A stretch of DNA of 64,000 nt, taken from an uncultured virus (IMG/VR IMGVR_UViG_3300025276_000028) (taxonomy: Duplodnaviria > Heunggongvirae > Uroviricota > Caudoviricetes). Positions 1 through 64,000 of the stretch are shown here, piece by piece (positions within the stretch are counted from its first letter, which is position 1; each line of letters starts with the position of its first letter). The stretch lies in IMG/VR virus record IMGVR_UViG_3300025276_000028; one strand, written 5' to 3'. The notes under the pieces are model-generated. The model searched no databases, was not told the DNA's origin, and worked only from the letters and a program-made list of their open reading frames with translations. A program made the position numbers and the translations under genes.

Positions 1-42
1 CCAAGGCGGTTTAATCGGCCTTAATACTAAGGAAACATATAT

Positions 43-1050
43 ATGTCAAAATTAATTGTAGATCAAATCGCCAAAAATGGAGGGGTGCCTTTAACGATAC
101 CCGCCGCTGACGGTGTCGCCAATGCCGCTATCAAATCTGACGGCGCTGGTGCATTAGGTTTTACCGGGTTTGGTTTACCATCCACCGCCGGTACAGAGGG
201 TCAAATGCTGAAGAAAGGTGCTGGTACTACCTCAATATGGGGTGCTGCTGGAGCAGCTGCACCAACAGATACCATCGATATTATTGGTTCTCTTGTAACC
301 ACTTCAGCACGTCAGAACGTTTATTCTACTGGTGAATGGAGTTCGTCTGGTGCATGGACCACGTATTATCATAGCTGGCAGGATGCTAACTCAAAAACTC
401 AGGGCTGGAATATGTTCTTGGGTGATGGTTATCCGAATGGTACTAGCCAACATATGTACGCGAATGACGGCGAATCAAACTCAATGCAGCGTAGACTTGA
501 ATATGCTAACGGCGATCGTATTGGTCGTAACTTTGCAGATATGAGATATGAAGATAACAGTACTGGTAACTATGGTGGTGTCACATGGCGTTGTATGCCT
601 ATTCGTAACACAACTGCTAGTGACGTTTCACGGACATTTCAGACTTACTTGTCAACTAAAGATAATGAGTATGGTGGTGGTGGCATTCATTATTATACAC
701 CCAATGCCACAACATATTCAAGTACATCAGGTGGAGCATGGACATCTGCATGGCAAGGCGGCAGCGATACATCATCACAGAATCGCACAGGCACGGTAGT
801 GGTTCCTGCGAATATGACAATAATGGTGTTCATACTTAGTACTCACTCTTATCAGACCACATACAGGTTCAAAGATTCAAATATGCCTTATAACCTTGAT
901 ACTTTCTTTGGTACTGAATTGGTTACTGATAATAGAATGTTACATTGTCTTGCTCAGGCTCGTATTGGCAATAAAGATGGTGTAACTAATACCCAGGTAT
1001 ACCCCTGGCATACATATAACTTATGTGCAACAATGTACGGAGATAGATAA
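43..1050 (+). CDS. Putative tail fibre / virion structural protein
   Basis: Gly/Thr/Ser-rich 335 aa; N-terminus (MSKLIVDQIAKNGGVPLTIP..DG) resembles that of ORF 1372; lies in tail region upstream of neck genes. Confidence 0.55.
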   Translation: MSKLIVDQIAKNGGVPLTIPAADGVANAAIKSDGAGALGFTGFGLPSTAGTEGQMLKKGAGTTSIWGAAGAAAPTDTIDIIGSLVTTSARQNVYSTGEWSSSGAWTTYYHSWQDANSKTQGWNMFLGDGYPNGTSQHMYANDGESNSMQRRLEYANGDRIGRNFADMRYEDNSTGNYGGVTWRCMPIRNTTASDVSRTFQTYLSTKDNEYGGGGIHYYTPNATTYSSTSGGAWTSAWQGGSDTSSQNRTGTVVVPANMTIMVFILSTHSYQTTYRFKDSNMPYNLDTFFGTELVTDNRMLHCLAQARIGNKDGVTNTQVYPWHTYNLCATMYGDR

Positions 1051-1052
1051 TA

Positions 1053-1310
1053 ATGGCTACTACAATAGATATCAAGCACTTGGCAAATGTACAAGGGCAA
1101 ATCAACGCAGGAATTAAACAAGATACAAAGGATGCTATTATAGCAGCATATTCTATCAGTGATCAACTTAATGCTACAGGTGCAGCAAAGACTACTATGA
1201 TGGCTGCAATTGCTGCATTAGTTACTGCTGGTGCAACTAAGCGGACTGCAGTCAGTGCAGCTACAACTTGGGCAGAGCTAAACGCTGTTGTTCCTGATAC
1301 TGACGCGTAA
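1053..1310 (+). CDS. Hypothetical protein, possible fibre chaperone
   Basis: Ala-rich 85 aa directly after a fibre-like gene. Confidence 0.4.
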   Translation: MATTIDIKHLANVQGQINAGIKQDTKDAIIAAYSISDQLNATGAAKTTMMAAIAALVTAGATKRTAVSAATTWAELNAVVPDTDA

Positions 1311-1371
1311 TCTGTAAATATGGATGGGCTACTTCTGTAGCCCTTGATTACCTCAAAGTTGGAGAATAAAG

Positions 1372-2313
1372 ATGAGTACAATAGTAGTAGATGAATTACA
1401 AGCCAGCAATGGGGGTACCCCTTTAAAGTTGCCAAAGAAAGATGGTACTTCAGGGCAATCGTTGCAGACAGATGGTAAAGGACAATTAAAATTTGCAGAT
1501 AGTGTTGCTGATGAAGGAGGAGCTGTTGCTCATCCAGTAGGTCAGGCATTTTACGGCAGCGGAGCAGGTACGTATTCATGGACTTGTCCACCAGACGTGA
1601 CGAAAATACATGTAGTCTGTATTGGCGGTGGTGGTTGCAGTCCAGGAGCTACATCTTCTGGCCACGGCGGTGGCGGTGGCGCTGGCCTAGGCTGGAAAAA
1701 CGATATCGCTGTAACTCCCGGAACTGTTTACTCGCTTCAAGTAGGTAGGGGCGGTGATACACCTAGATACGGAAATCAAAATGGTACGGATTCTTTCTTC
1801 GGATCAAGTGCTGGGGAGTTCGGAGTTAGCGGACTGAAGGGCACACAAAGCGGTGGATCTTATAGTGGCGATGGCGGCGGTAACGGAGGGAACTCTGGCG
1901 GTAGTCAACCTGGTGCTGGTGCTGGTGGTTACACTGGTTACGGCGGCGGGTATGGTCAGGCAGGCCAAAGTGGCGGTGGTGGTGCTTCCGGTGGGCGGAA
2001 TTATAGTTCTACCTATGGATTAGCTTCTGGTGGTGGAGTAGGCCCATTTGGCCAAGGTAGTACTGGTACACTGGGTGGCACAGGTACTGCTGGTGCTGGT
2101 GGCTCTGGCGGTGAAGATGGCTGCAGTGGTGAAAATGGTCCAACAAACTATGGTCACAATTTTCGTCACGGTGGCCTTTATGGTGGAGGCGGTGGCGGAC
2201 CTGGTGATAACTCCAATTTTGGCCATGGCTTGCAAAAAGGTGGCCGCGGCTGCGTAAGAATTATATGGGGTGATAACCGCTCATTCCCATCAACTGGCTG
2301 TGGAGATATGTAA
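1372..2313 (+). CDS. Glycine-rich tail fibre / adhesin-like protein
   Basis: YSWTCP..V..IHVVCIGGGG, polyglycine runs and C-terminal GGRGCVRIIWG typical of phage glycine-rich receptor-binding domains; GGAG RBS. Confidence 0.7.
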   Translation: MSTIVVDELQASNGGTPLKLPKKDGTSGQSLQTDGKGQLKFADSVADEGGAVAHPVGQAFYGSGAGTYSWTCPPDVTKIHVVCIGGGGCSPGATSSGHGGGGGAGLGWKNDIAVTPGTVYSLQVGRGGDTPRYGNQNGTDSFFGSSAGEFGVSGLKGTQSGGSYSGDGGGNGGNSGGSQPGAGAGGYTGYGGGYGQAGQSGGGGASGGRNYSSTYGLASGGGVGPFGQGSTGTLGGTGTAGAGGSGGEDGCSGENGPTNYGHNFRHGGLYGGGGGGPGDNSNFGHGLQKGGRGCVRIIWGDNRSFPSTGCGDM

Positions 2314-2684
2314 TGTCGATGGATAATGTGTATTATAACCTAGTAGTAAACGGGGATATTGAACGAGAAAGAGTACCTTATAGAGATGTATTAATTGATA
2401 CAGGTCTAAAAGATACAGTAGGTTTGAATCAAACTAATTGGGTTGAGTGGTTTCCTCCACATGTTGAAGTTGCAATTACCGCTGAGCAAATCGGAGTAGC
2501 TGTTCGGGCTGCACGTGAAGTAATGTTAACATCATCTGATTGGACACAAGCCGCAGATTCACCATTAAGTGATTCAGTTAAAGCTGAGTGGGCTACATAC
2601 CGTCAGGCTTGTAGAGATATGCCTGCAACTAATGCAGCTATAGCTAGCCCAACGGATATGGTTAGACCTACAAAGCCTTCTTAA
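2313..2684 (+). CDS. Tail fibre assembly chaperone
   Basis: R..ML..SDWTQ..DSPL....AEWATYRQ..RD.P motif of phage tail assembly chaperones; TAATG-coupled to the fibre gene. Confidence 0.8.
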   Translation: MSMDNVYYNLVVNGDIERERVPYRDVLIDTGLKDTVGLNQTNWVEWFPPHVEVAITAEQIGVAVRAAREVMLTSSDWTQAADSPLSDSVKAEWATYRQACRDMPATNAAIASPTDMVRPTKPS

Positions 2685-2699
2685 CAGGTATTTGAATAT

Positions 2700-2738
2700 A
2701 TGAATTGTTTCTAATATAATAACGCAGAAACAATTCAT
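2700..2738. terminator. 13-bp inverted repeat followed by a T-run
   Basis: ATGAATTGTTTCT-N13-AGAAACAATTCAT then TTTT, intergenic. Confidence 0.45.
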
Positions 2739-2781
2739 TTTTACATGAGATTGTTATTATCCATTAAGAGGTAAATAAATC

Positions 2782-3222
2782 ATGCTTGCAGAATTAGCTG
2801 TCGCGAATGCGGCTCTAAAAGTCATTAAAATGACTATATCAAACGGTAAAGACATTGCTAGTGCAGGTGCTGCAATTAGTAAGTACTTTGGTGCTGAGAA
2901 GGCAATAGAGAAACAAGTTAAAGCTGGCACCGGCAATATAATGGAAGCTTTCCAAGCACAGGAACAGCTAAAGAAGAATGAAGAACAATTAAAATTCATG
3001 CTTAACAAGCAAAGGCTACAAGGTTATGTCGACTTTTGTAAATTTAGAGATGATTATAATAGAGGCGTTAAGATAAAAGCTGTTAAAAGAAAGAAGGCTA
3101 ACGCTAAAAGAGCCAATGAAAATAATGACATATTTACCGTAGTATTAATAATAGGCATAGTGTTATTGTTAGTTGTTTCAGCAGGAGCTTTGTTTATAGC
3201 AAAAGATATGGGAATTATATAA
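2782..3222 (+). CDS. Hypothetical protein with C-terminal transmembrane helix
   Basis: GAGG RBS; hydrophobic C-terminus IFTVVLIIGIVLLLVVSAGALFIA. Confidence 0.6.
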   Translation: MLAELAVANAALKVIKMTISNGKDIASAGAAISKYFGAEKAIEKQVKAGTGNIMEAFQAQEQLKKNEEQLKFMLNKQRLQGYVDFCKFRDDYNRGVKIKAVKRKKANAKRANENNDIFTVVLIIGIVLLLVVSAGALFIAKDMGII

Positions 3223-3240
3223 TTATTTAGGGAATATAGT

Positions 3241-3840
3241 ATGCTACAAACAGGAAGTAACACCGACGATTCGACCTATGAACAAACACAAACAGTAATT
3301 TCTGGACCTTATGTTTTAGAGGAAAGTGGAAAATTTATTATCATGAAAAAGATTGATGATGAGATATGTGAAAGAGCAATCAGATTCATACTTATGCACA
3401 ATGCACATCATGGTAACAAGTTAAAAAATCTAACAATAATTATTAATTCACCCGGTGGATCAGTATACTCTGCATTAGCATTAATTGATGTAATAAGAGG
3501 ATCTAAGATCCCTGTACATACAATTGGATTAGGCCTTATTGCATCTGCTGGATTATTAATCTTTATGGCTGGAGCTAAGGGCAACAGGGTAATAACACCT
3601 AATACCTCGATACTTTCTCACCAATATTCATGGGGAAGTAAAGGTAAGGAGCATGAATTGTTTGCATCTACAGTAGAACAGAAATATGCTGGTCAACGCA
3701 TGCTAGAGCATTATAAACTATGCACTGGCTTATCTGAAAAAGTTATTAAAGAAAAGTTATTACCACCATCTGACGTTTGGCTATCTGGTAAAGAAGCTAA
3801 AAAGTTTAGACTGTGTGACCACATACAAGATATTAACTAA
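3241..3840 (+). CDS. clpP: ClpP-family protease proteolytic subunit
   Basis: INSPGGSV, GLIASAG (Ser), ILSHQ (His), SDVWLS (Asp) motifs. Confidence 0.85.
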   Translation: MLQTGSNTDDSTYEQTQTVISGPYVLEESGKFIIMKKIDDEICERAIRFILMHNAHHGNKLKNLTIIINSPGGSVYSALALIDVIRGSKIPVHTIGLGLIASAGLLIFMAGAKGNRVITPNTSILSHQYSWGSKGKEHELFASTVEQKYAGQRMLEHYKLCTGLSEKVIKEKLLPPSDVWLSGKEAKKFRLCDHIQDIN

Positions 3841-4055
3841 TGTGGTCGTCTGCGCCATCCAGCGTTATTGCTGGAATATATCCGGCTGCAGACGGAATTA
3901 TAAGGTATCCTAATGTCGACGTGTATTCATCTGACATAAGAATAAAAGAAAATGCTGTACCGGATGGCCTTTATTTAAGTAAGATAAAGGCCTACGGTAT
4001 TCAGCAATACACTGAAGAATACGTACCTAATTCGTATAGAGTGTGGATCGTATAA
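3840..4055 (+). CDS. Hypothetical protein
   Basis: TAATG coupling to clpP; fills the gap before a late promoter. Confidence 0.45.
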   Translation: MWSSAPSSVIAGIYPAADGIIRYPNVDVYSSDIRIKENAVPDGLYLSKIKAYGIQQYTEEYVPNSYRVWIV

Positions 4056-4058
4056 ATA
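4051..4058 (+). promoter_or_regulatory. T4-type late promoter
   Basis: TATAAATA upstream of gp13. Confidence 0.8.
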
Positions 4059-4090
4059 TGTGTATACTAAATTAATAAGAGCATCCACGT

Positions 4091-4831
4091 ATGGCAATTC
4101 CAACATCGAGATCGACGCTTATAGAATTCTGCCTAAGAAGATTGGGTGCACCTGTTCTAGAAATCAACGTTGACGAAGATCAAATATCCGATAGGATTGA
4201 TGAAGCGTTACAGTTCTATCAAGAGTTTCATTCTGATGCGATTGAAAAAACTTATCTAAAATACCAATTAACGTCTACCGATATCACTAATGAATATATA
4301 ACTATATCTGACTCAGTCACGTCTATTACTAAAGTCCTGCCTCTTGGTTACGGTAGTTCACAGTGGACATCAGACAACTGGCAGTTTATGTTAGGTACTG
4401 TTAATGATCTTCGTTATGGTGGTTCTATTGCTGAATATGAAATGTCACAGACTCAAGTTTCATTATTGCAACATCGTCTTGGATCATCTGAATCTATTCG
4501 CTATAATCGACATACAAATAAGTTACACATTGATGTTGATTGGGGAACTGAGGTTAAAACTAACGATTTTATTGTAGCCGAATGTTACGTGATTGTTGAC
4601 CCTGATACAAATACTGATATATACAATGATCGATTCTTAAAGCAATATGCAACAGCATTGATCAAACAGCAATGGGGCGCAAACTTAATTAAATTTGAGG
4701 GAATGCAGTTACCAGGTGGTGTCACGATGAATGGCCAAAAGATATTCGATGATGCTGGTGAAGAAATTCTTAGGATTCAAGAGACAATGCAGCTCAACTT
4801 TGAAGAGCCAATTGATTTCATGGTAGGATAA
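4091..4831 (+). CDS. gp13: Neck protein gp13
   Basis: CLRRLGAPVLEINVDEDQI..RIDEALQ and KQQWGANL.KF.GMQLPGGVT.NG; synteny. Confidence 0.92.
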   Translation: MAIPTSRSTLIEFCLRRLGAPVLEINVDEDQISDRIDEALQFYQEFHSDAIEKTYLKYQLTSTDITNEYITISDSVTSITKVLPLGYGSSQWTSDNWQFMLGTVNDLRYGGSIAEYEMSQTQVSLLQHRLGSSESIRYNRHTNKLHIDVDWGTEVKTNDFIVAECYVIVDPDTNTDIYNDRFLKQYATALIKQQWGANLIKFEGMQLPGGVTMNGQKIFDDAGEEILRIQETMQLNFEEPIDFMVG

Positions 4832-4835
4832 CATA

Positions 4836-5723
4836 ATGGCAACTAATACTTATTTTAATAATAAGGTTGTATCTGAGCAGATGCTCTATGAAGACCTTAT
4901 TGTAGAAGCTTTACAAATATACGGGCAGGACGTTATATACATTCCTCGTACTATTGCCAATTACGATAATCTAATGGGTGAATCCATTGCAGCAGACTTT
5001 GCTGATGGTTATAACATAGAAATGTATCTTGATAACGCAGAAGGTTTTGGCGGCGAAGGAGATCTATTCTCTAAATTCGGCGTTGAGATTAGAGACCAAG
5101 CTACATTGATAGTATCAAAGTTACGTTGGGAAAAGCTAACCAGTTATTCTAATAACTTTATCAATAACGATAGACCTAGTGAAGGTGATTTAATATATCT
5201 TCCATTATCGAATAGTCTTTTTGAAATCGCACACGTTGAACACGAACAGCCTTTTTATCAATTAGCTCAGTGGCCTACATATAAGCTACAAATTGAGAAG
5301 TTTGAATATGCTGGCGAGAATCTTAAAACTGGTTACGCCGAGATTGACAAGCTAGATGACGACTTTGCATTCGCTTATAAGTTGTTAATAGATGGTAGTA
5401 ACGGTACATCGTTTACAGTACAAGAGACGGTAACACAGACATTAGGTACTGGTACGGTCATAACCGCTGAAGTTGCTCAAGTTACAGCAGGAACATTACC
5501 TGCTAATAGATACTTGTATCTCAGTCATGTTAGAGCATCAACTAATAAATACACCGAATTTGCATTAGCTCTTCCTGTTGTTGGAATGGCATCTGCAGCT
5601 TCATGGAATGTAGTTTCTGTATCTGAAGACCAAGGTGATCCATTCAATAAGAATGATACGTTTGACACTCTTCGTACTGATATATTGGACTTTAATGAAA
5701 CTAATCCATTCGGAGAGATATAA
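4836..5723 (+). CDS. gp14: Neck protein gp14
   Basis: YGQDV.YIPR, GFGGEGDLFSKFG.EIRD, RP.EGDLIY.P, C-terminal DF.E.NPFG. Confidence 0.92.
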   Translation: MATNTYFNNKVVSEQMLYEDLIVEALQIYGQDVIYIPRTIANYDNLMGESIAADFADGYNIEMYLDNAEGFGGEGDLFSKFGVEIRDQATLIVSKLRWEKLTSYSNNFINNDRPSEGDLIYLPLSNSLFEIAHVEHEQPFYQLAQWPTYKLQIEKFEYAGENLKTGYAEIDKLDDDFAFAYKLLIDGSNGTSFTVQETVTQTLGTGTVITAEVAQVTAGTLPANRYLYLSHVRASTNKYTEFALALPVVGMASAASWNVVSVSEDQGDPFNKNDTFDTLRTDILDFNETNPFGEI

Positions 5724-6493
5724 TGCTTACTAATGGACACTTTTATCATCAAACAATTCGAAGAACTGTATCGGTATTTGGTACTATATTTAATGATATA
5801 TTTGTTATTCGAAAAGATTCTGCAGGTGCTACTAAAGATCAGATGAAGGTACCTCTTGCCTATGGACCTCGTCAGAAGTTCTTAGCTAGATTAGAAGAAT
5901 CTCCTAAGTTAAATGATACTTCAATGGGTATTAAGTTACCACGCATGAGCTTTGAAATTACTTCAATGGCATATGATCCGGCTCGACAGTTAGCGAAAAC
6001 AACAAAGTTTTCAGTAGCATCAACCACGCTTAATAAGAAAATTGGTGTGTATGTTGCTGCTCCGTATACCATTGGTATGCAGTTAAATATAATGGCGAAG
6101 ACTCAGGATGATGGACTTCAGATTATTGAGCAAATCATTCCATACTTCCAACCATCTTATACAGTGACTATTAAAAATATTCCTGGAAGTGAGGCAATCA
6201 AAACTGATATGCCTATTACTTTAACTGGTGTTAATATGTCTGATGAGTATGAGGGTGATTTTACTCAGAGACGTGTTATAATTTATACACTTGACTTTGA
6301 TATTAAAACCAACTTCTATGGCCCTGTCGATGGTGAACAAGCTACGATACGTACTACTAAAACAGATATTAATAGAACTGGTTCAGACCTATATCTGGAA
6401 CGAGTAAATACTACAACAAATCCAGTTGATGCAGGAGTTAATGATGTTTATGGATACACAGAAACCTATAATTTCTTCGAAGGTGACGACTGA
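5723..6493 (+). CDS. gp15: Tail sheath stabiliser gp15
   Basis: FYH.TIRR....FGT.FN, VPLAYGP.QKF, LPRMSFE, QI.EQI.PYFQP. Confidence 0.92.
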   Translation: MLTNGHFYHQTIRRTVSVFGTIFNDIFVIRKDSAGATKDQMKVPLAYGPRQKFLARLEESPKLNDTSMGIKLPRMSFEITSMAYDPARQLAKTTKFSVASTTLNKKIGVYVAAPYTIGMQLNIMAKTQDDGLQIIEQIIPYFQPSYTVTIKNIPGSEAIKTDMPITLTGVNMSDEYEGDFTQRRVIIYTLDFDIKTNFYGPVDGEQATIRTTKTDINRTGSDLYLERVNTTTNPVDAGVNDVYGYTETYNFFEGDD

Positions 6494-6845
6494 TAAGAAC
6501 AGTCTTGATGTTGATGCAGATTATAATTATTCTCGGGCTAAGTATTATGAGTTAGTGGATAGAGGATCTGAAGCAATTGAGGCTATGCTTGAACTGGCAA
6601 CTGAATCTGATAACCCAAGATCGTTCGAAGTTCTTGGAAGACTTATCAAAGACGTGGCTGACGTTAACGAGAAGATAATCACGCTGCAGAAGGTCAAGAA
6701 GGATCTTCAAGATAATAAAAGTATCGCTGCTATAGGTAGTGGTACTGTGAATAATAATCTATTTGTAGGATCTACTACTGAACTTCAAAGGTTATTATCA
6801 TCAGAGCCTACTGAAAAAGAGGTTGTAGATGACTCAAAGGATTGA
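6444..6845 (+). CDS. gp16: Terminase small subunit gp16
   Basis: DY.YSR..YY.L, A.ES..PR.FEV, NNNLFVGST.ELQ; start chosen from the AGGAG RBS and uncertain. Confidence 0.85.
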   Translation: MFMDTQKPIISSKVTTDKNSLDVDADYNYSRAKYYELVDRGSEAIEAMLELATESDNPRSFEVLGRLIKDVADVNEKIITLQKVKKDLQDNKSIAAIGSGTVNNNLFVGSTTELQRLLSSEPTEKEVVDDSKD

Positions 6846-8406
6846 AACTTATCTAGGTAACCCACTAATTAAGCGTGATGGGGTTTCTCAAGGATGGGAT
6901 AAAGAGACTATATTTGAATACCAGAAGTGTATGCGTGATCCGGTATACTTTGCTGTGACCTATCTTAAAGTGATAAACCTGGATGAAGGTTTAGTTCCAT
7001 TCCAGTTGTACGATTATCAAGAGAAAATGTTTAATCATTTTAATGATAATAGATTCTCTATTGTACTTGCGTGTAGACAGTCTGGAAAAAGTATATCATC
7101 CGTTGCGTATATATTATGGTATGCAGTATTCCATTCAGAACAAACGATAGCTATTCTTGCTAACAAAGGTGCTACTTCACGAGAAATGTTATCTCGTATC
7201 ACTCTTATGTTAGAAAATCTTCCATTCTTTCTTCAACCTGGTTGTAAGGCACTCAACAAAGGTTCTATTGAATTTAGTAATAACTCTCGTATTATTGCAT
7301 CTGCTACATCAGGTTCATCTATTCGTGGTATGTCTATTAACTTATTATTCTTAGATGAGTTTGCATTTGTGGAGAATGACGCTGAATTTTATACCTCTAC
7401 ATACCCTGTAATTTCATCCGGTAAGAACACTAAGGTTATTATTACATCGACACGAAATGGTGTAGCTAATGTATTCCATAAATTATGGGAAGGTGCAGTA
7501 CAGAGTACAAATAATTTTAAACCATTCCAAGTAGATTGGTGGGACGTTCCTGGACGTGATGAAGCATGGAAGGCTGAGACTATAGCAAACACTTCACAAA
7601 TGCAGTTCGATCAAGAGTTTGGTAACCAAGTCATATCGTCTGGTAATACTCTAATTGATGCAAATAAGTTAATGAGCCTTGTGTCAATTGAACCATTATA
7701 TACTCAGAATGGTGTTAATCTCTATAAGAAACCAATAGAAGACCACAATTATTTAATGTTTGTCGACGTAGCAAAGGGAAGAGGTCAGGATTACTCTACT
7801 TTTAACGTTATAGATATTAGCGTAGAGCCATTCATTCAAGTGGCAACATATAGAAATAATATGATGTCACCTCTACTATTTCCGGATATTATATATAAAT
7901 ACGGAAAGACATTTAACGATGCATATGTTGTCATTGAAAATAACGCGTCTGGTGACGTTGTATGTAATGGATTATATTACGATTTAGAATATGAGAATGT
8001 ACACGTAGAAAGCGCTGTTAAAGCTGGTGGTGTAGGTGTCACAATGACCAAGAAGGTCAAAAGAATCGGTTGCTCTAATATGAAAGATTTAATAGAGCAG
8101 GGTAAAATTGTTATTAATGACGCTGAAACTATACGTGAGCTATCAGCATTTTCTGCAAGAGGAGCTTCATACGAAGCATTACCTGGAATGCACGACGATC
8201 TTGTAATGAATTTAGTTATGTTTGGTTGGTACACATCCACACCATTCTTCCAAGAAATGACTAATATCGATATAAAGAACATGTTGTATGCAGAAAGATC
8301 ATTAGAAATAGAGAATGATTTAGTGCCATTTGGTGTGATACCTAGTAACCGCGATGATGAGCCAACACAAGAAATGCTTGGCGGGACATTGTGGAATTTA
8401 GAATAA
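6829..8406 (+). CDS. gp17: Terminase large subunit gp17
   Basis: YLGNP, RQSGKS Walker A, LLFLDEFAFV Walker B, VDVAKGRGQDYS, HDDLVM nuclease motifs. Confidence 0.97.
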   Translation: MTQRIETYLGNPLIKRDGVSQGWDKETIFEYQKCMRDPVYFAVTYLKVINLDEGLVPFQLYDYQEKMFNHFNDNRFSIVLACRQSGKSISSVAYILWYAVFHSEQTIAILANKGATSREMLSRITLMLENLPFFLQPGCKALNKGSIEFSNNSRIIASATSGSSIRGMSINLLFLDEFAFVENDAEFYTSTYPVISSGKNTKVIITSTRNGVANVFHKLWEGAVQSTNNFKPFQVDWWDVPGRDEAWKAETIANTSQMQFDQEFGNQVISSGNTLIDANKLMSLVSIEPLYTQNGVNLYKKPIEDHNYLMFVDVAKGRGQDYSTFNVIDISVEPFIQVATYRNNMMSPLLFPDIIYKYGKTFNDAYVVIENNASGDVVCNGLYYDLEYENVHVESAVKAGGVGVTMTKKVKRIGCSNMKDLIEQGKIVINDAETIRELSAFSARGASYEALPGMHDDLVMNLVMFGWYTSTPFFQEMTNIDIKNMLYAERSLEIENDLVPFGVIPSNRDDEPTQEMLGGTLWNLE

Positions 8407-8427
8407 CATAGGTGAATATGGTTTAAG

Positions 8428-8435
8428 TATAAATA
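8428..8435 (+). promoter_or_regulatory. T4-type late promoter
   Basis: TATAAATA upstream of gp18. Confidence 0.8.
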
Positions 8436-8508
8436 GTATCAAGATTGAGTTAATTCATATAATGAACCATATAATGAAACCATATAAAATAAATAATGAG
8501 GAAAGATC

Positions 8509-10197
8509 ATGGCATTTTTAGTTTCCCCTGGCGTACAGTCAAAAGAAATCGATGCTTCTAATTCAGTACCCGGCGTGTCAACGTCAACCGGCGCAATTGC
8601 TGGTGCTTTTAACTGGGGTCCTGTCAACGACATCGTAACAGTAGGTTCTGAAACAGAACTTGTTGCATCATTTGGATCTCCGGATCTATTAACTAATTCA
8701 ACATTCACGAGCGCATCTATATTTCTTTTATATGCTCAATCTCTTAGAGTAGTGCGTACAGAAGGAGCAGCTCAAAAGAACGCAGATAATGGTTCTAGCA
8801 CTAACATCTCTATTCAAAATAAAGCAGCACATGATCTTTTGTCATCATTTCCAACTGGTGCAACATTTATTGCAAAATACCCTGGAGCAATAGGTAATGC
8901 TATCAAGGTTTCAGTATGTCCTGCCGGCTCGGCATTTGCTACATGGTCATATAAAGCAGGATTCGATTTCGCTCCAGGAACATCAGCGTTTGCAAATGCA
9001 CGTTCAATCACTGGAGACGAGATGCACATTGCACTTGTTGATTCAAGTGGTGCTATAACAGGTACAGCTGGAAGTGTTATTGAAAGATTTCCACATGTGT
9101 CTCAGTTATCTGATGCTAAGGGCGGCACAGGTGAAACTGTATTCTACAAAAATGTAATTAATAACCAATCTCGCTGGGTTTGGTGGGCTGGTCACAATTC
9201 AACTGAACTTACACAAGTAGGTAGTGCATCAAGTGCCGTTAGCGGTGCAATGGACACCCACACTGCAGCTATTACTGTAGACTTTACTGGCGGTGTTGAT
9301 GATAGCGCTCCAACCGCTGGCAATATTACTACTGCATATCAAAAGTTTAGCGATAGTGCATCGGTCGAAATTGATTTCCTTATTGGCGGTGCGGTTACTC
9401 AAACCGTAGGTAATATGTTAGTCGCTATTGCTGATGGTCGTAGAGACTGTATTGCATGTATATCTCCAGAAATTAGTGATAGCACATCAGCAACACCTGC
9501 TATAGCAGTGCTTGATTGGGCGACAAACACGACGGGTGCTGGAACCCCTATAACTAAATCTACATACGCTGTGCTAGATTCTACAGCTCTTAAAGTGTAT
9601 GATAAATATAATGACGTATTCATTAATATCGGTGCTTCAGCCGCAGTTGCTGGTTGTATGGCTGCTACTGATGAGGTTGCTGATCCCTGGTTTTCACCAG
9701 CTGGTGTAGCGCGTGGACAAATCCGCGGTGTTACAAAGTTGCTTTGGAATCCTTCACAGACAGAAAGAGACAGTCTATACAAGGCTGGAGTTAACCCAAT
9801 AGTTGCAATGCCTGGACAAGGTACCATGCTATTTGGTGATAAGACTAACGCAGGTGCACCAAGCTCCTTTGATCGTATTAACGTACGTAGACTCTTTATC
9901 ACTTTACAGAAAGCAATCAATCTTGCTGCTCAAGCACAAATATTTGAATTCAACGATGAATTCACTCGTGCGCAGTTTAAGAATATGATTGAGCCTTTCT
10001 TACGTGATGTTAAAGGTCGTCGAGGTGTTACAGACTTTAAGGTAGTATGTGACGGTACTAATAATACTGGTACAATAGTTGATACAAACCAATTTATTGC
10101 TGATATTTACGTTAAGCCGTCTCGTTCTATTAACTTTATTACATTGAACTTCACAGTTACCAGAACTGGTGTTGCGTTCAGTGAAATTGCAGGATAA
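8509..10197 (+). CDS. gp18: Tail sheath protein gp18
   Basis: SPGV..KEID, PWFSPAG..RG, FDRINVRRLF, FEFNDEFTR, KPSRSINFI.LNF. Confidence 0.96.
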   Translation: MAFLVSPGVQSKEIDASNSVPGVSTSTGAIAGAFNWGPVNDIVTVGSETELVASFGSPDLLTNSTFTSASIFLLYAQSLRVVRTEGAAQKNADNGSSTNISIQNKAAHDLLSSFPTGATFIAKYPGAIGNAIKVSVCPAGSAFATWSYKAGFDFAPGTSAFANARSITGDEMHIALVDSSGAITGTAGSVIERFPHVSQLSDAKGGTGETVFYKNVINNQSRWVWWAGHNSTELTQVGSASSAVSGAMDTHTAAITVDFTGGVDDSAPTAGNITTAYQKFSDSASVEIDFLIGGAVTQTVGNMLVAIADGRRDCIACISPEISDSTSATPAIAVLDWATNTTGAGTPITKSTYAVLDSTALKVYDKYNDVFINIGASAAVAGCMAATDEVADPWFSPAGVARGQIRGVTKLLWNPSQTERDSLYKAGVNPIVAMPGQGTMLFGDKTNAGAPSSFDRINVRRLFITLQKAINLAAQAQIFEFNDEFTRAQFKNMIEPFLRDVKGRRGVTDFKVVCDGTNNTGTIVDTNQFIADIYVKPSRSINFITLNFTVTRTGVAFSEIAG

Positions 10198-10208
10198 GGA
10201 GATATAAA

Positions 10209-10742
10209 ATGGCAGCTCTTAGTGTAGATGATTTTAAAGCTAAATTAAGTGGTGGTGGTGCTCGTCCAAACTTGTTCCGCGCTACTCTTAACTTCCCAGC
10301 AGGAATTGATGCAGGAGATTCTTCCAAAGCATCATTTATGTGTAAGGCAGCACAGTTACCCTCATCGGTAATTGCTCCTATCACAATTCCTTTCCGTGGA
10401 AGACAACTTCAAATTGCCGGGGATCGTACGTTCGAACCTTGGGGTTTGACCATTATAAATGATACTGACATGGCAGTACGTAATGCATTTGAAAAGTGGA
10501 TGAACAGTATCAACCATCACACAGATGGTGGTGGTGCTTCTAATCCAAATGAATATATATGTGATATGGCAATTGAGCAATTAGATAAAGCTGGTGAAGT
10601 AGTTAAGCGTTACGATTTCCGTGACGTATGGCCTACTAACTTATCAGCCATTGAGTTATCATATGACTCGACTGATACAATTGAAGAATTCACAGTTGAA
10701 TTGCAGCTTTCTTATTGGGAAGCAGCGGGTATTACTACTTAG
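10209..10742 (+). CDS. gp19: Tail tube protein gp19
   Basis: GGGARPNLF, PFRGR...IAGDRTF.PW, WPTN.S.I.LSYD. Confidence 0.95.
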   Translation: MAALSVDDFKAKLSGGGARPNLFRATLNFPAGIDAGDSSKASFMCKAAQLPSSVIAPITIPFRGRQLQIAGDRTFEPWGLTIINDTDMAVRNAFEKWMNSINHHTDGGGASNPNEYICDMAIEQLDKAGEVVKRYDFRDVWPTNLSAIELSYDSTDTIEEFTVELQLSYWEAAGITT

Positions 10743-10750
10743 TATAAATA
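10743..10750 (+). promoter_or_regulatory. T4-type late promoter
   Basis: TATAAATA upstream of gp20, followed by hairpin GGGCAC-ACGTT-GTGCCC. Confidence 0.75.
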
Positions 10751-10798
10751 CTGATATAAGGGGCACACGTTGTGCCCTAATTTTACATAGGTGCTAAC

Positions 10799-12301
10799 AT
10801 GGCTGAATTATTTGGATTTGAACTATCCAGAAAAACTGACAAGAAGAATAATCTTCCTACTTCGTTTGTCGCTCCCGAAGATGACGCGGGTTCTACAAGT
10901 ATATCTGGTGGTGGCCATTACGGACAGTATATTGATCTAGATGGTAATGACTCAAAGAATAATAACGATCTTATTTTAAAGTATCGTAATATGGCAGGTA
11001 TTACTGAATGTGATGCAGCGGTAGAAGATATTATTAATGAAGCTATTATTACAGATGACAACAATTCTCCGTTATCAGTTGACGTAGGTGATATTGAAAC
11101 CTCTGATGCTGTTAAAGAAACGATTAGAACCGAATTTGATACTATAATCAAACTTACTAAGATTAAGACACGTGGACACGATTTGTTCAGGAAGTGGTAT
11201 ATTGACGGACGCGTTTATCATCATATTATTATAGATCAAAAACGTCCTAACTTAGGCATTCAAGAAATACGATACATTGATCCTACGTTAATTCGTAAGG
11301 TTAAAGAGATTGAAAAGGATAAGATCCAAGGTCAGACTGCTGATATTATTAAGAGTATTAAAGAATACTACTTGTATCAATCAACTAATATGGCAAACAA
11401 GTCTGAGGCAATTAAAATCCATCCAGACTCTATATCCCATGTTACGTCAGGCTTGATGGACCCAGAAAGAAAGCGTGTGATCTCATACATGCATAAAGCA
11501 CTTAAACCTGCTAACCAGTTAAAACTAATGGAAGATTCATTAGTCATATACAGAGTTGCGAGAGCACCTGAAAGGCGAATCTTCTATATTGATGTCGGTA
11601 ACTTACCTAAGACTAAGGCCGAAGCATACCTAAAAGGTATCATGGACAAATACCGTAACAAGATGGTATATGATGCTTCTACAGGTGAAGTAAAAGATTC
11701 AAAGAAACATATGTCTGCACTTGAAGACTTTTGGTTACCTCGTCGTGAAGGCGGTCGTGGTACAGAGATTACTTCATTGCCAGGCGGTCAGAGTCTAGGC
11801 GAGATTGATGATATTGTATACTTCCAAAAGAAGTTATATAAATCTCTAAACGTACCTGTCTCAAGGTTAGATCAAGAGTCTACGTTCTCTGTAGGTAGAT
11901 CTACTGAGATTACCCGCGATGAGGTTAAGTTCTCTAAGTTTATTAGTAAGCTAAGAAGCAAGTTCTCAGAAATATTCTTGGGTATGTTACGTACACAGCT
12001 TTTATTAAAGAAGGTTATTTCATCTGATGACTGGGAAAATATTAAAGACGATATTAATATCATATTCCAATCTAACGTTCACTTTGCTGAATTAAAAGAT
12101 GCTGAAATACTACGTGAGAGAGTTGAAACCCTTGGTATTATGGAAGAGCATATTGGAACATATTACTCACGAGAGTGGGTTCGTAAAAACATTCTAATGC
12201 AGACTGAAGATGAGATTAAGGATATCGATGCTCAGATTGCCAAAGAAATAGATTCTGGCGATATTGATGATCCAGATGATGATATGGATGATGAAGACTA
12301 A
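10799..12301 (+). CDS. gp20: Portal protein gp20
   Basis: RAPERRIFYIDVGNLPK.KAE.Y, EDFWLPRREGGRGTEI..LPGGQ, EITRDEVKF. Confidence 0.97.
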   Translation: MAELFGFELSRKTDKKNNLPTSFVAPEDDAGSTSISGGGHYGQYIDLDGNDSKNNNDLILKYRNMAGITECDAAVEDIINEAIITDDNNSPLSVDVGDIETSDAVKETIRTEFDTIIKLTKIKTRGHDLFRKWYIDGRVYHHIIIDQKRPNLGIQEIRYIDPTLIRKVKEIEKDKIQGQTADIIKSIKEYYLYQSTNMANKSEAIKIHPDSISHVTSGLMDPERKRVISYMHKALKPANQLKLMEDSLVIYRVARAPERRIFYIDVGNLPKTKAEAYLKGIMDKYRNKMVYDASTGEVKDSKKHMSALEDFWLPRREGGRGTEITSLPGGQSLGEIDDIVYFQKKLYKSLNVPVSRLDQESTFSVGRSTEITRDEVKFSKFISKLRSKFSEIFLGMLRTQLLLKKVISSDDWENIKDDINIIFQSNVHFAELKDAEILRERVETLGIMEEHIGTYYSREWVRKNILMQTEDEIKDIDAQIAKEIDSGDIDDPDDDMDDED

Positions 12302-12335
12302 TAACAAAACGTTATAAGCTTAAAACTGAAAATTA

Positions 12336-12343
12336 TATAAATA
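12336..12343 (+). promoter_or_regulatory. T4-type late promoter
   Basis: TATAAATA upstream of prohead core genes. Confidence 0.75.
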
Positions 12344-12354
12344 TACTAAAGGTT

Positions 12355-12591
12355 ATGAACATGACAGACATTGATAAATTGATTGACGCTATTTCTTCTG
12401 ACAGAAAAGGTGATTCAAAAGAAATTTTTACTGATATTATTGGCGGTAAGCTTACTAATGCTATAGATGCAAAACGTATAGATATAGCTACAAACATGTA
12501 TGGTACAGATAAGGAAGATATCGAAGATGAAAACATTCAAGACTTTGAAGATGAGTCTGCAGGAACTGAAGAAGAGCTTCAAGACTCCTAA
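12355..12591 (+). CDS. Prohead core protein (gp67 position)
   Basis: Small protein with acidic tail between gp20 and gp21. Confidence 0.6.
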   Translation: MNMTDIDKLIDAISSDRKGDSKEIFTDIIGGKLTNAIDAKRIDIATNMYGTDKEDIEDENIQDFEDESAGTEEELQDS

Positions 12592-12772
12592 AGGCGAGAC
12601 GCTTATTACTTCTTTTGATGTAGGCAAAAAGCCAAATACTATTGATGCTCACGTTACTAAGAAAGGTAATGTGTTTACTGCATACCTTGATGGTGATAAG
12701 TTAGACACTTATACATCAGAAAAAGCTGCGGTTAAAGCAGCAAAAGAACTTTCTAATTTAATGGGTGATTAA
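12527..12772 (+). CDS. Small prohead / internal head protein (gp68 position)
   Basis: MKTFK..L.E N-terminus resembles the T4 capsid-targeting sequence; synteny. Confidence 0.5.
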   Translation: MKTFKTLKMSLQELKKSFKTPKGETLITSFDVGKKPNTIDAHVTKKGNVFTAYLDGDKLDTYTSEKAAVKAAKELSNLMGD

Positions 12773-12776
12773 TACT

Positions 12777-13424
12777 ATGAAGTTAATTACCGAATATACA
12801 GAAAATAATCTAACCTCTATGACTGAAGAAGTTGATGGAGAAAAGAAAGTATATATAGAAGGTATATTTATGCAAGCCGAGAAGAAAAATCGGAATGGCA
12901 GAATATACGAAAGACGAATTTTATTACCTGCTGTTGAACGTTATGTCAACGAGCAAGTAATCACAGGTCGTGCTGTTGGTGAGTTAAATCATCCTGAAGG
13001 TCCAACGGTTAACCTGGATAAAGTTTCACATAGAATCACAAATCTCCAATGGGAAGGAAATGATTGTATAGGAAAAGCACTTATACTTAATACTCCTATG
13101 GGCCAGATCGTAAAAGGTCTTGTCGAAGGTGGTGTTAAATTGGGTGTCTCAAGTCGTGGTATGGGTAGTCTTGTATCAAAAGGTGGACATAATTATGTCG
13201 CAGAGGATTATATCCTCAACACTGTCGACATTGTTCAAGATCCATCAGCACATGATGCGTTTGTTAACGGAATCATGGAAGGCGCTGATTGGTGTTGGAA
13301 CAATGGAGTATTGGTTCAGGAAGTTGAGAAAATCGAGACTGAAGTTAAGCAAGCATCTACATCGGATCTAAGATCCGGCAATGTTCAGATGAAAGCTTTT
13401 AAAGACTTCCTCTCTAAACTTTAA
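12777..13424 (+). CDS. gp21: Prohead protease gp21
   Basis: IEGIFMQAE.KNRNGR.Y, GELNHP, LGVSSRGMGS, DIV.DPSA..AFV.GIME. Confidence 0.96.
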   Translation: MKLITEYTENNLTSMTEEVDGEKKVYIEGIFMQAEKKNRNGRIYERRILLPAVERYVNEQVITGRAVGELNHPEGPTVNLDKVSHRITNLQWEGNDCIGKALILNTPMGQIVKGLVEGGVKLGVSSRGMGSLVSKGGHNYVAEDYILNTVDIVQDPSAHDAFVNGIMEGADWCWNNGVLVQEVEKIETEVKQASTSDLRSGNVQMKAFKDFLSKL

Positions 13425-13442
13425 CAATATAGGAGTATTACT

Positions 13443-14306
13443 ATGTCAAAAGAAGATCTAGTACTAGAAGATCAGATCGAAGACATTACGAGTGCAGAAC
13501 TCCAAAATGATGAAGAGCTAGTTGAAGACGTTGAAGTAGACGAGGAAACTTTGGCTGAAGATAGTACTGAAGAGTCGGTAGCAGAATTTGATTTTGCTGA
13601 AGATTTAGATGCACTAACTGCCGAAGAAGCTACGTTATCTGAAGGTTTTAAAGGTAAAGCACAAATCATTTTCGAAGCTGCAATTAAATCAAAAATGTCT
13701 AGCGAAATCGATCGTTTAGAAGAGTCATATGGCGAGAAATTAGCCGAAGAGACTTCTACTATCCGTGAAGATCTAACTAGCAAGATTAATGACTACCTAA
13801 CGTATGTCGTTGAAAATTGGATGGAAGATAACAAGTTGGCTGTTGAACAAGGTATTCGTACTGAAATCGCAGAAAACTTTATGTCAGCTCTCCAGACTAC
13901 ATTCAAAGAACATTATATTGAAGTGCCAGCTGGCAAAGAAGATATGTTTGATGAGATCGTTAATAAGGCAGATGACCTTGAAGAGCAGCTTTCTGAAGCT
14001 ATCGACAAGTCAATTGAACTTAAGAAAGCTAATGTGGAATTGGAACGTGCTGCAAAGTTCACCGATATCTCTGAAGGCCTTACAATTAACGATACAGAAA
14101 AACTTCGTGACCTGACTAAGGACATCGATTTTGATTCGGTTGAGCAATTTGCTGAGAAAGTTTCTACTATTAAAGAAGCCTATTTCAAAGAAGCTAAGCT
14201 TGAAGTTATGACAGACAGTGTAGAAGATATTATTGATGAGACTGAAGAAGTCGAAATCTCTGTATCAATGCAGCGTTATGTTAATGCAATGAAACAATCA
14301 CAATAA
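13443..14306 (+). CDS. gp22: Prohead core scaffold gp22
   Basis: Acidic coiled coil; LSE.FK.KA..IFEAA, YL.YVVE.WM..N..A.E.GIR.EI.E.F. Confidence 0.92.
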   Translation: MSKEDLVLEDQIEDITSAELQNDEELVEDVEVDEETLAEDSTEESVAEFDFAEDLDALTAEEATLSEGFKGKAQIIFEAAIKSKMSSEIDRLEESYGEKLAEETSTIREDLTSKINDYLTYVVENWMEDNKLAVEQGIRTEIAENFMSALQTTFKEHYIEVPAGKEDMFDEIVNKADDLEEQLSEAIDKSIELKKANVELERAAKFTDISEGLTINDTEKLRDLTKDIDFDSVEQFAEKVSTIKEAYFKEAKLEVMTDSVEDIIDETEEVEISVSMQRYVNAMKQSQ

Positions 14307-14329
14307 GACACAGTCTAGAGGAATATTCA

Positions 14330-15520
14330 ATGACTACTTTACAAGAAAAATGGGCACCTGTCCTAAACAGCGAAGAAGCTGGTAAAATTGGCGATAGCCA
14401 CAAGCGTGCAGTTACTGCACAAATCTTAGAAAACCAAGAAAAGGCATTGGCTGAAGAGCGTTCTGCTACTTCTTTCGGTGGCGTAAACGAAGCTACTACC
14501 CTCGCGGCTGGTGTTGACAACTTTGATCCCGTATTGATCTCTTTAGTTCGTCGTGCAATGCCTAACCTAATGGCATTTGATGTTGCTGGCGTTCAGCCAA
14601 TGACTGGTCCTACTGGTTTGATCTTCGCAATGAAGTCACACTACACTAACCAAGCTGGTGCTGAGGCTCTTGGCCTTGCAGCTGCTGATACCGATTTCTC
14701 TGGTACTGGTTCTGATCCTGCTGGTGTTGGTATGTCTACTGCAGCTGGTGAAGCTATTACTCCTGCTGAAATGGCGTTCTCAATCGACAAGACTGCCGTA
14801 ACTGCTAAGACACGTGCTTTGGCCGCTTCTTACTCAATGGAACTTGCACAAGACCTTAAAGCTGTTCACGGCCTATCTGCTGAATCTGAACTTGCTAACA
14901 TCTTGAGCACAGAAATTCTTGCTGAAATGAACCGTGAGATGATCAATACTATTAACGTTGCTGCAACTCCTGGTACCATTGGTACTTTGGCTGCTACCGT
15001 TCGTACTATCGATGCTACTGCAACTTCTGGTGACTTAGATGGTCGTTGGAATGTTGAGCGTTTCAAGGCTTTACATCACATCATCGAGCGTGAAGCTAAC
15101 GGCATTGCAATCGCAACTCGTCGTGGTAAGGGTAACTTCCTAATCTGTTCAGCTGACGTTGCTTCTTCTTTAGCAGCTGCTGGTACTTTGGATTACACTC
15201 CTGCTTTGCAAGCTAATCTAAACGTTGATGCTGCTGGCAATACATTTGCTGGTGTTATCGGTGGTAAGATGAAGGTTTATGTTGATCCATATGCTGCTGC
15301 AGACTATATCACTGTTGGTTATAAGGGTTCAAACGCTTATGACGCTGGTATCTTCTACTGCCCATACGTTCCATTGACCATGATGCGTGCATCAGACGCG
15401 GCTACATTCCAACCTAAGATTGGATTCAAGTCACGTTACGGAATGGTTGCTAACCCATTCACTAGCTTAACTGCTAACTTGAATACTTATTACAGAACTT
15501 CTTTGGTAAGTAACCTGTAA
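14330..15520 (+). CDS. gp23: Major capsid protein gp23
   Basis: KWAPVL, LISLVRRAMPNL.AFDV.GVQPMTGPTGLIFAM, ELAQDLKAVHG, YCPYVPL, FQPKIGFKSRYG. Confidence 0.98.
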   Translation: MTTLQEKWAPVLNSEEAGKIGDSHKRAVTAQILENQEKALAEERSATSFGGVNEATTLAAGVDNFDPVLISLVRRAMPNLMAFDVAGVQPMTGPTGLIFAMKSHYTNQAGAEALGLAAADTDFSGTGSDPAGVGMSTAAGEAITPAEMAFSIDKTAVTAKTRALAASYSMELAQDLKAVHGLSAESELANILSTEILAEMNREMINTINVAATPGTIGTLAATVRTIDATATSGDLDGRWNVERFKALHHIIEREANGIAIATRRGKGNFLICSADVASSLAAAGTLDYTPALQANLNVDAAGNTFAGVIGGKMKVYVDPYAAADYITVGYKGSNAYDAGIFYCPYVPLTMMRASDAATFQPKIGFKSRYGMVANPFTSLTANLNTYYRTSLVSNL

Positions 15521-15575
15521 TCATTTAGTTCAAACAGTGCTAATATAATAATAATAATTATAATTTAGCATTTTT

Positions 15576-15602
15576 AAGGGAGTCGAAAGGCTCCCTTTTT
15601 TT
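15576..15602 (+). terminator. Rho-independent terminator after gp23
   Basis: AAGGGAGTC-GAAA-GGCTCCCTTTTTTT. Confidence 0.88.
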
Positions 15603-15607
15603 ATGCG

Positions 15608-15615
15608 TATAAATA
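15608..15615 (+). promoter_or_regulatory. T4-type late promoter
   Basis: TATAAATA upstream of gp3. Confidence 0.8.
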
Positions 15616-15635
15616 GTGGTATAGGAGAACGTAAT

Positions 15636-16094
15636 ATGGCAACACTAACGACGAATAAAAACTATTTAAATCCAATAGGATTTAAGCTAGTTATAGATAG
15701 TACACGATATGCCAACACAGAGTATTTTTGCACTGCGGTGAATCATCCGGATGTATTCGTTGGTGAAGGCACATTAAACATTCCAGGTCTTAACAGTTTT
15801 ATACCAGGTGATACGGTAAGTTATGGCACATTAACAGTATCAATTATAATCGACGAAAATATGACTTCATATATTGAAATGGTCGAGTGGCTGAAAAGTG
15901 TGGTGCAATCACAAAAATCGGTAACAGAGGATATATCCTTGCAGGTGCTTTCGTCACATAGTAATGTAGTGAAGACTATAAGGTATAAGGATGCATTTCC
16001 TACAAACATTGCTCAGTTAGCATTCACTTCACAGTCAGAAGAATACCTAACCTTTGATGTTTCTTTTAGATACTCAGAGTTCCTTTTCGAATAA
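15636..16094 (+). CDS. gp3: Tail tube terminator / completion protein gp3
   Basis: N.NYL.P.GFK, PGD...YG.L....IIDE.M..Y.E...W, DAFPT; AGGAG RBS; synteny after gp23. Confidence 0.8.
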   Translation: MATLTTNKNYLNPIGFKLVIDSTRYANTEYFCTAVNHPDVFVGEGTLNIPGLNSFIPGDTVSYGTLTVSIIIDENMTSYIEMVEWLKSVVQSQKSVTEDISLQVLSSHSNVVKTIRYKDAFPTNIAQLAFTSQSEEYLTFDVSFRYSEFLFE

Positions 16095-16112
16095 ATTAGA
16101 GAAAATTATATA

Positions 16113-16556
16113 ATGAATTTAGATGATGTTTTAAGTGAATGGACAACAGACTCAGAAATTAACGAGATGGCATTAGATGATGCGTCTCGTGATTCCGCTA
16201 AGCTGCACTCAAAGTACTTGTCCAAGTACATGACAGCTAAGCTGCATTTAAAAAGCAAAGAGCAATCCCTACAATCTTTACTCAAGTTGAAGTGGCTATA
16301 CTACAACGGCAAAATGACCGCCGCACAAATTGAAGCCGAAGGTTGGGAATATGATCCGTTCCATGGTATGAAAGTACTGAAGGGAGATATGGATTACTAT
16401 TATAATGCCGATGAAGATATTCAAAAAGTTACTATGCAAATAGAATATCGCAAAGCATTAGTAGATACATTAAAGGAGATCATGAGTAATATTCAATGGA
16501 GACACCAGAATATTGGCAATATGATCAAATGGAGACAATTCGTTAGCGGAGCCTAA
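16113..16556 (+). CDS. uvsY: Recombination mediator UvsY
   Basis: W..DS.I, KLHSKYL, W.YY.GK, I.N.I.WRQF..G. Confidence 0.9.
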   Translation: MNLDDVLSEWTTDSEINEMALDDASRDSAKLHSKYLSKYMTAKLHLKSKEQSLQSLLKLKWLYYNGKMTAAQIEAEGWEYDPFHGMKVLKGDMDYYYNADEDIQKVTMQIEYRKALVDTLKEIMSNIQWRHQNIGNMIKWRQFVSGA

Positions 16557-16557
16557 T

Positions 16558-18051
16558 ATGACATCAGACATAGTTATTAATAATAAGAATTACGTATACA
16601 TTAACATAGAATGTGATTATAGTATTGCCAATGAATTGGTAGATCATTTTACATTCTTTGTGCCTAACTATAAATTCACTCCAGCATATAAGAATAAAAT
16701 GTGGGATGGCAAGATCCGTTTATTTAACTCTAGAACAAGAGAGTTGTATGCAGGTCTATATGAGTATGTTCTAGAATTTGCAGCTGCTCGTAGTTACACT
16801 GTTGAATGTATTGATTCGGATTATTATGGTCGACCTGATTCATATGAGAATATACCTGTTGATGAGTGTATCGAATACGCACAGAGCTTAAACCTAAGGG
16901 CTGGTGTGAATCAAATTGTGGCAAGAGATTATCAGATCGCTGCATTCCAGCACGCATTGGAAAGAAAGAAGGCGCTGTTACTATCACCTACAGCATCAGG
17001 TAAATCGTTAATAATATACAAATTATTGCGTTGGTACATAGATAACCGTGATAAGAACATATTAATTATTGTACCTACAACATCTTTGGTAGAACAATTA
17101 GCGTCTGATTTCTCTGATTATAATGGTGAATATTATCCTTCACATAAGATATATTCAGGCAAAGAGAAAGAGAAGTTTTCTGAAAGAGTCGTAATAACAA
17201 CTTGGCAGTCAATATATAAGTTACGTGCAGGATGGTTTGAAGACTTTGGTATGGTTATTGGAGATGAGGCACATCAATTTAAAGCTAAATCACTTACTGC
17301 AATCATGACTAAACTCTATAATGCTGAGTATCGTATTGGCACAACGGGTACATTAGATGGCATGGAAACAAATGCGTTGACGCTTCAAGGTTTATTTGGA
17401 CCTATTAAGCAAGTTACCACTACTAAAAGCTTGATGGATAACGATGATATAGCTAAGCTTGACATTCAAATGCTTATCATGAAGTATGGAGAAGCTGAGT
17501 GTAAATCATTTGGTAAGAAGACTTATGCCGAAGAGATGGATTATATTGTTAGACATGAGAAGCGTAATAACTTTATTAAGAATCTTGCGATAGATCAGGA
17601 TGGTAATACATTAGTTCTATTTCAATATGTGGATAAGCATGGTAAGCCATTACATAAATTAATAGAACAAGCAGCGCATGAGAAGAGAATGATATTCTTT
17701 GTATCCGGTGCTACTGGTGTGGATGACCGTGAGGCCATAAGAGAAGTAACCGAGAAACAAAAGAATGCTATTATTGTTGCTTCATATGGTGTATTTTCTA
17801 CAGGTATAAATATACGTAACATCCATAATATTATATTTGCTTCTCCAAGTAAGAGTCAAATAAGAGTATTACAGAGTGTTGGACGTGGACTGCGTAAGTC
17901 AGATGACGGCACAGATACCTTTTTATTCGACGTAACTGATGATTTGCACTTTAAATCTAGAAAGAACTATACACTTAACCATGGTGCAGAGAGAGTTAAA
18001 ATGTATTCTAAAGAGAAGTTCAAATATCAAATATACGAAGTAAAGCTTTAG
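16558..18051 (+). CDS. uvsW: SF2 helicase UvsW
   Basis: WDGKIRLF, SPTASGKS, GDEAH, TTGT, FSTGINI, QSVGRGLR. Confidence 0.95.
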   Translation: MTSDIVINNKNYVYINIECDYSIANELVDHFTFFVPNYKFTPAYKNKMWDGKIRLFNSRTRELYAGLYEYVLEFAAARSYTVECIDSDYYGRPDSYENIPVDECIEYAQSLNLRAGVNQIVARDYQIAAFQHALERKKALLLSPTASGKSLIIYKLLRWYIDNRDKNILIIVPTTSLVEQLASDFSDYNGEYYPSHKIYSGKEKEKFSERVVITTWQSIYKLRAGWFEDFGMVIGDEAHQFKAKSLTAIMTKLYNAEYRIGTTGTLDGMETNALTLQGLFGPIKQVTTTKSLMDNDDIAKLDIQMLIMKYGEAECKSFGKKTYAEEMDYIVRHEKRNNFIKNLAIDQDGNTLVLFQYVDKHGKPLHKLIEQAAHEKRMIFFVSGATGVDDREAIREVTEKQKNAIIVASYGVFSTGINIRNIHNIIFASPSKSQIRVLQSVGRGLRKSDDGTDTFLFDVTDDLHFKSRKNYTLNHGAERVKMYSKEKFKYQIYEVKL

Positions 18052-18103
18052 CTTTTAAAGTACCACCAATATTGTATTCTACCCCTCAGCAGACTACAGT
18101 CTT

Positions 18104-18132
18104 ATTATATCACAGTTAGAGGGATCTGTACA
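18104..18132 (-). promoter_or_regulatory. Sigma70-like promoter pointing antisense into the uvsW 3' end
   Basis: Minus strand TGTACA-N17-TATAAT with extended -10 TG; no downstream minus-strand ORF. Confidence 0.7.
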
Positions 18133-18169
18133 CTACTATATGCGTATAGCCGCTATTCATTTCATGAAT

Positions 18170-18198
18170 TGTACAAATGAGGTTAAACGTGATATAAT
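18170..18198 (+). promoter_or_regulatory. Early/middle promoter for gp55
   Basis: TGTACA-N17-TATAAT. Confidence 0.75.
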
Positions 18199-18228
18199 AT
18201 ATTATATAATTAATAAAGAGATTAAATT

Positions 18229-18816
18229 ATGAAACCTAAAGAGAGAGAACATTACGTTAACAATAGGGAATTCTCAGAAGCTGTTGTGGCCTACGTTAAA
18301 ACCGTTAATGATGCCGAAGCTGCAGAAGAAGATTTTCCTAAGGTAACTGATTATATTGCGTCTTGCTTTATGAAGATTTCAGAGGGACTATCTCATAAAT
18401 CTAATTTCATTAGGTACTCCTATAGAGATGAGATGGTTATGGATGCAGTTGAAAACTGTCTAAAGGCAATTAAAAATTATAATATTGAAGCTGCTACCAG
18501 AACAGGTAAGCCTAATGCCTTTGCATACTTTACACAAATCTCTTGGTTTGCATTCTTACGTCGGATTGCTAAAGAAAAACGTCAGCATGACATTAAATTC
18601 AAATACATCGAAATGTCAGGATTTGATGAGTTTGTGACTGCGGACAATAATGGTGATTATGATACAGCATTTATTGAAGAGCTCAGGACTAATTACGATA
18701 AAATTAGAGAGAAAGAGACTAATAGTAAAGAGCCTGAACAGTTGCATGTTAAGCATAAAATATTGTCACAGGAGAAGAATCTTGGCAAGTTTATGGAAAA
18801 AGAATTAAACGAATAA
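18229..18816 (+). CDS. gp55: Late-transcription sigma factor gp55
   Basis: HYVNN.EF, I..GLSHK.NF..YSYR.EM..DA.ENC, NAFAYFTQI...AFLRRI.KEK. Confidence 0.95.
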   Translation: MKPKEREHYVNNREFSEAVVAYVKTVNDAEAAEEDFPKVTDYIASCFMKISEGLSHKSNFIRYSYRDEMVMDAVENCLKAIKNYNIEAATRTGKPNAFAYFTQISWFAFLRRIAKEKRQHDIKFKYIEMSGFDEFVTADNNGDYDTAFIEELRTNYDKIREKETNSKEPEQLHVKHKILSQEKNLGKFMEKELNE

Positions 18817-18831
18817 ACGTTGGAGAAGACC

Positions 18832-19932
18832 ATGGCATCACGCAGTCATAAAGATTGGTTATCAGAACCATCAGTTGAGCATATTAGTAGCGAATGTTAT
18901 AGTAGTCAGGAAATTTACGAAGCAGAAATTAAAGAGATATTTGCTAAAGTTTGGATCCCTATCATTCATAAGAGTGAGATAAAGAATAAGGGTGACTACA
19001 GAACATCACAAATTGCGTTTAAAAATATTATTATCATAAATCTTGGTGAGCGCATTGGATGTTATATTAATCCTGGAATTACCGGTGTATCTGGTAATAT
19101 TTCACATGGTCATACACATTTAGAAGAAGTCATTAAAACTAGTAGGGAACTTCATTCAGAAGTAAAGTACGGCGGTATGGTGTGGACAACACTAAACACA
19201 AACCCAACTATGGACGTAGAGCAATGGACAGACGGATCTTTCGACTGTATTGCTACAGCAATTGACACAGAAGAACTAGAGGTATTTCACTATCATAAAG
19301 CAATTATTCCAACAAACTATAAGCTATGGCATGATACTAATAGTGAGTTTTACCATGACTATTTGCATTACTTCAATCGCATTACTGGCTTTAACGATGA
19401 TTACTTTGCCCGTCCTTGTACAGGATTTGATAACGGACATGTAAACGTAGGTAGCTTTGAAGTACAGTATGATAAGTTTGAAGGTGCAGGAGATCGTGGC
19501 GCATTAAGTTTTCCTGGCGTTCCTCCTAATCAATGGTATATGGTAGACTTGTTTCCAGGATATAACTTTAATCTTCGAGGCTCTGCATACCGCACAGATA
19601 GTATTACACCATTAGGACCAGATAGCGTATTAATTGAGTTCCGTGGATATGGCCTATTAAGTGATTCTGCTGAAGATCGCAAGAAGCGTATAGATCATCA
19701 TAATACTATATGGGGACCATTCGGACGTAACTTGCACGAAGACTTATTAGCAGTTACAGGTCAAGGTGTAGCAATGGCTCCTGGTACTGAACGAAGGAAT
19801 ATACTGCACGGCAGACATGAAAATAATACTATTCACGACGAAGTTGGTATGCGTCACTTCTATGCAGAATGGGGAAAGTACTTAAACGTAGATCCAGCTA
19901 ATCCTTTGAAAAAAGAAGCCGTTTATGCGTAA
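18832..19932 (+). CDS. Ring-hydroxylating (Rieske) oxygenase alpha-subunit homologue lacking the Rieske cluster motif
   Basis: Y.S.EIY..E...IF.KVW....H.SEI...GDY.T N-terminus; NYKLW.....EFYH...H and ED motifs; DE.G.RHFY C-terminus; no CxH..CxxH. Confidence 0.75.
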   Translation: MASRSHKDWLSEPSVEHISSECYSSQEIYEAEIKEIFAKVWIPIIHKSEIKNKGDYRTSQIAFKNIIIINLGERIGCYINPGITGVSGNISHGHTHLEEVIKTSRELHSEVKYGGMVWTTLNTNPTMDVEQWTDGSFDCIATAIDTEELEVFHYHKAIIPTNYKLWHDTNSEFYHDYLHYFNRITGFNDDYFARPCTGFDNGHVNVGSFEVQYDKFEGAGDRGALSFPGVPPNQWYMVDLFPGYNFNLRGSAYRTDSITPLGPDSVLIEFRGYGLLSDSAEDRKKRIDHHNTIWGPFGRNLHEDLLAVTGQGVAMAPGTERRNILHGRHENNTIHDEVGMRHFYAEWGKYLNVDPANPLKKEAVYA

Positions 19933-19939
19933 ATAGTTG

Positions 19940-19968
19940 TGTACAAATTGACTGTACTATGTTATAAT
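19940..19968 (+). promoter_or_regulatory. Early/middle promoter for gp47
   Basis: TGTACA-N17-TATAAT. Confidence 0.75.
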
Positions 19969-19997
19969 GGTACATACTATATTGATGAGGTTATAAG

Positions 19998-21047
19998 TTG
20001 AAGATAGCAATCCTTAATGATACACACTGTGGAATTCGCAACTCCTCAGATGTGTTTCTTAAATACCAAGAAACGTTCTATTCGGACGTTTTCTTCCCTT
20101 ACTGTATCAAACACAATATCAAACAGGTATTACACCTTGGTGATTATTACGATCATCGCAAGTTTGTTAATTTCAAAGCGTTAAACCATAATAGAGAAAT
20201 CTTCCTTGATCCATTAAAGAAGAATGGCATGATGATGGATATTATTCCTGGCAACCATGACGTCTATTATAAGAACACAAACGAACTAAATTCATTGAAG
20301 GAACTCTTAGGGTATTACATTAATAATGTTAATATCGTTATGAAACCGACTGTGATGAAATATGGTTCTTTGCGTATGGCACTTGTTCCATGGATTAACA
20401 GTCAAAACTATGTTGAATATACTAAATGGATTAAGTCATGTAAGGCTAAAGTCATTGGTGCTCATCTAGAATTGAATAACTTTGAGATGATGAGAGGTGT
20501 AAAGAGTCACACTGGTATGAATGCTAATCTATTCAGCCATTTCGATACCGTGTTATCTGGTCATTATCATACTAAATCATCTACGGATAATATTCATTAC
20601 CTAGGTTCTCAGATGGAATTCTATTGGAATGACGCAGATGATCCTAAGTACTTCCACATATTAGACACCGAAACTCTTGAACTTACTCCTGTATTGAATC
20701 CACATAGAATGTTCCATAAGCTAGAGTGGAATAACGGATGTGATGCAGACCTTAGTGTTATCACTGATAAATTCGTTAAAATCATCGTCTCTGAGAAGAG
20801 TGATGCATACCTATTCGATAAGTTTGTAGACGAAGTTAATTCATATAATCCACATGAGTTAAAGATTGCAGAAACATTCGATGAATTCATGGGTGAAAAT
20901 GTCGATGATGAAAGTGTATCTGTTGAAGATACTTCTACCCTACTCAATGATTATGTTGATGCGGTTGATACTGAATTGAATAAAGATCGTATTAAAGGTA
21001 TTATAAAAACTTTATATACCGAAGCTTCAAATATGGAAATTACATGA
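19998..21047 (+). CDS. gp47: Mre11-like recombination nuclease gp47
   Basis: DTH, HLGD..D, GNHD, GHYH metallophosphoesterase motifs; TTG start with GAGG RBS. Confidence 0.93.
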   Translation: MKIAILNDTHCGIRNSSDVFLKYQETFYSDVFFPYCIKHNIKQVLHLGDYYDHRKFVNFKALNHNREIFLDPLKKNGMMMDIIPGNHDVYYKNTNELNSLKELLGYYINNVNIVMKPTVMKYGSLRMALVPWINSQNYVEYTKWIKSCKAKVIGAHLELNNFEMMRGVKSHTGMNANLFSHFDTVLSGHYHTKSSTDNIHYLGSQMEFYWNDADDPKYFHILDTETLELTPVLNPHRMFHKLEWNNGCDADLSVITDKFVKIIVSEKSDAYLFDKFVDEVNSYNPHELKIAETFDEFMGENVDDESVSVEDTSTLLNDYVDAVDTELNKDRIKGIIKTLYTEASNMEIT

Positions 21048-22759
21048 TAACGTTTAAGTCTATAGAATACCGCAATTTTCTATCAACTGGTGATACACCT
21101 ACACTAATTCAATTGGACCGTAGTCCTACGACTCTTATTGTCGGTGCAAATGGTGCAGGTAAGTCTACTATCTTAGATGCAATTTCTTTTGCATTGTTTG
21201 GTAAACCACATCGTGATATTAATAAGCCAGCATTGCTTAACTCTATTAATATGAAGAACTGTGAGGTTACGGTTAAGTTCGATATCGGTAATCATAAGTT
21301 TGAGATTAAACGTGGTATTAAGCCAGGTATCTTTGAGATATGGCAGAATGGCCATATGATTAATCAGAGCTCAACCACTCGTGACTATCAGAAGTATTTA
21401 GAACAGAATATTCTAAAGCTTAACCATAAGTCTTTCCATCAGATTGTAGTATTAGGATCATCTTCCTTTGTACCGTTTATGCAGCTTAAATCTTCGTATC
21501 GGCGTGAAGTAATTGAAGACTTGTTAGACATCAATATATTCTCTAAAATGAATGGATTACTTAAAGAGAACTCAGCACGTATTAAGGAAGACTATAAGTC
21601 TATCACTCAAGAGATTACTCTTCAGTCCTCAAAGATTGATATGCAGTCAAAGTATATTAAGGATATGGCAAAGGCTTCTGAGAGTATTGCAGAAACTAAA
21701 CGTGAATCTATCACGAAGTTTAAAGGTGACAAGGCAGGATATACGTCTGAAAAGGATAACCTTAATGAATGGTTGGATGAATTTGATACTATCACAGAGT
21801 CAAGCTTAAGCTCTATTTCTGATAGAAAGACTGCTCTAACTATGGATCTGCACACCTTAAATAACGAATTAAAGGTTCTAATGACTGAATCTAAGTTCTA
21901 TTCATCGAACGATGAGTGCCCTTCTTGTACACAGATAATAGATGAATCATTGCGTAAGTCTAAAATATCTGATATTAGTAACAACGCTAAATCAAGGATA
22001 ACCACTAAGAATACACTTGAGACTGAATTCAGTGAGGTATTGAATACCATTGAAACTATTAGCGATAAGCTAAAAAAGAAGCGTGACATAAAGATGACAC
22101 TCAAACTTACCGAAGCTAATATCGCCAATGTCGATGCTAATATTGCAACGCTTGAATCAGAAATCCTTAATAGTACTGCAAGTAATAGCGACATTGAAAA
22201 GGCTAAGCTTGAACTAAATGAATTGCAAGAGACTAAGTTACAACTTTCAGATCGTAAGTATCAGATCAACGAAGAGATTTCATATGCTATCGTCATCGCA
22301 GAAATGCTAAAGGACACAGGCATTAAGACTAAGGTAATTAAAGAATACTTGCCTGTAATGAATAAGTTAATCAATAGTTACCTACAGATTCTTGACTTTT
22401 TTGTGTCATTTAATCTAGATGAGAACTTTGATGAAAGTATACGTTCACGCCATAGGGATAACTTCTCATATGAATCATTCTCTGAAGGCGAAAAGACACG
22501 TATCGATTTGGCACTAATGTTCACATGGCGTCAAATTGCACGTATGAAGAATTCTACTAACACAAACTTATTGATACTCGATGAGACTTTTGATTCATCC
22601 ATGGATCATGATGGTGTAGAAAATCTAATGAAAATCCTTAATACGTTAGATGAAGGTACCAATGTGTTCGTCATCTCACATAAGGGTGAGATATTAGAGA
22701 GTAAGTTCCGCAGTAAGATCGAATTCATAAAAGATCGCAACTTTAGTAAAATTAAATAA
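21044..22759 (+). CDS. gp46: Rad50-like ATPase gp46
   Basis: GANGAGKST, CPSC zinc hook, FSEGEK signature, LILDETFD, ISH. Confidence 0.95.
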   Translation: MITFKSIEYRNFLSTGDTPTLIQLDRSPTTLIVGANGAGKSTILDAISFALFGKPHRDINKPALLNSINMKNCEVTVKFDIGNHKFEIKRGIKPGIFEIWQNGHMINQSSTTRDYQKYLEQNILKLNHKSFHQIVVLGSSSFVPFMQLKSSYRREVIEDLLDINIFSKMNGLLKENSARIKEDYKSITQEITLQSSKIDMQSKYIKDMAKASESIAETKRESITKFKGDKAGYTSEKDNLNEWLDEFDTITESSLSSISDRKTALTMDLHTLNNELKVLMTESKFYSSNDECPSCTQIIDESLRKSKISDISNNAKSRITTKNTLETEFSEVLNTIETISDKLKKKRDIKMTLKLTEANIANVDANIATLESEILNSTASNSDIEKAKLELNELQETKLQLSDRKYQINEEISYAIVIAEMLKDTGIKTKVIKEYLPVMNKLINSYLQILDFFVSFNLDENFDESIRSRHRDNFSYESFSEGEKTRIDLALMFTWRQIARMKNSTNTNLLILDETFDSSMDHDGVENLMKILNTLDEGTNVFVISHKGEILESKFRSKIEFIKDRNFSKIK

Positions 22760-22767
22760 AAAAAGAG

Positions 22768-22796
22768 TGTACACTTCACTAATATCGTGATATAAT
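22768..22796 (+). promoter_or_regulatory. Early/middle promoter for gp45
   Basis: TGTACA-N17-TATAAT. Confidence 0.75.
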
Positions 22797-22833
22797 AGTA
22801 CCATAATCAAGTTACATTATAAAGGAAGTACCA

Positions 22834-23517
22834 ATGAAATTATCTAGTAAGACTGTATCGATTCTAAAAAACTTTAGTTCGATTAATTCAAACATAGTAT
22901 TCAGCGAAGGCAGCACGGTTAAAACCATGTCAAATGCTAAGAACATTCTTAGCTCTGCAGATATAAGCGAGACCTTTGAAAACGGATTCGGTATCTATGA
23001 TCTGAATGAGTTCTTAAATGTTATCGGTATGTTTGAAGATCCCGAGTTTATCTTTAACGCAGATATGAAGTATGTCACTATTAATCAAGGACGACAGTCC
23101 ATTAAGTACTTCTTCTCTGATACATCCATACTTACTTCTCCGTCCAAAGACATTAAAATGCCTTCGACTGATGTTGAGTTTGTACTAAGTAATGAAGACT
23201 TAAATTCATTACGTAAATCTTCCGCTGTTCTTGGCACTACCGATATTGTAGTTAAAGGTACATCTGGAAGCTCATCGTTGACATTATTATCTACTGATAT
23301 TGCCAACAAAACCGCTAACTCGTATAAACTAGACATTGATTCAGACCTTGAGTATGACAATGACTTTGAGTTAGTATTTAATATTAATAACTTTAAATTC
23401 GTACAAGGAGACTATAAGGTATCCATATCGTCCAAACTAATTTCTAAGTTTGAAAATACCGCTGACCAATTAACATATTGGGTAGCACTTGAAAAATCAT
23501 CTAAATTTAACGTTTAA
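22834..23517 (+). CDS. gp45: Sliding clamp gp45
   Basis: MKLS..T..ILKNFS.IN, FGIYDLNEFL, GDY.V.IS, L.YWVALE. Confidence 0.93.
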   Translation: MKLSSKTVSILKNFSSINSNIVFSEGSTVKTMSNAKNILSSADISETFENGFGIYDLNEFLNVIGMFEDPEFIFNADMKYVTINQGRQSIKYFFSDTSILTSPSKDIKMPSTDVEFVLSNEDLNSLRKSSAVLGTTDIVVKGTSGSSSLTLLSTDIANKTANSYKLDIDSDLEYDNDFELVFNINNFKFVQGDYKVSISSKLISKFENTADQLTYWVALEKSSKFNV

Positions 23518-23529
23518 GAGAACTATATT

Positions 23530-23799
23530 ATGAACAACTTAATTATCCCATCAGCACCTGCAGACCGTCAAGCAATCCGTTCAGCTATGAAAGAAATTTC
23601 TAACTCAATGGTACGTACCGAAGGCGAACGTGATTATATCAAAGAAACAATTGATGACTTATCTGAAAAGTTTGACCTACCTAAAAAGTATCTTAAGAAG
23701 GTTGCATCTGCATATCATAAGCAAAATATTGCTGAGACTACCGAAGCAGCAGAAGAAGTTGAAACATTATACGAAGCTTTATTCTCCGCAGAGGCATAA
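23530..23799 (+). CDS. dsDNA-binding protein, T4 DsbA-like
   Basis: KEIS.SM.R.E.E...IKE....L.EKF.LPK....K....YHKQ.......E....LYE pattern. Confidence 0.65.
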   Translation: MNNLIIPSAPADRQAIRSAMKEISNSMVRTEGERDYIKETIDDLSEKFDLPKKYLKKVASAYHKQNIAETTEAAEEVETLYEALFSAEA

Positions 23800-23807
23800 A
23801 ATAGTTG

Positions 23808-23836
23808 TGTACAAACTGGTGTATCTATGTTATAAT
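23808..23836 (+). promoter_or_regulatory. Early/middle promoter for gp44
   Basis: TGTACA-N17-TATAAT. Confidence 0.75.
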
Positions 23837-23865
23837 AGGTACATCAATATATTATGGAGTAGTGA

Positions 23866-24807
23866 ATGAATAAAAGCGATATGTTATGGGTAGAGAAATA
23901 CCGCCCTCAAACTATTAATGAATGTGTTCTAAGTGAAGATCTATCTCAGACCTTCTCTGAAATCGTAGAGAGTGGCAATGTTCCAAACATGCTTCTTTCA
24001 GGTACTGCAGGTGTAGGTAAGACTACTATTGCTCGTGCCATATGCCACAGTCTAGATCTAGACTATATCATTATCAACGCTTCTGAATCAGGAAACATTG
24101 ATACACTTCGAACGACTATTAAACAATTTGCAAGTACTGTATCACTTCATGGTGGACTAAAGGTTGTCATACTTGATGAAGCAGACTACTTAAATGCTCA
24201 AAGTACTCAACCAGCACTTCGTGGATTCATGGAAGAATTCTCTAATAATTGCCGGTTCATTCTAACATGTAACTTTAAAAACCGTATTATTGCACCACTT
24301 CATTCTCGATGTTCTATATATGAATTCAACACTTCAAAGAAGGCACTTGCATACCTATCTGCATCCTTCATGAAACGTCTTCAACTCATCCTAGTCGAAG
24401 AAAGTGTTATATACGATAAGAAGGTTATCGCTAATCTTATTATGACTCATGCGCCTGATTGGCGTCGTGTTATTAATGAATGTCAACGTTATAGTACCTC
24501 TGGTGCAATTGATGCTGGTATCCTAAGTAACATGTCAGATGATTCATTCTCAGATCTAGTTAAGCATCTAAAAGATAAAGACTTTAATAAGATGCGTAAG
24601 TGGGTTGGCGAGAACTCTGACACTGAACCACATGTTCTATTCCGTAAGATATATGATACTATGACCAGTAAACTTACTGCTAATAGTGTTCCACAAATCA
24701 TTCTAATCCTTGCAGACTATCAGTATAAAAATGCTTTTGTTGCTGATCATGAACTTAATACTGCGGCATGTCTCACAGAGATTATGGCCAATAGTGAATG
24801 GAAATGA
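23866..24807 (+). CDS. gp44: Clamp loader large subunit gp44
   Basis: LWVEKYRP, GTAGVGKTT, ILDEAD, LHSRC. Confidence 0.95.
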   Translation: MNKSDMLWVEKYRPQTINECVLSEDLSQTFSEIVESGNVPNMLLSGTAGVGKTTIARAICHSLDLDYIIINASESGNIDTLRTTIKQFASTVSLHGGLKVVILDEADYLNAQSTQPALRGFMEEFSNNCRFILTCNFKNRIIAPLHSRCSIYEFNTSKKALAYLSASFMKRLQLILVEESVIYDKKVIANLIMTHAPDWRRVINECQRYSTSGAIDAGILSNMSDDSFSDLVKHLKDKDFNKMRKWVGENSDTEPHVLFRKIYDTMTSKLTANSVPQIILILADYQYKNAFVADHELNTAACLTEIMANSEWK

Positions 24808-25394
24808 ATAATTCATTGATTTACGACTATGAGACTCTTGGACAAGACGTAATTAATTGTCCGGTATTATCGATGGCTGCATTCGCTTTTGATACTAATC
24901 GTTTTATTAGTAAGCCATATACCCTAAGTGAGATTGTGGACGGATCCACATACGTTAAGTTTGACGTCAACGAGCAGGTCAAAGTATTTAAGCGTGTGAT
25001 TGAATCTTCTACCATTGATTGGTGGATGCTACAATCTAAAGAGGCACAAAGGTCTCAATTAAAAGCTTATAAGACTGATGTTTCTATAAGTGAAATGCCT
25101 GATGTTTTAGAAAGCATATATACTGAAGGTGCTAGTGTTTATACTCGTGGCAATACTTTTGATCCTATTATTACTGAAACAATGTGTAAAGCCATGGGTA
25201 AACCTTCACCTTATCCATGGTGGTCAATCAGAGATACTCGTTCAATGATTGACGGACTATCATATGGCAGTAAAATGTCTAATAGTTTTATGCCTGAGCC
25301 TGTTGAGTATAAAGACGTAGTGTTACATGACCCGCGTTATGATATCGCATTAGATATTTTAAGGCTTCAAGTATTAATTCAAGCAATTTCATAG
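24804..25394 (+). CDS. DEDD 3'-5' exonuclease, DexA-like
   Basis: DYETLG, STIDWW..QS.EA, RGNTFD, W..RDTRS, H.P..D motifs. Confidence 0.75.
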   Translation: MNNSLIYDYETLGQDVINCPVLSMAAFAFDTNRFISKPYTLSEIVDGSTYVKFDVNEQVKVFKRVIESSTIDWWMLQSKEAQRSQLKAYKTDVSISEMPDVLESIYTEGASVYTRGNTFDPIITETMCKAMGKPSPYPWWSIRDTRSMIDGLSYGSKMSNSFMPEPVEYKDVVLHDPRYDIALDILRLQVLIQAIS

Positions 25395-25403
25395 GAGTAT
25401 TGT

Positions 25404-25646
25404 ATGCAGGACAATAACGGCATAGAGCAAACAGGCACAATAATATCAGAATATTTTGGTTTATTCGGTCAAGTTGCACAAGTTAAGGTACAGTCTGGTG
25501 GTAATTATTACATCGATTATCGTGATTCAAGCCATCGTATTCTTAAGCGTGTGGTTCATCCGGACATGAGTGTCAGCCAAGTCGAAAACATTGCTGAAGA
25601 TTGGTCCCTGGCTCAAGGCCGTTCAGCACAATTGCTTAACGAGTAG
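25404..25646 (+). CDS. Hypothetical protein
   Basis: AGGAG RBS, in operon. Confidence 0.55.
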   Translation: MQDNNGIEQTGTIISEYFGLFGQVAQVKVQSGGNYYIDYRDSSHRILKRVVHPDMSVSQVENIAEDWSLAQGRSAQLLNE

Positions 25647-25649
25647 AAT

Positions 25650-26027
25650 ATGAATCCTTTTGATTATGTAAATGCAGTGAACTATACCAAAGCAGATATA
25701 ATGGTAGATGACCTTGCAGAGAAAGATTATGTACCGTTTATGGTTAATCGGTCCTTGTCTTACTTCAATGATACCGTTCTTATTGCCAATGAGATGAATG
25801 TCCATCATAATATCGACCACCGGCTTCAGTTTGATTTTTGTATAAATATGATTAGAAAGCGGAAACGTTTTTCTAAATGGCACAAAGCTTCTTCTAGCAA
25901 AGACATAGACTTATTAAAAAATGCCTATGGCTATAACAATGCTCGAGCGGAAGAAGCTTTAAATATATTAAACAAAGATCAATTGAGTATATTGAAAGAT
26001 AGGATGAATCAAGGTGGAAAACAATAA
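25650..26027 (+). CDS. gp62: Clamp loader small subunit gp62
   Basis: Y.PFMVNRSLSYF.DT...ANEMN, Q.DF..N.IRKRKRFSKW; contains an internal TATAAATA at 25841. Confidence 0.92.
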   Translation: MNPFDYVNAVNYTKADIMVDDLAEKDYVPFMVNRSLSYFNDTVLIANEMNVHHNIDHRLQFDFCINMIRKRKRFSKWHKASSSKDIDLLKNAYGYNNARAEEALNILNKDQLSILKDRMNQGGKQ

Positions 26028-26433
26028 TAATGTTGAACATATAGAATGGACTCCGGCACACATGTTGGAGATAACGCTTAATGAACCAGACGATTTTTTA
26101 AAGGTAAAAGAGACATTGACACGGATAGGTGTAGCATCTTCCATGGATAAGAAATTATTCCAGTCATGTCATATATTACATAAACAAGGAAGGTACTTTA
26201 TAGTGCATTTCAAGGAATTGTTTTTATTGGATGGTAAGGGATCAAACTTAAATAGCAACGATTTAGAAAGACGTAATACTATTACTACTCTATTAGCTGA
26301 TTGGGGTTTACTAGATATTGTTGATACTAGTCAAACACTAAGTACTGCGCCGTTAAAGCAAATTAAAATTATCTCATATAAAGAGAAATCTGAATGGGAA
26401 CTTTGTCCAAAGTATAATATAGGCTCCAATTAA
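26014..26433 (+). CDS. regA: Translational repressor RegA
   Basis: PDDFLKVKETLTRIGVAS, QSCHILHKQGRYFIVHFKELF, W.L.PKYNIG. Confidence 0.96.
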   Translation: MENNNNVEHIEWTPAHMLEITLNEPDDFLKVKETLTRIGVASSMDKKLFQSCHILHKQGRYFIVHFKELFLLDGKGSNLNSNDLERRNTITTLLADWGLLDIVDTSQTLSTAPLKQIKIISYKEKSEWELCPKYNIGSN

Positions 26434-26434
26434 A

Positions 26435-27121
26435 ATGAATACATTTAAAGATTACTTAGATATTACCGAAGGTGTAAATGATCCTGCTATTTTTAAAGCA
26501 GTGTTTTTGGCTGGCGGTCCTGGCTCTGGTAAATCTTTTATTGTAGGCAAAACCGGATTAACTGCCCTTGGGTTTAAGATAGTGAATTCCGATGATGCAT
26601 TTGAAGCTGCTATGACAAAGGCTGGAATGGAAACAACTCCAGATAATATCTTCTCAGTGCAAGGCCAAGAGATCCGTAATAAAGCTAAAGCTCTTACAGG
26701 TACAAAGCAGCAGCGATATATTCAAGGACGGCTTGGTCTTGTTATTGATGGTACTGGCAAGGATGTAGGTAAACTTAAACTTCAAGCTAAATCATTGAAA
26801 AAGCTTGGATATGATGTTGCCATGATCTTTGTCAATACTGACCTTGAGACTGCACAAGATCGTAATATGAAGCGGGCACGTACATTACCGCCTGCAGAGG
26901 TAGAACAATATTGGACTACGGTTCAAAAGAATATTGGTGCTTTCCAGACCTTGTTTGGAAAGAAGAGGTTCATAGTCGTGGATAATTCTGAAGGTAAGGA
27001 TTATGCAAAAGAGACTACTCGAGCATATAGAGAGATGGCTAAATTTTCAAAAGCAAAGCCTGAAAACAAAACCGCAATTAATTGGATTAAATCCGAAATT
27101 AAGTCTAAGTCCGATACATAA
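26435..27121 (+). CDS. P-loop kinase (zeta-toxin/AAA_33-like)
   Basis: KAVFLAGGPGSGKS, VNSDD, VIDGTG, RN..RAR. Confidence 0.7.
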   Translation: MNTFKDYLDITEGVNDPAIFKAVFLAGGPGSGKSFIVGKTGLTALGFKIVNSDDAFEAAMTKAGMETTPDNIFSVQGQEIRNKAKALTGTKQQRYIQGRLGLVIDGTGKDVGKLKLQAKSLKKLGYDVAMIFVNTDLETAQDRNMKRARTLPPAEVEQYWTTVQKNIGAFQTLFGKKRFIVVDNSEGKDYAKETTRAYREMAKFSKAKPENKTAINWIKSEIKSKSDT

Positions 27122-27125
27122 GTCA

Positions 27126-27197
27126 TATAAATAGATTCCGTGGTGCAGAACACTCTGGCCACATAATTTACCTTGCTTAATTGGAGGCAACAATATG
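27126..27197 (+). promoter_or_regulatory. Late promoter plus ROSE-like RNA thermometer leader of hsp20
   Basis: TATAAATA at 27126; hairpin 27140-27162; CCTTGCTT able to pair with the GGAGG Shine-Dalgarno. Confidence 0.55.
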
Positions 27198-27653
27198 ACT
27201 AATACGTCAAGATTACAGTACCCACGCGCCGGCTTTATCGGATTCGATCATCTATTCAATGAATTAGAACGAGTTCATTCTAAAGCCAATACAGGTTATC
27301 CACCTCACAACGTTATTAAAGAATCAGAAACCGAATTTAAAATTCAAGTTGCGGTTGCTGGCTTTAAAGAATCTCAGCTTGATATTGAAGTAAAAGACGG
27401 ATTCTTAAATATTAGTGGGGATTCGGTAGAACCTGAAGAAGGTGTAGTAGACTACATTCATAAAGGTATTAGCTCTAAAAGATTCTCACGAACTTTCCGT
27501 CTATCGGAACACGTTGAGGTCACTGGAGCAGAACTTCAGGATGGCATACTTGTAATTAATTTAGAGTATGTAATACCCGAGGAATTGCGTCCCCGTAAAG
27601 TAACAATTAACGGAGGACAGTTTGACCATGCAGGATTTAATAAGAAAAATTAA
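27195..27653 (+). CDS. hsp20: Small heat shock protein (IbpA/Hsp20)
   Basis: FIGFD.LF, YPPHN, AVAGF, YIHKGIS.KRF.RTF.L, A.L.DGIL.I.L...IPEE..PR. Confidence 0.93.
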   Translation: MTNTSRLQYPRAGFIGFDHLFNELERVHSKANTGYPPHNVIKESETEFKIQVAVAGFKESQLDIEVKDGFLNISGDSVEPEEGVVDYIHKGISSKRFSRTFRLSEHVEVTGAELQDGILVINLEYVIPEELRPRKVTINGGQFDHAGFNKKN

Positions 27654-27876
27654 GATAGCAATAAAGAATAGACTTCGCGAAACTCAAGCAAGGAACGCTC
27701 GCGAGATGGAGTACCAGAAATTTCTTAGAGTAGCAGATATGATGACGGCAGAATGGCCATCAGGAACATCACCTCACTTTATAGCGTATAAGTTATTACG
27801 TTCTAAAGAGGAACTACCTATAATTCCTGAGATACGTTCTAAAGATCAGCAATTAGATAATCGTAAGTATATTTAA
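27628..27876 (+). CDS. Hypothetical protein
   Basis: GGAGG RBS upstream; overlaps hsp20 end; followed by a terminator. Confidence 0.5.
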   Translation: MQDLIRKIKIAIKNRLRETQARNAREMEYQKFLRVADMMTAEWPSGTSPHFIAYKLLRSKEELPIIPEIRSKDQQLDNRKYI

Positions 27877-27885
27877 TCTTTAACT

Positions 27886-27908
27886 AAAGGACCTTCGGGT
27901 CCTTTTTT
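27886..27908 (+). terminator. Rho-independent terminator with cUUCGg tetraloop
   Basis: AAAGGACC-TTCG-GGTCCTTTTTT. Confidence 0.9.
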
Positions 27909-27919
27909 CGTTATTGCGT

Positions 27920-28080
27920 TATAAATAGAGGTGTACAAACGCCTTAATCTGTGATATAATAACTAATACAAATACATAGGAGCAAATGTTTAATGTGGTC
28001 AAGTGAAGACTATGAAGAATAATCATATAACAAAATGATATAAAAAAAGTGTGTACAACAGTATGAATACGTGATATAAT
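27920..28080 (+). promoter_or_regulatory. Promoter cluster: one late and two early-type promoters
   Basis: TATAAATA at 27920; TGTACA-N17-TATAAT at 27932-27960 and 28052-28080. Confidence 0.75.
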
Positions 28081-28131
28081 ACTTATATTGAATCAAACAA
28101 CGTTAGAGAATATATTATGAATTATGCAAAT
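28072..28131 (+). repeat. 60-bp promoter/RBS/start cassette, copy 1
   Basis: 59/60 identical to 32181-32240. Confidence 0.9.
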
Positions 28132-28374
28132 GCTGAAATGAAGGTTGGTATGATTATTAAAGCTAAAGACTTTGCTCATCGAGATACTGATTACATCATT
28201 GGTGAGGTTGTATATGTTAATCAAGGTGGCGAAATTCAAGGTATTATTCAGAAGCGTGTTATAGACAGCGTCGATGTTACAGCTGATTGGATTGATCAGC
28301 GCTTTGGTACTGTACAGAATGGTGTTTCAACAATGGATCAAGATGATGAGCCTCGCTTATCTATGGTGAGTTAA
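28117..28374 (+). CDS. Hypothetical early protein, paralogue of 33994-34245
   Basis: Shared VG..IKA.DF....D.YI.G.V...G.I.KRVID..DVT...F.T.QNG. Confidence 0.7.
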   Translation: MNYANAEMKVGMIIKAKDFAHRDTDYIIGEVVYVNQGGEIQGIIQKRVIDSVDVTADWIDQRFGTVQNGVSTMDQDDEPRLSMVS

Positions 28375-28393
28375 GAAATAAAGGATGTAAATT

Positions 28394-28663
28394 ATGGATG
28401 CAACAATGAATTCGGCTTATAGTAAATTATTTTCAATGGGTGTTCCAGTGTATCGTTCATCTAATATAGATTTAAATAAGTTTCATATCAATGGCGATAC
28501 ATCACTTAGCGATGAGATTTGGGCAGACTATTATCTTTTTGGACCTCATGCTAATAAGAATTATACCTTTGGTGTTCATAACGAGATCATAAAAGTTCTG
28601 CAAGATCTCGGTTTATTTGCAGAGTGGAGTAATTCAGAGCAGTTAAATGTCAACTATATTTAG
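28394..28663 (+). CDS. Hypothetical early protein
   Basis: AAGGA RBS, in operon. Confidence 0.6.
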   Translation: MDATMNSAYSKLFSMGVPVYRSSNIDLNKFHINGDTSLSDEIWADYYLFGPHANKNYTFGVHNEIIKVLQDLGLFAEWSNSEQLNVNYI

Positions 28664-28672
28664 GTAAAAATT

Positions 28673-28870
28673 ATGAATGATATGTATCGCGATCAAGTTA
28701 AGTTTGAAAACCAATTGATGTCAACATGGCAAGTGACAGAAGATATTAAAGTGTTTGGAGATATGTTAAGTAATGGATCCCTAACACCAGAAGCTCTTAA
28801 GGGAATGGCCGAATTATACGACCATAAATTTAATGAACTGTACCAATATTTCGAAGCTTCGGTTAAATAA
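28673..28870 (+). CDS. Hypothetical protein
   Basis: In operon, plausible RBS. Confidence 0.55.
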   Translation: MNDMYRDQVKFENQLMSTWQVTEDIKVFGDMLSNGSLTPEALKGMAELYDHKFNELYQYFEASVK

Positions 28871-28975
28871 AATTTAGGAGTTGGCTCTTTTCCGCCATCA
28901 CTTAGATAAATACAAATATACCTGCCGTTAGAAATTTGTATTACTTATCGGTTAAACGGACATGAGGACATTATT

Positions 28976-29134
28976 ATGATTATAGTACACGTTATTAAAG
29001 ATGCCCGTCATCAAATGACTAAATGGTTTAATAAAGAAGCCGTCCATGATTTAATAGTGTTTGTTAGATCTATTCCGGAGGGTTCAGAATTCATCATGTG
29101 TGATGAACACAACTATCCTATGGAGGACGCATAA
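28976..29134 (+). CDS. Small hypothetical protein (about 52 aa, not in ORF track)
   Basis: GAGGA RBS, MIIVHVIKDARHQ...PMEDA; TAATG coupling to the next gene. Confidence 0.5.
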   Translation: MIIVHVIKDARHQMTKWFNKEAVHDLIVFVRSIPEGSEFIMCDEHNYPMEDA

Positions 29135-29592
29135 TGCAGTTAAGCGAAAACTTTAGTATTGGAGAATATAGCAGATCCGATACAGCAAACCGACTAGATC
29201 TTGATAATGAACCGAGTGATTCTCATTTAGAGAACGCTATCAATTTATTTGAAAACGTTATTCAGCCCGTTAGGGATGAGTTCGGTCCCACACGAATTAC
29301 TTCAGGATATCGCAGTCAAGCATTGAATGAAGCTATTGGCGGAAGCGCAACATCACAGCATAGTAAAGGTCAAGCATGTGACTTTGAATGTGATGGCACA
29401 GATAACAAAGAAGTTGTTGAATGGATTATCGACAACCTAGATTTCGATCAGTTGATCCTTGAGTTTTATGACGAATCAGATCCTAATTCTGGTTGGATCC
29501 ATTGCAGTTTTAAGGATGAAGAATCAAACCGTAACCAAGTACTTCGAGCGCTAAAACGCGATGGTCGTACAGTATATGAGCATGGATTATGA
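29134..29592 (+). CDS. Peptidase M15A family zinc peptidase, probable endolysin
   Basis: MQLSENFS..E...S.TA.R, ITSGYRS..LN.AIGGS.TSQH.KGQA.D, GWIH. Confidence 0.85.
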   Translation: MQLSENFSIGEYSRSDTANRLDLDNEPSDSHLENAINLFENVIQPVRDEFGPTRITSGYRSQALNEAIGGSATSQHSKGQACDFECDGTDNKEVVEWIIDNLDFDQLILEFYDESDPNSGWIHCSFKDEESNRNQVLRALKRDGRTVYEHGL

Positions 29593-29734
29593 TAGGCAAA
29601 TTTAAACCCGCATTTCAAACCAAAACTGAAGTTCACATGATTGATCTAAGTTCGACTACAAAAAGATCACAATGGAATAAAATGAAGTTAAAGTTAAAAT
29701 TATACCTAATGAAGGTATTAAGTTAATAGCTACA

Positions 29735-29878
29735 GGTCAGACAGCTGTCGGAGGGCAGACCATCTATAGGCACTCAATAACCATCGGCCTATAGAAAAAC
29801 TGTCAACAGTAGGAGTCTGTAAAACTCCATTATCCTGAAGCATTGTACAGCGTCTCTGCTATAGTGTTTTCAGGATAA
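29735..29878 (+). ncRNA. Putative structured RNA upstream of tRNA-Tyr
   Basis: Consecutive hairpins 29763-29795, 29799-29810, 29812-29828 and 29830-29878; no ORF. Confidence 0.5.
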
Positions 29879-29881
29879 CCT

Positions 29882-29963
29882 GCAGGGTAGGTTCCACGGT
29901 GGGACAACGGACTGTAAATCCGTCGCGAAAGCATAGTAGGTTCGACTCCTTCATCCTGCACCA
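29882..29963 (+). tRNA. tRNA-Tyr(GUA)
   Basis: Acceptor GCAGGGT/ATCCTGC-A-CCA; ACGGA-CTGTAAA-TCCGT anticodon arm; variable arm; TTCGACT T-loop; atypical D-arm. Confidence 0.85.
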
Positions 29964-29989
29964 AATAAACGCGTAAGTGAGGCACTAAC

Positions 29990-30259
29990 ATGAATATACA
30001 AGCTCAGCAATTGAATAGACCTCAATTACCTACTAATAATACTAAGCCGCCAGTAGTAAAAGAATCTTCACAGGTCTTAGATAGAATAAAGCGAAACCAA
30101 GAAGTTTCACAGATCAAAGTAATTAAAGAACTATATAGTGCTAAGGCGGATAGACTGGCAGCTAGTTTACAGGATGCAAGAGTTGCATCTTATGAAGCTA
30201 CAGGAAGACGACGGTTAGAACGAATTGAACAAGGTAAAATCGTCGACTTAAAATGTTAA
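29990..30259 (+). CDS. Hypothetical protein
   Basis: GAGG RBS. Confidence 0.55.
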   Translation: MNIQAQQLNRPQLPTNNTKPPVVKESSQVLDRIKRNQEVSQIKVIKELYSAKADRLAASLQDARVASYEATGRRRLERIEQGKIVDLKC

Positions 30260-30272
30260 AGAGAATAAGAAT

Positions 30273-30653
30273 ATGGCATATAGCGAACAAGTTCTAGACC
30301 ACTATGAAAATCCACGCAATGTTGGTAAACTAGACGAAACAGATCTAAACGTTGGAACAGGTATGGTCGGTGCACCAGCTTGTGGTGATGTTATGCGATT
30401 ACAGATTAAGGTCAACAATGAAGGTATCATTGAAGACGCTAAGTTTAAAACATACGGCTGTGGTTCTGCCATTGCGTCAAGCTCATTAGTTACTGAATGG
30501 ATGAAGGGTATGACTATTGATGATGCTGCAGCAATCCGCAATAGCGAGATATGTGAAGAGTTAGCTTTACCTCCAGTTAAAATCCATTGCTCTGTACTGG
30601 CAGAAGATGCTATTAAAGCTGCTGTTTTGGATTACAAAAGCAAGAGAGTTTAA
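30273..30653 (+). CDS. iscU: Fe-S cluster scaffold IscU
   Basis: [48 protein letters not shown]. Confidence 0.97.
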
Positions 30654-30655
30654 CT

Positions 30656-30979
30656 ATGGCCATCTCCATGTCTGATAATGCAGTGGATAGAATTAATGGT
30701 TACATTAGTAATAGAGGAGATACCCTTGGTATTCGCCTTGGTGTACGTACTACAGGTTGTTCAGGCCTTGCTTATATCGTAGAGTTTGCGGACATCCTAT
30801 TGCCAGGAGATATGGTCTTCAAAGAAAAAGGCATTAGCATAGTAATAAACACAAAGAGCTTGACGTACCTTGATGGTAGTCAGCTAGATTATACTAAAGA
30901 GGGTCTCAACGAAGGCTTTAAGTTTATTAACCCTAACGTCAAAGACGAGTGTGGATGTGGCGAAAGCTTCACTGTCTAA
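30656..30979 (+). CDS. iscA: A-type Fe-S carrier IscA
   Basis: [39 protein letters not shown]. Confidence 0.95.
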
Positions 30980-30990
30980 TAAACAATAAG

Positions 30991-30998
30991 TATAAATA
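30991..30998 (+). promoter_or_regulatory. T4-type late promoter
   Basis: TATAAATA. Confidence 0.75.
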
Positions 30999-31027
30999 AT
31001 ACTTTCAAACATAATTAGAGTAACAAT

Positions 31028-31351
31028 ATGAAAACGTTAAACGGTATTACGGAAGCAGAATTAAACCTAGTTAAACAAGTTCTAGAGACCGAAGGTACTG
31101 AATCATTAGATGAAGGTACTGAATCATTAGACGAGAAATATGCAAAGTCTATGGGATATACTAAAACTGAACAAGCAATTGATATGCTATATAAGACTTT
31201 AGATCCTAAGAGTAACCTAGCTAAGTCAATGAAATCATCTGGTAATGATATGACCAAAGAATTTACTGATATGCGTAAGAATATGGATAAAATCATTGAA
31301 AAATGGGATTCTATGTCACAGTTTTTGTTTTCTGAATCTACAAAAAAATAG
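31028..31351 (+). CDS. Late hypothetical protein, possible internal head protein
   Basis: After late promoter; MKTL..ITEA N-terminus; 21-bp tandem duplication 31091-31131 (EGTESLD x2). Confidence 0.55.
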   Translation: MKTLNGITEAELNLVKQVLETEGTESLDEGTESLDEKYAKSMGYTKTEQAIDMLYKTLDPKSNLAKSMKSSGNDMTKEFTDMRKNMDKIIEKWDSMSQFLFSESTKK

Positions 31352-31358
31352 TATTAAA

Positions 31359-31433
31359 GTCCCATTAGCATAATGGATAGTGCAGTGGATTTCTACTCCA
31401 TAGATCAGGGTTCGACTCCTTGATGGGACACCA
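31359..31433 (+). tRNA. tRNA-Arg(UCU)
   Basis: GTCCCAT/ATGGGAC-A-CCA; GTGGA-TTTCTAC-TCCAT anticodon arm; TTCGACT T-loop. Confidence 0.92.
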
Positions 31434-31447
31434 GCATTAGGAATGAT

Positions 31448-31759
31448 ATGTTATCTTTTAAAGACTTAATAGAAGCACCTCAAAAAATCAAATGGAAAAA
31501 AGTTTCAGATGGTTATGGCCGAGGCCGTGGGCAATACTCAAGTGAAAGGTTTAAGTGGGTATCTCCGGATGATCGCTTTCAAATTAATCGTGCTCAACCA
31601 AATGACACGTACGGTAGAGGAGCTACCAGGGGAGAAGCTAAAATTGTATGGAAAATATCTGATAAATCAGATCCAATACGTAAAGCATATAATGCTTCAT
31701 ATCCAGATGCACCCAGCGCAAAACGTGCTGCAGAGCTTATAGTAAGTAGGGAAAGTTAA
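31448..31759 (+). CDS. Basic hypothetical protein, possible internal head protein
   Basis: AGGA RBS; MLSFKDLIEA N-terminus. Confidence 0.55.
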   Translation: MLSFKDLIEAPQKIKWKKVSDGYGRGRGQYSSERFKWVSPDDRFQINRAQPNDTYGRGATRGEAKIVWKISDKSDPIRKAYNASYPDAPSAKRAAELIVSRES

Positions 31760-32086
31760 ATGGAAACTTTTACAGAATATTCCTATTGCAATTGTGACGA
31801 ATTAGTTACAGAAGCTTCTGAATATCAAGGCAGAGAAGTTACACTCAATAACCCTATTCGTACTTCTGAAGTTAAAGACAAGAAATTTAAAGTCTATGTG
31901 AAGAATGAAAAAGGCACTGTTGTGGTTGTTCGGTTTGGTGATCCCGGATCGGAAATCAAGAGAGATGATCCTAAACGTAGAGCATCATTTAGAGCAAGGT
32001 TCAATTGCGATGATCCAGGTCCAAAATGGAAAGCAAATTATTGGTCTTGTTACCAATGGAGAGCAAATGCTCCAGTCGATAACTAA
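31760..32086 (+). CDS. Conserved hypothetical protein of marine T4-like phages
   Basis: EYQGREV.LN.P, KKFKVYVKN, VRFGDP, RRASFRAR.NCD, YWSC..W. Confidence 0.7.
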   Translation: METFTEYSYCNCDELVTEASEYQGREVTLNNPIRTSEVKDKKFKVYVKNEKGTVVVVRFGDPGSEIKRDDPKRRASFRARFNCDDPGPKWKANYWSCYQWRANAPVDN

Positions 32087-32160
32087 AATATTTCGCGGCA
32101 GCTTATTCCGAAAAGTTATAAGCTTATAACTAACTGATCTAAAAATAACACAAATAGTTG

Positions 32161-32240
32161 TGTACACTTCTAGTCTAGCATGATATAATACTTATATTGA
32201 ATCAAACAACGCTAGAGAATATATTATGAATTATGCAAAT
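32161..32240 (+). repeat. Early promoter with 60-bp cassette, copy 2
   Basis: TGTACA-N17-TATAAT at 32161-32189; 32181-32240 matches 28072-28131. Confidence 0.9.
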
Positions 32241-32537
32241 TTCCACGGTTACACTGATGTAGAACCTTATGAGATCACTAAAAGAATCTCAGAAAAAACC
32301 ATCGAAGTTCGTCCAATGGATTCTGAAAGAGATCCAAACTGGAAACCTGAGTTCATCCCTGGCGGATTCTCAGCTCATTGCCCTAATCAATACTCTCAAA
32401 AATGGATTATTTCTTCTAACGAAGAGTACACTCCAATCCGCATCCGTCTATCAAAAAACAAAGGCTGGCAGGACAAGTATGGCCGTCGTTTTAATTTAGC
32501 TGATGAACCTCGTAAATTTTACGACTACAACTTCTAG
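32226..32537 (+). CDS. Hypothetical early protein
   Basis: Starts MNYAN within the cassette; PGGFSAHC.NQ..Q.W, P.KFYDYNF. Confidence 0.7.
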   Translation: MNYANFHGYTDVEPYEITKRISEKTIEVRPMDSERDPNWKPEFIPGGFSAHCPNQYSQKWIISSNEEYTPIRIRLSKNKGWQDKYGRRFNLADEPRKFYDYNF

Positions 32538-32546
32538 GAGCATATA

Positions 32547-32768
32547 ATGAATGTAGAAGAAAATGAAATTCAAACTCTCTTTGCCGATATTGAACGCATA
32601 ACAGCTGATATTAATCCGCTACTAAGTGCAGGAGTGCTTATGGCATGTGCTCTACGCATATACAAGTCTGCGCTTAATCCAGAAGATTTTGAAAAGATCA
32701 CGACGTCTATATTAGACTCTACGAATGAGATTCAAACAATTAAACCTGCACCTACTAATGTGCACTAA
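32547..32768 (+). CDS. Hypothetical protein
   Basis: AGGAG RBS. Confidence 0.6.
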   Translation: MNVEENEIQTLFADIERITADINPLLSAGVLMACALRIYKSALNPEDFEKITTSILDSTNEIQTIKPAPTNVH

Positions 32769-32789
32769 AATTTAGGTAATATATACATT

Positions 32790-33404
32790 ATGAAATTTAA
32801 TTATGATTTAAAAAGTAAAGTGATTTTAACAGACTGTGACGGTGTCTTAGTTGATTGGTGTTATGGCTTCCATAGTTGGATGAAGCGAGTTCATTCTCTT
32901 GAGCCTATGGCTGAAGAAGCGTATGAGATGGAAGTCGTGTATGGTTTAGCCAAGGATACTATGAAGGAATACGTCAGGTCATATAATGCTTCTGCCGATA
33001 TTGCGTACTTAAAGCCGTTAAATGATGCTGTTAAATACGTAAAGAAACTTCACGAAGAATGCGGGTTTGTATTCCACTGCATTACTTCTTTATCCTTAGA
33101 TCCTGCTGCTCAAAAGGCACGCATCTATAACCTCGAACAGTTGTTCGGTACTACAGCATTTGAGAAAGTTATATGTCTCGATACTGGTGAAGATAAAATT
33201 GATGCTTTAACTCCCTATATCGACACTGAGTGTGTTTGGGTAGAAGATAAAATTGAGAACGCAGACCTTGGAGTTAACTTTGGTCTAAACACATTCCTAA
33301 TTGCACACGACTTTAACGCCGGTTATAAAGGCGGAGCTATTCGTGTTCCAAACTGGAAATACATTTACGAAGTTATAACAGGTGGATACTATGGCGCATT
33401 ATGA
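32790..33404 (+). CDS. HAD-superfamily phosphatase / 5'-nucleotidase-like (T4 30.2-like)
   Basis: LTDCDGVLVDW motif I, ITS motif II, K, WVEDK..NA motif IV. Confidence 0.75.
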   Translation: MKFNYDLKSKVILTDCDGVLVDWCYGFHSWMKRVHSLEPMAEEAYEMEVVYGLAKDTMKEYVRSYNASADIAYLKPLNDAVKYVKKLHEECGFVFHCITSLSLDPAAQKARIYNLEQLFGTTAFEKVICLDTGEDKIDALTPYIDTECVWVEDKIENADLGVNFGLNTFLIAHDFNAGYKGGAIRVPNWKYIYEVITGGYYGAL

Positions 33405-33633
33405 TTGTACAAACTGTGGACACCCTTTAGGTATCGCGTTCGGTCGATGCGAAGAGTGTACTCCTCAACGGTATTTTGATCTACAACAGGAAATCTCACA
33501 GATCGCTGAGAATGCACTAGTAGCATGGCGTGAGCATTCAAAGCAAGAGCAAATGATTTTTGTCGAAGAGTGCTTAAACGCTGAAGGCTATTACGATAAA
33601 AAGGAGGAATTGCTGAACATCTCACCTCTTTAA
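33391..33633 (+). CDS. Hypothetical zinc-ribbon protein
   Basis: CxxC...CxxC at N-terminus. Confidence 0.5.
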   Translation: MAHYDCTNCGHPLGIAFGRCEECTPQRYFDLQQEISQIAENALVAWREHSKQEQMIFVEECLNAEGYYDKKEELLNISPL

Positions 33634-33660
33634 CCACCACAAGTCACATAAGGATATAAC

Positions 33661-33888
33661 ATGCAAATTAAATTTAAACAACACATCATGGATGAAATTT
33701 CTGATCAGGTCACCGCAGCTGCAAAGGCTAAGAAGCGGATTGACATTATCACTTTAGATCAGCACGAATGGACAGAGTTTAAAACCTATATGAGCACACA
33801 GAAAGGCGAATCGACTTCCGAAGAATATACGATCAATGGCATCATTATTAAATCCGAGGACTACGTTAAACCGAAGTTAAAAGGGTAA
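33661..33888 (+). CDS. Hypothetical protein
   Basis: AAGGA RBS. Confidence 0.55.
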   Translation: MQIKFKQHIMDEISDQVTAAAKAKKRIDIITLDQHEWTEFKTYMSTQKGESTSEEYTINGIIIKSEDYVKPKLKG

Positions 33889-33930
33889 TAAGCTTATAAC
33901 AAAATGATCTAAAAACAACTAAAATAAAGT

Positions 33931-33959
33931 TGTACAATAGTCCCATTGTATGGTATAAT
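33931..33959 (+). promoter_or_regulatory. Early promoter
   Basis: TGTACA-N17-TATAAT. Confidence 0.75.
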
Positions 33960-33993
33960 ATAATTAATGAATCAAGCAATGAAAGAGATTATT

Positions 33994-34245
33994 ATGAGAA
34001 AAGTTCAAGTTGGTAATTTAATTAAAGCGTTAGATTTCGGTGCTCACAGTGATAGTTATATCGTTGGTACAGTTACTTTCACTCACGAAGGTTCAGGCCG
34101 AGTTGAGGGTACGATCATCAAGCGTGTTATCGATGACAAAGATGTTACTGGAGAGTATGACGACGGTACCTTTTCGACATATCAGAACGGCGAAAGTATA
34201 CTTGATAAGTCTATGGGTTCTCGACTTTTTGTTATAAACATATAA
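33994..34245 (+). CDS. Hypothetical early protein, paralogue of 28117-28374
   Basis: Visible alignment with ORF 28117. Confidence 0.7.
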   Translation: MRKVQVGNLIKALDFGAHSDSYIVGTVTFTHEGSGRVEGTIIKRVIDDKDVTGEYDDGTFSTYQNGESILDKSMGSRLFVINI

Positions 34246-34266
34246 CAAAATGATCTAAAGAAGTGT

Positions 34267-34308
34267 TGTACATAAGATCCCCCTTATGATATAATACTTA
34301 TATTGAAT
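34267..34308 (+). promoter_or_regulatory. Early promoter with partial cassette copy
   Basis: TGTACA-N17-TATAAT; 34287-34308 TGATATAATACTTATATTGAAT identical to the cassette start. Confidence 0.75.
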
Positions 34309-34330
34309 TGAGAAACACAGAGTATTTATT

Positions 34331-36134
34331 ATGTATATTGAATTTAGCGAGTTAGCAGTTTATGTTGTAGTTTCAGGTATTCTGACTTATAGTCTATTCT
34401 GGATGCCTTATCTTATTATGACTTCAGCCTCACAAAAGCTTTCATCATTGCGGAAAGGAATTTAATTATGGACGGTTTAAGAGAAATTACTGTTTGGGAA
34501 GATAACACTCCTAACCATACCTACTTTGTTAATCGCACTGCGGAACATTGCTTTGCCTACATTAATAGTCTTACTGGTGAGTTCGTGTTTTTTAAACGCT
34601 CTATGCAATTTTGTAAGAGTCGTCGTAAATTTGAAAAGGTGACAATATGAATACTCAAATTGATTTAGTTAAGAAGTGGATTGATGATCCAGCTTCTGTG
34701 TCAAAGGACGAGCTTAAGGCGAATGCCAGTAGGGCAGCGCATTTAGGTTTAGTTGCGTCTATTGAAAAAGATGCTGCCGATGCTGCTACTGCAGCTTGCT
34801 CAAGAGCTGTGGTAACTTTCGAAAAAGACATTGATTTTATTCAAGCTTATGTCGATGCTTATGAAAGAATTAACGCTAGGAGAATCAAGTGCGAACTTTA
34901 AATGCTACTGAAATTGCAGAACTAATGCCTGCAGCGCTTTGGAAGTGGGATGAGACCCGCAGTTGGGATGACGTTGCTGCTGATACAAGGCACACAATCG
35001 AGTGTTTTCACGGCACACAAATTACTGAACTACCACGCAAAGTGTTTTTTGATGCCTGGGAGGCTCGCTCTGACTTATTCTGGAGTACAGCAGGGTGAGT
35101 AAAAATAAAACAATTCAGCTTGATGTTGAAGTAATTGAAAAGTATCTTGGATGTATCGAGAACTATATAGAGCAATTGCTAACGCATCCTAAGACTCGCC
35201 GACGTGACTCTGGTCTAACCGAGCATCGTCACCACCTCGTAATAGCTAAAGAGGTTATTACGAAAGAAGGTCTTGTAGACCTAGATTGGTACCTAACAAA
35301 AGGCAATTTTGATGGCATGACGCTTTCAGCTTGCAATGGTGCTAAAATGTCAAACCGATTTGATTGAGGAATATATTATGACTATGTTATTAACAGGATA
35401 TAAATCTAGAAAAGAACTTGCTGCTTGTATTGGCCAGCCACTTCAGTACGTTGAGACTTCAATGTTCGGAGATGAGTTTATGGCGAATGGAACATTTCTT
35501 GCAATGCATCGGCCAGCTCTAAAAGAGTATGATGGAATTACTCTACCTAAGGGCCGAGAGTTTGGTGCTAATATCACAATGGTTAATGGTTTAATCGCTA
35601 AAGTTGAGGGATGATTATGACTAAATTAAAAGCCTTTATTAAAAGTGTCAAGAATTGGATTTTAAAGAAAGTTAAGAAAGACGTTTTTGATAAGGCCAAA
35701 ATGAAGTACACCGATGGAGATAACACTTAAGCAATGACAGACTTAAATATCTTAGAAAGTACCGTAGATTTAATGAATCGTAGGATGACCCACATTAAAT
35801 TAAATAAACTCACATTGGAAGATGATGAAATTAAGCATATCATAGAGGATATTAAATTGTTAGCTAAGCAAATTCAGTTATTATAATGACCGACATTATG
35901 TGGTTCAGTATGGCGCTGATAGCAGTCACTGCCATTTGGTTCTTCTGGCTTGGTATGACCACCAATCTAGAGGCGGATATTAATAAAGAAAGCTTTAATG
36001 CAGGCATAAAGCAAGGAGTATCAGGAGTACTCACAATTATGGAAGAAGAAGGCGTCATCCGCCGCAACTTAGCAGATGACGATTACGAGATGCCAGATAA
36101 GGTATTCTATGATAGCGATAAAGAAGGCACTTAA
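34331..36134 (+). other. Run of about nine small hypothetical early genes
   Basis: Tightly coupled ORFs starting near 34331, 34468, 34647, 34889, 35095, 35378, 35617, 35733 and 35886; no recognisable families. Confidence 0.6.
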
Positions 36135-36150
36135 CTGTGCCTTTATTTTT
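36124..36150. terminator. Terminator-like hairpin between convergent transcription units
   Basis: AAGGCAC-TTAACT-GTGCCTT followed by a T-rich tract. Confidence 0.65.
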
Positions 36151-36205
36151 CTTTACGCCTTCTCTTTTTTGACTTTCTGTCATTCTTCTTTTTCTTTCTA
36201 GGCAT
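36143..36205 (-). CDS. 20-aa highly basic peptide
   Basis: MPRKKKKNDRKSKKRRRKEK; TAATG overlap with the upstream stop. Confidence 0.4.
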   Translation of the reverse strand: MPRKKKKNDRKSKKRRRKEK

Positions 36206-36540
36206 TATTTCTTCGAGGCCTTTGAGGCTTTCATAGCTGCAGCACCAAAGAACGCAGCAACAATACCAGCAACAGCAATAAAATATACTCCAGCCATATC
36301 GCCCAATATATCAGCGCCTTTGTCTAACCCAAATAGTGTAGCTATGACAACAGCAAATGGATATAACAACATTCCCCATAAAGCAAACCATGCCATTTCA
36401 CGTTGAGCATCTTCCTTCTTATCTTCATTCTCAAGCCTAATCATTCGCTCTTGCGTATCAAGTTCAGCATCTGTTACGACGTCATCGCTATTAAGGTCGG
36501 CCACGTTTAACTTGCTATCTGGTTGTAATTTCTTTGTCAT
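36205..36540 (-). CDS. Small two-TM membrane protein with an EF-hand-like loop
   Basis: DLNSDDVVTDAE (DxNxDxxxxxxE) followed by two hydrophobic helices and a basic tail. Confidence 0.6.
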   Translation of the reverse strand: MTKKLQPDSKLNVADLNSDDVVTDAELDTQERMIRLENEDKKEDAQREMAWFALWGMLLYPFAVVIATLFGLDKGADILGDMAGVYFIAVAGIVAAFFGAAAMKASKASKK

Positions 36541-36549
36541 CGTATTATC

Positions 36550-38601
36550 CTATTTAGTTGTTGCACGAAATATCCCATCCCAATCTTCGGGTAGGTCCTG
36601 AGTTAACATATATTTGCACCTTTTAATCCATATATCATAATAATCTTCCATCTGTCCGTAGAAGCTTACCTTTAATAACTTGCATAAGTGTATTGTAAGC
36701 TCAAAATCTTTATCAGTATATGCCGCATGCATTTCTTCATGTAATGCTTTAGACTTAACGTACGACGGATGACAACATTGCTGTAATACTGTATATATCT
36801 CCAATGCCACTGACTTTCCCTTTACTGCCAGGTTATCTAACTTGAGATAAAAGAAATCGTCACGCGTTCTTTCGTAAGTTTCTGCACCAACAATTAATAG
36901 TACACCGTATGACTTGCATGCAGATTCCAGGCGAGCTGCTGTTGATACTGCATCACCGAGGATGTCGTACGAATGTCTCGCCGTTGATCCCATTTCACCA
37001 ATATAGCCAAGACCAGTATTAACACCAGCACCGAGGCCGACAGGAGGTCTGCCTTCGAATGTAATTTTCTCATTAAACACCTCTACAGCTTTTAACATAT
37101 TGAGTGCAGTTTGCACTACGGTCTTTGGATGATTCTCGTCAGGTATTGGAGCATTATGAATGTGCATAGATGCATCGCCGATGTACTTAATAACCATTCC
37201 GTTGGCATCTAATATCGGTTGTGTTATAGCATCCATATATCCATTCATAATATCAGTCAAACCTTTTACGTCATCACCAAATGATTCGCCGATAGGAGTA
37301 AAGCCTCGCATATCAGTGAAGCATATCGATACTTCTTTCTTCACACCTTCTTTGATTAAAGCTGGATTCTTTTGTAACATCTTAACAACTGTAGGCGATG
37401 CATAGCCAGAAAACTGCTTCTTAATTTCTTGTTTCTCTTTAAACTCTATAACGAACCTAGCAAATACTGCATGCAGACCAACAACGATAACTGCGACAAT
37501 AGACATAGTGACGTCGATCAAATATAGATACTCAGTCCATGCATACCATGTGGCAAAACCAAGTCCACTAGTGAATGCGACAATACAAATACCTACTAAC
37601 CAGTATGGAGCAAACCTACCTAGCAATACTAATATTAATCCAAGGACTGCAGTCGTGGTTAACTCAACTATTGTACTCCACCATGGACGAGATATTGTAT
37701 CACCATCAAGTATGTTCTGTAATGACACCGCAGCAGGCATATAGTTATACTGTCCGCCTTTAGGTGATGCAATAACACCAGATATACCGGCAGCGGTTGT
37801 TCCGATGATAACGATCTTATCCTTCATCTCACTGAACCGATCGGTATCTGCAATACTTATAGTATCAAAGACCTTATTCCATCTTAACCATATACGTCCA
37901 TTAAAATCTGTTTGTATTGTAGGATAACCAGGTACTCGCATCTTATCGATACCACCGGCAGAACTCTTCACTTGGTATGATGGATCACCTACGGCAACAC
38001 GTATTATCTCAACAGCCAGAGCAGGGTATATGTCTTCGCCTACGCGAGCGAGCAAGGGTATACGCCTCAACACGCCATCAATCTCAGGTACGGCATTCAA
38101 AACGCCAACACCACCAGCATTATCTCCAAACTCTTTAATTGGTCCTAATATGCCATCCCAGGCGAACAAAAATGGCAAAGGATCGCCGATTTTAGCTACT
38201 CCACGCGGAACTCCGTACTTATTTGACTCAAAAGAGCCTACTTGACCGATCACAACCGCGTTATTTGTCATTGCATCGAGCAAATCCTTGTCACCTTCTA
38301 GCCTATCGTACTCAGAGAATAAGATCGGTAATACGATAACACCGGCTCCAGCCTGACGAAGTTCCCATATCACATTTGCAAGCACATCACGCTTCCATGG
38401 CCATTGCCCATGCTTCTCTAAAGCCTTCTCGTCAATAGTCAGTATTGCAATGTCGTTGCTTTGAACTGGCTTATCGTATTCTTGTAATAAGTCAAAGCTC
38501 TTTAGGCGAGCGGTCTGAACAACAGTACCATCGCTATAATGAAAGAACAATACCATAGATGCCGTAATAAATGCTAATGTCCAATGAGTAATAAGTTTCA
38601 T
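36550..38601 (-). CDS. CHASE2-domain class III adenylate cyclase
   Basis: IDEKAL..GQWPWKR, DGVLRRIPL (CHASE2); three TM helices; FTDMRGFT, KYIGDA, YDILGDAVSTAARLE. Confidence 0.92.
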   Translation of the reverse strand: MKLITHWTLAFITASMVLFFHYSDGTVVQTARLKSFDLLQEYDKPVQSNDIAILTIDEKALEKHGQWPWKRDVLANVIWELRQAGAGVIVLPILFSEYDRLEGDKDLLDAMTNNAVVIGQVGSFESNKYGVPRGVAKIGDPLPFLFAWDGILGPIKEFGDNAGGVGVLNAVPEIDGVLRRIPLLARVGEDIYPALAVEIIRVAVGDPSYQVKSSAGGIDKMRVPGYPTIQTDFNGRIWLRWNKVFDTISIADTDRFSEMKDKIVIIGTTAAGISGVIASPKGGQYNYMPAAVSLQNILDGDTISRPWWSTIVELTTTAVLGLILVLLGRFAPYWLVGICIVAFTSGLGFATWYAWTEYLYLIDVTMSIVAVIVVGLHAVFARFVIEFKEKQEIKKQFSGYASPTVVKMLQKNPALIKEGVKKEVSICFTDMRGFTPIGESFGDDVKGLTDIMNGYMDAITQPILDANGMVIKYIGDASMHIHNAPIPDENHPKTVVQTALNMLKAVEVFNEKITFEGRPPVGLGAGVNTGLGYIGEMGSTARHSYDILGDAVSTAARLESACKSYGVLLIVGAETYERTRDDFFYLKLDNLAVKGKSVALEIYTVLQQCCHPSYVKSKALHEEMHAAYTDKDFELTIHLCKLLKVSFYGQMEDYYDIWIKRCKYMLTQDLPEDWDGIFRATTK

Positions 38602-38609
38602 GTTATTCC

Positions 38610-39284
38610 TTAATTCTGCTCTACTATAAGAGAACAACCGTGATGGTTAGTGCATACACCATCCATAGTGTAAGACTGGTTGGTCTGTGAATTTTGGTTT
38701 AGTCTAAATGTATAAGCTCCACCGTCATTTGTTAACTCTACATTTGCAGAATGACTTCCATTCACTTGAGTTATTCGGGCATTGTGATTATTGTCTAAAA
38801 CCATCTCAACAGTGCTATTGTCAGTGTTTGCTTCTATATTAACTATATTGCTATTACCGACTATTTCCAGATTAATAGTATTGCCATTATCACCGCCATT
38901 ACCTATTTCGGTACGAGTGTAATTATTATTGCCTATAATGGATACTATAATATCGTTATCATTTCCGTGGTTATCTATTTTACTAGTGTTACTATTACCG
39001 ACTTGTGATGCTGTTAATACTTGGTCGTTACCAGATGTCCATGTACCTATTCTATTGTTATCGCCTGTCTGAGTAAAATTTACTGTTTTACCGCTACCAG
39101 CCAAAGTGCCACGGACACCTTGTCTCAGATGTAAATCCGCGATGCTATTATTTTCTCCATCCTGAGTAGAATTTAACACAAAGTTATGGCCAGACTGAAT
39201 TATATGTAAGTAGTTTGCCTCAGAATTAGTTGGCTTGAATAATACTAATATAATTACTATTGTCATTACCCAATGTATAGTCAT
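38610..39284 (-). CDS. Secreted curlin-repeat-like protein B
   Basis: Signal-peptide-like start; repeated Q/x-x-G-x-x-N units about 11 aa apart (QTGDNN, QVGNSN, NHGNDN, IIGNNN, IVGNSN). Confidence 0.65.
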   Translation of the reverse strand: MTIHWVMTIVIILVLFKPTNSEANYLHIIQSGHNFVLNSTQDGENNSIADLHLRQGVRGTLAGSGKTVNFTQTGDNNRIGTWTSGNDQVLTASQVGNSNTSKIDNHGNDNDIIVSIIGNNNYTRTEIGNGGDNGNTINLEIVGNSNIVNIEANTDNSTVEMVLDNNHNARITQVNGSHSANVELTNDGGAYTFRLNQNSQTNQSYTMDGVCTNHHGCSLIVEQN

Positions 39285-40362
39285 ATAGTTCACTTCCACC
39301 TTGCTGTAAGTCTATAGAATATCCATAGTCCTGGTTTAATCTTAACTCGACATAACCTTCTTCGTTATCTATGTCGCGTCTCTTAAATACCCAATTGGGT
39401 TCTTCGTTCTCAAGGGTTATTCCTGTCACTTCGTCATGACCGTATACAGTCTTATCCTGCCCCAGGTATCTTTTATTTTGCGATAATAATACGTCGTTTA
39501 TTAGCCTACTTAATTGAAAGTTTAGTTGATCTAATAGGTTACGCAACAAATCACCAAGGAGAAATTGTGTATTGTCTAATGAAGATACCCAAAGGCTTTC
39601 CGTTGTTTCTAGCTCGTCCTCATCAAGTCCATCGTATTTCAAGAAGTCTACATTTAGAAAATCTGCAGTTTTATTCAGTTCCGCAATTTGTTCTGCTTCT
39701 TCGTAGTATGGATTAACCTTTCTAAGTATAAGAAGACTGTTAATCATGTCTTCGTCAAGATCAAGTATTAAAGGTCTCGTCGGTGCCGCAACGCTTGTAG
39801 TTGTTATCGTAGCCTGAAATGCCTTATTGAGTAGCACATAACCTGCATCCGTTTCTACTGAGATCTCACCAACAAAACACATTCCGGAAGTATCGCAAGA
39901 TGGCAGTAACGTAATCATCGATCCGCCTATCTCGTCCACAACCATAATAAAGTCAGTGCCACGAACACCAATAGTTGCAGAAGGTGTTCGTATCTTAACG
40001 TTTTGCCGTGAGTTCTTTGCTATCTGTCCTGATGCATAACGTATAGTTCCAAGGCTAGCTTTCAATCCTAATGAACCTTTCCCTGTTTCAGCATCATATA
40101 CAAAGTCATCTATTATTAGACGAGAGTGCTCTGTTATGTCAACGCGGGTTTCATCTATGAACTCAATCCGCATATTAGCATTAGCAGTCACCGCAGTGTC
40201 GAGCATCTCTATTGATCCTCCTTCCTCTGCAGTTTCAGCATCCTCGCCTCGTTCAATAGCACCTGAACCAGAGATCATTGAAATCTGGCCTATTGAATCA
40301 CCATACGCATTAATAGATAATAATACACTAATCACGCTGAATAATATTAATCGCATGTCCAT
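39226..40362 (-). CDS. Periplasmic FecR-domain protein
   Basis: Signal peptide; D...T......I.F.D.T.V.I.EHS.L.IDDFVYD, GTIRY.SG.I.K, V.I.TPSATIGVRGTDF. Confidence 0.85.
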   Translation of the reverse strand: MDMRLILFSVISVLLSINAYGDSIGQISMISGSGAIERGEDAETAEEGGSIEMLDTAVTANANMRIEFIDETRVDITEHSRLIIDDFVYDAETGKGSLGLKASLGTIRYASGQIAKNSRQNVKIRTPSATIGVRGTDFIMVVDEIGGSMITLLPSCDTSGMCFVGEISVETDAGYVLLNKAFQATITTTSVAAPTRPLILDLDEDMINSLLILRKVNPYYEEAEQIAELNKTADFLNVDFLKYDGLDEDELETTESLWVSSLDNTQFLLGDLLRNLLDQLNFQLSRLINDVLLSQNKRYLGQDKTVYGHDEVTGITLENEEPNWVFKRRDIDNEEGYVELRLNQDYGYSIDLQQGGSELYDYTLGNDNSNYISIIQAN

Positions 40363-41044
40363 CGCCGTTTGTAGTTAGGTCTATCAGATTGTCATTTATG
40401 CCAGACTGATTAAGTACTACTACGTGTCCCCTACCGGTTGCAGCGAACGTCATAGTATGTCCTATAATATCACCATTACCTGCCACGTCAATATCAAGCG
40501 ATGAGTTAGCGCTTGCACTACTTGAAGATCCGGCAATGGTGACAGTTACAACCGCACTCGTACCTTCTATATCAGTAGCTATCACGTTATTGGAATCAGT
40601 GACTGTAAAGTTTACTATCGCACCTGCCGCACTTGCACTCTGTCCTATGTTAATAGTATACGCTTGAGCATTGCCAACCGCAGTTATATTGAGTGTTACT
40701 GTACCGCAGTTTGCTGCAGAACTTGACGAACATAATAATGCAACAGCGTTATTATTACCGGTAAACGCCCACGTTCCGGTGTATGTGGCACCTAAAATTT
40801 GTGCGGTAATTGAGTTAGTATTACCGGTTTGAGTAATATTAAACGTCATTGAGTCTGAGGCATTACCCTGTGACCCAAGGACTACGTCCTGTGATGACGT
40901 ACCGATTGTATTGTTTTGACCATCCTGCACTATATCAAGATCTAAAGTATCGCCCACTTGTGCTATGTAAATATCGTTTGCTAAGACGATACTAGTTATT
41001 AAGGATAGTACTACACCAAAATAATATTTCTTCATACATTTCAT
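40328..41044 (-). CDS. Secreted curlin-repeat-like protein A
   Basis: Signal peptide then ANDIYIAQVG; QDGQNN, QTGNTN, FTGNNN, QSGIND repeats. Confidence 0.7.
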   Translation of the reverse strand: MKCMKKYYFGVVLSLITSIVLANDIYIAQVGDTLDLDIVQDGQNNTIGTSSQDVVLGSQGNASDSMTFNITQTGNTNSITAQILGATYTGTWAFTGNNNAVALLCSSSSAANCGTVTLNITAVGNAQAYTINIGQSASAAGAIVNFTVTDSNNVIATDIEGTSAVVTVTIAGSSSSASANSSLDIDVAGNGDIIGHTMTFAATGRGHVVVLNQSGINDNLIDLTTNGDGHAINIIQRD

Positions 41045-41056
41045 TCTACCTCTTTG

Positions 41057-41221
41057 TTACCAGAACTTAACTTTTTTACCGACCCATTTAGCACCGCTCA
41101 CACCTTTATTATAACCGTTTACATGGAAGTCCTTGACGACAACCCATTGAGTGCTTAAGGCGGATGTTGTAGTACCCCATGCCTTGTTACCAGCGTCTTT
41201 ACCTTTATTCCAAATACCCAT
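41057..41221 (-). CDS. 54-aa Lys/Gly/Trp-rich peptide (not in ORF track)
   Basis: GGAG RBS; MGIWNKGKDAGNKAWG...AKWVGKKVKFW; fills the gap between csgG and curlin A. Confidence 0.55.
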   Translation of the reverse strand: MGIWNKGKDAGNKAWGTTTSALSTQWVVVKDFHVNGYNKGVSGAKWVGKKVKFW

Positions 41222-41235
41222 ATTATTCTCCTAAG

Positions 41236-42039
41236 TTAAATTTTATTGGTGACGAACTTCCACAACTGTTTCCGTTCTCCCTCTCGAATTATCTCTATGA
41301 CACCTGCTTCTACTGCAGCCCTCACCGCATAATTTACTGGTTCGTTCCTACTATAACCCATTTCGGCTTCGATTACTTTAGTTCCCATATCGAGGAACTT
41401 AAAGACGTCAGTGCTCGAGCGATGGGATGATATTGTCTTCTCTGTAGCAACACTTAACAATACCTTACCAGTTGACACACTCACAAGTCTCATTACGATC
41501 GTGACTGTATCAGTTCTATATTCCTTTGTGGCTCCAATGCCTAAATAACGTGCACCAGTTCCACCTACAAGTGTATCGGAATCATATCCAATAATACCAC
41601 CTTCTAATATAAGCCCAGCGAATGTCATTGGCTTTAATGGTGTCGGTCCATTCTTTAGGTTTTTCTCATATACTTCTCGTGTATTACGTACTAGCTGGCG
41701 TTCCTTAACCAGATTATCTAATCCGATTCTTTCTACAACTTCGAACCATGTACCATTGCCTACTTCCTGTAGAGCTTTAATAACCCATACTTCGGATCCT
41801 TGTGTGACTGCAGAAGATAAGCTCGAGCCAATCTCGGATGACTTTCTCTGGCCAGTCTTATCGGTAAAACTATAAACAGCAATTGTCATCTTTTTGCCGT
41901 CTAGTTCTTCCATGTTTTCCAACTCACCACCAAGAGGCGATGACTGAGCAATCGGAGGAATAGGATCGTTCAGCCAGTTGCCGAATGTTGAACAGGCCCC
42001 TAATAATAAACATAAAATAGATGTTATAATAATTTTCAT
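41236..42039 (-). CDS. csgG: Curli secretion pore lipoprotein, CsgG/HfaB family
   Basis: Lipobox LGAC; AVYSF.DKTGQRK, S.AVTQG, WF.VVER.GLDNL.KERQ, EGGIIGYD, GARYLGIG, NEPV..AV..A.E. Confidence 0.92.
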   Translation of the reverse strand: MKIIITSILCLLLGACSTFGNWLNDPIPPIAQSSPLGGELENMEELDGKKMTIAVYSFTDKTGQRKSSEIGSSLSSAVTQGSEVWVIKALQEVGNGTWFEVVERIGLDNLVKERQLVRNTREVYEKNLKNGPTPLKPMTFAGLILEGGIIGYDSDTLVGGTGARYLGIGATKEYRTDTVTIVMRLVSVSTGKVLLSVATEKTISSHRSSTDVFKFLDMGTKVIEAEMGYSRNEPVNYAVRAAVEAGVIEIIREGERKQLWKFVTNKI

Positions 42040-42044
42040 AAGTA

Positions 42045-42073
42045 TGTACAAATGCCTCAAACTATGATATAAT
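42045..42073 (+). promoter_or_regulatory. Sigma70-like promoter antisense to csgF
   Basis: TGTACA-N17-TATAAT inside a minus-strand operon. Confidence 0.7.
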
Positions 42074-42094
42074 AAGACTGTTGTCTGCTAAGGG

Positions 42095-42559
42095 TTAGAA
42101 TGTAAATTCACCTGCACCCGGTATAGTTATTGTAGTGGTACTATCATCATTAGATATATTAAGAGTTATCTCACCTGTAATAGGATCCTTCTTCCATGCT
42201 ATAAGACTGCCTTCTATCTCTGCTGAGCCGCTTCCTGCACAATCTTCTACGCATTCGGCAAACATAGAATCCACCATCTGTTTAGATAATGTGGCATATA
42301 TACGAGATTCAAGGTTCTTAATGAATTTATTTAATGTAGTACTTGCTAGTGCTCTTTCAAGTCGTTTCTGTTCTGACGCTATAGCACCTGCTTTGTCTTC
42401 TTCTCTATTAAATTGTAGTTGCTCAATACTTAACACATGTGAACTATAGCCAATGCCAGTGAATGAAGGATTCTTAAAACGATAAGACATTCCTGCATCG
42501 ACAGTATTAATGTAAGTCAGAAGTATTATCAGCGCTATCGGTACCAGGTAGCTCTTCAT
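42095..42559 (-). CDS. csgF: Curli assembly protein CsgF homologue
   Basis: Signal peptide then MSYRFKNPSF.G (compare CsgF F.NP.FGG); F...LESR....LS..; C-terminal TTITIP; adjacent to csgG. Confidence 0.8.
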   Translation of the reverse strand: MKSYLVPIALIILLTYINTVDAGMSYRFKNPSFTGIGYSSHVLSIEQLQFNREEDKAGAIASEQKRLERALASTTLNKFIKNLESRIYATLSKQMVDSMFAECVEDCAGSGSAEIEGSLIAWKKDPITGEITLNISNDDSTTTITIPGAGEFTF

Positions 42560-42791
42560 TATCTTTTTCCTGTTGTCGAATAACCATATCTAGTTTAGTA
42601 TTAAGGCGTATAAGATCATTGTCTAACATACGTATTCTATCAATCAATCCTATCAATGTCATATGGGACTCTGATACAACCGGATCAACTTCTTCGGTTA
42701 CCCATGTCCATATATGATAGATGAAATAACCGAGGCCACATGCTGCAATAATAGGAAAGCCATATTGACTAATCGCTGATGCTATATCCAT
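42507..42791 (-). CDS. Small membrane protein, YvrJ-like N-terminus
   Basis: ISQYGFPIIAA TM helix plus coiled coil; paralogue of the upstream gene. Confidence 0.65.
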   Translation of the reverse strand: MDIASAISQYGFPIIAACGLGYFIYHIWTWVTEEVDPVVSESHMTLIGLIDRIRMLDNDLIRLNTKLDMVIRQQEKDNEELPGTDSADNTSDLH

Positions 42792-43069
42792 TAATCCTTC
42801 CTCGCATCCTTTTGGCCATCAGCCCTAGCAATCCTATCATAGTCAGGTCTAATATTAAATGCCTGGCACATTTTAACGTCAATTCGTATGAGCTCGTTGT
42901 TCATAGTCTTAACTCTATTATCAAGTGCAACGGCAAACATACGTTGTGTCTTTATGTCATCAAGCACACCAGCAAGGATAAACTTTAAAGTCGTGAATAC
43001 AAAGAACCCACCGCCAAGTGCTGCAGCAATAGGAAATCCAACATCAGATATTAATTGCAAAAAGTCCAT
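42791..43069 (-). CDS. Small membrane protein, YvrJ-like N-terminus
   Basis: ISDVGFPIAAA TM helix; L..R...M.N.LIR.D.K shared with its neighbour. Confidence 0.65.
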   Translation of the reverse strand: MDFLQLISDVGFPIAAALGGGFFVFTTLKFILAGVLDDIKTQRMFAVALDNRVKTMNNELIRIDVKMCQAFNIRPDYDRIARADGQKDARKD

Positions 43070-43095
43070 AGTCTATCCTAATATGTTAATACCTA

Positions 43096-43103
43096 TATTT
43101 ATA
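43096..43103 (-). promoter_or_regulatory. T4-type late promoter driving the csg/cyclase operon
   Basis: TATTTATA on plus equals TATAAATA on minus, 26 nt before the first ATG. Confidence 0.75.
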
Positions 43104-43178
43104 ATTTATTGAATACCAGCATGTGATACGCTTATTCCGGAAGGTTATATGCTATAACAAAATAGTATAAAAACAAAG

Positions 43179-43207
43179 TGTACAAAGCGGGTATTATATG
43201 GTATAAT
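43179..43207 (+). promoter_or_regulatory. Early promoter
   Basis: TGTACA-N17-TATAAT preceded by tandem palindromic boxes. Confidence 0.75.
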
Positions 43208-43239
43208 AGATCTATCAAATAAAGAAATAAGAGAAACTT

Positions 43240-43611
43240 ATGAGCGTGACATTTTTTAATAGAGAAGACTTTCAGTACCATGGCGGATTCCTAATGTACA
43301 CTGCAGAATATCCTGGTCGTCCAGTTTATGAAGACACCCCAGGCACACATCCTTCGCGTGTCGGTACTGGCCGTGATTTGTTTATCGCACGCTTTAAGCG
43401 CAACTATGGAGTTGTCACTAAGGCAAATTTTCTTACAGAATTAATCAAGAACCATACAGTAGAATCTTACACAAAGGCTATTGACGAAAAATGGGCACCT
43501 GTCCAAATTCTTGAAAACGTAAATCCAGCATGGATGCGTCGTATACAGCAAGCTGCAGATCAAAGAAAAGCAACTGCTGTTATGGACATATCTTGGGATA
43601 ATCAACTTTAA
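43240..43611 (+). CDS. Hypothetical early protein
   Basis: F.YHGG.L.Y, FIARFK; follows promoter. Confidence 0.65.
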   Translation: MSVTFFNREDFQYHGGFLMYTAEYPGRPVYEDTPGTHPSRVGTGRDLFIARFKRNYGVVTKANFLTELIKNHTVESYTKAIDEKWAPVQILENVNPAWMRRIQQAADQRKATAVMDISWDNQL

Positions 43612-43934
43612 TGTCAGCTACGAGAAGGCAAAAAGCAACGCGGGCTGCGAATCAAAAGCGTATTGCTGATGATTTACAGCGTGCTAGTGCAATGAAGCCA
43701 GTTAAAGTTAAGCTAAGGCCTGGATATGCAGGCAGGCTTGCAATGAAGAAATACGTTCCTAACGACATCGTATATCCAAGTGTAGAATCTGTCGGAGCTA
43801 TCAATGTTTCTAAGCCAGGCAAAAAGATCTATACAGGTGATGTTGTTCTAGGTATTGCAACTATGCATAAGAGCAATGCAGTTCCTGTAATAAGCCAGCA
43901 AGAAGCACAAGAAATAGCTAGAATGAGTCAATAA
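43611..43934 (+). CDS. Conserved hypothetical protein
   Basis: YTG....GIATMHKSNAVPV motif recurrent in T4-like phages. Confidence 0.65.
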   Translation: MSATRRQKATRAANQKRIADDLQRASAMKPVKVKLRPGYAGRLAMKKYVPNDIVYPSVESVGAINVSKPGKKIYTGDVVLGIATMHKSNAVPVISQQEAQEIARMSQ

Positions 43935-44007
43935 AATCATTAAAGCAATAAATAACTAACTGACTATGTACGGCGAGTTGTTATGAACACGAATGAGGTG
44001 GTTAAAC

Positions 44008-45111
44008 ATGATTGAAGCACTAGATACATTGTACAAGAGGGACACGACTGGAAAGATCCGGTGTTGGACCGCACAATTTGAGAATGATAAGTGGCGTGTG
44101 GTCTCCGGTATTCTTGACGGCAAATTAGTTGTCTCTGAATGGCGAACAGCCAAACCGAAGAACGTAGGTAGGAAGAATGAGAAGAACGAAAACGAACAGG
44201 CAATTGCGGAGTCAAATGCACAGCATAAGAAACAACTTGAAAAGGGCTATTTTATACACCTTAGGGATATTGATGACCTTACTAGTTTTAAACCTATGCT
44301 TGCTCACGATTATGCTAAACTAAAAAAGCCTTTAAAATTCCCTGTAATATCCCAGCCTAAATTAGACGGCATACGTTGTATAGCAAAGGCGAGTGGTTTG
44401 TGGTCTCGTTCAGGAAAGCCCCATATGGCTATTCCTCATATATGGGAAGTACTAGCTCCTATATTTGAGGAATTCCCTGATCTTGTTTTAGATGGAGAAT
44501 TATATAATCATGACCTCAAAGATGATTTCAATAAAATAGTTTCATTGGTACGTAAGTCTAAGCCAAGTGAAGAAGACTTAATAGAATCAAAGAAGCTAGT
44601 ACAGTTTCATGTCTATGATACCGGAAACGATGGCATATTTCAAGTTCGCCAAACGGTATACATTGGCATCGTAAGAGCTATTGGTAAGTGCTGCATTCAA
44701 CGTGTACCTTGTTCGTACATTGAGAATCAGGATGAACTAAACGGCGTCTATGGAGAATATATTAAATGCGGATACGAAGGTCAAATGATTCGTATCAATG
44801 GTGAGTATCAGAACAAACGTTCAAAGAATTTATTAAAGCGTAAAGAGTTTATCACCGAAGAGTTTAAAGTTTTAGGTATAGAGGAAGGTCAAGGTAATTG
44901 GAAGAATTGTGTCAAGCGATTTAACCTACAGACTGCAGAGGGACTAATGTTCAACGCAGGTGTTCGTGGTAATATGGATGAATTAAGTAAGCTACTCCTA
45001 ACAGATACGACACCGACATGGGCAACTCTACGCTATTTTGAAATATCAGTTGATGGTATACCAAGATTTCCAGTCGTAATCGATTATGGCACATCAGAAA
45101 GAGATGATTAG
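44008..45111 (+). CDS. ATP-dependent DNA ligase
   Basis: QPKLDGIRC (KxDG), LDGELY, YEGQMIR, KRSKNLLK.K, PRFP. Confidence 0.92.
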   Translation: MIEALDTLYKRDTTGKIRCWTAQFENDKWRVVSGILDGKLVVSEWRTAKPKNVGRKNEKNENEQAIAESNAQHKKQLEKGYFIHLRDIDDLTSFKPMLAHDYAKLKKPLKFPVISQPKLDGIRCIAKASGLWSRSGKPHMAIPHIWEVLAPIFEEFPDLVLDGELYNHDLKDDFNKIVSLVRKSKPSEEDLIESKKLVQFHVYDTGNDGIFQVRQTVYIGIVRAIGKCCIQRVPCSYIENQDELNGVYGEYIKCGYEGQMIRINGEYQNKRSKNLLKRKEFITEEFKVLGIEEGQGNWKNCVKRFNLQTAEGLMFNAGVRGNMDELSKLLLTDTTPTWATLRYFEISVDGIPRFPVVIDYGTSERDD

Positions 45112-45138
45112 TATTTACAATTCTTTACAAAAAGACTG

Positions 45139-45167
45139 TGTACATTTTGTATGTGGTGTGGTATAAT
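45139..45167 (+). promoter_or_regulatory. Early promoter
   Basis: TGTACA-N17-TATAAT. Confidence 0.75.
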
Positions 45168-45200
45168 ACTATATACGAATTGAGAAAAACAGGAAATATT

Positions 45201-45919
45201 ATGGATCATCAAGCAATACTTATGTCTGTACGCGAGATCGAGGCAACTGGAATATTTGAAGCAGGTCTATGGGTAACCCTCGGATACTGTTTTGTTTTTA
45301 CAATAATTTTATTTAAACAAGGATCTTTATAATGCCATTTATACCTATCGAGCTTGAACCTAGTGTTATTAAACTGCCTGAAGGTTATGAAAGAATGTTT
45401 TGTGATATGGATTCATTAAAATCGTATATGATTTCACGCATGACGTACGAGGCAGAATTAGTCATTCGAAATGGCGTGGTAACTCAGATGAAGGACATGG
45501 AATTTTATGAAGTTAAAGCCAGAACGTAAAATTATGGCACTTGCCATTGAAGAAGGTGTGAGTACAGGCTTGTACGAAGCATTTAAAGACTATAGCGATG
45601 AGCTAGAAATATTAGACGGTGAGAATGATCTAAAACATATTATCTCTATAATATCTGACTCAGTGTTAAAGTCAATAGAAGAGCAGTTTAAACTTGAAGG
45701 ATGATGTATATGACAGTAGTATCAAAATGGTTTCGGAGACCAACAGTAAGTCAGGCAGTTGCATTAGTTATTGCTAGCACAGCTTTTACGAGTATCGTAA
45801 TATCGGCTGTAGTGTCAGGTGACGTGTACGGTCTAATTAAAAGTATTGCAGTACCCATTGCAGCGATGTGGACTATATGGCATGTCGTTAGTTATTTAGT
45901 GGATAGTGATTTAGTTTAA
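45201..45919 (+). other. Four small hypothetical genes, two with TM segments
   Basis: Coupled ORFs at 45201, 45332, 45507 and 45701. Confidence 0.55.
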
Positions 45920-45930
45920 GGCGAGAGTAT

Positions 45931-46482
45931 ATGAACATATTCATATTAGATAACGATCCAATTGTGGCAGCACAGTTACAGTGCGATAAGCACGTTGTAA
46001 AGATGATCGTAGAATCTGCACAAATGTTATCAACAGTCCATCGTATGTTAGATGGCGGCATGGAACGTAGGCTTTCTAAAGGAGGATCTAATATTCAGTA
46101 CTGGCGACTAGATGATTATCGCGAAGGCATTCTATATAAAGCATGTCACTTTAATCATCCTAGTACTGTATGGACCCGCGAATCTATTGCAAATTACAAT
46201 TGGCACTATGATCACTTCAAGGCGCTTTGCCTAGAATATACATATAGATATGGAAAAGTTCATATGACTCAAGTTAAGTTACTTGAAGAATTAGCAACTC
46301 CACCAAGGAATATTTCACAAGGTGGTCTTACGCCATTCAAATTGGCGATGTCTTCAAACCCCGAATGCATATTTACAGATGCGATTAAGTCGTATCGTGC
46401 ATTCTACAAAACAAAACAAGAGAGGTTCAAGATGGTTTGGACTGGCCGAGAAATACCACAATGGTTTGGAGAAGCAGCATGA
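45931..46482 (+). CDS. Pyrimidine-dimer DNA glycosylase / DenV-like family protein
   Basis: MNIF.LD.DP..AA...CDKHVVKMI.ESAQMLST.H, H.NHPS..W.R, EY..RYGK.H. Confidence 0.75.
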   Translation: MNIFILDNDPIVAAQLQCDKHVVKMIVESAQMLSTVHRMLDGGMERRLSKGGSNIQYWRLDDYREGILYKACHFNHPSTVWTRESIANYNWHYDHFKALCLEYTYRYGKVHMTQVKLLEELATPPRNISQGGLTPFKLAMSSNPECIFTDAIKSYRAFYKTKQERFKMVWTGREIPQWFGEAA

Positions 46483-46982
46483 ATAGAATTAAAGATGATG
46501 AAGAAGTTTACACATTGACCGATGTTGATATGGGCATTAATGAAGCGGATTTAGCTCTTACTGTTAGTACAGAAGCTGCTCCTATCTCAGATTTAAAATT
46601 CACTACAGCTGCACAGTATATGCAGCAAGGTTGGAGAGAGCAGGTGCCTGATCAGGGAATGGATACTGAGCCATTGGCTAATATTCCAAGTACTCATTAT
46701 CCATCAGACGACCTTGTGCAAAGCGCTCTAGATTTTGATCTTGGTTATATTGGTAAAGATGATCCAGCTTTATCAGAGTCTGCAGACATTAATGTGGATG
46801 CACAGATACAATTAATCAATGGCGGAATAGACTACCTTATTCATAATATGAAAGGTGAACTTGATCTATCAGATAATAATCTTGGTAGATCAGCTCATTA
46901 TGTGAATTTAACAGACGATCAAGCGAAATGGCTGTTTCATTTTGGTTGTATTAATGCATATAAGAAAGGCAACGGATTATGA
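46479..46982 (+). CDS. Acidic hypothetical protein
   Basis: GGAG RBS, ATGA overlap. Confidence 0.55.
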   Translation: MNRIKDDEEVYTLTDVDMGINEADLALTVSTEAAPISDLKFTTAAQYMQQGWREQVPDQGMDTEPLANIPSTHYPSDDLVQSALDFDLGYIGKDDPALSESADINVDAQIQLINGGIDYLIHNMKGELDLSDNNLGRSAHYVNLTDDQAKWLFHFGCINAYKKGNGL

Positions 46983-47176
46983 ATATGAAGAATAATACAA
47001 AAGAAGCAAATATTGGACTTGCATTAGTTTTTGTAATAACTCTGGCTTCTGTTGTAACTAAGCTAGCTGGCAGTAATTCGTTATCATGGTTCTGGGTGTT
47101 TTCTCCTGTATGGATCTATGTATTATCGATTAGTTCTATCGTTCTTCTAGTGCTGTACATGAAGAGAAATGGCTAA
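46979..47176 (+). CDS. Small two-TM membrane protein
   Basis: KL.G....SWFWVFSP.W motif. Confidence 0.55.
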   Translation: MNMKNNTKEANIGLALVFVITLASVVTKLAGSNSLSWFWVFSPVWIYVLSISSIVLLVLYMKRNG

Positions 47177-47366
47177 TTCAAACATATATGATGCAACGCC
47201 TTACAATAGGCATACCATATATAAAGGTACTGACGTATACGATTGCCTCGCTTGTGGTAAAATGTATACGTCTCTACTTATAGATAAACACCTTCTTCAA
47301 TGCCCTAAAATGGATGAGCACATTGCAAGGTTAATTGAGTCACAAAACTCCGAGGAATATGATTAA
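47169..47366 (+). CDS. Small C2HC zinc-finger protein
   Basis: CLACGK....HLLQC. Confidence 0.5.
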   Translation: MANSNIYDATPYNRHTIYKGTDVYDCLACGKMYTSLLIDKHLLQCPKMDEHIARLIESQNSEEYD

Positions 47367-47371
47367 ATAAT

Positions 47372-47410
47372 TATAAATAGTTGTACATACAGCACTATAT
47401 ATGATATAAT
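47372..47410 (+). promoter_or_regulatory. Tandem late and early promoters for the ferredoxin
   Basis: TATAAATA at 47372; TGTACA-N17-TATAAT at 47382-47410. Confidence 0.7.
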
Positions 47411-47438
47411 AGCTATATGAATTACTAAGAGGGGAGAC

Positions 47439-47687
47439 ATGTCTTTAATAATTACCGACGATTGCATTAATTGCGATATATGTCTCCACGAGTGCCCTAA
47501 CGATGCTATATCCGAAGGGCAAGAAATATACGAGATTGACAAAGATAAGTGTACTGAATGTGTAGGTCATTTTGACGAGCCTCAGTGTGTTGAAGTATGT
47601 CCGGTTGACTGTATACCGAAAAACCCGCATAATGTAGAAACACACGATCAACTAATGGATAAGTTTGTTCTACTGACTGCAGCCTGA
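47439..47687 (+). CDS. 2[4Fe-4S] ferredoxin, YfhL family
   Basis: CINCDIC...CP and CTECVGHFDEPQCVEVCPVDCI. Confidence 0.93.
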   Translation: MSLIITDDCINCDICLHECPNDAISEGQEIYEIDKDKCTECVGHFDEPQCVEVCPVDCIPKNPHNVETHDQLMDKFVLLTAA

Positions 47688-47697
47688 GGAAATAATT

Positions 47698-48201
47698 ATG
47701 TATTTTATGCTCATAGCAATGATTATACATGCTTCAGAAACAGTGCCTCTTCCAAGAGTAGTGCAGCAGTATAAGTCGCTTGATCTTTGTAGACAAGCGC
47801 TTATACAGATTGCTGAAGATCCTGGCCAAGAGAAAATCATAAGTAAAGTATTTGGTTATACTGTTATAAGCAAAAATGAAAAAGTTAGCACAGTAGCTTT
47901 TTGTGTTAAAGATACCAGAAGTATTTAATGGGAATAATCCCTCAATGAAAGGAAGTATATAATGCAAGCACAAGATCGAATTGACGCACTAAAAGAAGCA
48001 AATAAAATGTTGCGTAAAGTAATGAGCTGGAAAAATGGTAAGCGTACAATGGTAAATGTACATACTAATCACCAGAAGAATATGGTCGACATGCGTGTGG
48101 AAGCACGTACTATATGGGGTTCACCAGATGCACCTATCCGAGACCATACCAGCAAAAAGAGGACTAGTAGTAACGATACTGCAGCACCTGCAACTGTATA
48201 A
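47698..48201 (+). other. Two small hypothetical genes (47698-47928, 47962-48201)
   Basis: Each has a GAGG/AAGGA RBS. Confidence 0.55.
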
Positions 48202-48209
48202 AATAAAGT

Positions 48210-48238
48210 TGTACAATGGCGTGGAATCGTGTTATAAT
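48210..48238 (+). promoter_or_regulatory. Early/middle promoter for gp43
   Basis: TGTACA-N17-TATAAT. Confidence 0.75.
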
Positions 48239-48268
48239 AATATATTATGCATCAAGTGAGGAGTACCT

Positions 48269-50776
48269 TTGGAATTTTATACATCAGTAAGTCGTTACGG
48301 TAACAAGATCCTATATCGTGGATACCGTGACAACAACAAGGTGGAGACTAAAGACCGGTTCTCACCTACGTTATACCAACAATCAGCTGATGGAACTGCA
48401 AAGGTGCTTGACGGCACCCGCGTAGCTCCTCGCACCTTTGACTCCATGCGTGACGTAAAAGACTACGAAGCACAGTATGGCGATATCCCTTCTAAAATGT
48501 TATACGGTAATAAGAATTATCCTGTAGCATACATCCAAGACAAGTTTCCTGAAACCATTAAGTTCGATCGTGATAGAATTAATGTCACGTCTATCGACAT
48601 AGAAGTATATTCAAAAGATGGCTTTCCTGAACCTGTTGCTGCAAGTTATCCTATTATTTCTATTGCGATGACTAATAATATTGACAACATATATTATGTG
48701 TGGGGTCTGCACGATTATGACGTCAGCAAAGCTCTATTAAAAGACCGTGAAATCAAATACATCAAGTGCACCGATGAACGTGATCTAATCACTCGATTCA
48801 TTACGCACTGGTCTCATCCGCTCAATACACCTGATGTACTGACTGGCTGGAATACTTTGTATTTCGACATACCTTATATTATCAATAGGACTATGCAAGT
48901 TTGCTCCGAAGACTGGTGCAAAAAGCTTTCTCCGTGGGGTGTCATTCAAGCTCGCGAAGCTACCGTTATGGGTCGTAAGCAGCAAAAGTGGTCTATCATG
49001 GGTATCGCACAATTAGACTATCTAGATCTATTCAAAAAGTTCGGTTATTCTTATGGCACACAGGAATCGTATAAGCTAGATCATATTGCTTATGTGGTGC
49101 TAGGTGAACGTAAGCTTTCCTATGAAGAATACTCTTCTCTGCATTCGTTGTATGAAAATGACTATCAGAAATTCATTGACTATAACATTAAAGACACCGA
49201 GCTAATCTCCCGCTTCGAGGATAAGATGGGACTAATCACCCTCGCACTGACTATGGCATATCGTGGCGGTGTTAACTACGAAGACGTCATGGGTACTACT
49301 GCGATATGGGATGCCATTATATTCCGTGATCTATCCTCTAAAGGTATTATCATTCCGCCAATGACTGAAAAGTTTAAAAGCAGTTTTGCCGGTGGTTATG
49401 TTAAAGCACCTCAAGTAGGTCTTCACGACTGGGTAGTGTCATTTGACCTTAACTCATTATATCCAAATATAATCGTCCAATGGAATATGTCTCCAGAGAC
49501 TATCGTCGATAAAGTTGTATATGGCACTGACGTCAAATCATTACTTAACGCTGACTCACCTTCCGATACGGATGGCTATTCTATGGCTGCCACCGGCCAA
49601 TGTTTCTCTAAAGGTCGTCAAGGTTTCCTACCAAGGATAATCACAGAGTATTACGATGAACGTAGTATCATTAAAAAGCGTATGCTTGCATCTCAGCAAG
49701 AGCTGGAAGGTGTTGACAAGTCTAATAAGCAGGAGTTATATCGCGTAGAACGTGACATATCGATTTATGAAAACCAACAAATGGCTATCAAAATCTTGCT
49801 TAACTCTTTGTATGGCGCCTTGGGTAACCAATGGTTCAGATACTTTGACTTACGTATTGCGGAAGCAATCACGGTAAGCGGTCAATTGGCAATTCAGTTA
49901 GCCGAAAAGTCTGTCAATACCCACATGAATAAACTACTTAAGACTGACAAAGACTATGTTATTGCAATTGACACAGACTCGATCTATGTTAATATGAATA
50001 AGATCGTTCAGAAGTTTAAGCCTGTTAATCCAGTTAAGTTCCTTGATAAGATTGCCGAGACTTCCTTTATTCCGGTTATTGATGATACCTATAAGCAACT
50101 ACATAATGTGACTAATTCATATGTCCCTCGTATGGTTATGGCTCGAGAAGCTATTGCTGACAAAGGCATCTGGACTGCAAAGAAGCGTTATATATTAAAT
50201 GTGCATAACAACGAAGGTGTTCAGTATGCAACACCAAAACTCAAGATCATGGGTATCGAAGCAATCAAATCTTCCACTCCTGAAGTCTGCCGTAATGCGT
50301 TGCGTGACATATTTAAAGTTATTATATCCGGTGACGAAGGTTCTACTCAGCGGGCAGTTCAAAGGTTTAAGTCTGAATTTGTTAATTGTAGTATCGAAGA
50401 GATCTCTTTCCCTCGTGGCGTAAGCGATATTGTCAAGTGGAAAAACAATGCAACGATCTATGGCAAAGGTACACCAATCCATGTCAGAGGTTCTTTACTG
50501 TATAACTACTATGTCAAACAGGCAAAGCTAGATAAAAAGTATCCTGCCATCAAGAACGGCGAAAAGATCAAGTTCTGTTATCTTAAGTTGCCAAACAGTA
50601 TGCGTGAAAACGTCATATCGTTTCCTGACTATATGCCTACCGAGCTTGGCCTTGAAAAATACGTCGACTATGAAAAGCAATTTAGCAAAACCTTTATCGA
50701 TCCAATTGAGCCTATCTTTGCTGCGGTCGGTTGGAGTGTGGAACCACAGGCGACTTTAGATGAATTCTTTGGTTAA
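48269..50776 (+). CDS. gp43: Family B DNA polymerase gp43
   Basis: DIEV exo I, GWN...FDIPY, SFDLNSLYP, KILLNSLYG, IDTDS, KKRY; TTG start after GAGGAG. Confidence 0.97.
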   Translation: MEFYTSVSRYGNKILYRGYRDNNKVETKDRFSPTLYQQSADGTAKVLDGTRVAPRTFDSMRDVKDYEAQYGDIPSKMLYGNKNYPVAYIQDKFPETIKFDRDRINVTSIDIEVYSKDGFPEPVAASYPIISIAMTNNIDNIYYVWGLHDYDVSKALLKDREIKYIKCTDERDLITRFITHWSHPLNTPDVLTGWNTLYFDIPYIINRTMQVCSEDWCKKLSPWGVIQAREATVMGRKQQKWSIMGIAQLDYLDLFKKFGYSYGTQESYKLDHIAYVVLGERKLSYEEYSSLHSLYENDYQKFIDYNIKDTELISRFEDKMGLITLALTMAYRGGVNYEDVMGTTAIWDAIIFRDLSSKGIIIPPMTEKFKSSFAGGYVKAPQVGLHDWVVSFDLNSLYPNIIVQWNMSPETIVDKVVYGTDVKSLLNADSPSDTDGYSMAATGQCFSKGRQGFLPRIITEYYDERSIIKKRMLASQQELEGVDKSNKQELYRVERDISIYENQQMAIKILLNSLYGALGNQWFRYFDLRIAEAITVSGQLAIQLAEKSVNTHMNKLLKTDKDYVIAIDTDSIYVNMNKIVQKFKPVNPVKFLDKIAETSFIPVIDDTYKQLHNVTNSYVPRMVMAREAIADKGIWTAKKRYILNVHNNEGVQYATPKLKIMGIEAIKSSTPEVCRNALRDIFKVIISGDEGSTQRAVQRFKSEFVNCSIEEISFPRGVSDIVKWKNNATIYGKGTPIHVRGSLLYNYYVKQAKLDKKYPAIKNGEKIKFCYLKLPNSMRENVISFPDYMPTELGLEKYVDYEKQFSKTFIDPIEPIFAAVGWSVEPQATLDEFFG

Positions 50777-50781
50777 ATGTG

Positions 50782-50810
50782 TGTACATACAAGTTGTATT
50801 GTGTTATAAT
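50782..50810 (+). promoter_or_regulatory. Early/middle promoter
   Basis: TGTACA-N17-TATAAT. Confidence 0.75.
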
Positions 50811-50836
50811 AGTACTTTAAATAAGAGGAATAATAT

Positions 50837-51280
50837 ATGTCAGTAGATTTAGTAAGTGATATTCATAATATGCACACAAAGTATGGTGTTCATAAATGGA
50901 TGTTAACACAAATGAAAGAAGGTAACGCAGATTCACTACGAAAGTTCTTAGAGTTTCGAATCAACTTTCTATCAGAAGAATTAGATGAAACTTATAAAGC
51001 TCTTTCAGAGAATGATGCAGAAGAAGTAGTTGATGGTCTTATCGATCTATGTGTTGTTGCCATTGGCACATTAAACGCATTCGGTGTTGATGAGAATGAA
51101 GCGTGGGATCGTGTGTATATTGCCAATATGAATAAGAACGTAGGTGTTAAAGAAGGTCGTCCAAATCCCCTTGGACTTCCAGACTTAGTAAAGCCAGAAG
51201 GTTGGACTGCACCATCACACGCAAATAATCATGGCAATATACCATACGCATTAACTGGTAAACACAGCGAGACGGACTAA
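50837..51280 (+). CDS. MazG-like / PRA-PH all-alpha NTP pyrophosphohydrolase
   Basis: R..FL.EEL.E......D.EEVVDGLID, V..ANM.K, KPEGW.AP. Confidence 0.8.
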   Translation: MSVDLVSDIHNMHTKYGVHKWMLTQMKEGNADSLRKFLEFRINFLSEELDETYKALSENDAEEVVDGLIDLCVVAIGTLNAFGVDENEAWDRVYIANMNKNVGVKEGRPNPLGLPDLVKPEGWTAPSHANNHGNIPYALTGKHSETD

Positions 51281-51281
51281 A

Positions 51282-52226
51282 ATGTACCAAGTAACAATAT
51301 TCAATTCAATATACGACAATAAGACCGACAAGGTACTGACGTTTGATACATGGGTTGAATTTGTTACTTTACTTAAAAGGTTATCAACTCAGCCAGGTTA
51401 TAAGCCAAAGAAAGATGAAAGAGCTAAAGGTTCATCACTCATTTCTCCAGCGGTTTATGAATCTGGCACAACTCGTTCTATGCACAACGCTACAAGCTGG
51501 GCAGGATGGGCTGCACTTGATATTGATGACTATGAAGGTACATTTGACCAGTTGTTACAGAAGTATTCTAAGTATGAATATGTCTGTTACTCCACGCCGT
51601 CGTCAAGTGAAGATAAGCCTAAATGCCGTATGGTATTAAATCTTACTCGTGCTGTCGGCAAGGATGAATTTAGACACTTCTGGTATGCAACTAACATTGA
51701 GTTCGGTGAAGTGGCAGATGCACAAACAAAGGATATATCACGTATGTTCTATGTGCCTGCTGATTATCCAGATGCATATAACTTCTTTATCCATAATGAT
51801 GGAGAGGTGTTAGATCCGGCAGTATTAATGGATAAGCATACCTTTGTAGGTGGTCTACAGAGAACTTATGGCGGATCATTCTTTGATCGTCTGCCAGAAT
51901 CCATGCAAACTATTATTGTACAGCATAGAAAAGATTCTTCTGATAATACAAATTATTCGTGGTCATCATATCATAATTGTCCATTTATATCAAAGAAAAT
52001 AATTAACGAATATATGTCAATTTCAGAGACTGGCTGGTACCGTAAAATGTATCAGATGATGGTTGCTATAGCATATCGTGCAGTTGCAAAGGGCTATCCA
52101 ATAACCTCATCTGAAATCAGTATATTGTGTAAGGAGATCGACCGTGACACTGGAAACTGGTATGAAAGCCGTCCAATAGAACACGAGGCAGATCGAGCAA
52201 TTGAGTACGTCTATAGGAACGTTTAA
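51282..52226 (+). CDS. Primase-polymerase (AEP)-like protein
   Basis: AALDIDD (DxD), YST.SS...KPK.R.VL.L.R, D.QTKD.SRMFYVP. Confidence 0.55.
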   Translation: MYQVTIFNSIYDNKTDKVLTFDTWVEFVTLLKRLSTQPGYKPKKDERAKGSSLISPAVYESGTTRSMHNATSWAGWAALDIDDYEGTFDQLLQKYSKYEYVCYSTPSSSEDKPKCRMVLNLTRAVGKDEFRHFWYATNIEFGEVADAQTKDISRMFYVPADYPDAYNFFIHNDGEVLDPAVLMDKHTFVGGLQRTYGGSFFDRLPESMQTIIVQHRKDSSDNTNYSWSSYHNCPFISKKIINEYMSISETGWYRKMYQMMVAIAYRAVAKGYPITSSEISILCKEIDRDTGNWYESRPIEHEADRAIEYVYRNV

Positions 52227-52227
52227 T

Positions 52228-52761
52228 ATGAAAGAGTATGTTGAGTTATTTAAGAATCCAGTTAAAGTATCAATTAATAAAACTGAAGACCGCGCTTTGT
52301 GGATGGCTGAAGGTATTTACGATAATATAAAATCACGAAAAGGTCGTGATTGGAATAAAGTATATTGGGACACACTCGGTGGTGTCGTATGCGAAGAAGG
52401 TGTAGCATCATTGTGTGGTGAATTGAATACTCAAGAGTTTGATGTAACAGATAGATCTACCTATGGGTGGGATGTGATGTCTAAATTTGGCCATAAGATA
52501 GAAGTTAAACGCCATAAAGAAATATGGTATTCGTTTTATCAAACTGCAGTGAATACATTACATAATTCAATTGAAGCCAAAGCTTTTGATTATATAGTGA
52601 CTGCATCTTATGAGAAGTTTACTGATCATTATCTAGTAAGACCTAGATTGATTATAGAACCTTTGACTTTCCGTAAGTACACTCGCGATTCAAAATATAG
52701 TACAGGTTTATACTATGATCACTATGCAGCCAAAGGTAAGAATCAATGCATAATCTTTTAA
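52228..52761 (+). CDS. Putative PD-(D/E)xK nuclease
   Basis: G.VCE upstream, then YGWDV......IEVK. Confidence 0.45.
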   Translation: MKEYVELFKNPVKVSINKTEDRALWMAEGIYDNIKSRKGRDWNKVYWDTLGGVVCEEGVASLCGELNTQEFDVTDRSTYGWDVMSKFGHKIEVKRHKEIWYSFYQTAVNTLHNSIEAKAFDYIVTASYEKFTDHYLVRPRLIIEPLTFRKYTRDSKYSTGLYYDHYAAKGKNQCIIF

Positions 52762-52770
52762 AAATAAGTG

Positions 52771-52799
52771 TGTACATTTGCGTCCGTTTGTGGTATAAT
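52771..52799 (+). promoter_or_regulatory. Early/middle promoter of the modification operon
   Basis: TGTACA-N17-TATAAT. Confidence 0.75.
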
Positions 52800-52830
52800 A
52801 GTACCATAAATTTATTAAACAGGAATTTGT

Positions 52831-53142
52831 ATGAAATACGATGAAGGTAAGACTGATCTATCCTTAATGCCACCAGAAGCTCTAGCTGAAATCTCTCGTG
52901 TATTGATGTTCGGTGCTGAGAAGTACGGTCGCAACAACTGGCGTGATGATGGTAATACCACACCTCATTCACGTACCTACGCGTCTGTTCAACGTCATCT
53001 AAATTCATATTGGCAAGGTGAAGACTTTGATCCAGAATCAATGCAACGTCATCTAGCTCATGCAGCCACTCAATTAATTATCCTTATGATGCATACCCAT
53101 GACGGTCATGCTAATATGGATGATCGCTATCCACCATTCTAA
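52831..53142 (+). CDS. dATP/dGTP diphosphohydrolase domain protein (DUF5664-like)
   Basis: KYD.GK..LSL.P..AL.E..RVL.FGA.KYG.NNWR, RHL.....GED.DPES...HLAHA. Confidence 0.8.
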   Translation: MKYDEGKTDLSLMPPEALAEISRVLMFGAEKYGRNNWRDDGNTTPHSRTYASVQRHLNSYWQGEDFDPESMQRHLAHAATQLIILMMHTHDGHANMDDRYPPF

Positions 53143-53153
53143 GGAATAATATA

Positions 53154-53840
53154 ATGAATGTTTCAGACATACGCAAATACTTTATTGAAGAACTAAAGAA
53201 TAAGAACTTCACTAAAGATAAATCTGGCCAAGAAACTATTGAGCTTATCGGTGCATCTTTTATTGCTGATGAACAATCTATATTCGGTGTACCAAACAAA
53301 CAGTATATCGATAAAGAGATTAAATGGTATCAATCCGGATCAACTAACGTTAATGACATTTATGGTAAAGAGTTCGTAAAGGCTCCAGAAGCATGGGTCG
53401 GTGCTGCAGATAAGTATGGCAATATTAATAGTAACTATGGTAAGTTAATCTTTGACAGTGAATATCACAATCAATATAATCATGCTTTAGGTGAGTTATT
53501 AAATAACCCTGATAGTCGTCGTGCTACTATGGTTTATACTCGTCCAAGTATATGGCGTGAGTTTAACAAAGGCGGTATGTCAGATTTTATATGCACTAAC
53601 GCTGTGACATATTATGTTCGTGATGGTAAGCTAAACGCAGTTGTTCAAATGCGTTCTAATGATGTTGTCTTCGGATATAAGAATGATTGGGCATGGCAGA
53701 TGTATGTATTAAAAAATATGGTTATAGATTGGAATAAAGACAGTTTCGCAATGCTACAAGGATCTATTGAGGTTGGCACTATAACATGGCAGGTACAAAA
53801 CCTTCATGTATATTCTAGGCATTTCGACCTTGTCAAATAA
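53154..53840 (+). CDS. gp42: dCMP hydroxymethylase-like (T4 gp42 family)
   Basis: TIE.IGASF.ADE..IFG, INSNYG, NPDSRR..M.YTRPS, GMSDF.CTN, MRSNDVVFG.KND, LHVYSRHF; cytosine-specifying Asp retained. Confidence 0.85.
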   Translation: MNVSDIRKYFIEELKNKNFTKDKSGQETIELIGASFIADEQSIFGVPNKQYIDKEIKWYQSGSTNVNDIYGKEFVKAPEAWVGAADKYGNINSNYGKLIFDSEYHNQYNHALGELLNNPDSRRATMVYTRPSIWREFNKGGMSDFICTNAVTYYVRDGKLNAVVQMRSNDVVFGYKNDWAWQMYVLKNMVIDWNKDSFAMLQGSIEVGTITWQVQNLHVYSRHFDLVK

Positions 53841-54288
53841 CAAATGGACTCGCAGGTATATAGACCTCGCAAAATCAGTTTCAGAGTGGTCAAAAGATCC
53901 TTCTCGTAAAATAGGTGCAGTTGCTATTGGAGATAAGGGTCAGATCCTAGCACAAGGATTTAATGGCTTCCCTCGTGGAATAACTGATTCAGTAGAACGT
54001 TATAATAACCGCGAGCTCAAATATAAGTTTGTTGTTCATGCCGAAATGAATGTTATATATAACGCGTCGTATAACGGTGTATCACTCGATGGTGCTGATC
54101 TATATGTCTATGGACTACCTATTTGTAGCGACTGCGCAAAAGGTATTGTACAAGTAGGTATAAAGCGTGTTATAATGCCTATGCCAACTGAAATTCCTGA
54201 GCAATGGGTTGCCTCATGGGAATTAAGTAAAACTATGTTTGAAGAAGCTGGAGTAAAATATGTCTTCTGTGATTACGAATCCGATTAG
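53830..54288 (+). CDS. dCMP deaminase
   Basis: WSKDPS..IGAV, GFNGFPRG, HAEMN, PICSDC; start uncertain. Confidence 0.88.
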   Translation: MSNNKWTRRYIDLAKSVSEWSKDPSRKIGAVAIGDKGQILAQGFNGFPRGITDSVERYNNRELKYKFVVHAEMNVIYNASYNGVSLDGADLYVYGLPICSDCAKGIVQVGIKRVIMPMPTEIPEQWVASWELSKTMFEEAGVKYVFCDYESD

Positions 54289-55231
54289 CAATATTCCTAT
54301 CAATATTAAGTCCCATACACACGGATGGGCACAGGTATGGAAGCATCAGTTAGATGCGTCTATTGATCATAAATGCACATCAAAGATTAAACTAGCAGAG
54401 ACTGTTTATATCGACCATGGAGCAAACTTTGGCGGTACACTAAATCTATTTGGTGGCGCTGCTCAAGAAGTATATGATCGTATTAATATCGTCTTATCAT
54501 GTAGGAATATTATATCGCTTGATCATGATATGCCTGACTATGGCGTTATGTTAAAGCCTCGTATTGGTGCAAAGACTACGTTTGAAGGTATCACCGAGGA
54601 ATGGTGTGATGCAGTCAGCAAGCGATTGTCCACGGTTAAATCATTAAAGCAGGAAGATCTAATCACGGACGGTATCACTGTAGGTGATTCACATACAATT
54701 GCATTCGCTGCTCCTGGTGATATGGTTCTACGCAATGATGGTAAGACATTACACGGTGCAATGAAACATGGTCTAAAGGACATGTTCAGAGGTGCACCAA
54801 AGCGCCATAAGCGTATCACGTTTTCTTTAGGTTCTATTGACATACGTCATCACATCCTACGCCATGAGGATTTCAATCTAAAGCATTTTATTAATGAATA
54901 CGTATCGCAAGGAGAAGCAATTGATGCTGATGTGTATTATGCAGCGCCAGTTCCTGTTGAGTTCGAAGATAGACGTATACCTAAGACCGGATACTATAAG
55001 AAGACTGCATTTTATGGTACGGAATATGAACGTCGTGAACTAACTAATAGATTCATTGACGAGCTTGATACAAGGTCGGGTGGTGGTAGAGTTATTATGC
55101 CACCTTCTGACTGGTACACTATGGATTCTAAAACATACGCCAATACCTTTATGGAGCATGGATCTTCTTTCCATATTGCTCCACCATTTTATAGGCATAA
55201 CGATTGGGGAGTAAGTTCTTTTGGCTCATAA
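54260..55231 (+). CDS. Hypothetical protein with an SGNH-like C-terminal domain
   Basis: GDSH block I, GKTLHG, LGSIDIRHH, late S.H. Confidence 0.5.
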   Translation: MSSVITNPISNIPINIKSHTHGWAQVWKHQLDASIDHKCTSKIKLAETVYIDHGANFGGTLNLFGGAAQEVYDRINIVLSCRNIISLDHDMPDYGVMLKPRIGAKTTFEGITEEWCDAVSKRLSTVKSLKQEDLITDGITVGDSHTIAFAAPGDMVLRNDGKTLHGAMKHGLKDMFRGAPKRHKRITFSLGSIDIRHHILRHEDFNLKHFINEYVSQGEAIDADVYYAAPVPVEFEDRRIPKTGYYKKTAFYGTEYERRELTNRFIDELDTRSGGGRVIMPPSDWYTMDSKTYANTFMEHGSSFHIAPPFYRHNDWGVSSFGS

Positions 55232-56120
55232 TAATCACGTAACTGACGGGTTCAATAAAGACGTTTCACCTTTATATGGAATGTCAGCCGCATTAGAATA
55301 TTATTTAGATCTAGCACGTGATTGGGAAGATCCTAATCCAGCACCACGTATTACTACGCACGAAGGTATTAGAGTAGTCCGTGACGATGATCTTGTAGGA
55401 AGTAAAGTGCGAGGTGGCGATTGTCTTATATCAACACTACCCGAACACATTGACACCATCGTCTATGTACAACCACGTACTGGTCTGGCTGGTGTTTCGC
55501 TTCTTGATGTGGCAAAACGTCATGGTAAGAAAGTTAAACTATTCATGCCATCTTCAAAGAAGATATCGGTACATCAGGCTTGCTGTATTGAACGTGGATG
55601 TGACTATGACTTCTATCGTATTGCAGCGATGCCTAACCTAAATCTTATTGCAAAGAAATGGGCAGACAGACATCCTAATGCATTCTTTGTTCCTCTTGGA
55701 TTGAAGCATGAATTAGTTACTGCTGGTTTCGTTAAGGTTGCATCGAGGATTAAAGAGCCTGATGAAGTATACCTTGCAACATCAACAGGTGTACTCACAC
55801 GATCACTTCAAATAGCATGGCCTAATGCAAAGTTTACTTCTGTATGTGTGTCACGTAATATGAAGGCTGGCGAGTTAGGTGTAGCAGAACCTATATCAGA
55901 ACCACTTGCCTTTCAAGCATCCGAGAAGACACACAACCTTCCACCATTTCCTAATATTGCAACATACGATGGTAAAGTCTGGAAGTACATACCTAAGAAT
56001 AGTGATAAAGATATTCTATTCTGGAACGTTGGCGGTGAGCCTGAACTACTAGATGATTCTATATACGATAGAATCGATTCATACAGAGACTGGAGTAAAA
56101 ATGAAACAACCGTGGCTTAA
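55221..56120 (+). CDS. PLP-dependent enzyme, fold type II
   Basis: VRDD....GSK.R (PLP lysine), F.PLG, ATSTG phosphate loop, YDGK.W, LFWNVG; resembles ACC deaminase / D-cysteine desulfhydrase pattern. Confidence 0.75.
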   Translation: MAHNNHVTDGFNKDVSPLYGMSAALEYYLDLARDWEDPNPAPRITTHEGIRVVRDDDLVGSKVRGGDCLISTLPEHIDTIVYVQPRTGLAGVSLLDVAKRHGKKVKLFMPSSKKISVHQACCIERGCDYDFYRIAAMPNLNLIAKKWADRHPNAFFVPLGLKHELVTAGFVKVASRIKEPDEVYLATSTGVLTRSLQIAWPNAKFTSVCVSRNMKAGELGVAEPISEPLAFQASEKTHNLPPFPNIATYDGKVWKYIPKNSDKDILFWNVGGEPELLDDSIYDRIDSYRDWSKNETTVA

Positions 56121-57126
56121 CGAAGAAGCAATAGACGTATTCTCTAACTACTATTATCCTAGGGCAAAATGGTTACAGGATAACGTTAACTGGGGAGATT
56201 CTGATTACTTTTGTGATGAGGCTGATGTTGCTGTTAATGATCCGCTCATGCAGACCATAGACATTTATGACTGTTACACTCGTAATGCTGCAGGATTCTC
56301 TAATGTACCACAGGACTTATGGTTCGGTTCAAAGACTCCTAAGTCAAGATGGCATAACGAGCAACGTCGTGAATTAAATGCATCTAATGATAGTATCGAT
56401 TGGGATATGAAAACATGGTTATATGTATTTTTATGTCATCGTATTATGGGATCGGGTGCATCATTTGAGAATGATCATGGTTATCGTAATAACGTGGTTC
56501 AGCATTGGGGTAAGTATAAGACTATCGAAGAGATGGCTGCAAACATGGTTGAAACCAAGTCACGTGGTGTTCCAATGTTTACCTCTATTGGTAACCAACC
56601 ACCTGCTCCAAAGAAAGGCACATCAAACGTAGACTATATGTCAATCGAACTTCCACCACTCATTGACCGTTTTCATAAATGGCTTATACTAGAAACTCGT
56701 GGGCATAAGGATATTGTAGACTACCTTAATGGATACAATGCTGAAGTAGGTCATAGGAAGTTTAACTTTGTATATGCAGCATTCTCAATGGATTGCTCTG
56801 ACTACTTTCCTGAATATGTTGATGTGGATTCACATACTTATTTAGGTAATAATGCAGTAAGATGCATGAAACGATTATCATCAGGATGGAAGGCGGATGA
56901 CTTTATGGACTTACTGGTTGAACGTACAGGTGGTAAGGCAAAAGATTTAGAGGATGTTATGTGTGATTTTGTTAGATTTGGTCAGAATTATGTACCACGT
57001 GGCAATGGAACATTTGATCATGTATCATCTGCATTATCGAATGGTTCAGGATGGGTATCCGGATGGGATCAAAGGCAAGGAAAGCCGCCAGAAAAAGGTT
57101 TACAATTGGATGCATTCATGTTATAA
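56101..57126 (+). CDS. Putative base-modifying helical transferase (aGPT-Pplase-like)
   Basis: F.YAAF..D..DY, LG.NA.R, D.EDV.CDF.R C-terminal motif resembling E..LCEF.KY; operon context. Confidence 0.5.
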   Translation: MKQPWLNEEAIDVFSNYYYPRAKWLQDNVNWGDSDYFCDEADVAVNDPLMQTIDIYDCYTRNAAGFSNVPQDLWFGSKTPKSRWHNEQRRELNASNDSIDWDMKTWLYVFLCHRIMGSGASFENDHGYRNNVVQHWGKYKTIEEMAANMVETKSRGVPMFTSIGNQPPAPKKGTSNVDYMSIELPPLIDRFHKWLILETRGHKDIVDYLNGYNAEVGHRKFNFVYAAFSMDCSDYFPEYVDVDSHTYLGNNAVRCMKRLSSGWKADDFMDLLVERTGGKAKDLEDVMCDFVRFGQNYVPRGNGTFDHVSSALSNGSGWVSGWDQRQGKPPEKGLQLDAFML

Positions 57127-57202
57127 TAGATGCATACTAATAAAAAACACAGGAAAAATAATGATAATATGTATGTACATTACTGCCCAAACAGTGTATA
57201 AT
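57099..57202 (+). promoter_or_regulatory. Two tandem promoters for uvsX
   Basis: TTTACA-N17-TATAAT (57099-57127) and TGTACA-N17-TATAAT (57174-57202). Confidence 0.7.
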
Positions 57203-57240
57203 AGGTCTTATCAATCAGGAAATACTAGGAGTATTATATT

Positions 57241-58314
57241 ATGTCAATAATGAATAAATTAAAAAAGAACTCGAGGCTAAAACATACTGCGGTCCTCTCT
57301 GAGTCAATCTTTTTCTCGGAGAAGGACGTCATTCAAACTGATGTTCCTATGATTAACGTAGCACTATCTGGAAGTTTAGATGGCGGATTAGTTCCAGGCC
57401 TTACGGTTCTGGCAGGTCCATCTAAGCATTTTAAGACAAGCTTTGCATTGAAAATTGCTGCAGCCTATCTTAATAAGTATTCCGATGCTGTAATGTTGTT
57501 CTATGATTCAGAGTTTGGCTCACCACAATCATACTTTGAAAACTTTGGTATTGATACTTCACGTGTATTGCATACACCTGTTGCCAATGTCGAAGAACTA
57601 AAGTTTGATCTTATTAATCAATTAGAAGAAATTACTCGAGATGACAAAGTCATTGTTGTAATAGATTCTATTGGTAACCTTGCAAGTAAGAAAGAATTAG
57701 ATGATGCATTAAATGAAAAGTCTGTTGCAGATATGACTCGAGCAAAAGCTCTTAAGGGTTTATTCCGTATGACCACACCATTCCTTGCAATGAAGAATAT
57801 TCCTTTACTTGCTGTCAATCATACCTACCAAGAAATCGGTTTGTTTCCAAAGGCAATTGTATCAGGTGGCACTGGTATCTATTACTCAGCAGATAACATA
57901 TGGATTATCGGCCGTCGCCAAACTAAAACTGGCACAGAGATTACTGGATATGACTTTGTTGTTAATATCGAGAAGTCACGATTTGTTAAAGAGAAATCAA
58001 AGATTCCTATCTCAGTATCATGGGAAGGCGGTATTGAAAAGTACTCAGGATTACTTGATGTTGCTCTTGCTGGTGGTTATGTTATTAAACCTAAGAATGG
58101 CTGGTATGCATTAGTTGATAAGTCTACGGGTGAAGTCGTTGGCGTTAACCGACGTGCTAAAGATACATCATGTGCAGAATTCTGGGATCCAATCTTTAAA
58201 GATACTGACTTCGGCGAATTTATTAAGAATCAATACTCGGTTGATCGTAAAGCTGAGCTAGGTGAAGACTTCTTAGACAATGTGCCGGAGATTGAATATA
58301 ATGATGAAGTATGA
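57241..58314 (+). CDS. uvsX: RecA-like recombinase UvsX
   Basis: AGPSKHFKT, FYDSEFG, IDSIGNLASKKE, DMTRAK, SGGTG..YSAD. Confidence 0.96.
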   Translation: MSIMNKLKKNSRLKHTAVLSESIFFSEKDVIQTDVPMINVALSGSLDGGLVPGLTVLAGPSKHFKTSFALKIAAAYLNKYSDAVMLFYDSEFGSPQSYFENFGIDTSRVLHTPVANVEELKFDLINQLEEITRDDKVIVVIDSIGNLASKKELDDALNEKSVADMTRAKALKGLFRMTTPFLAMKNIPLLAVNHTYQEIGLFPKAIVSGGTGIYYSADNIWIIGRRQTKTGTEITGYDFVVNIEKSRFVKEKSKIPISVSWEGGIEKYSGLLDVALAGGYVIKPKNGWYALVDKSTGEVVGVNRRAKDTSCAEFWDPIFKDTDFGEFIKNQYSVDRKAELGEDFLDNVPEIEYNDEV

Positions 58315-58591
58315 GCTAGTTGACGATAAGACTGATGACGAGCATTTCGCAGTTCGCATCACCGAAGGTAAGTACATAGATACTATCTATCGTTATAATG
58401 AAATTAAGGTGACTGAATCCGATGACGATTACGCCACCTTAAAGTTTGATTATCATATCATGGAGGGTAATATGGATCTCCATAATGATACTGACTTTGA
58501 AGAAGAGTTAGGTCATATTCTACATGAATGTTTGATTGAAGCAATTGATTATAAAGCAGAAAGTGCAAGTGATAAAGGGAAAAAGACCTAA
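58301..58591 (+). CDS. Hypothetical protein at the gp40 position
   Basis: Acidic protein between uvsX and gp41. Confidence 0.55.
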   Translation: MMKYELVDDKTDDEHFAVRITEGKYIDTIYRYNEIKVTESDDDYATLKFDYHIMEGNMDLHNDTDFEEELGHILHECLIEAIDYKAESASDKGKKT

Positions 58592-59980
58592 ATGAATCCA
58601 GATATTCAGTCATTGATATTACGTAACCTTATTAGTAACGATGTTTATATGCGTAAGGTTATTCCTTTCCTTAAACGTGAATACTTCGAGGGTCCATTCA
58701 AGACTGTGTTCAATGAGATTATATCGTTTGTGGGTAAGTATAATAACTTGCCTACATTCGAATCGTTGTCCATTGAAATGCAAAACTCAGATATATCAGA
58801 TCAGCAATTGACTGAATCTGGTAAGGTATTATCCAATATTACTTCAGTAGAGAAAGATGCCGATGTGGATTGGCTTCTAGAAAGTACTGAAAAGTGGTGC
58901 CAAGACCGTTCTATATACTTAGCTATTATAGAATCTATTTCAATCATTGATGGTAAGCATGAGAATCTTAGTAAGGATGCATTGCCAGACTTATTGCAGA
59001 AAGCTCTAGCTGTCGGATTCGATACTAATATCGGTCATGACTACTTCGGTGCTATCGATGATCGTTATGAATTTTATCATACTACGGAAGAACGTATGCC
59101 ATTTGACTTAGAGAAGTTTAACTCTATTACAAAGGGTGGTCTACCAAAGAAATCATTATCTGTTGTTATGGCAGGTACTGGTACAGGTAAGTCGTTGTTC
59201 ATGTGTCATGTTGCCGCTGCTGCATTAAGTGCAGGTCAAAATGTTCTGTATATTACTATGGAAATGTCAGAGGAACGTATCGCAGAACGTATTGATGCTA
59301 ACCTAATGAATGTGCCTATTGATAAGATTGAAACATTAACAAAAGAATCATTCACAAATAAGATGACTAATATCTCTAAGAAGACTGATGGTAATCTTAT
59401 TATTAAAGAATACCCTACTGGTTCTGCTCACGCAGGACACTTTAGGGCACTTATCGCTGAATTAAGCTTAAAGAAGAAGTTTAAGCCAGATATTATTATG
59501 ATTGACTACATTAACATTTGTTCATCCTCACGGATTAAGAATGGCTTGGGTGGAAGTGTCAATACATACTCCTTAATCAAATCTATAGCAGAAGAATTAC
59601 GTGGTCTATCTGTTGAGAATAACGTACCAATCTTGACTGCAACACAGACAACAAGAAGCGGTTTCTCTAATACCGATGTCGGTCTAGAGGATACTTCAGA
59701 GTCGTTTGGCCTACCAGCTACGGCTGATTTAATGTTTGCCTTAGTGAGTAATGAAGAATTACAATCATTGAATCAAGTTATGGTAAAGCAATTAAAGAAT
59801 CGTTATTCCGATATAAATGATAACAAACGTTTTATCCTCGGTATTGACAGAGCTAAGATGAAGCTATATGATGTTGAAGAATCTGCACAAGGTTTGATGA
59901 CTGGAGAAACCCCAATGCCAAATAGTTCAAGTAATGCTTTTGGTAAACGAGAAAACAATTTTGAAGGATTTAAACAATGA
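58592..59980 (+). CDS. gp41: Replicative helicase gp41
   Basis: AGTGTGKS, EMSEERIAERIDAN, IKEYPTG, IDYINIC, SESFGLPATAD, KQLKNRY. Confidence 0.96.
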   Translation: MNPDIQSLILRNLISNDVYMRKVIPFLKREYFEGPFKTVFNEIISFVGKYNNLPTFESLSIEMQNSDISDQQLTESGKVLSNITSVEKDADVDWLLESTEKWCQDRSIYLAIIESISIIDGKHENLSKDALPDLLQKALAVGFDTNIGHDYFGAIDDRYEFYHTTEERMPFDLEKFNSITKGGLPKKSLSVVMAGTGTGKSLFMCHVAAAALSAGQNVLYITMEMSEERIAERIDANLMNVPIDKIETLTKESFTNKMTNISKKTDGNLIIKEYPTGSAHAGHFRALIAELSLKKKFKPDIIMIDYINICSSSRIKNGLGGSVNTYSLIKSIAEELRGLSVENNVPILTATQTTRSGFSNTDVGLEDTSESFGLPATADLMFALVSNEELQSLNQVMVKQLKNRYSDINDNKRFILGIDRAKMKLYDVEESAQGLMTGETPMPNSSSNAFGKRENNFEGFKQ

Positions 59981-60246
59981 TGAAGTATAATGAAGATATG
60001 ATATTAACAGAGGTAGAGGAATATATAGAGTCAACTTATTCCTCTCATTATGCAAAAGGCGATTCTTTACAGACGCTTGATGTGTATAAAGCATTAGGAT
60101 CTGCACAGACCACGTGTAGAGATACTGCTATTAAATACCTTATGCGGTATGGTGAGAAGGACGGATTTAATCGTAAGGATATGATCAAGGCTATACATTA
60201 TATTGTGCTTATTCTTGGCATAAGCGATAAAGATAAAGACGTATAA
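59977..60246 (+). CDS. DUF3310-like protein
   Basis: SHY, AIKYL.RYG.KDG...KD..KA.HY. Confidence 0.7.
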   Translation: MMKYNEDMILTEVEEYIESTYSSHYAKGDSLQTLDVYKALGSAQTTCRDTAIKYLMRYGEKDGFNRKDMIKAIHYIVLILGISDKDKDV

Positions 60247-60249
60247 ATA
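60242..60249 (+). promoter_or_regulatory. T4-type late promoter
   Basis: TATAAATA before a small ORF at about 60278 and thyX. Confidence 0.55.
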
Positions 60250-60418
60250 ATATCAATCTAAACTAAGGCAAATATAATGAACGTAACTATAGCAACTGAA
60301 GATAGCACGTTGTCAGATGATAAGACCGTTAAGGAAACCCTTGCCTTAATGGTTATTGTAATAAATGAGATAAGAGTTGAATTGAAAGAATTTAGAGAAG
60401 TATATAATGGAGAAGTAA

Positions 60419-61108
60419 ATGACAGCTAGTTTAATATCGTATTCTCAACCACCAGCAGGCAGTACAATAACTCTTAACACAGAATCGGATAACGAAATTT
60501 TAACTAATTTGATTTCATTTTGTGCAAGAGTATCAGCTCCAGACAACCAAGATGATTATTCATCTGGTCAAAAGCTGATTAATTACCTGGTTAAGCATCA
60601 GCATTGGAGTCCACTTGAGATGGTCTCTGCATGTATTGGTATTGAAACGACCCGAGATATTGCACGTCAATTTCTTAGGCATCGTTCGTTTTCGTTTCAA
60701 GAGTATTCACAACGATACGCAGATCCTACTAAAGATCTAGAGTTCGTATTGCGTGAAGCACGTTTGCAAGATCCGGTCAATCGTCAGAATTCGATTGAAT
60801 GTGGTCCTGAGCATCTTGATACTATGATTGAGTGGGGACGTCGTCAGAAATCAGTAATTGATCTGGCAGAAGAATCATATCGTTGGGCAGTGTCGAAAGG
60901 CATTGCGAAAGAATGTGCAAGGGTTGTTTTGCCTGAGGGTAATACTATCTCGCGTGTTTATGTCAATGGTACTATCCGATCGTGGGTTCATTATGTTGAT
61001 CTACGTTCATCCAATGGAACACAGAAAGAACACATGCAAATTGCTAGAGCTTGCTCTAAAGTATTGCAGTCCATCTTTCCTAACATAGAGAAATACACGC
61101 ATGATTAA
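60419..61108 (+). CDS. thyX: Flavin-dependent thymidylate synthase
   Basis: CARVS, HWSPLE, RQFLRHRSFSFQEYSQRY, AKECAR.VLP, TQKEH. Confidence 0.95.
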   Translation: MTASLISYSQPPAGSTITLNTESDNEILTNLISFCARVSAPDNQDDYSSGQKLINYLVKHQHWSPLEMVSACIGIETTRDIARQFLRHRSFSFQEYSQRYADPTKDLEFVLREARLQDPVNRQNSIECGPEHLDTMIEWGRRQKSVIDLAEESYRWAVSKGIAKECARVVLPEGNTISRVYVNGTIRSWVHYVDLRSSNGTQKEHMQIARACSKVLQSIFPNIEKYTHD

Positions 61109-61565
61109 ATTTAAAGAAATGCCGTCAATGAGACCTGTGCCTATTCTAACAAAGGACAAAGGTTTTATTGGAGCAATACTATTGTGGCTATTGGCTACAC
61201 GTCAATGGACTATCGCCGAAGATTGGAACTATGAGCTTCATGGTGTCAAATGTGTTATTCCAGCTGGATTCACTTTTGATGGCGCGTCTATTCCAAAGTT
61301 CTTTTGGAAATACTTATCTCCAACTGGTGTATTATTAATGCCAGGACTTGTACACGATTGGGTCTATAAGACACGAAGTGTTAAACGAGCCGATGGTCGT
61401 GATGCTGAAATGCTTGATCAAAAGAAGTGTGATGAACTCTTTAGAGATTTAGCCATTGAGATTAACGGATTTAAGGTAATAAATAATATTGCCTATTACA
61501 TACTACGCGTCTTTGGTCGCTTTGCTTGGAATTCCCATCGAAGAAATGACACATTTTTAAAATAA
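61101..61565 (+). CDS. DUF1353 family protein
   Basis: IPAGF.FDGASIP..FW, LVHDW.Y, D.LF, VFGR.AW. Confidence 0.75.
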   Translation: MIKFKEMPSMRPVPILTKDKGFIGAILLWLLATRQWTIAEDWNYELHGVKCVIPAGFTFDGASIPKFFWKYLSPTGVLLMPGLVHDWVYKTRSVKRADGRDAEMLDQKKCDELFRDLAIEINGFKVINNIAYYILRVFGRFAWNSHRRNDTFLK

Positions 61566-61578
61566 GTTAAAATAGTTG

Positions 61579-61608
61579 TGTACAACACACCCCTTTCTGT
61601 GATATAAT
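61579..61608 (+). promoter_or_regulatory. Early promoter
   Basis: TGTACA-N18-TATAAT. Confidence 0.65.
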
Positions 61609-61634
61609 AACAGTATAACATTAAGGGGTTTTTT

Positions 61635-61976
61635 ATGCTTCACGTTTATATGAAAGACAGTATTTTCTTGTATCACACTTCAGAGTTCGCTCAAGAAGTG
61701 GTTAGGTTGTTATGTATTGAAGACTTGGATATTGAAATAATGTTTGATGATGATATAGCAGATAATGGTTATTGTTATATTGACCCAACAAATAAGCAAA
61801 GTAATATTGACATTGTTATTAGTGAAAACATTAATAGAACTGAGCAGTTAATTACTATTGCACACGAGCTAATCCATGCATGCCAATTCAAAGAAGGTTT
61901 TGAACTTGACGAGCAAGTAGCTTATTTTATCGAAGAATCACTTTACTTAGAGGCCTTAGTAAACACACATGAATAA
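61635..61976 (+). CDS. HExxH zinc metallopeptidase-like protein
   Basis: TIAHELIHACQ...E..AY..E. Confidence 0.6.
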   Translation: MLHVYMKDSIFLYHTSEFAQEVVRLLCIEDLDIEIMFDDDIADNGYCYIDPTNKQSNIDIVISENINRTEQLITIAHELIHACQFKEGFELDEQVAYFIEESLYLEALVNTHE

Positions 61977-62445
61977 ATTAATAGTAGTACTAGCACTAAT
62001 ACTTTCATCTGCAACCTATGCAAATGACCACAATTACGAAGAAGCGGATATTCAATGTCTTGCAGAGAATATCTATTTTGAATCACGCAATCAGGGTAAG
62101 TTAGGTAAGATTGCAGTTGCTTTAGTAACATTGAATAGAGTAATGCATCCACGCTGGCCCAACGATATATGCGGCGTTGTTAAGCAGGCAAAGATGTGGG
62201 GTGAAGTTGTTGTTCGTCATCAATGCCAATTTTCTTGGTACTGTGACGGTTTGTCTGACCAAATACGTGATGTTGGCGCCTTTATAGATGCCCGCCGTCA
62301 TGCTATTGATGCTATCCTATGGTATCGAGCTGGACATGATTTTGTAGATGGTGCAACACATTATCATACTACTAAGGTAAATCCGTATTGGAATGCTAGC
62401 CTAGATTATATTGCTACTATAGATGATCACATATTCTATAAGTAA
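61969..62445 (+). CDS. Cell wall hydrolase, SleB/Hydrolase_2 family
   Basis: Signal peptide; CLAENIYFESR.Q, V.LNRV, CQFSWYCDG, GATHYH, HIFY. Confidence 0.9.
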   Translation: MNKLIVVLALILSSATYANDHNYEEADIQCLAENIYFESRNQGKLGKIAVALVTLNRVMHPRWPNDICGVVKQAKMWGEVVVRHQCQFSWYCDGLSDQIRDVGAFIDARRHAIDAILWYRAGHDFVDGATHYHTTKVNPYWNASLDYIATIDDHIFYK

Positions 62446-62452
62446 TATTTTA

Positions 62453-62460
62453 TATAAATA
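62453..62460 (+). promoter_or_regulatory. T4-type late promoter
   Basis: TATAAATA. Confidence 0.75.
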
Positions 62461-62487
62461 GATTAAAAGTATATAAGGGTTGACACG

Positions 62488-63879
62488 ATGCAGACGTTTG
62501 AAAACATGTTATTTGAATTAACCGGTTGGGCCTCTATGACAAAAAGTCAATGGTTCAAGTATGGAGATGATAGATTAGACGTCTTAAGGCAAACAATTGT
62601 AGACGGTGATCCAATAACAATGACTAACGGCGAAGATGCTATGGTTGCCGGTACTACTGCAAATCTTAAAATTGTGGACGACTATACTAAGTTAGGCGAC
62701 GAAGCTCCTGCTACCTTTACTCTGAAGTTAAAGAAAAAAGGTGAAATAGTTTCTAACATGATAGGCAAATCACCTATTTTTGGTGGTAAAGGTAAGGGTG
62801 GCGGAGCAACTGGTATCACTGCTAACGGTGAATCATTGCAATGCTTATTCTTAGCTGCCATGTTAGGTGAAGGTCCTAATAACGAATTCTCACACTTTAC
62901 TCCTGAATTGTTACAATCTTATTATAAAGATATCGACGTTGATGTAGGCATTAAAGACGTTATGGCATCGGATGATGCATGGTTCTTCTCTGCATTCGTT
63001 ACAGCACGATATTTAATCAGAAAGAAGTACGTGACAAATGCTCATACATTGCACCGTGGTTCATCCACAATGAAGGCAATATATAGTGCTAAGCGACAAG
63101 CATTTAAGAACTCAGACCAACCAGTATTGAACGACGACAAGTGGAACCCAGGTGATATTTGGGCAGTGAAGAAAGGTGCTGATATAAAGAAGCTTCTTGA
63201 CGTCACCACAGTTGCTACGCTCAATGCAGATATTCTAAAAGCCTATGACAATAAAACGATCATTGGTATATCACTTAAGCAAATCGCTTCACTTGATAAG
63301 AAAGCACAATCCAAAGAATACAATCGTGATGATGAAATACTAGACAAGCATAAGTTTACTAAAGTAAGACTTAAGAGCGACGGTAAAAATTCAACCGTAT
63401 GGACACTAAAGGGTGGTGTTATCACATTCGATGGTAGTACTAAAATGGACTTTAGAGCACCGTCTTCTATGGGTGCACTCAATGTTGAAATCATAGGTAA
63501 AGGAGCACGAGGTGGTAGAGCTGGATACGGTCAAATAACCTATGCAGCCAAAGCACATATGAAGCTTGATTTACCTACTAATAACGATATCAAAGCTCAA
63601 TCAAAGAAGCTACTTGGCGGAAAGAGCCGAACCGATGCAAACAAATTTTATACAATGACTCACGCAGTTGAAAAGAATATGATGTCTAAAGAAGACTTCA
63701 TGGCTGAGTTAAAGACCACTACAATAGATCGAATCCACGCTAACTTAGCTGCAGCTTACCTTGCAACTGGTTTACTAAAGTCTTCTTCGGCACAGAGGAA
63801 CAACTTTGTAACGCATATGGTAAACTATGCAGGATCTAAGACTAATGACTCATCAATCTATATCAAAATTTCGGCTTAA
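62488..63879 (+). CDS. Late hypothetical protein with a restriction-nuclease-like motif
   Basis: T...ES.QC, DKWNPGDIW, IGISLKQ. Confidence 0.5.
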   Translation: MQTFENMLFELTGWASMTKSQWFKYGDDRLDVLRQTIVDGDPITMTNGEDAMVAGTTANLKIVDDYTKLGDEAPATFTLKLKKKGEIVSNMIGKSPIFGGKGKGGGATGITANGESLQCLFLAAMLGEGPNNEFSHFTPELLQSYYKDIDVDVGIKDVMASDDAWFFSAFVTARYLIRKKYVTNAHTLHRGSSTMKAIYSAKRQAFKNSDQPVLNDDKWNPGDIWAVKKGADIKKLLDVTTVATLNADILKAYDNKTIIGISLKQIASLDKKAQSKEYNRDDEILDKHKFTKVRLKSDGKNSTVWTLKGGVITFDGSTKMDFRAPSSMGALNVEIIGKGARGGRAGYGQITYAAKAHMKLDLPTNNDIKAQSKKLLGGKSRTDANKFYTMTHAVEKNMMSKEDFMAELKTTTIDRIHANLAAAYLATGLLKSSSAQRNNFVTHMVNYAGSKTNDSSIYIKISA

Positions 63880-63887
63880 GGAATACA

Positions 63888-64000
63888 ATGAACGATTTTA
63901 ATAATTATATCACTGAGGCATCTGCTAAGAATACGCACATGACTCATATTGAAGATCTTGTGCTGGATGGTGGAGTAAAAGGTGCACGAGATGCAATAAT
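63888..64000 (+). CDS. Conserved T4-like phage protein, truncated by window end
   Basis: MNDFNNYITEASAKNTHMTHIEDLVLDGGVKGARDAI. Confidence 0.6.
   Translation, partial: MNDFNNYITEASAKNTHMTHIEDLVLDGGVKGARDAI

Follow-up and report, generated by a model that had tools for sequence, protein, structure and literature searches.

The window analysed here, 64,000 nucleotides of DNA from an uncultured marine T4-like phage, contains nine open reading frames (A to I) between gp43 and uvsX, all on the + strand and at the positions given in the original prediction. By their coordinates, the genes overlap or abut, except for a gap of 70 nt between C and D; another gap, of 60 nt, separates gp43 from A. Each gap holds a promoter-like site, TGTACA and TATAAT spaced by 17 nt with an upstream TG (50782..50810 and 52771..52799, both + strand), the first a match to consensus only and the second with the identical hexamer pair. 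Since such sites are no more frequent across the region (30) than in shuffled sequences (27.4 +/- 5.2), the two promoters that had been predicted rest on placement, identical sites with one per gap, and not on statistics. A separate supply of dTMP, also predicted, is provided by ThyX, a flavin-dependent thymidylate synthase (60419..61108, + strand; Pfam Thy1, E = 1.9e-39). E contains the motif GYKND, G contains GDSH, and I contains LEDVMCDFVRF, as described.

The best understood member of the cluster is E (53154..53840, + strand), a dCMP hydroxymethylase (5hm-dCMP synthase) of the thymidylate-synthase family and an ortholog of T4 gp42, which it matches over residues 1-227 (PDB 1b49/1b5e, E = 4.5e-69). 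Residue criteria have been published that divide 5hm-dCMP synthases from the newly described 5ho-dCMP synthases (PMC13326640). By these, E has the signature predicted for a 5hm-dCMP synthase: Cys146, L143D, and N177D are kept and Asp169 is retained (E. coli ThyA numbering), as in all nine sequences aligned (the window, seven marine relatives, and gene 42 of Aeromonas phage 25). It is not the signature of a 5-hydroxy-dCMP synthase. Both comparisons support the gp42-like enzyme of the original prediction.

The cluster recurs in relatives. Of 80 related loci, 33 reach 3.5 kb or more to either side of I and were counted as informative. In all 33, which are kin rather than independent samples, I occurs together with E, G, and H, in two gene orders. 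This bears out the co-occurrence that had been expected. The remaining genes are less constant. A (50837..51280, + strand; 27/33 informative loci) encodes a MazG-like all-alpha NTP pyrophosphohydrolase (Pfam PRA-PH, E = 7e-9; phrog_671, E = 8e-21; in the PDB, the MazG-like DR2231, E = 1.5e-3), a candidate dCTPase/dUTPase whose substrate we infer to be dCTP or dUTP. D (52831..53142, + strand; 7/33) carries an all-alpha nucleotide pyrophosphohydrolase domain, dGTP_diPhyd_N, formerly DUF5664 (Pfam E = 1.4e-28; phrog_801, E = 3e-33), with no match in a PDB search. C (52201..52761, + strand; phrog_1360, E = 2.3e-10) is a DenB-like endonuclease IV, seen in just 3 of the 80 loci. T4 endonuclease IV (DenB) cuts cytosine-containing DNA, and by analogy C would do so as well. 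F (53806..54288, + strand) is a dCMP deaminase (Pfam E = 9e-17; phrog_174, E = 1e-41) that likely supplies dUMP to ThyX. Finally, B (51282..52226, + strand; 26/33) has a primase/AEP-like N-terminal domain (phrog_9765, "DNA primase", E = 8e-52), matching Pfam BT4734-like_N at E = 0.0015, under the family cut-off, and nothing in a PDB search. The suggestion that it activates the base by AEP nucleotidylation found no support; B is a conserved neighbour.

The last gene of the cluster, I (56101..57126, + strand), lies in a reading frame that opens at 56053, but its homologues start at the ATG at 56101, giving a protein of 341 amino acids. It belongs to no Pfam family or PHROG, and its assignment as a helix-hairpin-helix protein of DNA-glycosylase fold, in the aGPT-Pplase/AADT superfamily, comes from an AF2 model (pLDDT 89.2) and structure searches. 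In a Foldseek search of BFVD, the model matched viral ADDT-domain proteins (E = 1e-14 to 8e-13, including one at E = 7.5e-14 and TM 0.78), followed by Pplase1 and the helical domains of 5-hmdU kinases. In an independent search of 48,161 PDB representatives, PUGT (PaMx11 gp46; 8z2m) ranked first with a Z score of 8.9, a middling value for a helical protein and one that AGOG glycosylases tie; 14 of the 16 rows that follow are HhH glycosylases or DUF2419. The alignment with PUGT covers 204 residues (12-304 of the model, 8-264 of the chain). PUGT catalysis uses Glu243/Thr244 and Cys247 (PMC11472151), and M6 gp51 and ViI gp247 likewise require a Cys and an adjacent Glu (PMC8989533). I has the motif E284-D-x-x-C288-D-x-x-R292, with the Glu in 70 and the Cys in 69 of 71 representatives, and its E284-x3-C288 falls at a distance from the end of the structural alignment that matches PUGT. 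The fold and the Glu-x3-Cys motif agree with the aGPT-Pplase-like transferase originally predicted. By sequence, comparisons with Pfam ADDT and with ViI-type AADTs were not significant (hhalign E = 0.61 and 0.26); among homologues of I, one of 50 further representatives matched ADDT, at E = 0.001 and under the cut-off, and none of 22 did in another scan. Also, clade-2 AADTs have E-[TS]-x-x-C-x-x-K, whereas in the family of I the Cys is flanked by two invariant acidic residues (E-D-x-x-C-D), which may fit recognition of the amino group of cytosine. We propose that I could be a Cys-dependent transferase acting at the C5-methylene of 5-hmC in DNA.

G (54260..55231, + strand) has no Pfam family. 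Its AF2 model (pLDDT 84.5) has two domains, an alpha/beta N-domain (about 1-130) and an SGNH/GDSL-fold domain (about 136-320). The SGNH-like character that had been seen in the sequence is upheld by a VIA structural comparison with a GDSL esterase (7e16; Z 11.5, rmsd 3.5, 161 residues aligned), and of 59 chains at Z >= 8, nearly all of the best 50 are enzymes of the SGNH/GDSL fold. Most SGNH enzymes are esterases. In a family of 96 sequences, GDSH occurs in all 96 and His305 in 95, so that Ser144 and His305 are conserved, while the block III Asn and the block V Asp of SGNH enzymes are both replaced.

G is repeatedly joined to helical proteins. Seven of the eight I representatives longer than 450 amino acids are G-I fusions (all seven metagenomic proteins), and the Cys motif is kept in 7/7. 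In the cultured Aeromonas phage 44RR2.8t, ORF233c fuses G to a second clade of I's helical superfamily (residues 371-795 against an HMUDK_hel-type profile, E = 7e-62; E = 5.6e-80 in the genome search). G and a helical partner also come together in another cassette, of inositol type. Of 80 loci in a second set, 48 extend 5.5 kb or more downstream of G, and 46 of these encode an HMUDK_hel-type helical protein. The complete genome of Aeromonas phage 25 encodes G, and no helical partner was detected there, so either G works alone or the partner lies beyond detection. The fusions are consistent with a putative SGNH acylation as the activating step, and we propose that G is the partner of I, standing in for the 5-hmdU DNA kinase.

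H (55221..56120, + strand; phrog_7093, E = 5e-30) is a divergent fold-type-II (PALP) PLP-like enzyme, as predicted. The Pfam PALP match (E = 0.0037) is under the family cut-off, but the lysine, Lys62 in GSKVRG, is invariant in 16/16 sequences, among them a domain that is joined to a DNA methylase. With hhalign, H matches a CysK-type enzyme over 144 columns (E = 2.5e-4, probability 43%) and ViI gp226 over a 31-column C-terminal motif, YDGKxW...LFWNVG..P (E = 4.6e-4, probability 33%); pairwise BLASTP of H with gp226 was not significant. The PLP enzyme ViI gp226 decarboxylates serine that is bound to DNA (PMC8989533). A role for H in tailoring or supplying an appended group is proposed, and H is the one gene from which an amino-acid origin of that group would follow.

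Both SGNH and PALP are large superfamilies of metabolic enzymes, G, H, and I all fall under curated family thresholds, and structural Z scores of 9-11 indicate fold rather than function. One might therefore suppose that the three genes have no part in DNA modification and are an auxiliary metabolic set, handling for instance amino acids or esters of the cell envelope, that lies among replication genes by chance. That seems very improbable. I is folded like a DNA glycosylase and most closely matches DNA-base transferases and glycosylases, G is fused to helical domains of DNA-base enzymes from two clades, in Erythrobacter phage R6L an H-like domain forms one protein with an N6/N4 DNA methylase, and the listed Atlas clusters of H are 100% viral. 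Moreover, all informative loci keep the set next to the hmC synthase, and G-H-I sit between gene 42 and uvsX, the slot of b-gt in T4. Both phages have an hmC synthase; T4 has in this slot the gene that adds glucose (b-gt, beta-glucosyltransferase), and the present phage has the conserved G-H-I.

No glycosyltransferase family was found among the nine cluster ORFs (E <= 0.01) or the other 83 ORFs of the window (E <= 1e-4), in accord with the original prediction. Nor did a canonical 5-hmdU DNA kinase turn up, either within the cluster or among five related records (69-152 kb, 38-86% complete), in which HMUDK_hel, Glycos_transf_1, and Glycos_transf_2 each scored 0/5. A P-loop kinase (Zeta_toxin/AAA_33) is encoded elsewhere in the window, at 26435-27121, with a counterpart in only one of the five larger related records.

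All characterised AADTs act on derivatives of 5-hmdU (PMC8989533, PMC11472151), and F overlaps both E and G. Perhaps, then, F converts 5hm-dCMP into 5hm-dUMP by deamination, from which G-H-I produce a hypermodified thymine like those of ViI and M6. This route, offered in the original prediction, has nothing in its favour in the distribution of F, which is only loosely tied to the module: it is found in 29/33 informative loci and, where the genes take their second order, lies displaced beyond gp41. T4-like phages ordinarily have a dCMP deaminase as a source of dUMP, and this one also has ThyX. No hydroxymethylase of the dUMP type (Asn177) was seen, no member of the kinase family was found in the cluster or the records named above, and the acidic motif of I departs from that of clade-2 AADTs (if it does indeed serve cytosine recognition). 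A uracil target is accordingly a poor prospect. The earlier interpretation as a whole is supported in part: the identities of E, G, H, and I, their co-occurrence, and the lack of a canonical kinase in the cluster and the five records are supported, but the hydroxymethyluracil route and AEP nucleotidylation are not.

The reading we favour, and hold to be reasonably probable, is that the cluster provides 5-hydroxymethylcytosine and then decorates it by a kinase-independent, post-replicative path whose product is probably amine-bearing. The steps before replication are well supported by homology: E would convert dCMP to 5hm-dCMP, A and/or D would clear dCTP, F would feed dUMP to ThyX, and C would cut DNA containing cytosine. 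After replication, we infer, G, H, and I would work on 5-hmC within the DNA polymer. I would flip the base out, with Cys288 attacking C6 and Glu284 serving as acid/base, as in PaMx11 PUGT, then expel the oxygen substituent of the C5-methylene and add a nucleophile to the exocyclic methylene. G would be an obligate partner replacing the P-loop 5-hmdU DNA kinase of thymidine pathways, most likely by improving the hydroxyl as a leaving group, for example through esterification via Ser144/His305. H, related to ViI gp226, may trim an appended amino acid or, less likely, make the nucleophile. The attached group is probably derived from an amino acid, and the product might be an amine-bearing 5-substituted cytosine, one guess being the cytosine analogue of the 5-(2-aminoethoxy)methyl base of ViI. 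In other phages, related enzymes graft amino acids onto thymine, whereas here they are paired with a hydroxymethylcytosine synthase. The phage DNA probably carries a decorated cytosine with no prior chemical description; no published description of the cassette was found.

The same enzymes could instead attach a sugar or polyol, I transferring a hydroxyl nucleophile (a sugar, sugar acid, or inositol-like compound) to the C5-methylene of hmC, G processing an ester on donor or product, and H making or editing the donor. A hydroxyl nucleophile has a precedent in ViI gp247, which uses the side chain of serine (PMC8989533), and the lack of GT1/GT2 glycosyltransferases in the five related records speaks on the same side. 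Also, G homologues adjoin a sodium:solute symporter (44RR2.8t) or UDP-galactopyranose mutase (phage 25), and in the inositol-type cassette, G and the helical protein flank myo-inositol-1-phosphate synthase in 46/48 informative loci. The window cluster itself, however, has no sugar-nucleotide gene, and it includes H, whose informative links are only to PLP enzymes that handle amino acids. We judge a sugar or polyol unlikely here, though less so than a metabolic set or a uracil target. In two relatives (L027 and L025), a gene of the UDP-glucose/GDP-mannose dehydrogenase family directly follows I, and in L027 it is followed by an NAD epimerase/dehydratase, with DAHP_synth_1 (KdsA-like) and a cytidylyltransferase upstream of E. 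Such genes are limited to some lineages, while E, G, H, and I form the constant part. For those lineages, the sugar-type genes next to I or upstream of E indicate sugars rather than amino acids.

The window is a portion of the genome of an uncultured T4-like myophage. It encodes T4-type portal, capsid, sheath, terminase, clamp loader, RegA, UvsW, UvsY, UvsX, and gp41 proteins. Among deposited phages, Phage C48C1 has the most similar DNA polymerase (53% identity); identity with marine cyanophage polymerases is about 47%. The nearest record, an IMG/VR fragment, contains the cluster in identical form. Nine plus-strand ORFs, here called A to I, lie at 50837-57126 between gp43 and uvsX, all at the positions originally predicted. 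A scan against protein families found A to be MazG-like, B to be primase/AEP-like at its N-terminus, C to be a DenB-like endonuclease, D to carry dGTP_diPhyd_N (DUF5664), E to belong to the thymidylate-synthase family, F to be a dCMP deaminase, and H to match PALP below threshold. G fell in no Pfam family and I matched no family at all; in NCBIfam, none of A-D and G-I found a family. A search of the PDB with B found no match, and B is left out of the mechanism proposed here. Nuclease C and both of the all-alpha pyrophosphohydrolases (A and D), all with putative substrates, fit a phage that excludes cytosine from its DNA. The genes overlap or abut except at two short gaps, each of which contains the same promoter-like site, TGTACA-17-TATAAT. 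It is this placement that supports the two promoters of the original prediction, as the number of such sites in the region equals that in shuffled sequences. Outside the cluster, a separate ThyX is encoded at 60419-61108, and no glycosyltransferase family was matched among the other 83 window ORFs scanned, both as anticipated.

By every available sequence criterion, E (53154-53840) is a dCMP hydroxymethylase, because it aligns with T4 gp42 (1b49/1b5e) end to end (phmmer E 4.5e-69; residues 1-227 against 6-225) and because it bears the appropriate active-site signature. The alignment scores 236 bits, whereas chains 9iqu/9iqc, which are short and named "thymidylate synthase," reach 35 bits and MilA 32. 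Motifs FICTN, GYKND, and SDFIC of E align with FMCTN, GFRND, and SDFMC of T4. The criteria given for dCMP hydroxymethylases in a 2026 paper (PMC13326640) are a catalytic Cys146, an Asp177 that confers specificity for cytosine, and an acidic side chain at 143 that admits water. The paper also describes some phage homologues of thymidylate synthase whose product is 5-hydroxy-dCMP, and for these it puts forward D169N as the diagnostic. E keeps Cys146, has Asp at ThyA positions 143 and 177 (the latter being the cytosine-specifying Asp of GYKND noted in the original prediction), and retains Asp169 (within R-S-N-D). This signature is invariant in nine aligned sequences: those of the window, seven marine relatives, and gene 42 of Aeromonas phage 25. 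D169N, the mark of the 5-hydroxy-dCMP synthase of the RB69 gp48 type, is absent from E and its eight relatives.

The last protein of the cluster, I (56101-57126), had been predicted to resemble the aGPT-Pplase transferases, of which clade 2 comprises the amino-acid:DNA transferases (AADTs; Pfam ADDT). The prediction holds at the level of fold and catalytic motif and fails at the level of sequence families. An AlphaFold2 model of I, built with 38 homologues, is all-helical (pLDDT 89) and has the two-lobed, helix-hairpin-helix DNA-glycosylase-like fold characteristic of AADTs. Foldseek searches with this model against viral models (BFVD) brought up first three proteins of uncultured phages (E 1e-14 to 8e-13), one of them with an annotated AADT domain; ADDT-domain protein A0A6J5L8T5 was among the matches (E 7.5e-14, TM 0.78), and after these came Pplase1 proteins and the helical domains of 5-hmdU DNA kinases (5-HMUDK). 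VIA, a structure search independent of Foldseek, compared the model with 48,161 PDB chains and placed first PUGT, i.e., PaMx11 gp46 (8z2m), with Z 8.9, rmsd 3.8, and 204 residues aligned. AGOG glycosylases (Z 8.8) and DUF2419 tie with it, and the list of matches is coherent although a Z of 8.9 is modest. Since Foldseek against the PDB gave nothing at E <= 0.001 (AGOG-type structures appeared at E 0.7-2), 8z2m was surfaced by VIA alone. Two reports bear on what the fold might do. In PUGT, Cys247 attacks C6, and a metal at O4 is held by Glu243/Thr244 (PMC11472151); in M6 gp51 and ViI gp247 (Glu282/Cys287), the Cys and the neighboring Glu are essential (PMC8989533). Family I has the motif E284-D-x-x-C288-D-x-x-R292; of 71 representatives (<=50% identity), 70 retain the Glu and 69 the Cys. 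The spacing of Glu-x3-Cys equals that of PUGT, and the register, judged from the ends of the VIA alignment, is consistent with it.

Sequence comparisons with I do not reach the AADTs. The clade-2 motif is E-[TS]-x-x-C-x-x-K, unlike that of I, and Pfam ADDT matched none of 38 close members of the family at E <= 10, none of 22 further representatives, and one of 50 other distant representatives (19.3 bits, under the 26.2 cut-off). Alignment of family I by hhalign with ViI gp247 alone and with a four-sequence AADT alignment was not significant (E 0.26 and 0.61), and a profile of I found nothing under E 0.25 among PDB sequences. Neither megablast with the cluster nor tblastn with I found a match in 50,697 phage records. 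The family comprises 216 clusters in the protein collection, and none of the 120 listed contains a Pfam domain. Since membership fails at the level of sequence, I is filed outside Pfam ADDT, as a divergent clade of the AADT superfamily that would, we propose, work in an AADT-like manner.

The GDSH/SGNH-like protein of the original prediction, G (54260-55231), is borne out by its model (pLDDT 84.5), which has an SGNH alpha/beta/alpha fold: residues 136-320 match GDSL/SGNH esterases and acyltransferases, with 59 chains at Z >= 8, the best being 7e16 (Z 11.5, rmsd 3.5, 161 aligned). Across 96 distinct sequences of the family, GDSH, I-D-x-R-x-H, and Arg196/238/258 are invariant, His305 is found in 95, and Glu299 in 94. 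There are departures from the four canonical blocks (Ser of GDS, Gly, Asn of GxND, and DxxH): block III is G-x-I-D and so lacks its Asn, Ser or Gly stands in place of the canonical Asp three positions ahead of His305, and Pfam SGNH models do not match G. The N-terminal domain (about residues 1-130) gave no usable match in the Atlas when residues 1-132 were queried. A resemblance between it and the N-domain of T4 beta-glucosyltransferase was considered and rejected, as hhalign joined just 13 residues, at the same position in both (E 0.03, probability 1.7%).

G and a helical base-enzyme constitute a recurring pair, as evidenced by two independent types of fusion and by the company G keeps in other phages. 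The first type came from a profile search with family I: eight of 140 representatives are longer than 450 amino acids, and seven of these eight consist of a G-like N-terminal half and an I-like C-terminal half, with the Cys motif kept in all seven. The second type is found in Aeromonas phage 44RR2.8t: its G homologue forms the N-terminal part of a protein of 795 amino acids, the C-terminus of which matches a profile of the HMUDK_hel type (the helical domain family of 5-HMUDK) at E 7e-62 (5.6e-80 in the genome search). Such fusions parallel that of kinase and helical domain within 5-HMUDK. A search with an alignment of the fused G-I proteins turned up 298 more viral contigs carrying relatives of G (with a single fused protein, P0268, the related-locus search found no match). 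Where at least 5.5 kb was available downstream of G, an HMUDK_hel-type protein was encoded in 46 of 48 loci and myo-inositol-1-phosphate synthase likewise in 46 of 48; of the two loci left over, one has a G-I fusion and the other is L172. Among deposited phages, G homologues occur in 40 genomes, 38 of them of Aeromonas phages. One of these, Aeromonas phage 25, has G with no detectable helical partner, which counts against a strict rule. Its 358-aa neighbor of the G homologue (p227nc, phrog_14998) was ruled out by hhalign as a protein of the I, HMUDK_hel, or AADT type. Also beside the G homologue in phage 25 is a gene for UDP-galactopyranose mutase (GLF, E 5e-54; L002 3728-5909), and in 44RR2.8t a sodium:solute symporter (SSF, E 6e-53; L001 4357-5880) adjoins it.

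The inositol-type cassette of these other uncultured phages runs DUF6378, G, myo-inositol-1-phosphate synthase, FkbM methyltransferase, HMUDK_hel protein. It resembles the window cluster in having the same family of G, with a partner from the same helical superfamily, and in 11 of 80 loci an adjacent homologue of thymidylate synthase, more distant from E (27-38% identity). It differs in having Ino1 and FkbM in place of H and in a helical partner of another clade, one that passes the Pfam HMUDK_hel cut-off and shows no significant hhalign match to family I or to AADTs. In one inositol-type locus (L097), a 340-aa protein encoded at 11676-12698, between inositol-1-phosphate synthase and FkbM methyltransferase, matches the N-terminal part of the Pfam T4 beta-glucosyltransferase (E 3.6e-7). 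The cultured T4-like Caulobacter phage Cr30 (L093, NC_025422) encodes in a row, at 4957-9235, a dATP/dGTP pyrophosphohydrolase, ADDT-like gp123 (tblastn to ViI gp247, E 1e-5), a 308-aa hypothetical protein, and inositol-1-phosphate synthase. It may represent, in culture, a DNA modification cassette linked to inositol.

H (55221-56120) may be a distant relative of the fold-type-II PLP enzymes (Pfam PALP). PALP matches it at E 0.0037 (17 bits versus a cut-off of 35), and some members of its family have a precomputed PF00291 match. Lys62, the candidate Schiff-base lysine within G-S/T-K-x-R, is invariant in 16 of 16 H sequences, including an H-like domain fused to a methylase. A profile of H found in the PDB cysteine synthases only (E 0.45-0.8), and H alone gave chance matches to ribosomal proteins. 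The family (1462 clusters) is viral in every cluster listed, and an Atlas search returned H's own viral clusters. Weak hhalign matches connect H to a CysK-type phage enzyme (E 2.5e-4) that adjoins G in one inositol-type contig and to ViI gp226 (E 4.6e-4, probability 33%), the latter through a 31-column C-terminal motif invariant in the H family; BLASTP between H and gp226 was not significant. ViI gp226, itself a weak, sub-threshold match to PALP, is reported to be a PLP decarboxylase that acts on DNA-bound serine (PMC8989533). The methylase fusion is gp1 of Erythrobacter phage vB_EliS_R6L (L084, KY006853), a protein of about 807 amino acids in which an N6/N4 DNA methylase is followed by a PALP domain homologous to H (E 2.5e-10). 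A PAPS-reductase-like gene is near it, and gp1 may be another DNA-modifying PLP enzyme.

Do these proteins belong together? IMG/VR yielded 80 loci with I, of which 33 with at least 3.5 kb on both sides of I were counted. E, G, and H are present in all 33, as expected from the predicted conservation of the neighborhood, and F in 29. The order is E-F-G-H-I in 21 loci, E-I-H-G..F in eight, E-I-H-G in three, and E-G-H-I in one. Because the loci are kin (their polymerases are 51-65% identical to that of the window), the figure of 33/33 speaks for retention through divergence and rearrangement, not for independent co-occurrence. In T4 the order is 43 - imm - 42 - b-gt - segA - uvsX - 40 - 41, and G-H-I occupy the slot of b-gt. 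HMUDK_hel, GT1, and GT2 were each found in none of five related records (69-152 kb, 38-86% complete), and the absence of a P-loop hmU kinase from the cluster stands, as no cluster protein matched HMUD2 or HMUDK_hel. The sole P-loop kinase of the window (26435-27121, plus strand), between regA and an Hsp20 gene, matches Zeta_toxin/AAA_33 and phrog_12810 (E 1.5e-45), with a weak match to a polynucleotide-kinase PHROG; as the missing activator it was rejected, not being a conserved component, because it occurs in one of the five larger related records.

Some relatives carry within the cluster genes suggestive of sugars. One (L027) has DAHP_synth_1 (KdsA-like) and cytidylyltransferase genes upstream of E (2328-4452). 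Directly after I, both L027 (9066-10846) and a second relative, L025 (9231-10022), have a gene of the UDP-glucose/GDP-mannose dehydrogenase family, joined in L027 by an NAD epimerase/dehydratase gene. These genes are the strength of the main rival explanation, that the group attached is of a sugar type rather than derived from an amino acid. The window has no counterpart of any of them. The attached group probably differs between lineages.

The cluster may be compared to three kinds of known system. The thymidine pathways of ViI, M6, and PaMx11 employ a dUMP hydroxymethylase, 5-HMUDK, an AADT (PF18724; PUGT 8z2m), and a PLP decarboxylase (ViI gp226, M6 gp52). The window shares with them a thymidylate-synthase-family enzyme that makes a 5-hydroxymethyl pyrimidine nucleotide, a helix-hairpin-helix protein with Glu-x3-Cys (I), a putative PALP-like PLP enzyme (H, with a C-terminal motif in common with gp226), and all-alpha dNTP pyrophosphohydrolases clustered with the pathway genes. 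It differs in that the base is cytosine, E being of the gp42 type with Asp at ThyA position 177, and in that the P-loop DNA kinase is absent: the constant partner is instead the SGNH-fold G, even to the point of fusion with the helical domain. AADTs act after a 5-hmdU DNA kinase has phosphorylated the hydroxymethyl group, and in this the window system, with no such kinase found in the cluster, appears to depart from them. With hmC glucosylation in T4 it shares an orthologous dCMP hydroxymethylase, the neighborhood 43 ... 42 - [modifier] - uvsX - 41, and the presumed purpose of protecting cytosine-replaced DNA, but no GT-B glucosyltransferase is present and three unrelated enzymes fill the slot of b-gt. 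Third, the arabinosylated or hexosylated 5-hydroxycytosine of RB69, DLP3, and RL38J1 is made, according to PMC13326640, by a 5ho-dCMP synthase, NDP-sugar genes, and GT-B transferases. The likeness here lies in a thymidylate-synthase homologue that acts on dCMP, a modification cluster adjoining the polymerase, and NDP-sugar genes in some relatives of the window and in Aeromonas phage 25 (among them one for UDP-galactopyranose mutase, which RL38J1 also has); unlike those phages, which have D169N, the window has Asp169, and no GT-B transferase was found in it.

How might the parts work together? Synthesis of the hydroxymethylcytosine nucleotide, the predicted task of E, is the step that homology shows. 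G, H, and I would then act on 5hmC within DNA, I carrying out a Cys-dependent substitution, G standing in for the kinase, perhaps by esterifying the hydroxyl, and H trimming or supplying an amino-acid-derived group. C5-cytosine methyltransferases are able to replace the 5hmC hydroxyl with thiols; were this to apply, substitution might also proceed with no activation beforehand, and the role of G could be a different one. Somewhat doubtful is a broader proposition: that G founds a new class of enzymes acting on DNA nucleobases, in which an SGNH fold rather than a P-loop kinase readies the hydroxymethyl of 5-hmC for substitution, and that, teamed with Cys-transferases of the helix-hairpin-helix fold from two or more clades, it forms a modular, kinase-independent platform by which aquatic phages hang varied nucleophiles on cytosine (an amine derived from an amino acid here, inositol in the second cassette, sugars elsewhere), the product in this case being, for example, 5-(2-aminoethoxy)methylcytosine.

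To our knowledge, every characterized C5 pyrimidine hypermodification of the AADT type has 5-hmdU as its starting point and depends on a DNA kinase, and the decorations we know of on hydroxymethyl- or hydroxy-cytosine are glycosylations. A search of the literature, with subscription journals mostly outside its reach, found no description of an SGNH/AADT-like set of enzymes acting on hmC. If the proposed mechanism is true, the cassette would extend amino-acid/amine chemistry to cytosine and provide a second, kinase-free activation of a hydroxymethyl base. Relatives of I are encoded by 144 viral contigs, which, like the clusters of I and H and the 298 contigs with G, come mostly from aquatic metagenomes. 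From this abundance, a large share of the DNA of uncultured T4-like phages may contain a base misread by sequencing and by methods based on restriction. Aeromonas phage 31, like 44RR2.8t, has G joined to a helical domain, and H is absent from these two phages and from phage 25. Both 44RR2.8t and Aeromonas phage 25 encode a gene-42-type enzyme along with G, so the chemistry is testable in cultured phages, and enzymes that derivatize 5hmC in DNA would be of practical interest for epigenetic labeling.

The window also has other features of note. An island on the opposite strand (36205-43069, minus), with inverted GC skew and a content unusual in a T4-like phage, encodes an adenylate/guanylate cyclase with a CHASE2 sensor (36550-38637), a FecR-domain protein (39226-40362), and the curli-secretion components CsgG (41236-42060) and CsgF (42095-42559). 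Between the genes for a homologue of late sigma factor gp55 and a gp47-like nuclease lies one (18820-19932, plus strand) for a protein resembling the alpha subunit of Rieske-type ring-hydroxylating oxygenases (Pfam Ring_hydroxyl_A, E 9e-6), with weak NCBIfam matches to the N-terminal ends of oxygenases for anthranilate, benzoate, and glycine betaine. Also on the plus strand are genes for Fe-S assembly, NifU/IscU-like (30273-30979, E 6e-53) and IscA-like (47439-47687, E 4e-17), and the window encodes a 2x[4Fe-4S] ferredoxin as well.
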